Shown here in pieces: positions 1-64,000 of a stretch of 64,000 nt of DNA. This DNA is from Chiloscyllium plagiosum (lineage: Eukaryota): positions 16,018,854-16,082,853 of the forward strand of contig NC_057749.1 of assembly GCF_004010195.1 (NCBI RefSeq). Reading direction: 5' to 3'. The first letter of the stretch is position 1. Each line of letters begins with the position of its first letter. Both the position numbers and the translations under genes were made by a program. Below the pieces are notes generated by a model that saw nothing but the letters and a program-made list of their open reading frames with translations, was not told the DNA's origin and did not search any database.

Positions 1-281
1 GACCTGCAATCTTCTTCCCGACCTCTCCGCCCCCACCCCCTCTCCGGCCTATCACACTCACCTTAACCTTCTTCCACCTATCGCATTCCCAACGCCGCTC
101 CCCCAAGTCCCTCCTCCCTACCTTTTATCTTAGCCTGCTTGGCACACCCTCCTCATTACTGAAGGGCTTATGCCCGAAACGTCGATTCTCCTTCTCCTTG
201 GAGGCTGCCTGACCTGCTGCGCTTTTCCAGCAACACATGTTTAAGCTCTAATCTCCAGCATCTGCGACCTCACTTTCTCCT
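1..281 (+). mobile_element. Terminal fragment of a Penelope-like element with a degenerate hammerhead core near 159-184
   Basis: C-rich tract followed by ctgaagggcttatgcccgaaacgtcgattctcc...gctgcctgacctgctgcgcttttccagc, near-identical to 5077-5225 and 59009-59133. Confidence 0.7.
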
Positions 282-1289
282 GATCGAATAATACTCCTTT
301 GTCTGTCCAATTGTCCTTATCTCTCTTCAGATTCTATCCCCACCTACTATTTATTCCTTACACCCTCCCATCCACCCTATCTTCTGCATAAATAACATTT
401 TTGTAGCTACCATCAGTTCTGAATGGTAGAGCCTGAAGGGTCACCAAACCTGAAACATTAACTATGATTTCTCTCCACAGATGCTGCCAGACTTTTCCTG
501 CAATTTCTGTTTTTGTCTCTAGCGATTTGTATGTTTCGGATTTCTTTTGCGGGTGAACACAAGTTCACTGATTCTCCCAGATATATTTATGTGCCCACAC
601 AAAAATAGGTAGAATTTGAGTAAAGAAAATGAACTTTGCTTCTTCAATTTACTTGAGTTACAAGGTTTACTATAGTAACCTCTTCCTGAAAGGCTGCACG
701 TTATCAGTCATTAGCTGAGAGTCAGATTCAGGCTTTACCAGCCAAACAGATATACTGAACCATTAAAAAAAAGCAAATAGTACCAATAAGTACATTTTTT
801 TTCCAGTAGTTGAGGCTATACAATTTGTGAAGTAGAAACTCTGAATCCATCCTATAACTTGGAGCCCTCACTGTTGCTGTCCTAGTTCCCTGGCTCTAGG
901 TGGACTCAGTCAACACAAACAGTGCTAAAACATAAAGGTCCACTGTGCAGGCCAGGAGGAAAAAATGTCAGCCAACTAAACGTCAACTAGTCAGTACCGC
1001 AGGATAGGGGTGAAAATGACAGAACTGGCAGACACAGCTTCAACATTACCTGCAGGCAGCAAATCAGCATTTGGAAGGTCAGCACTGCTTGCTCCTGAAT
1101 TGGAGAGATTCCTAGAAATGGTCATCTAAACAAGTGCTCATTTCCCTACCATCCAGTGCAGTCAAGAGGCAAGTCTTAATATGTGTAATTGTATTGACTT
1201 CTGGTTCAGGAAGTCGCTTGCATGAATGGACCTTGGAGGTTTGTGCAACATCACGACACATTAGAGGGAATATAGCCTGTGCCTCCAGG

Positions 1290-3370
1290 AAGACCAAGTG
1301 CAATTTTCATTAGCATTTATACTCCAACCCTGAAGGCTAACCCAACTAACAAGGAAAAGTTCTACACAGATTTCCATGTATGCCCCTCCCAAGGACAAAA
1401 TTGTTGTTTTTGGTGATTTTAACATCAGAGTTGACCATGGTAGTGTGGCATGGAAGGCAGTGTTTCGAAAGCATGGAGTTGAAAACTACAACGAAAATAA
1501 ACATCTGTTTCTGGAACTCTGTACAGAAAAACAGCAGTCCACACCTAACACCTTCTTTCAACATAAAGATTGCTTCAAGACCACACGGAAATATGCCACA
1601 TTGAACACTGGCACCAGGTTAGCCTAAAGAACGTCTGCAAACTGGAGTCACTCCTAGTGCTGATTGTTGTACAGATCACTGCCTCATTCACTCAAAGCTG
1701 AACTCCCACTTCAAACATAAGCTCAAATACACACCTAGAGACAACCCAAAGCAATCTCGAGTCAGTGACCTGCAAACTTCATTTTTTGCAGAGATAGATT
1801 ACAAGCCCACAGAACAGACTGGAACACCCCGATGTCATTACTGATTCCATTCCAGAAGAACTCTAAGAGCACATTAAAGCTGCTGGAGGGACTAATTTGA
1901 TGTAAATGACAAAGAAATCCAAGATTTGCGAATGATAAAAATATCAACTCATCAGACTCAGCCAGGCATCAAGCATGCAGCACTCTTTAAAATAAACTGA
2001 GGGATATACCCAATGACACACTTACAGAAAACACCTAATTATATGTTGATACTGGCAACATAAGCAGCTAGAAAAAAAAACTAAAATCTGTCTGTGGACC
2101 AGCATATCAAACCCAAAATTTCTTAAGTAGCAGCGATTTTAAGATACTACACACCAAAAGGATGTCAATCCTGGATTGCTAGTTGGAACACATTGAAACA
2201 CTCTTCAGTGCATGATATTGCCATCAGCCTAATCAAATAATTATCTGTCAAAGAAAACCTTTGTGAGCTGATCCCTGGAGGAAACTGTGACTACCATTAA
2301 CCAGACAGATAGCAACAAGAAGATGGAATTCCACCTCAGGCCTTGAAACATGGGAGTCCCTGCCTTACATACCAAGCTGTGTGAATTTTTCCTGGCTTGC
2401 TGGGAAGAGAGCTGAATCCCACAAGATCTTTGCCATGCCATTATCATCACCTCGTCCAAACACAAAGGAGAAAAGGCAGGCAGCTACAACCACTGTGGGG
2501 GCTCCTCCCTTTCTATTGCTGGGAAGATCCTGCCTTGGACAACTCCAGAACAGGTTTGTTCCAACAATTGCACAGAACCAGCGTGGACTCACAGCAAAGA
2601 GGCACTTCAGAGACGTGCGAGAAGAAAAGTGATATGAGAAAAACAAAGCTCTGTGTGGCACTTTCATAAAACTCACCAAGAAATTAGATCCCATGGGGAG
2701 ATGGAATTTCAAAAAATCTTGAAAAAATATGGATGCCCACCCTGGTTTTTTCATGAAAACCAGCACGGACAAGTTGAGCACAGCAATCATCTATTGAGTT
2801 CCTTCCGAATCTCTAATGATAGGAAGCAGGGAAGTGTACTACCCCAACATTATTCCCCCTCATGTTCAGGAATGACAGTGCTGCAGGCAATGGAAGATCT
2901 TGAGGAAGAGGTTTAAGTATGGTCCAGACTGTGAAGACTTTTTTTCAATCACAGGCATTTTCAGGTTCACACACACAGACAGGAAAAAGCCATCCCTGCA
3001 TTTTTCACTGATGACTGCATTCTCATGACCCACAAGTCAGATCTGTAAAGCACAACAGCACGTTGTTGCTCCGAGACAGCACAACTCCTCAGACTAAAAA
3101 TCAATGTAAAGAAAACGGAAGTCCTGAATCAGCCTGCATGACAAGAGGAATATGGACCATCAAGTACGGTCATTGAGGGAACTGAGCTGGAAACAGTGAA
3201 GCAATTTACCCATTCGGGGAACATCTTGTTTGACGCACCATAGACAAGGAAATGGACAACAGGCTTTCAGACGCAAAAACTGCATTTGGCAGACTCCACA
3301 ATCCAGTATGGAGCAATGAGAGCCTCACAGAGCACACAGCAAACCAGAAGTGTACAAAGCCAAAGTGGAG
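1290..3370 (+). mobile_element. Degraded RTE-like LINE (endonuclease and RT remnants)
   Basis: Frame-broken motifs YAP...VFGDFNIRV, NTFFQHK and TDH of the APE endonuclease, plus KQGSVL and KKYGCPP RT-region remnants; many stops. Confidence 0.65.
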
Positions 3371-3619
3371 TGTAAGCTCATAAATATAATAGATTCTGTT
3401 AAATTCCAAACTCTGAATAAAATACATTCCAAGAAGTCTCAAAATCATAGGGAATGGTTTCTGTACAGCAAAGAACCAAGAGAATTCTTCTGAGAGAGAA
3501 GATGCTTATTAACTCGCTGCGCACCTGGACAGAATCAAAACATGCACCAAGTTAAATCTCAGGGCAAATTTACTTCCTACGACAAGCAACAAACACAAAC
3601 TAGAGACAGTCAGATCTGT

Positions 3620-4022
3620 AATTGTACGGCACCTTTCAAGTGCTTTACTGCCAATGGAACACTTTAAGAGTGGTCACTGATGTAATGCAGGAAACATGGC
3701 AGCAAATTTACACAGGACAAGCTCCAACAAACAATCAGATAAACTGCGTAGATGGTGATAGTTGAGGGCTAAGTATTTGTCAGAACACTGGGTGGAATTT
3801 CCCTGTTCCTTTCAAATAATACCTTGGCTCATTTAAGTCCACCTGAAAACACAGATGGAACCTCACTTCAATGTCTCTAGAGTTTCAACTGAAAGAAGCA
3901 TACCATCAGTACTGCACTCAGCCCTCAGCGTGGGCTATTATACTCAAGTCTCTGGTGTAGAATTGGAACCAAGAACTCTATGACCAAGACACAGAAGCAC
4001 AGTCCACTGTTCTGCGGCTGAC
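3620..4022 (-). mobile_element. Old tRNA-derived SINE (DeuSINE/SacSINE-like)
   Basis: Reverse-complement similarity to 42270-43010 and to further copies at about 10610-10860, 46990-47340 and 62840-63110. Confidence 0.5.
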
Positions 4023-4074
4023 AGTAGATTATTTTCAGAGGACAATACAAATACCTAAAATGTTAATTCCAAAA

Positions 4075-4347
4075 TTAGAGAGCTTAAGTTTACGGTGAGA
4101 GGGGAAACATTTAAAAAGGGACACCTGAGGGGCAACTTTTTCATGTAGAGGGTGGTGCATGTATGGAATAAGCTGTCAGAGGAAGTGGTGGAGGCTGGTT
4201 CATTTAAAAGACCTCTGGATGGTATATGAACAGGAAGGAATATGGGCCAAATGATGGCAAATAGGACTAGATTTATTTAGGATATCTGGTCTGTATGGAC
4301 TGATTGGACCAAAGGGTCTAATTTCCATGCTGTACAGCTCTAGGACT
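4075..4347 (+). mobile_element. CR1/HER1-like LINE 3' end
   Basis: Matches the 3' ends of the longer CR1 copies (aggggcaactttttc...gagggtggtgcatgtatggaat...ccatgctgtaca). Confidence 0.8.
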
Positions 4348-4508
4348 CCAAGTTCATAACTATATTTGAAAGAGATGCAGCTGTATGCGTGAATCAACAG
4401 GATATTGCAGCAAATAAGATATTTTGCAGTTAATAAAAAGGAAAATGCAAAAGTGATCAGCTATGTCGAACACTGGAAGATTTCCTAAGGGACTCCAATT
4501 GGATTTAC

Positions 4509-4625
4509 CTCAGCTGATGCAGGCCGAAACCCAGACCCTGTGGGGGCATTTTCATCCTCATCACAGCCTTTAGCACCAGGGCTGAAATGAAGTTCCACAT
4601 GGAACCTTTCTTCTGAAGAAGGATC
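4509..4625 (-). CDS. PPIP5K1: PPIP5K exon 21 ([39 protein letters not shown]), 117 nt
   Basis: T-rich tract plus aatag acceptor, gtaaa donor. Confidence 0.95.
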
Positions 4626-7600
4626 CTATTAAAAAAAAACACAAAACATGCCAAAATTACAAAAACACTAATCATCATTACGACCAAGTTGTTAAAAAAC
4701 AAACACAATTCTGGACTTTGTAAGCCAGAGTACAATCAATTCTCTGTAACATTTATAAAAACTGTGGAAAATTTTCCCAAACTCCGTAATTCAGGGACCC
4801 AAACTTCAGGATTCTATAGTAGCCCAAGACTCTAATTCTCACCTTACACTACTGCCTTTTATGAGTCAGTCCTTTGGATCAAAGGAGATGACACAATTTG
4901 ATGACTAAATGACCTTTCATAGGTAGATCAGAGTAGAAACATTGAAGGTAGCAAGCAATCATTTTTAAAATGAACCTGACAGCTGATTTATGAAGCTTAA
5001 AAATGTGTTGTTGGAAAAGCACAGCAGGTCAGGCAGCATCAATGAGGAGGGTGTGCCAAGCAGGCTAAAATAAAAGGCTTGGCACACCCTCCTCATTCCT
5101 GAAGAAGGGCTTATGCCCGAAACGTCGATTCTCCTTCTCCTTTGACGCTACCTGACCTGCTGCACTTTTCCAGCAACACATTTTTAAGCTCTGATCCCCA
5201 GCATCTGCAGTCCTCACTTTCTCCTAGCTGATTTATGAAATCTACTCTGTAATCTGTGGTTCAAATGCTTAAAGTTGTTAAGATGACAAGTTAAAGATTA
5301 AGAAATGCGCAGGTATACTGTGGCAACAATAACATTTCATAGCTTTCAGTGTGAGTCTATTAGATCCAGTCATTTTGCTGCACCAGTGCAATACAACTGA
5401 AGCTCTTGACTGCTGTTCAGGACAGTATATTAAAAATGGTTCCAATTACACATAGCACTCAAAAAATGCTTTCTTTCTTTGTAGTACTGTCAAAGATTTC
5501 AAGCTGAAACCACTCACTAACCTGAACATTGGTGAACAAATAACCAAAGAACCGTGGATGCTGGAAATCGAAAACAAAAATGTGTATTGCTGGAAAAAAC
5601 TCAGCAGGTCTGGAAACATCTGCGGAGAGAAAGCAGAGTTAATATTTCGGGTCCATTGATGCTTCTTCAGAATGGGTCAGTTCCGAAGAAGGATCACTGA
5701 ACCCAAAACTTTAAATCTGCTTTCTTTACACAGATGCTGCCAGACTTGCTGAGTTTTTCCAACCATTTCTGTTTTTGTTACTGGTAAACAAATATTCATT
5801 TCAGGCACTTTGTTTATTCAATATAAAACCTGAACGTTTTCTCCCTCTGCTGTATTAATTTGAAAGAAATATATTATCTACTTTCCTTGCAGCTACTGTT
5901 ACTTTTTAAATACCAAAATATGCCAACACCACTAGGATTGGTGAAGCAATAACCAGACATATGTACAAAGCATCGAAAGGCTCTCTTCTGAGATTTACAA
6001 TTCTAAAGTATTGCATGTCCAATAAAATCATTTCTGAAGTGTAACCATGATTGTTACTCAGTCAAATTAATCAGTCTATCAGTAAACACAACAAAATTTG
6101 GTCAGTTTCAAAAAGTAGTTAGCCTTGGTCCACATGGGTCTTTCAGCATTTCTACTCACTAGAGTCAAATTAGTATTAGATCTTATTGTCATGTGCATTC
6201 AAGTAAAGGATGCAGTGAAATGTGTACAAAGTCACCAACTTAGGTACAAACGTACAAAATTAGGTACAAAATCAAATAATAAGAAATACAGTGAAAAGTT
6301 CAACACTACAGTCCTTGTATAGCAATGGGCCTACATTTGTTCCCACTGTGCTGGGCTGAGTCCTTCACTGCCAACCACCATCTGGGCTTGTCAATTGTCT
6401 TTGTCACTGAATTGCCAACGCAGCTATAGCAGCAAAAAGGCAGAGACCAGAAAGACTGTTATGTGATGAATCAACTTGTTTTAGCTCATTCATGGCATAT
6501 GGGGCATTGAAGTTGGTCTTTGCTCAGCTGGAAGGAGAATGGGGAGGCTGGTGGGTGGATTATGGTGGTGGTGGTTGGAAAATCAGCTATGGTCCCTACA
6601 AGTATTCAGAGCGGGCAAACACAGAAATGAATGTTAGTTTGGGTTCTGTCTGAAAACTACTTTTGCAGTTGAATCACCTTCGGATGGTTACTGTCTAAAG
6701 GTGATCACTTGAGAAAAGTGGGAGAATGATAACTGGAAGAATGCACCCCTGTAGGAAATAGTTGAGAAATTTTTTAAAAATGATCTCAAAGTTGAAAAGC
6801 AAAGTGTTTTTACAAAAATAGAGTGAAAACTCCTCCAGTTCACTTCGTTACACATAGGTGCTGTTGGGACTAGCAATCCAGAGGCCCAAACTAACTCGCT
6901 GGGGACCTGGTTTCAAATTCTATCATGGCAGCTGGTGGAACTTAAATTCAATACAGAATTCTGGAATATTAAGCGACATTATAACTGCCATCTATGGTCA
7001 TTAAACCCTATCTGGATGCTAGGTTTGGTGTCGGCCATGCTTCGCCAGCCTGGCCTACATGCAATTCCAGACCTACAAGCGATGTGGTTGCCTGTTAATG
7101 GTCATATTCCTGATGAATGGCTTTTGCCCGAAACGTTGATTTCGAAGCTCCTTGGATGCTGCCTGAACTGCTGTGCTCTTCCAGCACCACTAATCCAGAA
7201 TCTGGTTTCCAGCATCTGCAGTCATTGTTTTTACCTCTATTATGTAGAACATGTAGAGCCACACAGTTCAAGGGTAATTAGAGATGGGCAACAAATACTG
7301 GCCTTGCCAGCAAGATCCGTAAAGTATTAAAGAATAAAGTCTACAGCACTGAATACGTTGGAAAAGGGGATATTTATGAAGACTGTACCTTATTGTTATC
7401 CTCATACAACATGATAACAATTTGAGTCATGTAGTTCAGTTCCGAGACTGCTCCAAGGTAGTCCATGGCTCTCTTCCACTGTTGATCCTTTAGATCCTGA
7501 GAATGAGAGAAATAATTGCATGAATTCTAATTAGAAATCATTGAATAAAACTCAGTGATAGCTTTAGAGCAGGATGAGGGGTGCTAGAGTAGCTCATCAG

Positions 7601-10600
7601 GCGGAGGAAGTAGGCAAAAGCAAATGCAATTAGGGACTCATTGGTTGGGGGGGTGGAATTAAGCAGAATATTCTTTCTCACAAATGTTGCATAGTCAAGG
7701 AATAACTGAGTCAGTGAAAGTAAAATATGTACTTACACCCAAGAGGCCCCCATAACGAAACAAACTCAGTAAAGAATGGACGTGACTTTCACTCGTGAAA
7801 TATAACCGTGTTCGAACGTGACGGCCAGGAGACATCACTCCTCTGGAATAGCTAAACAACAGAGCAACATGCTAATCAGGTAAATTGGTAACAAAGATTT
7901 GCATTTGTATAGCACCTTTCACAACCTCAGGACACTCCAACATGTTTTAAGGATATTTGATGTTAGGGCAGACAGACAAACAGGAAAAGGAACAGGGATT
8001 CTGCTAATAATATGAAGTGAAATCAGTACATTAGGAAGGGAGGATCTCAGACCGAAAGAACAATCTGTTTGGGTGGAGCTAGGAAACAGCCTGGGGCAGC
8101 AGTTGGAGCTATTTATAGCTCATCAAATATTAAAATTAATGTGGTGCATGGTATTAATCAAGCGGTAAGGGAAGTATGTAACATGGACAACACAGTTATC
8201 ATTGATGACTTCAACTTCATATAGACTGGATAAAACAATTGAGAATTACAACTACAAAGGACAAATTTCTACAGTATGTTAGGGTTAGTTTTCTAGAGTA
8301 GTACATTGAGGAGTCAACTTGAGGACAGGTAATTTAAAACCTAGTATTGTGTAGTGAAAAAAAGAGCTAATTCATATAGTTGCTGTCAAAGAGCGTTTAG
8401 GGATGAATCACAATATGATAGTAATTGACATGATTTTTGAAAATGACATGGTTCAATCTGAAGCAAGAGCGTTAAGTCTAAAAAAGGGGAAATAAAAAAG
8501 GTGTGAAGTACAAATTGGCTGAGATTTATTGGGGAAAATATATGAAAAGGCATGACTGACTATACATAGGCAATGAATAACCTTTAAAGAATTATTACAT
8601 TGCTTACAGAAATTATACTTACCTTCAAAAGCTCAATAAAGGTCAGTCAACTGTGGCTGCCAAAAGAAGTTAAAGACTGTACAATACTAAAGGCTTATTA
8701 TAAAGAATGGGATACACAGACACGCAAAATAATGAACAATCCAGTACTGTCATCATGGATTTGTGAATAGAAAATAGTATTTGATGAACTTCAAGTCTTT
8801 TGAAGACATTAATAATAAAATTGATAGAGTGAGTTAAAGCATGAAGGTTGCTTAGATTTTCACAAGACTTTTGATAAGGTTCTTTCCAGGAGGCAGCACA
8901 ATGGCTCAGTGGTGAGCACTGCTGCCTCACAGCACCGCTGCCTCACAGCACCGGAGGCCTCTGGTGACTGTCTGTGTGGAGTTTGCACATTCTCTGTGTC
9001 TGAGTGGGTTTCCTCCAGGTGCTCCTGTTTCTTCCCACAGTCCAAAGATGTGCAGGTTAGGTGAATTGGCCATGCTAAATTGTCCATAGTGTTCAGGGAT
9101 GTGCAGGTTAGGTGCATTAGTCCAAAGTAAATATATGGTAGGGGAATGGGTCTGGTTGGGTTACTCTTCGGAGGGGTTCGGTGTGGACTTGTTGGGCTGA
9201 AGATCCTGTTTCCACACGGTAGGGATTCTAATTCAGGAGGTTGGTTAGCAAAATTACAGCACATGGAATAGGAGATAATGTATTGCCTTGAAGGAAGGAT
9301 TGGCTAACAGGCAGGAATAAATGGGTCATTCTTGCATTGGTAAATTGACTAGTAGGGTGCCACAAGGATCAGAACGGGAATACATGTTCTGAGGAAGGTG
9401 TAAAGTGACTTCAGGAGTATTTGGACAGGTTTAGTGAAGGGCCAAGGAAGCGGAGGTTTATCCACTTTAATAAAAGGAACAGATTGCAGAGTATTTCTTA
9501 AATGGTCAGAAGTTGAAAAGTACAGATGTCCAAAGGGACCTGGTGGTCTTGTCAATAAGTTACTGAAGGCTAATATGTAGGTGTAGGCGTAGCTATTAGG
9601 AAAGCTAATGAAATGATGGCTTTTACTGCAAGAGGCTCGAGAACAATGAGTTCTGAATCCTTGTTTCAATTGTATTTAAGCTTGGTTAGACCTGTGCAGT
9701 TCTGGAGTACTGTGTGCAGTTCTAGTCTCCTTATCTCAGGAAAGATATATTGCCATTGATAGAGGGCAATGAATGTTCAACAGACCTGCTTCCATGATGG
9801 TGGGTTTGTTGTTATGGAAGAAGATTGACCAAATTGGCCCTAGCATTTTGAAGGATGAAAGTTGATCTTAGAGAAAGCTATAAATGCTTAAAGTGATAGG
9901 CTGGGCAGATGAAGGTATGGCATCCCCTCCCCCACCCCCACAATCTAAATATTAAATCCCTTGTTCTAAAAAAAAAGGGATGCCATTAGGACCAGAATTT
10001 TTTTTTTGTTCAGAAGTTCTGAATCTTTGGAATTATCTAATCTAGATGGTTGTGGAAGCTCAGTCTTTGATAGATTTTTGATTAACAATGGTGTGAAGGG
10101 TTATGGGGATACTGTGGATAAAAGGCAACAATGTTTTCAATTAGCCATAACTGTATTAAATAGCAGAGCAGATGGGTGGAATGTCAACTTCTGTTCTTAT
10201 GTACTTCACAAAAACACCCTGACTATTCCTAATAAATCCATGCCTCTCCCAATCCTCTCTCTCAATATTAATACTAAACACTTGATTAATACTGAGGTCA
10301 GACTGACTGGCCTATAAACATTTGGCCTCTCTCTCTTAAACCTTTACGGAATAATGGTGCAACATTTGCTGACCTTCTGCCCTCTGGAACCTCATTTGTA
10401 TCTAATGAGGTTTGGAAAACGATCCTCAGCATTTACCATTTCCTCCCTGCTTCCTTTAACAGTCATGGGGCCCTTGTGATTTTTTCATCTTCAAGGTCAG
10501 TCTCTTCAATACTTCTTTCTGCTTATACTCAGTTTATATACTATTTCACACACTTCTTTAACAAGAATATCTGCAGCATTCTCCTCCTTTGTGAAGAATT

Positions 10601-13600
10601 TCAAAAAAACCAATCCCAAGATACTATGAGCATCTCTGACAGGCCCAACATTAAGTGTCAGGTGCTCTTTTACATCCAATTGAGAACGGAGATGGGGCAC
10701 AATTTAATGTCTCATCCAAAAGATGGCATCCTCAACAATGCAGCACTGCCTTGATACTGCACAATATTGTGTCTAGATTTTGGTTCATTTCTCCAGTGGA
10801 ACATGAACCTACAATTATCTGATGTGGAGGTGAGTTTGCTGTCGAGTTACAGCTGATATAACAAACTAGCCATATTTTAATACCCTGTCATTTCCTTTCT
10901 ACTTCTCTGAATGAGACTTGCATTTTTGTAGCACTTTTTACATCTTGGTACCAAAGGTGCGTTTACAGAAAAACATAAGAAATCATCTTAAATACTTCAG
11001 AAAGATGTCAAAGAAATGGAATTGAATACTGAGACAAAGGAAGAGTTAGTGGAAGGGTAGCTCCATACTGACTGAAACTTGGGTATTTCAAGTCAGATTT
11101 AAAGGAGGGCAGATCAATAGAAAAGAGATTCTAGACAAAATATTTTTCCTCAGAAATTCAAGCCTTCCAGTACTTTGCCCAAATATTTTTTTTCCAACTA
11201 GAAGCTTGTTCAAAAGCATATAGTCAAAGATAAAGGGTATTACAATGTATTATTCTCACTTACTACTGAGTACATGTTGGCTCCAGCAATGCTCTGAATT
11301 GAGAATCCAGGCTGATCTCCACAGTACCGTCCCTAACTTCCTCACCCAACAAAGTCTTTCACCTGCCACCTCAGAAGAGGCTAGTGTAATCAGCTCACAT
11401 TTGGAATTAAGTTTTGCTAGCAGACTAGATGAGAGTGACTGCCCTTGACATCTAGGCAGCATTTGACTGAGTACAGCATCAAGGAACCAGAGTTAAAATG
11501 GCACCAATGGGAATCAGATGGAAAATTTTCTGCTGGCTGGAGATAGACCTGTCACAAAGGAAGATAGTTGCGCTTGTTGGAGAATAACCACCTGAACTCC
11601 AGAACATCTCTGTCGGAGACCCTTAGGGTAGAGTCCTAGGCCCATTAACCTTCAGTTGCTTTACCAATGACCTTCTCTCCATCATAAAGACCGGGGCGGG
11701 GGGAGCGGTGTTTGCTGATGATTATACAACTCTTAGCAGAATCTGCAACTTGTCAGGTATTGAAGTACCTCATGTCCAAATGTGCAAAACATGGACAACA
11801 TCCAGGCTTAGATTAATAAGTGGCAAGTAACATTCACTAGTCAATGACCATCTCCAACAAGAAAGAATCTAATTAATGGATTTAATTAAAGCCATTAAAT
11901 CACTCCTTGACAATCAACATCCTGGGGCTTACCATTGTCCAGAACCTGAACTGGGCTAGTCACACAAATACAGTAGCTAAAAGGGCAGGTTAGACGACAG
12001 GAATTCTGTAGTGAATAACACATCTCCTGTCTCCCCAAAGCCCCTCCACCATCTCCAAGGTACTAGTCAGCATTGTGGTGGAATACTCTACACTTGCCTG
12101 AAAAGGTGCAGCACAACAACACTAAAAAAGCTGACACCAACCAAGACAAAGGGCCACTGTGTCCACCATCTTCAACATTCAATCCCTTTATTAATGTGCA
12201 GTGGCAGCGGCTCACAATGATACACCTTCGAAACCTGCAACCACTACCATGTAAAAGGACAAAGATAGCAGATGTACAGGAACATCACCACCTGCACATT
12301 CTCCTCCAAGTTGCACAACTGGAATGATATCGCCATTCCATCATCAGCACAGAATCAAGAGCCTGTAACTTCTTCCCTGACAACATAGTGGATGCTCCTA
12401 CATGCAGAGGACTACAGCAGTTCAAAAAGCAACTCTCTGCCACCTTCGCCACAGTAATAAGGGATGGGCAGTACGTGATGGTCTAGGTGGTGACACCAGC
12501 ATCACATGAACAAACAAGAGAAAAACGTAACACTTTCACCCATTATTGCCACTGGAAACAATCGGGTCCAAATCAGTCACTTTCCCTTTCCTGTACAGTT
12601 GTTCCAGAATTGTCCCCATTTCTTGCTTTGTTTTCTTGTTTTGTGTTTTAATCAACAAAGATGAAATTAAAGATCTTCAAGCTGATTGGCCATTCAAGCC
12701 TGTGCCAGCTCTTTGAAATCGGACATGCTTCCTTGCTCTTTCCTCATAGCTCTGTAATTTTTTTTCTTTTAGAGTACTACTCCAATTACCGTTGCTATTG
12801 AAATTTGTTTCTAATGCCGTTCAGACAGGACATTCCAGATCATAACTCATTTGGAAAAAAATTTCTACTGCAGTTCACCCAGATTCTGTTGTCACCAGTT
12901 AGTTTCTTTTCTGCTGGATTTATAGGTTTTCTCCCCTGCTACCCCAGAAAATGTTCGCAGGTAAAGGTATGGCTGGAAAGTGGGAAGCCTTCAGAAATGA
13001 GATAACTAGAGTTCAGAGACAGTATATTCCAGTTAGGGTGAAAGGAAAGGCTGGTAGGTGTAGGGAATGTTCGATGACAAGAGACATTGAGGGTTTGATT
13101 AAGAAAAAGAAGGAAGCATATGTCAGGTATAGACAGGATAGATCGAGTGAATCCTTAGAAGAGTATAAAGAAAGTAGGAGTATACTTAAGAGGGAAATCA
13201 GGAGGGCAAAACGGGGATATGAGATAGCTTTGGCAAACAGAATTAAAGAGAATCCAAAGGGTTTTTACAAATATATTAAGGACAAAAGGGTAATTAAGGA
13301 GAGAATAGGGCCCCTCAAAGATCAGCAAGGTGGCCTTTGTGTGGAGCCACAGAAAATGGGGGAGAAACTAAATGAATATTTTGCATCAGTATTTAAGTGT
13401 AGAAAAGTATATGGAAGATATAGACTGTAGGCAAATAGATGGTGACATCTTGCAAAATGTCCAGATTACAGAGGAGGAAGTGCTGGATGTCTTGAAACGG
13501 TTAAAGGTGGATACATCCCCAGGACCTGATCAGGTGTACCCAAGAACTCTGTGGGAAGCTAGAGAAGTGATTGCTGGGCCTCTTGCGGAGATATTTGTAT

Positions 13601-16600
13601 CATCGATAGTCACAGGTGAGCTGCCGGAAGACTGGAGGTTGGCAAACGTGGTGCCACGGTTTAAGAAAGGCGGTAAAGACAAGCCAGGGAACTATAGACC
13701 GGTGAGCCTGACCTTGGTGGTGAGCAATTTGTTGGAGGGAATCCTGAGGGACAGGATGTACATGTATTTGGAAAGGCAAGGACTGATTCGGGATAGTCAA
13801 CATGGTTTTGTGCGTGGGAAATCATGTCTCATGAAATTGTTTGAGCTTTTTGAAGAAGTAACAAAGAAGATTGATGTTAGATCTCATGGAATAAAGGGAG
13901 AACTAGCCATTTGGATACAGAACTGACTCAAAGATAGAAGACAGAGGGTGGTGGTGGAGGGTTGTTTTTCAGACTGGAGGCCTGTGACCAGTGGAGTGCC
14001 ACAAGGATCGGTGCTGGATTCACTACTTTTCATCATTTATATAAATGATTTGGATATGAACATAGGAGGTATAGTTAATAAGTTTGCAGATGACACCAAA
14101 ATTGGAGGTGTAGTGGACAGTGAAGAAGGTTACTTCAGATTACAATGGGGCCTTGATCAGATGGGCCAATGGGCTGAGAAATGGCAGATGCATTTTAATT
14201 TAGATAAATGCGAGGTGCTGCATTTTGGGAAAGCAAGTCTTAGCAGGACTTATACACTTAATGGTAAGGTCCTAGGGAGTGTTGCTGAACAAAGAGACCT
14301 TGGAGTGCAGGCTCATAGCTCCTTGAAAGTAGAATTGCTGGTAGATAGGATAGTGAAGGTGGTTTTGGTTATGCTTTCCTTTATTGGTCAGAGTATTGAT
14401 TATAGGAGCTGGGAGGTCATGTTGTGGCTGTACAGGACATTGGTTAGGCCACTGTTGGAATATTGCGTGCAATTCTGGTCTCCTTCCTATCAGAAAGCGG
14501 TTGTGAAACTTGAAAGGGTTCAGAAAAGATTTACAAGGATGTTGCCAGGGTTGGAGAATTTGAGCTACAGGGAGAGGTTGAATAGGCTGGGGCTGTTTTC
14601 CCTGGAGCGTCGGAGGCTGAGGGGCGACTTTATAGAGGTTTATAAAATCATGAAGGGCATGGGTACGGTAGTCATGATTTGGAGATGCTGGTGTTGGACT
14701 GGGGTGAACAAACTTAAAAAGCTCACAATACCAGGTTATGGTCCAACAGGTTTATTTGGAAGCACTAGCTTTTGGAGCACTAGCTCCTTCATCAGGTGGT
14801 TGTGGTGATAGGGTAAACAGACAAGGTCTTTTCCCCGAGGTGGAGGAATCCAGAATTCGAGGGCATAGGTTTAGGGTAAGAGGGGAAAGATATAGGAGAG
14901 ACCGAAAGGGCAATGTTTTCAAGTAGAGGGTGGTGCGTGCACGGAATGAGCTGCCAGAGGTAGTAAAGGAGGCAACATTTAAAAAGGCATCTTAATGGGT
15001 ATATGAACAGGAAGGGTTTGGAGGGATATGGGCCGGATGCTGGCAAGTGGGACTAGATTAAGTTGGGATATCTGGGTTGGTATGGACGAGTTCGACCGAA
15101 GGGCCTGTTTCAGTGCTGTACACCTCTATGACTCTAAACGCAAGCCAACTGCAGATGGATTTGGAACATTATCATCAAGTATACATGCACACTCTGGAAG
15201 AGCAAAGGCTCATATTCCCAACCACCATCTTACAGTGGATGCAGTTTGTTGACAGATTCATCTTCATGTGTCCGTTGTAGATCAAGTTGCATTTTTTTGA
15301 TCAATGGAAGGCAATATGCATAGGCAATGTCCAGCTTCTCCTCTTTGTTTATGCCATATTCCTGCACAAAACATAACAGACTTGAGTGGTTGCAGAACAT
15401 CAGCCCAATTAAATTAGACAGTCAATCAGACTTCATTTTCCCAGTACATAAGTGTCTACGCATGAAGTATCAACGGTACAAGAATAAAGGAGTCATGGTA
15501 AATAGGTCCAAGGAACTGGTTCAGCCATGGTTAAGAGTATTCCATCACAGGAAGAACATTAAAGCTACACAATGCATACAGTGTAGATTTACCATGAAAA
15601 TGCCATGATGTAAATTTCTCCTCAGAGTTTCCTAAGACTGAGACTATTCATTAAAACAGAGAAGGCCAAGACTTAATAGGAGTTTTTAAAAAGCAATAAT
15701 AAAAAGTTTAATGAAGCAATTAATAGAATATCGACTTTTTCTGACCATACAGAAAGTAACAAAGAGAGCCAAAGATGTAAAAAGGGATGCAGGGAGGAGC
15801 TTTGCAAAAAAGATATTACTCAGGGATGTTCGAACATGGGACACTTGAGGCACGAAGCACTACTCCTTCCCAAAGAAGTTCAGATAACAGAGCTACAAGG
15901 TAACAATGGGTGCAAAGGACAGTGGGATAGTATAGGATTACTCTGGCAAAGAGCTGACACAGATATGATGGACTGTGCACTGTTCAAGTAACTCTTTAAC
16001 TCATCTAATTTTATTTCAGAATTATTGTTTGTTTCTCCATAACTATCTTCATCTTGCTACAACAAATCAATCCCATATCAACAACAACCAACTACATTTA
16101 AATGCAGCAGAATAGCTCAAACATAACACAGGCGTATAACCAGAAAAAAAATGACACAGCCATACAAGGAGTTTTGATGACAGATCGCGAAAAGCTTGGT
16201 TCAGAGAGGTATGGTTTATGGAGGACCCGAAAGGAAGAAGTGGAGTGGCTAGGCTATATGAATGGTGGGCTGGTTTTGGCAAAACCATTGCTACCATCTC
16301 TCTCTCCTCCATAATATCACACAGATTCCCAGTTTTCCTTTCCTCTGTCTGTACTCCTGCGTCTCGCCTGGGATGTCATGATGACCCAGCAGAGAGGGAA
16401 ACATATAGCGTTTGGTTAAACAAAGCTGAATCAGTGCCATCATTATGGAAAGTTTTTTAAAAATGTGGAGACAAATAACATGGCAGGTAAATCAGCTTAC
16501 AAAATAGGAAGGAGAGTGAATACTTCAAAAATGATTTTGGTGACGAAGGATCTTCACCCAGATTCTTAATCCATCCTTTCCAATTATTTCCATAAATTGC

Positions 16601-19600
16601 AGCGAGAACAATGAACTGCTATCGCGAACCTCTGTGATGGGAAACGCATAAAATATTGGCACTGAGAGCAAGCTTCAGAACTTGCCACTCCCCTGCCAAG
16701 CTGTTCCCATACAGTTACAATACTGTCATCTACCAGGTATGTCTTCCACACAAAAAAAAAGGACAAATCCAACCTTGACAAATACACCCCCATCAATCTA
16801 CTCTCGATCAGCAGTGAAGTGATGGAAGGTGTCATCAACAGTGCCATCATTTGGTGTTTGCTTAACAGTAACCTGCTCACTGATGCTCAGTTTGGATTCT
16901 GACAGAGCCTCTCAGTTCCTGACCCTCATTCCAGCCTGGTTCAAACATGGACAAGAAACTATAGAAGTGAGGTGAGAGTGACAGCCCTTGACATCAAGAC
17001 CACATTTAACTGGATGTGGTATCAAGGAGCAAAATTAGAATCAAGGGGTAAACGCTTTGGTTGAAGTCATACCTGCCAGAAAGGATAATGGTTGGGTCTG
17101 TTGGAGGCCAGTCATCTCAGCTTGAGGATACCTCAGCAGGATTTCTTCATGGTAGTGTCTTAGATCCAACAACCTTCAGATATTTCATCAATGACCTTCC
17201 CCTCCAACATAAAGTCATTGCATACTATTCAATACCATTAGCGACTCCTCAGATAATGTAAGAGTCCATTTCCCAATGCAGCAAGACTTGGACAATACCC
17301 AAGCTTGGGATAACAATATCAACTCATATTTGCACAACACAAATGCCAGTAATTTATTTCAAGAATAAAAAAAGTCCAGTGTGCGGAAATGCAGCAAGAA
17401 TAGAAGCATGCGCCCACTGATGGAATTTGCTTCTCACTCCAGGTTAACAGGAAAAAAATCTTTCTACTCTTTCCTTCGCCTTCAAATCTTCAGTTTTCCT
17501 GACTTTGTTATCGTATTCAGCATGCATTTTTCCACCACGACTCACTGATATTGGCCAGGATTTCAATTTTAAAGAGTGAGACATATAACATCTGATTTGA
17601 TTATTAAAACTTGCTCGTCAGCTCACTCAAACAGATTTCAAGATCACTTCCCAAGCTTCAGCGCTGAGAATGCTGAATGGCATGGGGACAAGCAGGAAAG
17701 AGAAGGAATTTTATTCCCAGAACAATGGGAACAATAGACTGCAAAATCACATTAACTCAATCATCTTTCCTAGGAATTTTTATCTGCACAAATTAGGTTT
17801 TAAATTCACTGTCAATTAATTAATTTATTATTTTGGGAATGGGGCAGGTTGAAGGGATGAGGAGAGTGAGTGAGATTGCCTAATTTGAATGAAGCACAAA
17901 TATAACTCCATACCGTATGGCTCGATGGTGTGGTGCTGGAAAAGCACAGCAGGTCAGGCAGCATCGGAGAGGCAGGAGAATCGATGGGAATCATTTCCGA
18001 TAAAGGGCTTATGCCTGAAATGTTGATTCTCCTCCTCCTCTGATGCTGCCTGACCTGCTGTGCTTTTCCAGCACCACATTATCGATTCTGATTTCAAGCA
18101 TCTGCAGTTCTCACTCTTTCTTAAGTACATGGCTGTCTCAAAAACCTGACAAATGCAGAGCCGTTGCAACTTTCCCTGCAATATCACCACCTGGGATCAG
18201 GAAGCCAACACACATTCTCCCAATACAGGGTAGCACAAACATTTTCTGTCAGCTAGGATTCAGTCTAAAACTTACATATTGTTTCAATTAGTCTTCTTTT
18301 GCGATCACTGCACTAGAAATAAATTTAGTTAAAGGGAGGCCAGCTGCGACAGGCACGATCACTTCTCTCACTCTACAAATATATTCATGTTCTTGGAAAT
18401 AAACACAGATAGCAAGATATTGTTACCGAGGTAGCGATATCCAGATAGTAAAAGGGAAAGAGAGAGACTAACAGATACAGAGTTAGAGAGAGCCGGTGAG
18501 ACAGCAAGAGCAGATAAAGGAAGAGAGAGAGAGAGACAGAAGTAATAAAGAAAAAAGGGAATAGGAGAGAGAAAGAAAAAAGCAGGGGAAGAGACAGACA
18601 GAAAGGAGAGAGAAGAGAAAGAAACAATTAAAGTGGGCGTGAAAGACAAAGAGAGAGACAGAAAAAAAATGAGATTAGTCCATCAATGCATATGATACAT
18701 AGTTAAAAATCACACAACACCAGGTTATAGTCCAACAGGTTTAATTGGAAGCACAGTAGCTTTCCAATTAAACCTGTTAGACTATAACCTGGTGTTGTGT
18801 GATTTTTAACTTTGTACACCCCAGTCCAACACCGGCATCTCCAAATTATGATACATATAAGTAGGGACAAATATAGTCAGGGCTTGTTTTTATCTCTGGT
18901 GAAAATCATGGATTTTGTAGCATTGTGGAAATGGTGTTTGCATCTTAATTGTTAGATGTTATAGAACACTGAGGAAAATAAACAGTTTGAAACAAAACAT
19001 CAAAGAGATGTGAAGCTATTGTGAGGGCCAGAATGGAGCTCAAGCAGAAAAGACTGTACGTGTAGACAGTGCTTGCATACTAAAGCATTGTTTGTAGTGA
19101 GAAATGTCACATTGGGGAGATGTTAGGACAGTGATTTATGATCAGACAGCAAGGTGGGCCCAAACACACACAAGCTCCACTTATTTGAAATAGTGGAATA
19201 TGCCAAAACAGATGACATTTTTATTTTAAGTCAAATAAGTTCTGTTCATAGCCACATACTGATCTGTCACTACTGTGTGATGCTCAACTTGATTATTATA
19301 AACCAATTGATTTTTACAGCTGTACCAATGAAAGAATCCATAGAGCCTCATGACAGACAACTAAATGAGTTTGAATGAAAGGGAATTGACTTGGAACGTT
19401 TCCTGTTTTTTCTCCCCGATTTGATGCTGGCTGACCTGCTGAATATTTTCAGCATTTTGGGTTTTTACTTCAGACTTTTGACATCCACCATATTTTTCTT
19501 TTTGCGCTAGAGACTTGCCAGTTTAGTTAGATAGTAGTACAATCCTTCAGAACTGGGTTTAACAGAGCCAACCACATTAATTCCCTCTCTAAACTACGAT

Positions 19601-22600
19601 TGTCTTTACTTTAACATTCTTTTATCCGAGCTTGGTCCTAATAGCACATTACATTGCTCAGTGACAAATTTTATCTGATAATGTCTTGGAATGTTATGCA
19701 ACATTAAAGGAATGTTGTATCTAACATGTTGCAGGGATCTAAAGTAAATATATTAAAAGGTTTGCTTGACAATGTAATCTCAGTGATAGGAGCAAATTAC
19801 TGCAAATGCTGGATTCTGTACTGAAAACAACAAATGCTGGAGATCACAAGGAATCTGGCAGCATCAATGGAGAAAAAGAGCAGGCTAAAGTGGAGCTCTG
19901 ATGAAGAGTCATCTAGACTCGAACGTTAGCTTGCTCTCTTTCCATGGATGCTGTCTTTACTGAGATCTCCAGCATTTGTTGTTTTCAGTATAATCTGGCA
20001 ATGTTTTGAGAAAGCATTGCATAATCAGTGGTGCAGAGATGGAGTCAATGGTGAGACTGCCCAAAGAGGAACCTCTATTAATCGTTTAGCACAATGACAA
20101 GGAACTCATGTCACTACATGCAGACTCACAGGTACACATAAAAGCAGAATGTTTCCTGGTTATTCTTTCCTCAAATCCCTGTCTTCTTACCCAGTTAATT
20201 TACATTGTTACTACTTTCAGGATCTTCCTCCTTGCAGGATCTTGCTGTGCATGAAACATTGTACCAATTTAAGTACAATAGCAGTTAATGGAATTCCAAA
20301 TAATTAATTCTATGTAAAGCTCATTGAGATGTTGGAGAGGCTTGTTTAAGTGCCATAGAAATTTCATCAAACATACTGCATTTAAAAAATAAAAGGCCAG
20401 TCAGCCCAACTCTTCTGTGCTGGTGTTCCCTATCATCCCAATTCCCTCATCTCAGCCTTTCAGCCCAGCTTTCTAGCCTCTGATCTCATATACTCTTCTA
20501 CCTTCCTCTTGAAATCATCTAAGCTTTTTGCCTCAAGTATTTTCTATGGGAGCACTTCTACATTTTCATTACCCTCTGATTAAAGAAACTTCGCTACGTT
20601 TCTTTGTTGGATTCATTACTGACCATTTTGTACTTATGGCCTTCCCTTTTGAATTCTCCAAGAAACAGAAATACTTCTCTCCACATCCACCCTGTCCAAC
20701 CGTTCATCTTCTTAAAAGACCTCCATCAGTTTGAGAATGTGCATAGGGTATATGCAGGCAGGCATAGAGTCAAGTTCTGAATTTTGTGAAACAAGAGATT
20801 CAGCTGAGCATTATTCAGATTAGGTAAGAACTTACAGTTAAACAATGGGGTGCTGGAGGCAAAGGTAATGGGTTAACAAGGTGGAAAAGCATTCGTTATG
20901 TAGAGCCATCTAACAATATTGGAAGCATTCAGCATGTGAGGTCAGTTTAACCAGGGGAAAAGTATTCATTATGTGAAGCCAGTTATTCATTGTGCAATAG
21001 GATATGGCTTGATCTTTACTGTTGATACTCATTGATTGTAACAGTCACCCAATTAATATGTATGTTGCCTTATCTCAATGTTCCTCCATGTAAAATGACC
21101 ATATAGTTCATTGAGAAACTGCTGTTCCAGAGAAGACAGAGAACTCATGTCTCTGTGCACATGGACGATTGTTCTCTCTACCTCCAAGGCCAGGAATAAA
21201 GATGAAGGAGGTAAAACTATGCTGTGTCTCTGAGCGTTTTGCTTCAGCTGAGGTGGGGGAAACGGGACGACAAGGTCACCTCTTTGTCTTTAATTTTCAT
21301 TAACCAATTCAATCATTCTCATTAGCTGCAATCTCTCAGTTCAGCTATCTTCCATATAAATCTCTTTTGCACTTTCTCCAATGCTTCTGTCATTTTATAT
21401 AGTACAGAGACCAAAACAGGCATGCATGGCTAGAATCCTGTACAATAAATTCAGGACGTCTTTTTTCTGTCATTGAATGAGTTAAGCCATTCAGCTAAAG
21501 AGCAGCCAGCCTTCTGTGTGTAGCGCATGTCGAAAAGATATGCAAATATACCTCATTCAGGACAAGCTTCTTGCTCTATTTCTGTGTGTGGCGTAACAGT
21601 ATATGCAATGTAACCTTCAAATGTGCCAGGCATTGTGCTACTTTGATTCATGGAATGTTCTGATTTGATGAAAACATATTTGAATTACAAAGTTTATTTA
21701 GGATTGCCAAACGAGGCTTAAGCCAAGGGATTGGAGCTAAAATGCTGAGAGAGACTGCAGTAAAATGCACAGCTTTTAGGTTACTGCAGTTTTTGATGCC
21801 ATCTAATGGATATATGGTATAACTACAGCTTGGTACAAACATTTTAAAAAATGCACTGCTCATGTTTTAAAAAAACATGTCATTTTATTACAGCATCTCA
21901 ACGTCAATGTGTAGCTAACCTTTCTGAGCTCAAGAGTAAGTTAAATTTTAGACTATAAACTCTGGATTGAATTTTTCTTCCCTATATGCTTCAATCCGTC
22001 TCATTTTTGTTTTAACCCAGCAGAATGCGTGTGTGCGTGTGCTTTCGTTTGCGAGAGCACTCCCTCTAAGACCTATTTCATCGGTTTTCTCCTTGCTGAA
22101 AAGATCACCTCAAACATCAACTACTTCTTCACCTATAGATGCTGCCTGACTTGCTGAGTCTTTTTGTTTTTGGCAATAAGACACAGTTTGCTTTCTAAAT
22201 GGGTCTGGGAAGAGAAGGAATCAACTCTTGCACTCAGCAGTCTTTTAATTTAGGAAAACACCAGAGGTACTTAACATAGATGATTTCAGACAAAAAGATT
22301 AACACAAGTGCAGCTACTAAGACTATACACAGACAGAGGGTTTGATGATTCTGGAAAACAGAGTCATTCTATCTCACGTTGATATCTCAATACACACTTC
22401 GATCCTATTAATTTCTTACCTGAGGAATAATGATGTCTGCAAGGGCTTTGGAGAGTTTGAAGAGCTCTAAGGTGTCCTCAAGTTTCAAGGCGCTGTTGTG
22501 TTGCACATCATATTTAATACAATCATAGATATCTGGGATTTTACTTATGTCAAAGCGACCACTCTTCATCCTGAAATCTCTCTCCAGCTTTGACCAACGT

Positions 22601-25600
22601 TGCAGCATCAGCTCCAGAGTTTCACTGTGGTACAGCTGAAGGTCTGTAATCAACAAGAACCTGTGTGTTCAACAAGTTTTATTTTCGATTCACCTGACTA
22701 AATTCCAGAAAGGCTATAAGTAGTGGTCATTTCCTGCAAGAAGGAAATTGCACACTCAAGGAAAAAAATAATCCAACAATTATCTTTTGAGAGAGAGGAA
22801 AAAGAAAAAGAATAATAACATTTAGTATAGATGTCAAGCTTAGTTTCACAGAAAAGTACTTATTACAAACATTATTTGATTTGGTAGAAATACTATCTGC
22901 TGTGGATTACATTGCATGTGCATTGCCTGCCTGTTTCTACCTGGATACAGTGACTCTTTGTACATGTATGTTCTAATGCTGTGCAACTTCATGCCCATCT
23001 GAATTAGCATGCTGCTTCCCTTAGACTATAAGATGGCAGAGCAGAAGGAGGCCATTCAGCCCATCAAGTCTGCTGCACATTCAATGAGATCATGACTGAT
23101 CGAATAAGCCTCAAATCCACTTTCTTGCTTTTGTCCCATAACTCCCAATTCTTTTATGAATTAAAAATCTGTCCATCTCTGGCTTGAATATATTTATTTC
23201 AGCTTTCTGTGGTAAAGAATTCTACCAATTCCTCTTTATCTGTCTTAAATGAGCTGCTTTTTACGCAGATTATTGCTCTGATCTTAGACTCTCCATATGA
23301 CAGAAAGGTCTTTCCACACCTACCCTGTTAATTCCCCTAAGAATCTTACATGTTTCAATAAGTTTGTCTCTCATTCTTCTAAACTCTAATAAGTACAGGT
23401 ACAACCTACTTGGCCTCTCCTTGTAAAGCAGTTCTTTCATACCAGAGATCAACCTAGCAAACGTTCTTTGTAGTGCCTCCAATGCCAGTATCTCTTTCCT
23501 TAGAGATAAGGAACAAAACTGTTCACAGTATTCCAGGTGTGCTCTCTCTCTCGATGCTCCTGAACACGGAGGCAGATGTCAAACAAACATTCTTTAAACT
23601 CTCCTCGTGTGTAGCATGAGCCAACTAATGAGGAGGAGTTGCACACTAACAAATAAGAAAGCTACTGCACGTGCACCAGCACTGAACGGATTGGGAACTT
23701 TATCCTGTGAGGACAGACTCATATGAAATTTATTCACTTGTTATTATTCGAGGTGTCAGGCTGTGTAAGTATTCCCGATTTAAATTATTGTGCTATCTTT
23801 TTACTACAGTGAACCAGACTTAACCTGAACAAGCATTGACAGTAGAATACAAAATTTAAAACAGACTAACTTTGTTCCAGCAGTGCTTAGAACTGTGATA
23901 AATGGCAGAAGGAATTAGGTGAACCAGACAATGTGAATGGGACTAATTATAAAGGAGCATTTGAAAATTAAATGGTGGCACCTCTGCTGATGTTAATCGT
24001 GTTCCTGCACATCAGGCTCAGAAAAGCCTCTAAACATTTTAATAATACAATCAATATGATTTTTAAAAAAAATATAAACCAGCAAATGGTTTATATATCA
24101 GAATCAGAAATAAAAGACAAAAAAATTGGTAAAATACACTGTCAGACAAATTAATGAACATGCTGCAAATCTAAATAAATACAAAGAGTTGGAACACTCA
24201 CCAGATGTAGATGAAACATTAACTCTGCTTCTCTCCATAGATGCTGTGTGACCTGCTGAGTATTTACTCCAAGAAACAATGTGTTTCACCAGAAATTTGT
24301 TTTTAGAACACTTGGTCTGTTTATTTTATTACATTTGCACCGTTTTCCACTAAAGTAACTCTTCTAGCAAAAATGAAAGTAGAAACACAATTACCTGCTG
24401 ATTTGGGGTCTTCTAATCTCTTCTTAATCTGAGAGGTGAGACTCTGGACCAGGGAATATACTCGGTCACAGGTACTGACAGGGTTTTTAATCAATTTCAT
24501 GGAGTTAATAAGAGAAGCACTGCCAGTTGGTGCCAGCTGCAGACAAAAGAATGAAAACAGACCAGATGCAAATAGTTTTAATTCTAAACAAAGAAAGCAA
24601 ATCACATTCAATGCTCTGTCATTTTGACACAATGTCTGAAGGTTAAGATTTAAGATAAGAATTCAACATTGTTACAAAGACAATGAAATCCAGCAAAGCC
24701 TGTCTTTTTCAAGACTCTAAGATGTTATGTCATTTTACAATCAAGTCCTTAGACTGGGTTAAGCTTAGCAGTGATCAGCATTAAGAATCACTTTCAGAAT
24801 CACTATCTTATACAACAATTGAGATTTGAGCATGTAGGGAGAGGAAGAATACAGAAAGCATAATGATTGATTAAGAGCTTAGAAGTAAAATAAGGAAAAC
24901 AATGACAAAACAAAACCCAAAAAAGTGCAGAAATCTGAAAAACAATTTCTGTTCTTGTTAAGGATAACAATGGTTATTTCTTGTACTGAGGCACACTCAG
25001 TACGAAACATCATTTAAACTAATATGTTGGAGGCCAGCTGTTTTGGTTTTCCAATTGGTAAATTCCTACAATTTAGATATTCCAGTGACTGTATCATTGA
25101 TAGTCACAGGTGAGGTGCCGGAAGACTGGAGGTTGGCAAACAAGGTGACTGGAGGTTGGCTTAAGATAGGTGGTAAGAAAAAGCTAGGAAACTACAGACT
25201 GGTGAGCCTGATAGCAGTGGTGGACATGTTGTTGGAGGTAATCCTGAGTGACAGGATTTACATGTATTTGGAAAGGCAAGGACCGATTAAGAATAGACAA
25301 CATGGCTTTGTGTGTGGGAAATCATGCTCTCTAACTTGATTGAGTTTTCTAAAGTAACGAAGCAGATAGATGAGGGCAGAGTAGTGGATGTGATCTATAC
25401 AGACTTAAGTGAAGTGTTTCACAAAGTTCCTCACGATAGCCTGGTTAGCAAGGTTTGATCACATGGAATACAGGGAGAACTAGCTATTTGGATACAACTG
25501 GCTCAAAGGTAGAAGACAGAGGGTGGTGGTGGAGGAGGTTTGCCTTTTAGACTTGAGGCCTGTGACCAGTGCCACAAGGATCGATGCTGGGTCCACTGCT

Positions 25601-28600
25601 TTTCGTCATTTATTTAATTGATTTGGATGTTAACATAGAAAGTACAGTTAGTAAGTTTGCAGATGACACCAAAATTGGAGGTGTAGTGGACAGCAAAGAG
25701 GGTTACCTCAGGTTACAATGGGATCTTGATCAGATGGGCCAATGGGCTGAGGAGTGGCAGATGGAGTTTAATTTAGATAAGTGTGAGCTGCTGCATTTTG
25801 GGAAAGCAAATCAGAGCAGGACATATACTCTTAATGGTAAGGTCCTAGCGAGTGTGGCTGAACAAAAATACCTTGGAGTGCAGGATCATAGCTCCTTGAA
25901 AGTGGAGTCACAGATAGATAGCAAAGTGAAGGCAGCATTTAGTATTTTTTTATTAGTCAGAGTTTTGAGTGCAGGAGTTGGGAGGTCATGTTGCGGCTTT
26001 ACAGGACATTGGTTAGGCCACTGTTGGAATATTGCGTGCAATTCTGGTCTCCTTCCTATGGAAAGAAATTGTGAAATTTGAAAGGGTTCAGAAAAGATTT
26101 ACAAGGAGGCTTTACAGGACATTGGTTAGGCCACTGTTGGAATATTGTGTGCAATTCTGGTCTCCTTCCTATCGGAAGGATGTTGTGAAACTTGAAATGT
26201 TCAGAAAAGATTTACAAGGATGTTGCCAGATTTGGAGGATTTGAATTACAGGGAGAGGCTGAATAGGCTGGGGCGGTTTTCCCTGGAAATTCGGAGGCTG
26301 AGGGGTGACCTTAGAGAGATTTATAAAATCATGAGAGGCAAGGATAGGGTAAATAGATAAGGTCTTTTCCCTGGGGTGGGGGAGTCTAGAACTAGAGGGC
26401 ATAGGTTTAGGGTGAGAGGGAAAAAATTTAAAAAAGGACTTAAGGGACAACATTTTCATTGTTTCATGCAGAGGGTGGTGTGTAAGGAACGAGCTGCCAG
26501 AGGAAGTGATGGAGACAAAAAACCGCAGGAATCCCACCTGTGCCTGCCTCTTTGTCGGCTATATCAAACAGTTCCTCGTCAGTACTTACACAAGCACTCT
26601 GCCTCAACTCTTCCACCGTTACATTGATGATTGCATCGCTGCAGCATCCTGCACCCAGGCTGAACTGGAGTAGTTCATAAACTTTGCTCACAACTTCTAC
26701 CCCATCCTCAAATTCACTTGGTCCATATCGGACACCTCCCTCCCATTTCTTGACCTCTCCATTTCCAGCTCTGGTGACAGACTCCAGATGGAAATTTATT
26801 ATAATCCCACAGACTCAACTACCTGGACGACATCTCCTCCCACCCAACTCCATCCTGGTCTCCCAATTCCTCCATCGCATCTGCTCAAAGAGATATTCCA
26901 CTCCCAAGCATCCCAGATGTCCACCTATTTTGAACAACGTGCTTTCCCCACCTCTGTCATCCACAACAACCCTCCACTGCACCACCTCCATTCCCTTTCC
27001 ACTGCTCTAAACTCCCCCCCTCCCCCTCAAACGCAATAAAGACAGCATTCCCCTTTTCCTCACCTATCAGTCTCTGGATCCAACACATTATCCTTAAACA
27101 GCTCCGCTAACTCAAACTCCACCCCACCAAGAACATCTTCCCCTCCCTACCCCTCTCCACCTTGTGCAAGGACAGTTTCCCTTGCCAATCCTTGGTTCGT
27201 GCCACTCTCCCCACCAACCCGCTGAACTCCCAGGTATCTTCCCTGCAAACAGAAAAGATGCAAAACCCCCGCCCCCCCACCCCCATCCAGGGCCACAAAC
27301 AGTCCTTCCAGGTGGTTCACCTGCCTCTCCTCCAACCTACTTTACTGTATCAGGTGCTCTTGGTGTGGCCTCTACATCGGGGAAGCCAAAACGTAAACAA
27401 AAGGAATATTTTGCCTGTCCTCCCAGTCACCGCCCATCATAATTCCCCTTTCGACTCCCTTTCTGACAATGACCATCCTTGGCCTCCTCCATTGCCACAA
27501 CAAATCAAACTGCAAACTGGAGGACCAACACCTCATCTTCCGCCTAGGTGGCCTGCAGCCCAGAGGACTCAACATTAATTAACTCCAATTTCAAATAACT
27601 TCCCTTCCCATCACCCGACTCCCTTCCCAGTCGCTCCCCATTCCATTCCTCTTATTGACCCTTCCTCTTCCAGGAACCAACCGGATTTATTCCTCCCATT
27701 GACCAACCAGGTCGTACCTTCTGTCTGTGTTCACCTAACCCCACCTCATCACCCTGCCCACCCACCCGCTTTATCTGCGGCTCCTCTTACACCCACCCCC
27801 AGTCCTGATGAAGGGTTACATCTGAAATGTTGAGTTCTTCATCTCCTGATGCTGCCTGGCTTGCAAAAGAAGTGATGGAGCTGGATAGGTATAGAATAGG
27901 AAGGGTTTGGAGAGATATGGGCCAAGTGCTGGCAAATGGGACTAGATTAGTTTAGGATATCTGGTCGGCATGGATAAGTTGGACCAAAGGGTCTATTTCC
28001 ATGCTGCACATCTCTATGACTGGAGGTGCATAGACTCAACACCCCATCCCCTGACTTATTCCTGACCTACAATGCGTCAGGGCATACAGTCCATGTCTAC
28101 TCCATTACCTTGTTGTAGTCCTCCTCTGTAAATATCTGATCCTTCTGCATGATCTCATGAAGCCTTGCTTTGACACGATGCTGACAACTGCTGAGGGAAT
28201 TGCTGTTACTGTCCAGTAGACCATTCATGTTGGCACTTTTCACCATCTGCACAAGAATTGGAGTTAGCTCACCCTCCAGTGCGAGAAGTCCCTGCAACCA
28301 AGCACACACACAGATGATTGATTAATTGATGTGGAGGGCCGTACTAGGAATAGTAACATTTCTTTACTCCATCAATTCAACTGATGGTATTAAACATCCC
28401 CTTTTTCTGGATTACAGGCATAAACCCCAAATGCATCAGTCTGATATCTCCCATAGTTCACATAAGCATGGACAGGGTGCATCATCATCTTGCTAACAAC
28501 ACCAATTTAATTTTGATATGTTTCCACTGGCCATTTCACATTTTGTTACAGTGACCCACCAGAAGCTGTCTAACCTGTTTGATGTTTATTTATTTAAACC

Positions 28601-31600
28601 AGTAGATAGCGCTTTGATTGTTCATATTTTACTGAAAATTATTGCAAATTGGGTTTCAGGATGCCCACAAAGCCAGCCTTCTATTCATTTACCTTGGCAA
28701 AAGCTGCTGCAGTCATCTGCACTCTGCCTTCATCAGATGCGTAGATCTTCAGATCATGCCTGTAGGTGCTGTGTAGACGAAGTAAGCCACAACCAGGAAA
28801 GCCAGCATAATCCCCTGGCGGCAAAGAGACCACTTCACTCAGCATTTAAAACTATATAATTGATTAGTTGGAACATCTGAACAGGAGAAGATCCATTCAT
28901 ACCCTCATGGCCTGCTCTGCTATCCAGGGGACACCAAGTTAAGGTGAATGACAAAAGAACCACTAGCAAGAAAGAAGGCCTTTTCACTCAGCAATACATA
29001 ATCTGCTGCGGACAGAATCAATCACAGTTTTCAAGAAAGATTTGGATGAGAACCCAAACACACAAAAAAAAAATTCTAGGACTACAGGGAAGTGGCGAGG
29101 TTGGGAAAAGTGTTAGAAATAGCTGAGTTGCTCTTGCAGAGAGCTGGTATAGGCCGAACGTGATTTTTAATCCTAGAATCATGTTGTGAATCTGTGATAC
29201 AGCCCTTCACAGGTCAATTTATGGGTAAGAAGAGAGACAGAAATTTCCTCTGGTCTTGAACTGTCATTGTCCTAGATTTTATACAATTTGTTTTCTGTTG
29301 CAGGTAACATACAGTGCTTTGGTTACAAACTATTTAATTCAAGGACTTCAATTAGGTGATTATATTAATAGGGGATGAGCTATCCTGGCATGACAGCTCA
29401 ATGCCAAGAAAAGCCCTTGAAATGACCCTTAGGGGCATTAGGTCTTCATATTTTACAGGTTTGGTCTTATTTCCCAGCTCAGTTAGAAACAATGCTCAAT
29501 GAACTCAGTTCATTCAGTGATATAAGCTGTTGTCTTTTATTTTTTCTTCTAACTATCCTTTGTCTCCTTTTTATTGCCACTTGAAGGTTGGCATGAGGCT
29601 TTCTTGTAAGAGACAAAGGCAAATTCCCCCATCTGTATCATCAGTATTGGGATCATAAGAATTGTAACAGCTTCTACCAAGAGCCAGATCATCACTGAGG
29701 CAGCTGCTCAGATTGGAAATCAAAGCCAGAGAAGATTCTGATTCTTAATATGTTGTTGCAGAGAAATTAAAGGGAACAAATCCATGGGAAAAGGGGATAG
29801 GAACCAACAGCACATTTTATTGGAAGCAGCAGAACCAATTCCACCATGCTTCCAGTATCCAGTTCAGGGTTGGAAAATGAACCCAGTCTAAACTGTGTTA
29901 GAAAGCTTTCTAAGCTAAATTTGGGGCACTTTCTAAAGTCTGGAAATAGTCCTGGGCACTTGGCAGATAGTCAGTCTGCAGTAGAGTGGGTAGACAAGGA
30001 GATACTGGCTTTGAAGGCAGCCAGTCAGTATCAAAAACTGCTGAGACTTTTCAATGATAGGGCCAACATTGATTGTTCTTGCCAACCTTGTCTCTACAGT
30101 ATAACACCATATAAAAAAAACCTGTTATGGTCAACAGAGTGCAAAAACCCCAAACTATTTACTACGATGTTTAAAAGCTCAACATACTGTCGAGTTGAAG
30201 AAGTGTTATTAAAATATTGGTTCTGTGAAATAAAGATGATTCTGTAGTTTGCAGAAACAGCACAAACCAAACTGATCAATAGTTCCAAAGGTAATGAGCC
30301 AGAACTGCTAAATACATATAATGGGGAAAACAAACAAAGCAATCGAGGGAGACCATTATTGTATATAGCTAGAATATGTGGGAATCATCCCACTATTATA
30401 TCATTAACCTTACTAATAATGTCTTAAAGGGACTGCATCCTTGGAGAATACTTCTAATAATAATCTGGATGCACATAGTCAGGCTATGGAAAAGGTTATA
30501 CTGAAGGAAGATTACAAGCAAATCAATAATGCTTCCATCTTAATCTTTAATGATGGATCTCTTGTGGGATTCCTTAGTATAAAGTGGATGATGTACTATC
30601 TTGCAGGCACATTAGTATTTTCCAATGTAATTCACAGCGTCCTTTTTATTAAGTTGCAGTGACATCCCAAAGGGGAGCTGGACAGTTAATGGGAAAACCT
30701 GTAAACAATGGAAAGTATTTAGTAGAATGCAAGACTAGTACATACCCTTAAAAGGTAAAAACTTCACTTGTGTAGTTAAGCAACCATAATCAACAAATGA
30801 GGTAAGAGAGACGGTACCAAGCTAAAATAAAAGGCTTATGTAAATATAAGGATAAAAGGGAACCAATGAAGAGGAGGAGCTATAAAAAGTAGCAAAGGGA
30901 TACAGAAAGTGTTAGGAGATATCAAAGTCAACAGAAGGATCTTTATGGATATATTCAAATAAATGGTAAGGTGCAAAGTAGGACCATTAAAAACAGATAC
31001 AGGCAACACTGGTCAATGGAGGATTTGAGGAAGAGGATGATTAATTAAGTATGAATATATCGGACTTATGGCTCAAGAATGGGCCATTTAGTCCAACCAG
31101 TACACACTCGTGTTTATGGTCCATTTGAGTCTCCTCTCATTAATATTTATCATGTGTTCCCTGCACCCCAAATACCTGTTTAGGTTATCCTTAAATGCAT
31201 CTATATTATTTGCTTCAGCCACTTTCTGTGGAGTCAGAGAGGCATACATGCAGAATTTGCCCATCGAGTCTGCACTGACAATAACTAGTGAGGTCCACAT
31301 TCTTATCATTCTTGGCTAAACAAGTTTTACAGAACTGAAATAACACTGGTGTAAGGAAACCGAGATGAAGTTGAGGAGAAGTACTTGGTGGATTTAATAC
31401 ATGTTTTAAAGAAAAAGTTCCTTCATTTCCCTGCAGTGATGTGCCAGTAGATGAATACATTACCGAATCAAAGTGAACAGAATTTAAGAATTTAAATTCC
31501 AGATCATTGGTACTATTAGAATAATGGTAGGTTCATTCATTTTGTGAATCACTCTGATTAGTCTATTGCACATCCGTTTTAACTGTTAGATAACGTACAG

Positions 31601-34600
31601 ATTAAATCAGTCCCAGGGCTGGACATGCAAAGAGGATGAATATAGTGTTAATTCATCACACACTGAGACAGGAAACACTCAATCAATCCCTTACCACAGT
31701 CAATGGGTGATTCACAGCTCAAACCTGTGTTGCTATCATCTAAATTCATTTAAAGGCAGGAGGGAAAGACAAATGAATTATTATTATTTAATCCTCATTC
31801 CCAAAGAAATTCTAAATGAACAGTAACTTGAATACATGCCACACTCCTAACATATAAAAAACGCCAAGACATCAAAGTTGCACACTGTCGAGTTCAAATT
31901 GGACAGGGAGAGAGACAATTGTGCGGAGTTTTAGCTGAAACCATCAACTTTAATGATGAATATTTGAATATAAGGAATCCCTTGTTCTCAAACAACTTTG
32001 TGTCAGGCAGGAGACACAGCCTCAGCAAAAGTAACTGAGCCTGAAATGATGGCTGCAAATGTAATTGTGCCCATTATACATAAAAAGTAACCCATGACAC
32101 CAAACAGGTACAACATCTAAATGAGAAAAAGGGAAATAACTGTAAGACATCATATATCCCAAGGTTGTGGAATCGAGATGGGAGGATACATTCACCGGTT
32201 GACATTTGCTGATTGCAATACAGCAAGCAGAGCAGGAACAAAACAAGTAAATTTTATTTATATTTAGGCTGTATTTCAAAGTGGTATTTAAGTCACAATA
32301 CAACAAACTAAAAATCAGATTGTTATCACTTCATTACTTTCCATTTCCCTCCTGCAGGAAACTACTTGCACTGGGCTGCAAATTCATGTTATTTGATGTT
32401 CATTAACTCACCCAGAAGCTAGACTTTATGTAAGGTTTTCAAATGGAGAAGACAAAACAACTGACCCTAACTGTAACATTCCAGTAGAGGTTTCTGAAGA
32501 GCATCCAAGCCACAAGTATCTTTGTGGATTTATTTCATCCCTTGCCTAGGGCCATCAAGGCAAATTGCTGTGCACCTTGCTGCCACACTTAAATTTCCCT
32601 ATACTGTAATGAGCAACCCTTGTGTTGCAAATTACAAAGTACCAAAAAGAATTAGAAATATAACAGTTCCTGGCATCACTAACACTTAACAGGAGACAAG
32701 ATTACCTTTTGAATAGCTGTGTGCTTTAAAATTAAACTGCTTCCTAAGATGCTATGTTTATGTTTCTAGTTTTCATGTCAAAGCTGAAAATTTTAAAAAT
32801 AGGTATGGTAAAGTCATTGATTTCTGCCTGGAATGAAAAGTGAATTATGGTTGCTGGCCCCAAAGTGATCCACCATTGACACCTCAGTCACCTACCCTGA
32901 CTTATTTCCCAAGAGTAGGTCAGGTTTTGCACCTTCTCTAGTACTGATCCACATACTGAATCAGAAAATTTTCTTGTACACTTAACAAATTCCTCTCCAT
33001 CTAAACTCTTAACACTATGGCAGTCCCAGTTTACTTTTGGAAAGTTAAAATCCCCTACCATAACCACCCTACTATTCTTACAGATAACTGAGATGTCCTT
33101 ACAAATTTGTTTCTCAATTTCCCTCTGACTGTTGGGAGGTCTATAATACATTCCCAATAAGGTGATCATCCCTTTCTTATTTCTCAGTTCCACCCAAATA
33201 ACTTCCCTGGCTGTATTTCTGGGAATATCCTCCTTCAGTACAGCTCTAATGTTGTCCCTTATCAAAACCGTCACTGTTCCTCCTCTCTTGCCTCCCTTTC
33301 TGTCCTTCCTGTAGCATTTGTATCCAGCAACATTAATCTGCCAGAATTGTATTTATAAATCCCCTAATAGTCAGCGGGAAATTGAGAAACAAATTTGTAA
33401 GGAGATCTCCGTTATCTGTAAGAATAATAGGATGGTTATGGTAGGGGATTTTAACTTTCCAAACATAGACTGGGACTGCCACAGTGTTAAGGGTCTAGAT
33501 GGAGAGGATTTTGTTAAGTGTGTACAAGAAAATTTTCTGATTCAGTATGTGGATGTACCTACTAGAGAAGGTGCAAAACTTGACCTACTCTTGAGAAATA
33601 AGTCAGGACAGATGACTGAGGTGTCAGTAGGGGAGCACTCTGGGACCAGCAACCATAATTCTATTAGTTTTAAAATAGCAAGGGAAAAGGATAGACCAGA
33701 TCTAAAAGCTGAAGTTCTAAATTGGAGAAAGGCCATTTTGACGGTATTATGCAAAAACTTTCAAAAGCTGATTGGGGGCAGATGTTCGCAGATAAAGGGA
33801 CGGCTGGTGAATGGGAAACCTTCAGAAATGAGATAACGAGAATCCAGAGAAAGTATATTCCTGTTAGGGTGAAAGGAAAGGCTGGTAGGTATTGGGAATG
33901 CCGGATGACTAAAGAAATTGAGGGTTTTGTTGAGAAAAAGAAGGAAGCATATGTCAGGTATAGACAGGATAGATCGAGTGAATCCTTAGAAGAGTATAAA
34001 GACAGTAGGAGTATACTTAAGAGGGAAATCAGGAGAGCAAATAGGGAACATGAGATAGCTATGGCAAATAGAACTAAGGAGAATCCAAAGGGTTTTTACA
34101 AATACACTAAGGACAAAAGAGTAACTAGGGAGAAAATAGGGCCCCTCAGCAAGGCAGCCTTTGTGTGGAGCCGCAGGAGGTGGGGGAGATACTAAACGAG
34201 TATTTTCCAACTGTGGGAAAGGACATGAAAGATATAGAATGTAGGGAAATAGATGGGGACACCTTGAAAAATGTCAATATTACAGAGGATGAAGTGCTGG
34301 ATGTCTTGAAATGCATAAAAAGTGGATAAATCCCCAGGACCTGATCAGGTGTAGCCTGGAACTCTGAGGGAAGATCGGGAAGTGATTGCTGGGCCTCTCA
34401 CGGAGATATTTGTATCATCGATAGTCATAGGTGAGGTGCCGGAAGACTAGACGTTGGATGCCATGGTGCCATTGTTTAAGAAAGGTGGCAAGGACAAGCC
34501 AGGGAACTATAGACCAGTAAGTCTGACATCTGTGGTGGGCATGTTGTTGGAGGGAATCCTGAAGGACAGGGTGTACATGTTTTGGAAAGACAAAGACTGA

Positions 34601-37600
34601 TTAAGGATAGGCAACGTGGCTTTGTTCATGGAAAATCATGTCTCACAAACTTGATTGAGTTTTTTTGAAGAAGTAACAAAGAGGATTGATGTGGGCAGAG
34701 CAGTAGATGTGATCTATATGGACCTCAGTAAGGCGTTCGACAAGGCTTCCCATGGGAGACTGGTTAGCAAGGTTAGATCTCATGGAATACAGGGAGAACT
34801 AGCCATTTGGATACAGAACTGGCTCAAAGGTAGAAGACAGAGGGTGGTGATGGAGGGTTGTTTTTCAGACTGGAGGCCTGTGACCAGGGTGCTGCATTTT
34901 GGGAAAGCAAATCTTAGCAGGACTTATACACTTAATGGTGAGGTCCTAGGGATTGTTGCTGATCAAAGAAGCTTGGAATGCATGCTCATAGCTCCTTGAA
35001 AGTGGAGTTGCAGGTAGATAGGATAGTGAAGGTGGCGTTTGGTATGCTTTCCTTTAATGGTCAGAGTACGGAGTACAGGAGTTGGGAGGTCATGCTGCGA
35101 CTGTACAGGACATTGGTTAGGCTACTGTTGGAATATTGCATGCAATTCTGGTCTCCTTCCTATCGGAAAGATGTTGTGAAACTTGAAAGGGTTGAGAAAA
35201 GATTCACAAGGATGTTGCCAGGGTTGGAGGATTTGAGCTATAGGGAGAGGCTGAACAGGCTGGGGCTGTTTTCCCTGGTACGTCGGAGGCTGAGGGGTGA
35301 CCTTATAGAGGTGTATAAAATCATGAGGGGCATGGATAGGATAAGTAGACAAAGTCTTTTCCCTGGGATGGGGGAGTCCAGAAGTAGAGGGCAGAGGTTT
35401 TGGGTCAGAGGGGAAAGATACAAGAGTGACCTAAGGGGCAACTTTTTCACGCAGAGGGTGGTACGTGTATGGAATGAGCTGCCAGAGGAAGTGGTGGAGG
35501 CTGGTACAATTGCAACATTTAAAAGGCATCTGGATGGGTATTTGAATAAGAAGGGTTTGGTGGGATATGAGCCGGGTGCTGGCAGGTGGTACTAGATTGG
35601 GTTGGGATATCTGGTTGGCATGGACCAGTTGGAGTGAAGGGTCTGCTTCCATGCTGTACATCTCTATGACTTTATAATGAATTTTATTCAAGTAATCAAG
35701 GTACGTTGATCCCAATCCAGCTAGCAACAGTGGAAACAGGGTCAAAGACTAAAATAATCCACAGTCTGAATCACGGATAAATCTCATCCTAGTAAAGCTG
35801 CATTCATAAAACATTAATAACCCCACAAAATTTGCCTAGAAATACAATCATGCTGTTATTTTAGGATGACTCAAACCTTCCAAGATACAACCTGTGGTGA
35901 CAAGACCATAAAATTAAAGGATTTTTGCAATCAGAAGCTAAATTTCCTGCCCTATCAAGTAATGCACAGCATCAGAAATATTCCAGTATGCATTCCTTCA
36001 CCTGCTTTGTTCACTATGTTGGTCTGCCCCAGAGGATTTCTATAAATTCTCCCCACGGCCATGTGAATCAGATGAGTCCAACTCTCACTATGTCACTGCT
36101 TTTTCAGCAATGTTTCTTACTGTTCAGACCCTGACCAGGAACTACATTCACCAATTACTCTTGGGATATCACTTTGTTTTAACTCTCGCATATTTTTGGT
36201 TACTTCAAGTGCCTTCTCATTGAAATTCAGGGAACAAAGTTATACTCTTTATAAACAACAAGCTGTGGCTATCACCCTGTGAGAATTAAAATACAAAACG
36301 CTTTGCAAGTGGAACTAGGAATTTTTTAAATTCAACACCAATTGGAAATGCACAAGAAGTTCTCTTACTCTTTTCCCCTTAAACCTTCTGATAGAGGAAT
36401 CACATAACTCCATGACTTCTGGGTAACCCTCACAAAATGAAACAATTCAACATTCTGATAGCAATAAAATCATAAGGTGTGAGAAACGACAGGGAAAGTT
36501 TCCTGTACACAGGCTACACGTCTTAGGGGAAAGCAAATCTCTGTAAGAGTTCTACTTTGGTGATCATCATGTTTTCCCATTCCATGAAAGGTTTGTGCTT
36601 GTAAAATAATTTTAATAATAGACAACAAAATTGAAAGAAACAATTTAAATGATATCTTAATGATTTGCAGCGAGAAAGAGAGTAAAGTGTCAAAGCTTTT
36701 AATATTGTGCATTAACTGTATATGTACTGAAGATCCCAGTACCTTGCCTACGGCTCCGGTTGCTGACGCTGAAAAGTCTCGGTTTTCTGGGAAAGTGTAT
36801 GTACCCATGAGACAAAACTCCAAAAACAGCCAACTGCAAACCTCCAGGCACAAACTTCAAACAGACAATCAGCAAAAGTAAACACAAGGAAAATGGAAAT
36901 AAGGACAAGAGCACTGGGGTTTCAAGGTATCATGCGATTCTAGGACCACAGGTTGGACATCTCTTCTCCAATGAGAGTTCCAGCGTCAATAAACCAGATT
37001 GCAGATGAACTAAATCACCTAATAAATATCACAGAAACAGTGTTGTACCATGCAGTTTCATTGATACTTGGATGGTTTATCAGCCACAAAATCCAACCAG
37101 ACAGCAAACTCTGGAGATTAATCTTGCGGAATAAAACTGGTTCTGCTATAACGCGGCAGTTCCGTTCCCATACAATCCCATGTTATAAGAAAATCGCGTA
37201 ATACTGACTATTTCAACTAACGGGGCCAAAACTGCATCATAACCAATATATGCTTTAAAAGTTTGCACTTTAGAAACAATGTCCCAATTCGTCAATCGCG
37301 TTAAAGTGAATTCGCATTAACGAAACACGTGTTATACACCTGTATAACATGGTACAGATGTTGCTGCATTTCCTGTATTGGGAATTAGTGGGTCTTGATT
37401 GTATCCCAGCGTTGTGTGTATGGTTGTATTCTGCTAGATTGAAATTGTTGCTCTCATAAGGCCTGCTCTCCAATAGAGCACCACCGATACTCAATGGAAA
37501 GTTTTATTCATGAGGTTTTAAAACTTCCTGCAAATACTCCTGTGAATCCTGGCACTACATGATTTCAAAGCAAATGGCTACAATTCAAATGGAGTCAACA

Positions 37601-40600
37601 TTATTACCATTAACAGAAATACCAACCTTTAAATGCCAAATTCTCAGATTACAGAAACAATACAGATTTCGTGTCCTGACCCCTTGGGAACCAGAGATCT
37701 TTGTCTCAAAGCAACTGTTTCTCACAAAAACACAGCAAGATCAGGAGACAAAAAAAATCTCTCTTAAATTGCACAACTCTTTTAAAAAAGTTTACTTTCC
37801 AAATGTACTGCTACCTTAAAAGGCACCTACCTTGGCCTCCAGGGTACATGCATCTAAATGCTCGTCCAAGCTCCTCTGCTTGTACCCTGCCTGCTGGAGT
37901 CAATTCCCCTCCCCATTTCAATACCAGAAGTAGTGATGGATCATTCCTCCTGGAATCTGCAAACAAATGAGCCACGGCCCTTTCAATATTATTTAATTTT
38001 CAAATGCACTGCAATATTAAAATGACTCAGTTGGTTAAAAAAGCACTATGCAAATCAGTCATTAGGTACAATTGGTCTCAGTATTCTTGGGTTGGAAGAG
38101 AAGAAAAATCATTCGGAATTCTTGCTCCAAATCGGGGTCTGGTAACCTAAGCTGCTGGAAGTTGCAATGACGTAGATTATAGCCATGGAGAGGATTGACT
38201 TAGCTATGCTATACTCAGTTGCCCGGGGTCAACAGTTTGCTGAGTCCCATTATTTTTCGGTGATGTTTGAAGAATGGCCCCTTGAATAAGAAACAATAGG
38301 TCAGTTATCACCATTCCAATCCAAGTTAAAAGATCAATGGCTAATGTTCAGACCAGTGGCAGAGAAACACAATTTAGGCTGACACTCCCAGTATGTTTCA
38401 AAGCCAATTCTGCATGCTGGAAGTGCTGTTTCTCCACTAAAACTAAAAACAAAATCACTCTCTCAAGTAAATGCACCCAACTCTAAATCCCATACCTTCC
38501 TCTTCACTTGAAGTTTTGGGTTGTCCATGAGGCAAGTATGTCATCTGAACCTTCCTGTTGATTCCAGAAAAATGACCATACCTGTAAAATACAATAATGC
38601 ATTGAAATAGTGAAAATAAAGCTCATTAATGATGGAATTCAAATTTAAAAGTAAAAAGAAACCACAGAATGCTAGAGAAACTCAGTAAATCTGGCAGCAT
38701 CTATGGAGAGGGTAACACCAGACTTAATGTTTCAAAACTGATAGAATTCTGAAGAGGAGTCATACTGGACTTGAAACGTTAACTCTCTCTGTCTCCACAG
38801 ATATTGCTAAACCTGCTCAGTTTCTCCATCATTTTCTGTGTTTATTTCAGGTTTCCAGCATCCATAGTATTTGCCTTTTCATATGAAAAATAGCAAGTGT
38901 TGAAGAGCGTAGATCAGTCAACCTCTGAGAGAGCAAGATACAGCAAAACTGTCAAAGGGTGATAACTGAGCCATGAACTTCAGCAGTATTAATGGGTGGT
39001 ATTTGTGCAGGAGGAGGAGGAGGCATGCGTCTTCTTCAGATCTCAGTAAACATCAGGAAACTTGTTCTGACCCAAAACTAGCTAAAAGAGCTAGAAGTAT
39101 TTTTAAAAAAACACAGGAACACTAAAAACATAAACATGGTTAAAGGTAAAGTTGCCATAGTCCCAGGGAACCATGAGGTTGTTTTTCATGGGAGAGAGGA
39201 GCGACTGATTTTTGTTTAACCAAAGGATCACCAAGGACTAGGCAGGGGCTGAGGTTGAGAAGGTAGGGATCTTCATGGTGACCTCAGGTGATGTGGGAAC
39301 ATCCTGATTACAATTACTTCCCCCTCAGAGCACTTACATTTCCAGCACAGTCTTTAACTGTTCTAGCTTGGATTTCTTCTCCTCTATTTCACAGTCATTA
39401 TGCTGGCCCAATTCTGCTAGAAGCTCACGGGTAATGTCTAGAACTTCCTGAGAATAAAATGCAACAACTACAATTAGATCCAAGAAATCAAAAAAATCCA
39501 AACATACCTCCAATGAGAGCAGCCTGTTGGCCCCATTATGGGAGCGTACAGTACTTGGCCCAACAAAGCCTCTCATGCCATTGAATGAAAGCGAATGAGT
39601 TTTAATAGATGTATACAATGTTATAATAGGTTCTGGTAAAGTAGATAAAAGGAACCCTGTTCTCATTAGCTGAAGTCAGGTAAAGATAAAGAGACCCAAG
39701 TCCCAGCAGACCATAGAACTGCTCGCTCATCAGAGAGAAAGAGAGAGTGACATGACTGGTAGTGATGAAGTAACCACTTGGAGGCTAATATCCTGTTACC
39801 AAGTCACGCTTTATTTACACGTGCAAAGTCCTTGATATTGGTCAGGCTTCCTGAGCCAACTCTCAGTGAACACAACCTCTGACACTCCTGTTTATATCTG
39901 TCAGCCAGGGCTCCCTGTTTGGGCCAGGTTAACTGCCCCAATCAGGGAACTCACATTCTGTGAGATCTGCCTGGCTGACCTCATGACAAATCACGACAGG
40001 TGGTTTAACCAGAAAGTCACCACATTTCAGGCGAGTGCAAGGTTGAGAAGACAGGACCTCCACAGTAACCTCAGCTGGCTGTGCTCTACGTTCCAACCAG
40101 CTGTCCAGCCAACTGAGTTAAACAACACCCTAGCTGACACAAAGACGAGGGGGCAGAGATATAAGGCAAGAGATGCTGGGGCGTATGTGAGGAAGATAAT
40201 TTTTCACAAAGGATGATAATGATTGGCAACTTGTTACTTACAAGAGTAGTGTAAGAGAAGTGGATTAATGATTTCAAAAAGAAACTGGATTGCTCCTTGA
40301 GTGGATTAAACATTCAGTGCTGCAGGGTTTGAGTCAAGGAACAAAACTGACTCCATTGCCCTACAGCAAGCCAGCATGGATCTGTTCTGTCCTTTAATAA
40401 CTATGCAATAGGTTAAAAGCACACTTTGCCATGAGAAAAAATTTGCAAACCAACATCTAACAAATTACTGTATTGACTGTCAATGATGGATAAGCTGAAG
40501 CATGAAGTGGGTGACCTTGTATTCAAATACAAGAAAGTGAGGACTGCAGATGCTGGAGATCAGAGCTGAAAAATGTGTTGCTGGAAAAGCGCAGCAGGTC

Positions 40601-43600
40601 AGGCAGCATCCAAGAAGCAGGAGAATCAACGTTTCGAAGATAAGCCCTTCTTCCTGAATTCTTCTGCTCCTTGGATGCTGCCTGACCTGCTGCGCTTTTC
40701 CAGCAACACATTTTTCTTGTATTCAAATAGCCTTACCAGAGCTTTCTACATCTGGCCTGAGCATAGACTTTCTGCAAAATCCTACACTGCACACCCCATT
40801 CCTGAGAGCTACTGGTACTTGCAGTGGCTGCACACCCCAAAAGAAACATTTGAAACTCACTGAACTACAGAATTATCTCATACCTGAAGCTGCTTTGGTT
40901 TCTTTAACTTTAGTTTGCCAGTCTTGTATCCTTCATACTTCTCAAACAAGTCAAAGAATCTGCAATAAGAAATGTTGGCATATTGAAAACAAAGGCGAAA
41001 GATGGTCAAATATGAATTTATGCCTTGCAAATATTTAGGTGAATTATCAGAATTTAAACTTATCGAAGCTACCTAATTTTGAATTTTCTCCCTATACCAA
41101 AGGAATTGGACGAAAGTTATTAAAATATTTCTTAAGATGGCTAAATGCTTACAAATAAACATGACAAATCAAAACAGCCGTCTGTTAGTGCAGAACACGA
41201 GTAACACATTTTGTTGAAGTTTTTTATCTTGACATATTGCAATGATATATGACAACTGATTGCCAGGCTTTGTCCGTATCTCAAACCCAGCTGACTAATT
41301 CCAATTCTTTAACAGAATAGGGGAGATTTGCTGGTGCATTTCTGAGGGCAATGTCCTGGCAAATCAGTCAACTTGCTCAGTTTGAAATTTAAACAAAGCC
41401 TGGCAGTTGACTGTCAGTCAGCCTTAATGCATACATTCTCCATGGGAATACCCCTACCAGAGTCCAAATGACAACCAATCAGCGCACTCTTTCCGTGCAG
41501 TAAATGTGGTTTTCTCCTTGATTAGGTACATTTTTTCAAAATGTCCTAGTGAAACAAAGTGTTTGATTTATCTGTATTCTAAAATGATTGATTTTAGAGT
41601 TTGATTTTGAGCTAGTGGCTTATTGGCTTTAACCTGTGTTTCTGAAGTAGTTCAATGACTAAGTTAATTACTTCTGTAGCCATGGTGATTTCTTGTAAAA
41701 ACAGAAGAAAGAGTTCTAGGAGAGTAGTAGGGTTTTGTTTTCATTGTGTTATGGACTAGACCAAACCCCCTTCAAATATATCAAGAAGATAATCCAGACC
41801 CTAATTTGTATTAGCGAGTTTTGAGGAGATTTGTAGCTCAGGTCGAGGTTCTGGATGTAGGTTCAACCTTCCAGCTCATAGTATGGTCACAATTGGAAGA
41901 GTTTATATAAGCAATGTAAATAATTGTGTATCAAATTTTCAGATTAAAAAGGTCATAGATGAATTTTTTCCCCCGTTTGATTAGGAGAAACACCTATAGC
42001 TTGTAAAAGGATTTGTGGTTTCAGTTTGGAAGTTTGCAGAAATCTTGGCAAAAGCTGGACTTGCCCAGTAATCCACAGGAGGGAGCTACACCAGATTTTA
42101 GAATATAATAAAGGCTTGGGTATAACAATATATGTGCTTAGATACACTTTCATTTTGCACATTCGTAAACATAAAACTTCAAGCCATTTATCTTCTAGTC
42201 TTACATTATTTTGTAATATTTATCAGATAGTTAAAAAGAAAATACTGGTTGGGTAATAATGACTTAAGTGCCTGGAGTGGCCAATACTCTTGACTCTGAG
42301 CCTGAAGGTTATAGGTTCAAGCCATGCTTCAGAGACTTTAACAGAAGTCTAGACAGACACCACAGTCTAATAGTGAGGGAGAGTCACATAGTCGTAAATG
42401 TCCTTCGGATGAGCCATTAAGCTAAGGTCTCGGCTGCCCCGAAGGCAAATAGAAAAGGTCCCAAGGCACTATTTCAAAGAAAAAGAAGGGAGATTGCCCC
42501 AGAAACCTGACTGATATATATTCCTCAATCAACATCACTTTGGGGGCACAGTGGCTTAATAGCACTGCTGCCTCACAGCACCAGGGTCCCAGGTTCGATT
42601 CCAGACTCTGGCGTCTGTCTGCGTGGAGTTTTCACATTCTTCTCTCGTCTGCGTGGGTTTCCTCTGGGTGCTCTGGTTTCCTCCCACAGTCCAAAGATAT
42701 TCAGGTCAGGTGAATTGGCTTTGGTAAATTGTCCGTATTATTAGGTGCTCTAGTCAGATGGAAATGGGTCTGGGTGGGTTACTCTTCAGAGGGTCAGTGT
42801 GGACTAGCTGGGCCGAAGGGCTTGTTTCCACACTGTAGGGAATCTAATCTAATCTAATCTAAACATTGATAACTTGGTAATTATCACATTGCTGTTTTTA
42901 CAGCTGACTTTGTGAAAATTGGCTGGCACGTTTCTTATATTCTCACACTTCAGGGGTATTTCATTGGCTGTAAAATTATTTGGGTTGAGATGCAGAAAGG
43001 TGCCGTAGAAAAACGGATCATTCTTTTACAGTAACAGCAGCACTGGAGAAATTCCCAAAAAGCAGCAAACAATGCTAAGATTTTAAAATTACATTGTCCA
43101 AGTATTTAGTTCCACACTAAATTTGCAGAGTCTAAATTCAAGATCCAAAAGGTTATGGCTAATTTGTAAACTGTTTGTAGAAAATAATTATAAATGGGTC
43201 CTGTTCTGGCCTAATGAAAAACTGACACCACTCAGTTTAGTCACTTTTGGTACATCTCTGTTTGTCTGTTCCAAGTTACAAAGGAATTGCAAAGGGAAGT
43301 ACAAAAGTAGGTAGGTACAGACCATCCTTCCAATGCTTACAATCCACCATTCACAGATTTTTGTTCTCTCCACTGGACGATGCAGAAGCCATCCCAGGCT
43401 CTGTTATTCAATGTCTGAAGTACATGCTGAACAAGACAAAGTACAAAGACAAATGCAATCTAACTGGAGCACAGACTGATACAGCCATACAGTATGGAAA
43501 CTGACCCTTCAGTCCAACTAGTCCATTCCAACCATGTTCCCAAACTAAACTAATCCCACCTGCTTGTGCTTGGCCCATATCCCTCCAAACCTTTCTTACT

Positions 43601-46600
43601 GATGTATTTATCCAAATGTCTTTTAACCAATGTAACTTTACCTGCATCCACCACTTTCTCTGGCAGTTCATTCCACACACTAACCACTCTGAGTGTAAAA
43701 TTACTTCCCCTAATATCCTTTTTAAAACTTTCTCCTCTCAGCTTAAAAATATGCCCCTTAGTTTTGAACTCACCTGCCCTCGGCAAAAGACCATTGTCAT
43801 TCACCTTACTTATGCCCCTCCTGATTTAATAAAACTCAATAAACTCACCCCTCAATCTCCTAAGCTCCCGTAAAAAAATGTCCCAGCCTTTTCTATCTAT
43901 TTTCATATCTCAAACCCTCCATTCCTGCCAACATCCTAGTAAATCTTTTCTGAATCGTGTCCAGTTTAATAATATCCTTCCTATAACAAGGCAACCAGAA
44001 TTGCACACAGTATTCCAGAAGAGGTCTTACCAACATCCTGTACAATCTCAACATGACATGCCAATTCCTATACTCAAAGGGCTGAGCAATGAAGGCAAGC
44101 GTGCTAAACGCCTTCTTGGGCAGCGCAGTGGCTCAGCGGTTAGCAGTGTTGCCTCACAGCGCCAGGGACCTGGGTTCAAGTCCAGTGTCGGTGTCTGTCT
44201 GCGCAGAGTCTGCACATTCTCCCTTATGGTCTTAACCACTCTGACTATATGTGACGCAAACTTTAAAGAAATATATACCCGAAGCCCTCAGTCTCTGTTC
44301 TACAACACTACCCAGGGCCTTACCATTAATTGTATAAGTCCTGCCCTTGTTTATCAACATGCTATACCTCATATTTATCTACCTGCCCCTCAGTCCATTG
44401 ACTCAATCGAACTAGATCTTTTTGTAATCTTAGCTTCAATAACAGCCTCTGATTCATACTCCACTGGTTTAGCAACATGCCTCAGCTTGCTTTGTTGTGC
44501 TACTCAAGTAATATAACCCCCCGCACTCCCGTACCCTGGAGTGGGAGTAATCATTACAGGTAATGACCACTAACACTCCCAAATTACTTGCATCCTCCCC
44601 CCTAGGTAGTTCACCACTTCTTTCTTACTTTCATCTTATGCAAAAAAGCAAAATATTTACCTTATTTGTAGTGATCTATGAATCTTGCTTGCTAACTAAA
44701 TCCTGCATCCCAGGAATTAATCAAGTGAAACTTCTCTGGACTGTTTCTAATGTAAATAAGGAGATCATCAATCCTCCGGGTATGGTCTCACCAAATTCCC
44801 GTACAGATGCAGTAAGATTTTCCTATTCTTACACTCTAGCCCCTTTGCAATAAATACCAACATTTCATTTGCCTTCACTGTTATTCTCAAAAAGTAACGT
44901 TTTGTATTCATGTCTGACATAATGCAGATCCATACACCACCAATTTGCATACGGCATGGGGAGTTCATGGCTCCCAAATAAGATAAATATCAGCCACAGA
45001 CTGACTTGGCACCTTTTCAGACCTGGCTCAACACCACACTAGGCTCTGGCCAAAACAAACTGCCAAAGAACTCCTTTCCTTCTCTACCTCAGAATTTCCA
45101 TTGAAACAGTGTACTGTATTTCTATTCTTCCTGCCAAAATGGATAAGTTCATATTTTCCCATCATACTCCAGCTCCTAAATTTTTGTCTCATCATTTCAC
45201 CAATCTATACCCCAATGCAAACTTTCTACCTCCTCTTTAAACTTACTTACCTACCTATCTTGGTGTTATTTGCAAACTTTGCTACCATCCATAGCTTCAG
45301 TCTACATAATATTGTAACCACATTACTACACCCTAAACAATCCCTTTTTATTTTGATGGGATATTCACTGGGGCAGCAGGAAAACTATCCAAGTAAAAGT
45401 AAAAATACTGCAAATGCTGGGATATGAAATAATAACAAAGTGACGGAGAAACACAGCAAGTTGGGCACGATCTGAACAATTCCAGAGATAGAGTCTCAAA
45501 TGTTGAAAATTCTCTCTCCACAGATGCTGCCAAACCTGTTGAGTTATCCATTTTGGCATGAAGAATAGAAATACAGTACACGATTTCAATGGAAATTCTG
45601 AGGTAGAGTTGGGCCAGGTCTGAAAAGGTGCCAGGTCAGTCTGTGGCTGATATTTATCTTATCTGGGAGCCATGAACTACCCATGCTGCCATGAGGTGCC
45701 AGCAGAAGTGGTTGAGGCAAGTACACTAACAACATTTAAACGGCACTTGGACAAATATATGGACAGGAAAGGATTAGACGGACATAGGCCAAGTGCAGGG
45801 AAGTAGGGTTAGCATGGATGGACATTTTAGTCGGCATGGACCAGTGAGGCCAAAGGGCTGTCTCCGTGATGTAGGACTCTATGACTCTAAGCCATCCTAC
45901 TATTGCCTTTTGTGGCACAATGGCAAGTTTTGTTTGAGAACACTCCTGTAGAATACATTTTACTCAGTTAAAAGCACAGTGTAAATTGCTTTCTGATGGG
46001 CAAAGTGCATTTCACGTGTAAGGTCACAGGGTGTTTCATTGCAAACAAAATCACTGTCAGCTTCTCATTTGGTAGCAAAAAGTATTTCCACGATCATTTC
46101 ATGGTACTATCTGCCATTATAGAAAGCTCCAACTTAAATTATTTAATTGTAAGGAGAAAGCTATTTCCACGGTGGCTCAATGCCTCACAGCACCAGGGAC
46201 TCGGGTTCAATTCCCACCTCGGGCAACTGTGTGGAGTTTGCACATTCTCCCAGTGTCTGTGTGGGTTTCCTCTGGGTGGTCTGGTTTCCTCCCACAGTCC
46301 AAAGATGTGCAGATTAGATGAATTGGCCATGCTAAATTGTCTGTAGTGTTAGGTGGATTAGTCAGGGGTAAATGTAGGGGAATGGGTCTTCAGAGGGTCG
46401 GTGTGGACTTGTTGGGCCGAAGGGCCTGTTTCCATACTGAAGGGACTCGAATCGAATAGAATCAAATCTAAATAAAAAAATGGTTGTGTGTGTTGGGTGA
46501 AAGTAGCAGTTGACAGCAGCTTAGGCTCTGGTCAGGTCAAATTGCCTGTATACACAATGAGTCACAGTGTTATCAAAGTTTCAAAGATCACTGGCAATCA

Positions 46601-49600
46601 ATCAGGCAGAAAAGACTGAACATTATGCCTCGCAGACACGCTCAGAAATCACAGTGTATGCAACAGTTATAACCTTGCCACACTCAAGATTAACTTCAGA
46701 ATCTGACATTCTGTCATACCAACTCTGTGTTGACAAGCCAGCATAAACACGGACGTTGATTCACAACATGCTTGAAATATGGGCAAATCAGCAGCTAGTG
46801 CATCTGATTCCAGACAAGATTCAACCACATTAGTGTAAAGATAATGTGTGATGTTTAGACACACAACAGCCAAAACCAAATTTAATGGTACTATTAACTT
46901 ACTGAACACCACACAGCGTCTGCAACATTAACTGCTGACATAGAGCAGTAAACTGTTTGCAGGAAGCTGAGAATAAATAAAGATCGAACTTACATTTATA
47001 TAACACTTCTCACAATTAGGTGTTCAAAGACTCTTTACAGCCAATGAGATACTTTTTAAAGTAATGAAGAGTTGTGATGTAAGAAGCACAACATTCAATT
47101 TGCAGAGTGATTGGTCCCACAAGCAATGACTAGATATGTCTGGGTAAACTGCTGAAGTGCTGTCAGTCGAGGGCAAACGTTGGTCAGGATATACAGGAAT
47201 TTGCTTCCCAACTATTGCAGGGGAACTTTTACTACCACCCCAGAATATAAATGGGGCCTCAATTTAATGTCTTGTGAAAAATGTTGCTTCTGACAGTGCA
47301 ATGCTCCTAAAGTAAAACAGCACAGATACACTTCCAGTGTAAGACCATAGGAACAGGAGTAGGCAGTTTGGCGCCTTGAATCTACTTCGTCATTCAATAG
47401 GATCATTGCTGATCCAACACTCATTACATCCATGTTCCTGTCCTTTCCCCATAGGCCTTGAATCCCTAACTGATCAATAATCTGCCCATGTGATCCTTAA
47501 ATAGAAACAAGGACTTGTTCTCACAGCTTCCTGTGGCTAGGAGCTCCAAAGACTCTCAAGCTTTGCTGAAGAAACTTCTTCTCATTTCAGTCATAAATTG
47601 CTGCTCCTTTCTGTTTTTAATATTCATTCTCAGGATGAGGGCATCACTGGCATTTACTGCCCAGCCCTAATTGCCCAGAGGATAGTTAAGAGTCAACCAC
47701 ACTGCAGTGGGTCTGGAGTTACATGTAGGCCAAACCAGGAAAGGATGGCAGTTTCCTTCCCTAAAGGACATTAGTGAACCAGATGGGTTTTTCCAATCAA
47801 CAATGGATTCATTTTCATTATTAGAGTCTTATTTTCAGATCATTATTGAATCCAAATTCCATCTACCATGGCAGGTTTCAAACTTGGGTCCCTAGAACAT
47901 TACCTAGGTCTCTAAATTAATGGTCCAGTGATTACACCACTAGGCCATTGCCACCTCCTCTTTATTCTGAGACTATGCCCTCTAGCCCTAGACTCTCCTA
48001 TGACGAGCAACATCCCATCAGCACTTACAATGTCAAGCCCCTTAAGAATCCCATGTTTTCATGAAATCATCTCTCATTCTGCTCAACTCCAATGCATAGA
48101 GTTTAGCAGAATGCAGCCTGTTTAGCCGTTGCTCATGAACCAGGGATCATCCTACTGCACCTTCTGTAAACTGTCTCCAATGAAATAAAAGATTTTCTCA
48201 AAGGGGACCAAACCTGTTCAAAGTACTCCAGCTACAGTCTCACCAGTACCTTGTACAGTTGCAGTAATGTGCTCTAAAGTCTTTAGTGAAACTGGAATGC
48301 ACAACCTTCTTAGGTGTACAGAGGAACCCCTGAGCAATGGTTAGAAAATAATGCATTGAAAGTCACTAACTGGGCAGAGCTGCGTAGATGACACAATGCA
48401 CAGAGTGACCTGTTACTTTCCTTCTTACAAAAAATGTTTTCAACACTTGCAGTTAACTTTCACTAACTTTGGATGCATGACTTCCATCTTCATCTTTTGT
48501 TTTGGAGTTCGGTCACCATGTCGAATGATTGCAATGACACAGCGCAGTTCCATCCTGTGAAACACACAACATAATGAGTTTATTTTAATCAGTACAAAAA
48601 AAGCACAATTAAAATGACCCTCACAGAATACAAATTGGAGTCATAGAGATGTACAGCACAGAAACAGACCCTCCAAATTGTTCATGCCGACCAGCTGTCC
48701 CAACCCAATCTAGTCCTACCTACCAGCACCCGGCCCATATCCCTCCAAACCCTTCCTATTCCTATACCCATCCATATGCCTTTTAAATGTTGTAATTGTA
48801 CCAGCCTCCACCACTTCCTCTGGCAGCTCCCTCCATACACGTACCACCCTCTGCATGAAGAAGTTGTCCCTTAGGTCTCTTTTATATCTTTCCCCTCTCA
48901 CCCTAAACCTATGCCCTCCAGTTCTGGACTCCCCAACCCCAGGGAAACGACCTTATCTATTTATCATGTCCATGCCCCTCATGTTTTTATAAACCTCCAT
49001 AAGGTCACCACTCAGCCTCTGACGCTCCAGGGAAAACAGCCCCAGCCTATTCAATCTCTCCCTATAGCTCAAATCCTCCAACCCTGGCAATATCCTTGTT
49101 AATCTTTTCTCAGCCCTTTCAAGTTTCACAACATCCTTCTGATAGGAAGGAGACCAGAATTGCACGCAATAGTCCAAAAATGGCCTAACCAATGTCCTGT
49201 ACAGCTGCAATATGACCTCCCAACACCCCTACTCAATACTCTGACTAATAAAAGAAAGCATACCAAACGCCTTCTTCACTATCCTATCTACCTGCAACTC
49301 CACTTTCAAGGATTCATCAAATAAATCAGATAACTCTTGTACAGAAGAGTAATGCCACATATTTAGTCAAAGGAGAGCTTGTTGAGAAGGGATGGTAGTA
49401 CTTTCTTTCCCCATTTCTTTCCCTATCTTTAGCCTCAAGGAGACCAGAAGTTGAAGCGCTGCATATGAGGGATAAAATATTCAAGAGTGACACTGCAGAG
49501 AAAACAGAGCTCATGAAGTGCAATTGGAAGACAGAGCAAGTTGAGCTGCAGCCTTGGTAAATAAGCCTTGTGACTATCACCAATATCATGACTTTAAAGT

Positions 49601-52600
49601 AAAAACTGTCATTATCTGTGTATTGGGTGTCAAGAGCGGGGGAAACAACTTTGGAAATAGAAGATAGAAAAATTAAAAAGGAGACTTGGAAGGCAGAGGA
49701 AACAGAAGCTATCAGCAAATTAGGTTGTAGTTCAAAACAATTTGCAAAAGAAAGCCTAAAGGTAATATATCCAAATGTACAGAGCTTTCACAATAAGATT
49801 TATGAATTAACAGTACAAATAGTTGTAAAAAGATACAATGTGGTGTTTATAGTGTGACTGTACATCCAAGAGTATTCAATCATTAGAAAAATATTCAAAA
49901 AAGGAAACAAAAAAAAAACAAGAGGTGAAGATGGGCATTGCTATTGAAGTATTACATATCACTGCAATAATGAGAAAGTATATTGGCATAGGAAATCTAG
50001 ATGTGGCATCAGTCAGGGTGGAGCTAAAAAACAACAAGGGGCAGAAAACATTAGTGGGAGATGTCTACAGACTTCCAAACAGTAATCATGGCAACAAGGG
50101 TGCTTTGGTAATTCCAGGTGACATAAATTTATTTGCAAATTGGACAAATCACATTAGTAACAACACTGTGGCAGAGAATTCTTGAAATGTATATCAGATG
50201 TGTGTGTTTTAGACAAATGCATTGAGATACCAAGAAGTAGTCTAATCCAAAGCTAGGGTCATAACTCTCAACAAAGGTATGAGGAGTGAATTGGCTGCAA
50301 TGTACTGGGCAACTTCATTAAACGGCATGTGTGTGGATAGGCAACAGTTAACATTTAAGGAACAACTGCATGCATTGCAATTGAAAGGATACAATTGGAA
50401 AAGCAGCCAAAATCAAAGAGAGGTCACAAAGTTGCTAGAAAAATCCACAAATTTGGGGACAGGGATAGTTTAGAATTCAGCAAAGGGGGAACCAAAAGGT
50501 TCACCAAGGAGGGAAAATTAAAGTACAAAAGTAAACTTGCAAAGGTTTTAAGTATGTAAAAACTACTTCAGTTCTGTCTTCAAAGAATAAAGTTCAAAAA
50601 ATCTTCCCAGATATGCTAGAGAAGCAAAGGTTTATTGAAAAAGAGGAGTTGAAAGGGACTACCATAAGCTAAACTAAAGCGTTGAAGAAACGAATGTGAG
50701 TAAAAGCCGGCAATCCCTATAGCCTGATAATCGACACACTGGAATGTTAAGAAGGAGGTGGCTATAAAAATAGTTTGTTGTTATTTTGCAAAATTTTGTA
50801 GATTCTGAAACAGACCTGACAGATTAGAGGATGGCAAATGTCATCACATTATTTAACAAAAAGGAAAGGAAAAAAAAAACAGGAATTACTGAGTGGTTAG
50901 GCTAACATCAGCAGAAGAGGCTGATTGGTCCACTCCTGCTCCTAACATTCTTGTATGTTCCACATCTAAACAACTGGTCGCATGAAAATAACTATTACCT
51001 CATTCTTTTGCCAATCAATATCAGTACACTGGTTAGTGAGCCTCCTGCCACTGAAAGCAGCTTCTTATCTACTCTATCAAAGTCATTCATGATTTGTATA
51101 ACTGAAGTCTCTCATCTCTGGTACCATTTTCATTAAATATACTTCATTCTGAAAATCAGCAAATTAAGCAAAAGTTTAAACTGACATTTGACCTCAGTTT
51201 TTTTTCTGACCAGAAATCTCTCTCTGCTGAGAGTTTTGACTTACATAGTTCCTGAAGTGGTTGGAACAATTGGAATATCTTCAGCTTCTGTGGGTATGGA
51301 CCATGGTATCTGCAGCTGAGGGGCGAGTTCCCGCATAATTATATTACTGCGGAGAAAGACAAATTCCATTCAAACTAACTTCTTCCATACAGTAATACAA
51401 CACACAGAATATTTAAATTCTTAAACAGGTTGTGTTGAAAAGATACACACAGGTCTCAATCAACTGAAAGATAGAGAAAAACAGGTTAAGATGGTGAAAA
51501 CAGATCCTCAGAAAGAATCAGAAATGATGAGAAATATTTTCAGACACTGATGGACTTGTGCATTTCCAATTTTGCTTATTGCCTTTCTGTGAATTCTCCC
51601 CCTGTTAATACTGATGACTGCTCCAGTCCTGCAATGCTATCCATGCACATTAGCACAAGATAGCTGAAAATCAAAAAATAGAGAAATTAAACAGTTGGCT
51701 CATATTAAAAGACACTCAGACAGCAGAGTGAGTTGATTTGATCTCCAAGTTTAAACAATGTGAATTATTCTGTATGGAATTCAAATCCTGGAGCATTCAA
51801 GGAAACTAATCATGAACTCATGCTCTTTCTGATTTTTAATTAGTTTACTCATTATTTTAAGTAGCCAAGTAAATAATATTCTTTTAAGCATACAGATATT
51901 ATGGCTTAATATCTTCAGAAATATAAAAAAATTGTATGCATCAGACAAAAGAGGTTACAGATCTAAGACGTTAGACCAAACATGATGAATGACAAAGTTG
52001 AGTACTGTCAATTAATCATATTTCCTCCTATAAGTTCTAACATACAGTTTCTATGTATTTAAAGGCTTGTGTCTATAAATTTGTACCTCAATATTGCATT
52101 GCGTTGAACCTTCAAACTAATTTGTTGATCCTTATTTAGGGACATTTGTGCCAGACCTAATTACTAGTCAAGGGTCTAGATTAGAGTGGTGCTGGAAAAG
52201 CACAGCAGGTCAGGCAAAATCGACGTTTTGGAGTTCCTGAAGGGCTTTTGCCTGAAACGTCGATTTTCCTGCTCCTCGGATGCTGCCTGACCTGCTGTGC
52301 TTTTCCAGCACCACTCCAATCTAGACTCTGGTTTCCAGCATCTGCAGTCCTTGTTTTTACCTAATTACTAGTCAATACTTACTATTAGACACAATTGGTT
52401 AGACTGTAACATTGGTCCATGTTAACTGCGGACGTTATGATTCATATAACATATGGGAAGCGATTTCTCATTTGCAATATATGTACTCTCAACTTTCTAT
52501 TTTAATTTTTCTTCTTTTAATTAAAACTTTCTTCCATTTTCCAGGTCACAGACTACTGAGCACAGCCAAGGCCACAACCTGCTACTTTCCAGGCAATTTC

Positions 52601-55600
52601 AGACTTGACATTTAGTCCACTTGACATTTCTCTGCTTCGCCCAATCTCACCATGTAGCCATACTGGCATCATCTCTGCCATACCTCCACTCCACAATCCA
52701 TTGACAGATAGTAAAACCAGGATGATTCTTTCAGGATAAATGTCACACTTCTACATTTTAAAAATATGCCCTTTGATACCGAATGGTGTTCAAAAGTAGA
52801 CTTATCTGATGTGTACCCTAGGATTTTTGCACAGTCGTCATAGTATTTCATGGAGTTTTTCACAAAGCTGAATCCATTGACGTCACAAACGTAGGAATGC
52901 CCATTCGCACGCAGCAGATCAAAACCACATACTGTTTGCTACATAAAACAAAATGTGCACAAATCAAATCAACACTGCCTGCTCTGCATCAGTAGAAATC
53001 TAACAAGCATGTACTCCCAATAAAAATCAAAAACTCATTCAACTAGATGAAACAAAGTTTTATTTTACAAAATGATCTCTTTTCCTCTCCCTATGACCCA
53101 AAGGTGCTTGTGCCTTTCTGGAATCTACAGATTATGGGTGACAGTTGCACTTCAATCCCTCTTCTAATTGTGCGGCTGGCTTTTGAGCTGCAGATGTCTT
53201 GCAAATGGCATCTTCCCCATGACTAACACAGCCACAATATCCAGCAAGACTGACTGGCTGATTACCAGGAGTAGGAACGCTGGCTGATATCCTTCACATT
53301 GCCACAGGGCACAAAGGAAAATCTGCATGTTTCCCAATTAGAAAGATTTTGTAAAGGGCTTCATTAGGTGATGGAGAAAAAGGTGACCAATAAACAGAAA
53401 GAGGGAAGGCTAACAAGTGTGCAATAGTGAGGTCAGAGGATTCTTGTGAAGCATCTGAAAGCCAAAAGAAATAATGCATATTGTACTAACGTGGACGATT
53501 TTGAAAATTCATTAACATTTCAATAACAAAAGCCATGTTTCAAAACATTATTGAAGTTTATTCTACTTTATTATTCTAAACATAGCCGCATGCATATTTT
53601 GGATAACTGATTGGATGCTTCTTCGTTTTTGAGGATTTATAGCCTACCTTAAAAGCTACGCATACTTTCCTCGCAACTAGTTTTTCCATGGCAGTTAACA
53701 TCACAGGATAACGTATCTCTTTTCCTTCACTGTCACGTTCCACTTTCCCATCCAGAGCTGGTGATTTGCGTGCCTCTGCATGTGCATAGTCAGGACCAAC
53801 AGTGTAAACCTGAAGTAAGAACAGTTCAAAGTTCAAAGTTCATTTTGGACTTGCCTGCATGGCAGAAAAACTCACTCATTTTCCTTCAACCCCTGCCTGT
53901 TCACCAATGGCTATCAGGTTACATTAAACATAGACTTCTCCAATAATAAGGAAAAATTAGACAAGCTGGGAGTACAGGCTAGCCGTTCCAGGCACAAAAA
54001 TAATGGCTAATCCTAAGATATGTACAGACAAACCCAGGTGGCCTAGAAGCCTTAGTCCAGAAACATGTCTGGATCCCAACCCTACAATAGCTGAAAGTGG
54101 AGCTCAGCAGAAAGATCAAATGGCTGATTAGCATTTTGTATTTAATGTTAATTACATTTTCATGCAGAAACTGCATTCAGAAATGTTGTGTTACACGCTA
54201 TTTCACATGATACTTAACCAAGAACACAAGATGTACAATCTGAATATGACTGCATGGTGCTTTAGTCATATCTCAGCAGACTGTTAATCATATCTGCTCC
54301 AATGGCCTGACTGGGATGTTGTCGTTTTCCTCCTGGGTGGGGCAAGTAGTGTCCTTTCCCAACTCAATGCAGAGATCAGCTTTTGGGCAGGCCCAGCCTG
54401 ACTCATATGCTTCCTCAAAGTCATAGTACCCACTGCTTTCACTGGATGCATTTCAGGGCACTTCATAGAGTTGAAGGCATTGGAGGGCTTTGTAATGAGA
54501 ATACATTACAACACAGAATTGAGTTACACATCTAATAAGATCAAATACTACAAACAAATCTTTTTACTCTTTAAAAATGTGGATATACTTTTGATAAACT
54601 AGACTTCTGTGGACTTTCCTTCCTTTGAGCAATACAAAATTAGAAATTTATAAAAGCAGGAATAGCACCTTTACGTCTGTTCCATCTGTTGGCATAAACT
54701 CTTCATAGATGTAAGATCCAGTTTTACGCACAGTGCTTTCAGGGGAGTAAACGCTGCTCCGACTTCCAATCTGAAAGAGTTGATAAGTCACAGTATGAAG
54801 TAACACAACACTGCAGTCTAGAATGCTCTACCTGTGCCCAAAATAAAATATGCAGGGACAAAGTGGAGCCATATATCATAACTATTCTGATGTGGATTTC
54901 CAGACAGGCCATCTCAGAGGGATAAACAAATACTTCACAGAAAACAAATAATTTATGTAGAACAAGACTTTCAGGCATAGCAAGACTAAATGTTTTCAAA
55001 GTCAGATTTAGAGCAATTGCCTGGAAAGATGCTGGAGTGGCAGTAATAGCATTCCAGAACAATGCATCTAAAATGGGTTCAGGACATTTGGTCATCAAAC
55101 TTAACTCATTGTCTCGAATTTTATACTTTTATTTCAGAGTTTTCAGAATTTTTACTTTTATCTCCAGTACAATAAATGTCTCAGTACTATGGCTTTACAT
55201 ATTCTAAATCATTAATTAGATCAAATCAGAGAAAGATAGCCAGCATTTGAATACTTCTTAAAGGTCTTTCTCCTCCATTAAAATTTGAATTATAGAATCA
55301 TAGATTAATTCTAGCATGAAGGAGGCCATTCAGCCTGTCAAAGCTATAACAACCTTTCTGTGAGAACAACTGTTAGTCCCATTCTTCTACCCCTTCATGT
55401 TAACATTACTTTTCTTTGCAAAATCACCTTAAATTGCACTCTCTGGCTCCCGCTTTGCCTATCGTTCACATCTGCAGTCATAACTATTGCTAAGACCTCT
55501 TCCTATTTTGAACACTTCTATCCAACCTGTTCTCAATCTTTACTTCTCTAAGGAAGACAACTCCAGCTTCTTCAATCTCTCTTCCTAACTGAAGCCCCTC

Positions 55601-58600
55601 ATGCCTAGAATCACTAAAATATTTTCTGTATTTTTTTAATGCCTTTCCAACCTTGCTTAAATCTTGTGTGCAAATTTATCACAATACTCCAGTTGAGGCC
55701 AAACTGGTGTTTAATAAAGATTCACCATAAATTAACACAAATAATACACTAGCCAGCAAAGGAAATTAGAGACAGTGTTTGCTTCAGTGAAACAATTGGG
55801 GGTATTGATCTGATCATAGTCAAGTACAAGATCTTCCCCAAAATATATCATGGTCAAAATTCTCCCTCAAAATCCTCTTTTTTTTAAAATGTTATGTTGT
55901 CCTTGTGTAGGAGCCATGCTAATCTTCTCTTCGCCATTCCAATTTTACTATTTCTCAGTTTCTTCCTTCCAGAAGTGTCATATTTCTGTTACAATGCTTT
56001 AATTTCAAGGTAGACAGCATCTCAGTTTAAATGTCTCACCTAAAGAACAGTACCTCTGACTCTCCTAGTTGCTGCACTGGAGTCAGCCCAAACTGTGCTT
56101 CAAGCTAGATGGGGTTTGACCCCTTCACTTTTAATCTCAGTGACAGCAGTGCTATTTTCTGAACACCACCAATGTGGCAGATGTGCATTAACTATAAATG
56201 TTATCACAGTAGGAATGTTGGAAGGAGTAGCAGGCTCAACAAGAATTTTCAAAAGGAAATCGGATACATAGTTAAAAAGAAGAAAACTTTATGGCTTTGG
56301 AAAACGAGCAGGGTTGTCAGACTAATTGGATTGTTCTTTCAAAGTGAATTATGACTCAATGATTACACCATTTACTGTTGCATACTACTGTACCTTACGG
56401 AACAACCTCTGGCTCCCTCCCCCTGCCGACACAGGGTAGTAAATATACACATTATGGTCTTCCGCACTCACGGGTTTCTCAACAAAGGGTTTCTGGAAGA
56501 TTTCACCATTTACTTCCACATGATCATCACCTTCCACCAGACTGCATTCTGCAAATGAAGAAACAGAAAAATGTTTGACTCTTGCACAAGCTTCACCTGC
56601 GCAGCAACGCAGTTTTTAAATCTATTCATATACAAAACTACCAGCTGATGGCTCAATATTACTCCAGGCAGTGCCTTTACCCACCTGGAAGCTATGTTCT
56701 CATTTTAATACTGTTTATCCTCTTTACCCTATTTTAACAATGTGATGAAAGGTATGAATTATATATTTTAATATAATTTATGAGTTTGGATTTCAAACTA
56801 GGGGCATATAGGCATTGGGCGAAAGTGAGAACTGCAGATGCTGGAGATTAGATTCGAGAGTGTGGTGCTGGAAAAGCACAGTAGATCAGGGAGCATCTGA
56901 GGAGCAGGAGAGTCGACTTTTCAGGCAAAAACCCTTCAGGAAGGAAGCCCTGATGAAAGGCTTTTGCCCAAATCTTCGACTCTCATGCTTCTCGGATGCT
57001 GCCTGACCTGCTGTGCTTTTCCAGCACCACACTTTCACATATAGGTTTTTTTTTGAGAAGGGGATTTAAAAATTTATAGGAACTAGTCTTTCTTGAACCA
57101 TGACTTTAAAACTAATATGCATCAGACAGCAGGTAACTGCAAGGATGCCTTGAGTGTTAATATTTGTTTATATTGTGAGCATATGTGACAAGAAAACATT
57201 AAACCACTGGCCTGAATCTAGGATGAAAGTATAGTTGAAAACCAACTGGGTTCAGTTAGGAGACCTGACTAGGTCAGAAACAAGCATAGGAAAGGAAATT
57301 TCCTTTGACAAAGGGAATTGTTTACAGCAGTTAAAGGAATAAGTGGATGCGCATAGTTTATAAAACTTCAAAATTATGAGCATTTGCTTAGAATTCTGCT
57401 GAATGCTAAAAGACAGAGAAAGTCTAAGCTCTCAGTTGAGAGAGCTCACAGGTCGGAAACTGAACAGTTATGTCAAACCTACAGAGTGAACAAGGAAGTA
57501 AAACTTGTGTTTTGAATCTTTCAGATGGTATAAGACAGATTGGTTTGATTGATTTTTGTTTCTTCTGATGTAATAAACTATTTCATTGTTAAAACCAAAT
57601 CTGTAGCCTTGCGTGCTTTCAGTGAAAGACTGCCCCATTAAATTTTGAAAAATGATCTGTCAAGCTAGATTTTATTCTGGGATCTGACTTGCCTAGTAGT
57701 AACATCAGCTGCGATAATAACAAGAACAATGATGATAATAGCAAGAAAAATCCGGGGATTCTTTTAAAATTACAAATCGTGCAATATCCTCAATCTCATA
57801 CTGCACAGAGCAGATACTGCTAACAAGTATGTAGAATGCATATCATGGAAATAACCATGTAGTTTAACTGGTCTATGACATGTTAATGCTTCACTCAAAC
57901 ATCTCTCAACTCTCTTCACCTAACCCTACCAGCATCTCCTTCTTCCCCACATATTAAATTCCTCTTAAATATGGTGGTACTTTTTGCCTCAAGTATTTAT
58001 TGTGATAGCAAGTTCAACATTCTCACCATTTTCTGGTTAAAGAATTTAAGAGAAACTTCCTGATTGGATTTGTTAGATGACTGAACAACATTTAAAAATT
58101 ATTAAAACTTCACTTCAAACTACACGTTAAATTCCAAGCAAATTTGAGTCTTTCAAAATAATCTGAATGGACCACATTCTGGAATAATACTTCTTTTTTT
58201 GTGCATCAAGTTACTGGCAGCAGTGAGTTAAAACAAAACTGGTGCAGCAAATATTTAGATGCAAACAGTTTTTAAAGCCATAATGCAGATTTTGCTTCTC
58301 CCATATTACTGTATACAGAAAATGCTTTGGTAAAGTCCAATACTTAAAAATTCTACATTAAGCCATTTCCTTGGTGAAATGAAAAAAGTAACTTGTACAG
58401 GATGAACTGGGCCTCAAACCTTGTGAAAATAGACAATTTCAAAAACCAGTCCTAATTTTCACTGCGTAAAGAGAATCTGCAGAAAAAGCACCACTAACCA
58501 TCAGGCCGGTCTGGATCACGATTCAACACTGCGTATCGGGGAAGGTCTATCCCTTCTTGTTGTAAAATTCGATAGACTTCTCTCCTGCAGAGTAAAAGAT

Positions 58601-64000: not shown

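Follow-up and report, generated by a model that had tools for sequence, protein, structure and literature searches.

A fold-back insertion with a hammerhead core

Between two exact copies of a 14-bp target-site duplication, AGCTGATTTATGAA (left copy, 4981-4994; right copy, 5228-5241), lies an insertion of 233 bp (4995-5227) made of two head-to-head, 5'-truncated copies of the pLTR-region 3' end of a Penelope-like retroelement (PLE), with the duplication standing just outside the arms. The right arm (5077-5227, + strand) is a 151-nt 3'-terminal PLE unit, which we number from 5077 as position 1. It carries a hammerhead motif and ends in a "tail", an extension of about 35 nt (5191-5227, + strand) that is present on this arm only and is delimited by the 3' ends of 119 copies. 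The left arm (4995-5076, - strand) is an inverted copy of the PLE 3' end that starts at unit position 114, the inner end point, and so has no tail. Its reverse complement aligns to unit positions -15 to 21 and about 68 to 114, and the internal gap of about 46 nt takes out the entire hammerhead. The 233-nt RNA is predicted to fold into a single long hairpin (-120.5 kcal/mol) with helix II of the hammerhead as a side branch. The exact duplication on both sides and the long-hairpin fold bear out an earlier reading made from the letters of the DNA (the sequence-only reading), which had called the locus a fold-back element flanked by a target-site duplication. The right-arm unit has 116 genomic matches among 830 first-look candidates, the best with 95 to 97% identity.

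The core of the motif occupies 5099-5126 (+ strand) and reads CUGAAGA-A-GGGC-UUAU-GCCC-GAAA-CG-UC, as found both directly and with the strict descriptor described below. C3 to A9 correspond to 5099-5105, the extra A to 5106, and helix II (GGGC/GCCC) to 5107-5110 and 5115-5118 around a UUAU loop; G12 to A15.1 follow at 5119-5122, then CG, U16.1 at 5125 and C17 at 5126, which places the predicted cut between 5126 and 5127. Both conserved boxes, a paired helix II, the GUC triplet and a spacing of 2 nt between A15.1 and U16.1 are thus present exactly as first described. Helix I of this copy comprises 3 pairs and helix III 4 intermolecular pairs, and the duplex of ACGU with ACGU that forms helix III is weak (-3.1 kcal/mol). 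The absence of a closed helix III and the palindromic 15.x-16.x region (ACGU here, AGCU in the GGAGC family) are features of the minimal hammerheads of PLEs. A cis type-III hammerhead, in which the hairpin arms would serve as helices I and III, was checked by hand and dropped because the left arm offers the bases 3' of GAAA no pairing partner beside a UH site.

The Rfam hammerhead models (types I, II, III, HH9, and HH10) gave no match at the gathering threshold or at an E-value of up to 10, either in the 601-nt region 4800-5400 or in the whole window, by which we mean the entire 64-kb stretch of DNA that was analyzed. The suggestion that these models could be used to verify the motif was therefore not borne out. 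The Rfam families have the catalytic core boxes and helix II in common with the motif but do not score here; the models include a closed helix III, which the minimal motif lacks. The Rfam scans returned just weak microRNA-like matches on hairpins and one U6 match.

Hammerhead sites in the window and their families

The strict descriptor required CUGANGA, 0 or 1 extra nucleotide, a helix II with 3 bp or more, GAAA, self-complementarity from A15.1 to U16.1, and H17. In the window it matched at 5099, 27805, 38749, and 59009 (4 distinct sites; 5 rows); 200 dinucleotide-preserving shuffles gave 0.065 on average and never more than 1. A looser pattern gave 4 matches against 0.50 expected, among them one at 18969 that looks like chance. 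A fuzzy scan with one mismatch allowed per box was uninformative (10 hits; null mean, 6.8), and damaged sites were therefore recognized by repeat homology and not by the motif alone.

We count 14 hammerhead-like sites in the 64-kb window. The 11 further cores listed in the sequence-only reading are all homologous hammerhead-like relics, but most of them are damaged, and two relics, at about 40630 (- strand) and 56900 (- strand), were absent from that list. Its phrase "dense population" is fair for relics but less so for intact cores, since both boxes are kept in only 5 of the 14.

Several sites belong to the family of the 5077-5227 unit or to its relatives. At the window start, a long PLE copy, with its ORF outside the window on the upstream side, contributes its 3' end (1-281, + strand). 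The hammerhead region of this copy, at about 159-183, has a 3-nt deletion in the CUGANGA box; in the extended locus, L066, an ORF stretch (L066 6330-9000) extends as far as the window, and L066 5578-5693 holds the inverted partner arm. A fold-back of a diverged related family (5548-5763, + strand) holds a decayed relic at 5682 (CCGAAGA ... CAAAAC), and a head-to-head fold-back of the unit's own family (17929-18123, + strand) holds another at 17997; both relics have point mutations in both boxes. An older unit copy (7106-7236, + strand) reads CUGAUGA-A-UGGC-UUUU-GCCC-GAAA-CG-UU, with both boxes intact and position 10.1 mutated. The head-to-head fold-back at 40532-40715 (- strand), with a 14-bp duplication, has a damaged hammerhead (CAGGAAGA, helix II broken), and the copy at 52186-52363 (+ strand) lacks 3 nt of the first box (CCUGAAGGGC). 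Both arms of an old head-to-head fold-back (56818-57035, - strand) carry damaged hammerheads, the - arm with a 3-nt deletion and the + arm (56950) without GAAA. The copy at 59008-59134 (+ strand) has intact boxes, and a change of its ACGU to AUGU leaves the stretch self-complementary via G-U pairs.

Other sites represent further families or lie beside PLE coding sequence. A relic at 14766-14795 (- strand; G12>A) belongs to a second PLE hammerhead family with helix II GGAGC/GCUCC and an AGCU palindrome, for which the genome holds 3004 first-look candidates. A third family, with helix II GAGUC/GACUC, is represented by a relic at 19898-19930 (+ strand) that has lost one A of GAAA and by a minimal hammerhead at 38749-38780 (+ strand; CUGAAGA-G-GAGUC-AUACUG-GACUU-GAAA-CG-UU). 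A decayed PLE ORF remnant covering the C-terminal part of the reverse transcriptase (RT) and the endonuclease was located by tblastn at 26524-27573 (+ strand), where the database homologue P0001 matches with residues 506 to 660 (E-value, 1.4e-27) and 746 to 883 (2e-5). The minimal hammerhead at 27805-27831 (+ strand), 232 nt 3' of this remnant, has both boxes intact, and CpG decay weakens its helix II and palindrome.

The wider sample, consisting of the window and loci taken from the genome (265,748 bases), gave 63 strict hits. One nucleotide separates A9 from 10.1 in 62 of them, even though the descriptor allowed 0 or 1, and it is an A in 60. The 10.1-11.1 pair is G-C in 53 hits, G-U in 9 (C>T at CpG), and A-U in 1, and H17 is a C 52 times, a U 7 times, and an A 4 times. 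These unforced features match the marks described in PMC4209133 and so support the assignment to PLE minimal hammerheads. The PLE families of this genome share both boxes but differ in the palindrome (ACGU versus AGCU) and in helix II, for which we found GGGC/GCCC, GGAGC/GCUCC, GAGUC/GACUU, AGGGUC/GGCCCU, and GUUACCU/AGGUAAU; family D rests on 5 copies and a match table.

Inside 5099-5126, just N7 and two loop II positions vary at a level of at least 10% among reads or copies of the family, and seven positions do so in the following 28 nt. Among copies, the core is no better conserved than unit positions 68-99, so copy-level conservation lends the ribozyme no support, as would be expected for dead copies. 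Among the 104 family copies that span the motif, both boxes are intact in 75, a count biased upward because most loci were chosen for their resemblance to the unit; sampling by way of the endonuclease, which is less prone to this bias, gives 33 of 42.

A probable retrotransposition product of a Penelope-like element

What element does the unit belong to? In 27 of 30 loci chosen by GIY-YIG endonuclease sequence alone, the unit of about 150 nt lies 3' of the ORF in the same orientation. The ORF directly 5' of the unit ends in a GIY-YIG-like domain (22.1 bits; E-value, 1.9e-4). Against the Pfam GIY-YIG cut-off of 22.6 bits, the endonuclease ORFs of this genome score 22.1, 21.8, and 19.2, and a fourth has no score; a whole-genome search with PF01541 returned 1 match from 150 scored candidates, which makes this model a poor detector of these PLE endonucleases. 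A 182-aa endonuclease segment gave 159,659 first-look candidates, and all 150 that were scored had E-values below 1e-87. The RT is visible in the genome's own copies as a weak RVT_1 match (16.2 bits) and otherwise through homologues: database proteins of 706 to 1010 aa, with E-values down to 3.4e-94, combine an RT with a C-terminal GIY-YIG domain, and one of them, P0011, exceeds both cut-offs. A CX4CX2C motif also precedes the GIY-YIG region of the ORF by about 40 aa; in work by Arkhipova from 2006 it is reportedly a mark of the Neptune and Nematis clades. Together with the account given in PMC8557442, this motif hints that the element may belong to one of these two clades.

The form of the insertions points the same way. 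The 3' ends of the 119 copies are bimodal, with 76 at unit positions 144-151 and 37 at 100-127 (remainder, 2 and 4). We found 34 head-to-head pairs, with gaps of 0 to 5.2 kb between the arms, and an exact duplication of 13 to 17 bp surrounds the pair in 21. Nineteen of these 21 combine a short arm with a long one, and in none are both arms of the same type. Insertions that are 5' truncated and adjoin an inverted, likewise truncated copy, with an optional tail of 30 to 40 bp that is confined to one end in those 19 pairs, are characteristic of EN+ PLEs, and PMC8557442 describes the insertion form of PLEs in these terms (inverted 5'-truncated copy; 30- to 40-bp tail at one end only). The form seen here agrees both with that description and with the in vitro findings on an Anolis element.

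The latter element, Poseidon PAc of Anolis carolinensis (Frangieh et al. 2024; PMC11167929), is reported to have an ORF for an RT with a C-terminal GIY-YIG domain, the arrangement to which the homologues point here, and, as here, a hammerhead in its pLTR. It has two reverse transcription start sites with a tail of 30 to 40 bp between them, a spacing with which our bimodal 3' ends are compatible, and in vitro it cuts both target strands and extends them, from which head-to-head arms like ours would result (PMC11167929). It differs in two respects described in the same paper: its ORF begins at hammerhead stem II, unlike the ORFs here, and in vitro the start site is the same for both strands, whereas we see one site per arm in 19 of 21 pairs. 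An ATG in hammerhead loop II was tried as an ORF start in our copies and rejected, as 32 of 64 frames stop within 10 to 19 codons and few pass the unit.

With a probability of roughly 85%, we conclude that 4981-5241 is the product of a single retrotransposition event of an endonuclease-bearing PLE that is highly abundant in this 3.56-Gb genome. Presumably following the course published for other PLEs, the element protein would nick both target strands, and reverse transcription would start within the RNA at two sites separated by about 35 nt, giving rise to inverted arms and a one-sided tail.

A DNA-transposon-type MITE with terminal inverted repeats, or an inversion by LINE twin priming, would also account for long inverted arms within a flanking duplication, and the weak microRNA-precursor scores that the hairpins receive from Rfam can be cited in its favor; the hammerhead-like motif would then be incidental. 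This explanation is hardly credible, being contradicted by the variable length of the duplications (13 to 17 bp), the asymmetric arms with a single tail and no poly-A or simple-repeat 3' end, the continuity of the unit with a putative RT/GIY-YIG ORF in 27 of the 30 endonuclease-selected loci, and a motif count about 60 times the chance expectation.

The inner junctions bear on a second alternative, namely, that the short fold-backs form a self-propagating, nonautonomous family (SINE- or retrozyme-like) whose fold-back master RNAs are copied by the PLE machinery. Three copies (4995-5227, L014, and L017) share a junction at which the left arm extends about 15 to 17 nt upstream of the unit and the right arm begins at unit position 1, L004 and L018 share a 1|1 junction, and 22 of the 119 inner ends cluster at unit positions 16-23, all of which such masters would explain. 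Across the copies, however, the junctions vary widely (unit positions 1, 7, 11, 16-23, 28-34, and 43-61), and the 46-nt gap in the left arm of the 4995-5227 copy was not seen in the other fold-backs examined. The one-tail, head-to-head form also occurs in pairs up to 5.2 kb apart that include ORF sequence (L062, L063, and L066), for which a short master is inadequate. Animal non-LTR retrozymes are reportedly the subject of a 2020 study by Cervera and De la Pena (PMC7229834). Their type-I hammerheads are described as acting in dimeric form and as descending from PLE pLTRs (Li et al. 2026; bioRxiv 10.64898/2026.07.22.740005), which the motif here would share. They form tandem arrays, whereas 4981-5241 is a single inverted pair. 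The unit does occur in one 167-bp tandem array (L008), the arrangement that the same preprint describes for PLE-derived retrozymes, and 3 of its 4 array units carry the 3-nt deletion in the first box. We regard propagation from short masters as unlikely and retain single PLE retrotransposition events as the source of the fold-backs.

The claim that the motif is a minimal type-I hammerhead of PLEs, with a palindromic helix III that could close only in a dimer, was supported by every test run. The motif lies at the 3' noncoding end of an element with a GIY-YIG endonuclease in the last part of its ORF, the related database proteins combine an RT with a C-terminal GIY-YIG domain, the published marks that the descriptor did not force are present (the nucleotide between A9 and 10.1, G10.1-C11.1, and the palindromic 15.2-16.2 region), and PLE insertions of the form seen here, a fold-back between two copies of a duplication, have been published. 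Minimal hammerheads in the pLTRs of metazoan PLEs, including those of fishes, coelacanth, Xenopus, and reptiles, were described by Cervera and De la Pena in 2014 (PMC4209133). Their account corresponds to ours in the boxes, the unpaired nucleotide between A9 and 10.1, G10.1-C11.1, the short helix I, the palindromic 15.x-16.x region, and the unclosed helix III, as well as in the position at the noncoding end of the element, the pairs of motifs that lie on opposite strands within a few hundred bases of each other, and the thousands of scattered single motifs (PMC4209133). Helix II differs, with 7 to 8 bp in Schistosoma versus 4 bp here, but one family in this genome has 7 bp; the GGGC/GCCC helix II sequence and the word "shark" do not occur in the one supplementary file of PMC4209133 that was searched. 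The motif at 5099-5126 is a genuine minimal hammerhead core in the 3' end of a PLE, a correct but ordinary catch: the ribozyme type, the host element, and the insertion form have all been published.

Self-cleavage and consequences for the family

Does the hammerhead cleave? In an active element, it would sit in the pLTR of multimeric transcripts, and cutting would be possible only if two copies pair via ACGU or if the element protein assists folding. The copy at 5099-5126 would be a dead-on-arrival fragment with an intact core, and little or no self-cleavage is expected from it, given the short helix I, the four intermolecular pairs of helix III, the lack of a second hammerhead in cis, and a 5' flank locked in the hairpin. 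In one poly-A single-cell RNA run, family reads map to both strands, read ends do not pile up at 5126/5127, and the unique flanks of the 4981-5241 copy have zero reads.

The core might also be kept for a reason other than cleavage, for instance, as a folding or binding site for the protein near the reverse transcription start, with no cutting in vivo. This is a serious possibility, if on balance a doubtful one. Hammerhead mutants of the Anolis PLE are reported to insert normally in vitro, its cleavage required protein, and the cut site coincided with neither the beginning nor the end of any RNA-seq read (PMC11167929); metazoan minimal hammerheads are described as poor cutters in vitro (PMC4209133). 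The absence of a read-end pile in our run is of a piece with this, as is the lack of an excess of copies that begin at the predicted cut (1 at unit position 49 and 1 at 52, of 119 copies), but poly-A single-cell reads are poorly suited to detecting 5'-OH or cyclic-phosphate ends. Moreover, the fungal PLE hammerheads and the Anolis element do cleave (PMC4209133, PMC11167929), and the catalytic-core positions are all kept across otherwise dissimilar families, with variation at N7, in loop II, and in the sequence of helix II, which is the pattern expected of a ribozyme.

With the ribozyme type, the host element, and the unusual insertion form already published, our findings have little consequence beyond annotation. 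The Rfam models miss the motif entirely, so PLE-rich genomes carry many thousands of unannotated hammerhead-like cores; in this genome there are about 160,000 first-look candidates for the endonuclease segment alone. The perfect hairpins that arise from head-to-head insertions are weak look-alikes of microRNA precursors and could mislead small-RNA annotation.

The tails offer one point of wider interest. In the literature their pattern is loosely described ("often at one end"). We suggest very tentatively, and with the odds against it, that every insertion might use its two reverse transcription start sites exactly once, one per target strand; if true, the occurrence of one tail per insertion in 19 of 21 pairs would mean that the halves of a dimeric ribonucleoprotein are not equivalent. 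Each head-to-head insertion would then also be a ready-made hairpin-RNA gene, which could supply small RNAs for silencing the family. The regular occurrence of one tail per insertion can be read cleanly from the genome and could help to narrow down models of PLE integration.

A Penelope-like element family with an endonuclease ORF

The fold-back element at 4995 to 5227 and the hammerhead-like core within it (5099 to 5126) belong to a well-described kind, combining the minimal hammerhead of Penelope-like elements (PLEs) with the PLE insertion form. BLAST finds about nine relatives of the element in the window, and a search of the species' own genome (3.56 Gb, 101,977 contigs) gave 830 first-look candidates, with 116 matches reported. 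The copies share a unit of ~150 nt, equivalent to window 5077 to 5227 and numbered here from 5077. Many genomic copies begin exactly at unit position 1 and are preceded by additional common sequence; the unit is therefore the end of a longer element.

At one genomic locus, L002, an ORF stops 130 nt upstream of the unit, and its last 182 residues form a GIY-YIG-like segment (Pfam PF01541, 22.1 bits, E-value of 1.9e-4, just below the cut-off of 22.6); farther upstream, the coding sequence reads N. This segment had 159,659 first-look candidates in the 3.56-Gb genome, and all 150 of the 150 scored had E-values below 1e-87; PLEs appear to be a dominant repeat class in this genome. When loci were picked by the endonuclease segment, ignoring the hammerhead, the unit lay downstream of the ORF in the same orientation at 27 of 30, mostly 130 to 140 nt past it; the three lacking it are L037, L040, and L058, the expected place not being readable in L058. 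Other own-genome copies of the ORF scored 21.8 and 19.2 bits for GIY-YIG (cut-off, 22.6) and 16.2 bits for RVT_1; among four own-genome ORFs in the Pfam domain search, one had no score at all. The 400-residue ORF of locus L055 matched 20 database proteins of 706 to 1010 residues (best match, E-value of 3.4e-94, 45% identity across 95% of the query), and the database homologue P0001 passes the cut-off for RVT_1 only. A CX4CX2C motif, the form of which was reportedly described by Arkhipova in 2006, lies upstream of the GIY-YIG region in the PLE ORF. It may point to the Neptune or Nematis clade, judging from a passage on the motif preceding GIY-YIG (PMC8557442). Three papers describe a single ORF with a reverse transcriptase and, C-terminal to it, a GIY-YIG domain as the architecture of endonuclease-bearing PLEs (PMC4209133, PMC8557442, PMC11167929), and a recent preprint records PLEs, together with retrozymes derived from them, in vertebrate classes other than birds and mammals (10.64898/2026.07.22.740005).

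Within the window, a decayed ORF remnant lies at 26524 to 27573 (tblastn E-values of 1.4e-27 and 2e-5); 232 nt farther downstream is the hammerhead at 27805. Positions 1 to 281 are the 3' end of a long PLE, whose ORF is just upstream of the window and whose inverted partner arm is farther upstream (locus L066). A weak U6-like match (26164 to 26270, plus strand; 21.4 bits, E-value of 0.69) lies ~250 nt upstream of the ORF remnant, and a stronger U6 snRNA match with a damaged 5' stem (55869 to 55974, minus strand; Rfam 47.3 versus a gathering threshold of 44 bits, E-value of 9.6e-9) is probably a retropseudogene. Two loci, L020 (1653 to 1760) and L023 (minus strand), have identical sequence past the unit end (common reading ...KRVTSDYNRIW...), reflecting either insertion at the same place in one other repeat or an element that continues in some copies.

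The hammerhead core and its relics

Read directly, 5099 to 5126 is CTGAAGA-A-GGGC-TTAT-GCCC-GAAA-CG-TC, with both boxes and a paired stem II, as the sequence-only reading described. The descriptor search proposed there was run in a strict form (CUGANGA and then 0 or 1 extra base; a helix II with 3 or more base pairs; GAAA; self-complementarity from A15.1 to U16.1; and H17) and found four distinct window sites, at 5099, 27805, 38749, and 59009, versus a mean of 0.065 and a maximum of 1 in 200 dinucleotide-preserving shuffles. A looser pattern gave four matches versus 0.50 expected. The hammerhead-like motif is real and above chance.

Across the window and loci, the strict descriptor matched 63 times in 265,748 bases, the feature counts being weighted to one family because most loci were retrieved by similarity to the unit. 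A nucleotide follows A9 in 62 matches (A in 60), 0 or 1 being permitted; the 10.1-11.1 pair is G-C in 53, G-U in 9, and A-U in 1; H17 is C in 52, U in 7, and A in 4; and helix I runs pair, pair, mismatch, pair, then open in 44. Cervera and De la Pena (2014), in the passage on their search, list as unforced features a nucleotide between A9 and 10.1, G10.1-C11.1, and a palindromic 15.2-16.2 or loop 3 (PMC4209133). Every defining feature of the PLE minimal hammerhead that could be tested is present in the motif, with ribozyme activity only predicted; these unforced marks and the position of the unit 3' of the GIY-YIG ORF bear out the earlier assignment to PLEs. The palindromic ACGU claimed for the helix III region was likewise found as a self-complementary stretch, replaced by AGCU in one bystander PLE family. 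Such bystanders retain both boxes and differ in helix II (GGAGC/GCUCC, GAGUC/GACUU, AGGGUC/GGCCCU, and a 7-bp GUUACCU/AGGUAAU). The GGAGC family itself exists in many copies (3004 first-look candidates genome-wide), and the ~266 kb examined contains no fewer than five hammerhead families distinguished by helix II sequence.

Each of the 11 further window sites listed previously proved to be a homologous relic, many of them damaged. Both boxes are retained at 7110, 27805, 38749, and 59009; the first box has a 3-nt deletion at 159 and 52237; point mutations affect both boxes at 5682 and 17997; G12 is changed to A at 14763 (minus strand); GAAA is short of one A at 19898 and gone at 56950. Two extra relics, absent from that list, lie at ~40630 and 56900 (both minus strand).

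Predicted self-cleavage, and decay of the copies

Does the core cut? The Rfam hammerhead models, suggested as a second check, gave no match at E-values up to 10 in the 4800 to 5400 region or the whole window; these models contain a closed helix III, which the 5099 to 5126 motif lacks. The computed intermolecular ACGU helix contributes only -3.1 kcal/mol, helix I has three pairs, the 4995 to 5227 copy carries no second hammerhead in cis, and the 5' flank of the core is tied up in a long hairpin in the predicted fold. The poly-A single-cell RNA run X21, of which ~2% was read and whose library type is ill-suited to detecting cleavage ends, yielded 2163 aligned family reads on both strands, none of them on the unique sequence flanking this copy, and read starts or ends piled up nowhere on the unit. 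Nor do the 119 unit copies start preferentially at the predicted cut. Published passages report low in vitro activity of metazoan minimal hammerheads (PMC4209133) and, for the Poseidon PLE of Anolis carolinensis, cleavage that is protein-assisted and dispensable for in vitro insertion (PMC11167929). The 4995 to 5227 copy is expected to be inert in self-cleavage.

Of the 104 copies spanning the motif, 75 keep both boxes intact; the figure is 33 of 42 for the endonuclease-anchored sample and 3 of 8 for the window. In the main family, at least 10% of aligned reads or contigs differ only at N7 and two loop II bases within 5099 to 5126 and at seven positions in the next 28 nt. A table of 118 unit copies has the same variable core positions, the only difference being decay of the three CpGs in CCCGAAACGTCG, and in it the core is no more conserved than unit 68 to 99; dead copies would be expected to show this, and it counts neither for nor against the motif. 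These CpGs (window 5119 to 5128) are the fastest-decaying unit positions (C>T or G>A in 9 to 15 of ~113 copies each), the pattern expected of cytosine methylation, and it is mainly through their decay that G12 and the ACGU palindrome disappear from older copies. Several copies, among them those at 159, 52237, and 56900 (minus strand), have their first box broken by a recurrent 3-nt deletion (CCUGAAGGGC). At locus L008 (1164 to 1815; G000:C23, about 32932669 to 32933320), four head-to-tail units with a 167-bp period follow an ORF stretch, and three of the four carry the 3-nt deletion breaking the CUGANGA box; PLE-derived retrozymes are likewise described as tandem (10.64898/2026.07.22.740005).

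Head-to-head insertions

The proposed fold-back element with target site duplication stands: AGCTGATTTATGAA at 4981 to 4994 is repeated at 5228 to 5241, bounding 233 bp (4995 to 5227) whose RNA is predicted to fold into a single long hairpin (-120.5 kcal/mol) from which the GGGC/GCCC stem branches off to the side. The left arm (4995 to 5076) is the reverse complement of unit -15 to 21 and about 68 to 114; it lacks the hammerhead as well as ~35 nt at the 3' end of the unit. In the window and loci, 3' ends of the 119 unit copies fall at 144 to 151 (76 copies) or 100 to 127 (37 copies), with 2 between and 4 shorter. We found 34 head-to-head pairs there, 21 with an exact direct repeat of 13 to 17 bp immediately outside both arms, and each such pair is therefore a single insertion; an exact-match search found no repeat of at least 12 bp at the remaining 13. 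One short-group and one long-group arm make up 19 of the 21 repeat-bounded pairs, one arm is shorter still (85 and 90) in the two exceptions, and pairs with two long or two short arms are absent. The arms are 0 to 5.2 kb apart, the long pairs containing ORF sequence (loci L062, L063, and L066).

Published PLE insertions are heavily 5'-truncated, often lie next to an inverted copy that is itself 5'-truncated, and carry a tail of 30 to 40 bp, often at one end only, the same form as the Chiloscyllium pairs (PMC8557442). For the Anolis element, the protein in vitro cleaves both target strands and extends them, and reverse transcription begins at two internal RNA sites with the tail between them, which fits the head-to-head arms and bimodal ends here (PMC11167929). 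The 4995 to 5227 element has the structural marks of PLE insertions. Inner arm ends also concentrate immediately upstream of the hammerhead, with 22 of the 119 copies starting at unit 16 to 23 (window 5092 to 5099); this could reflect reverse transcription stopping or switching template at the folded hammerhead, or the copying of fold-backs with that junction.

Rfam miRNA-precursor look-alikes fall on PLE hairpins at 5037 to 5103, 17945 to 18061, 40594 to 40690, and 56872 to 57021, all under threshold (for example, mir-1791 at 38.1 bits versus 75). These perfect hairpins, made by head-to-head PLE insertions, are likely to give rise to false miRNA calls and may also yield genuine small RNAs.
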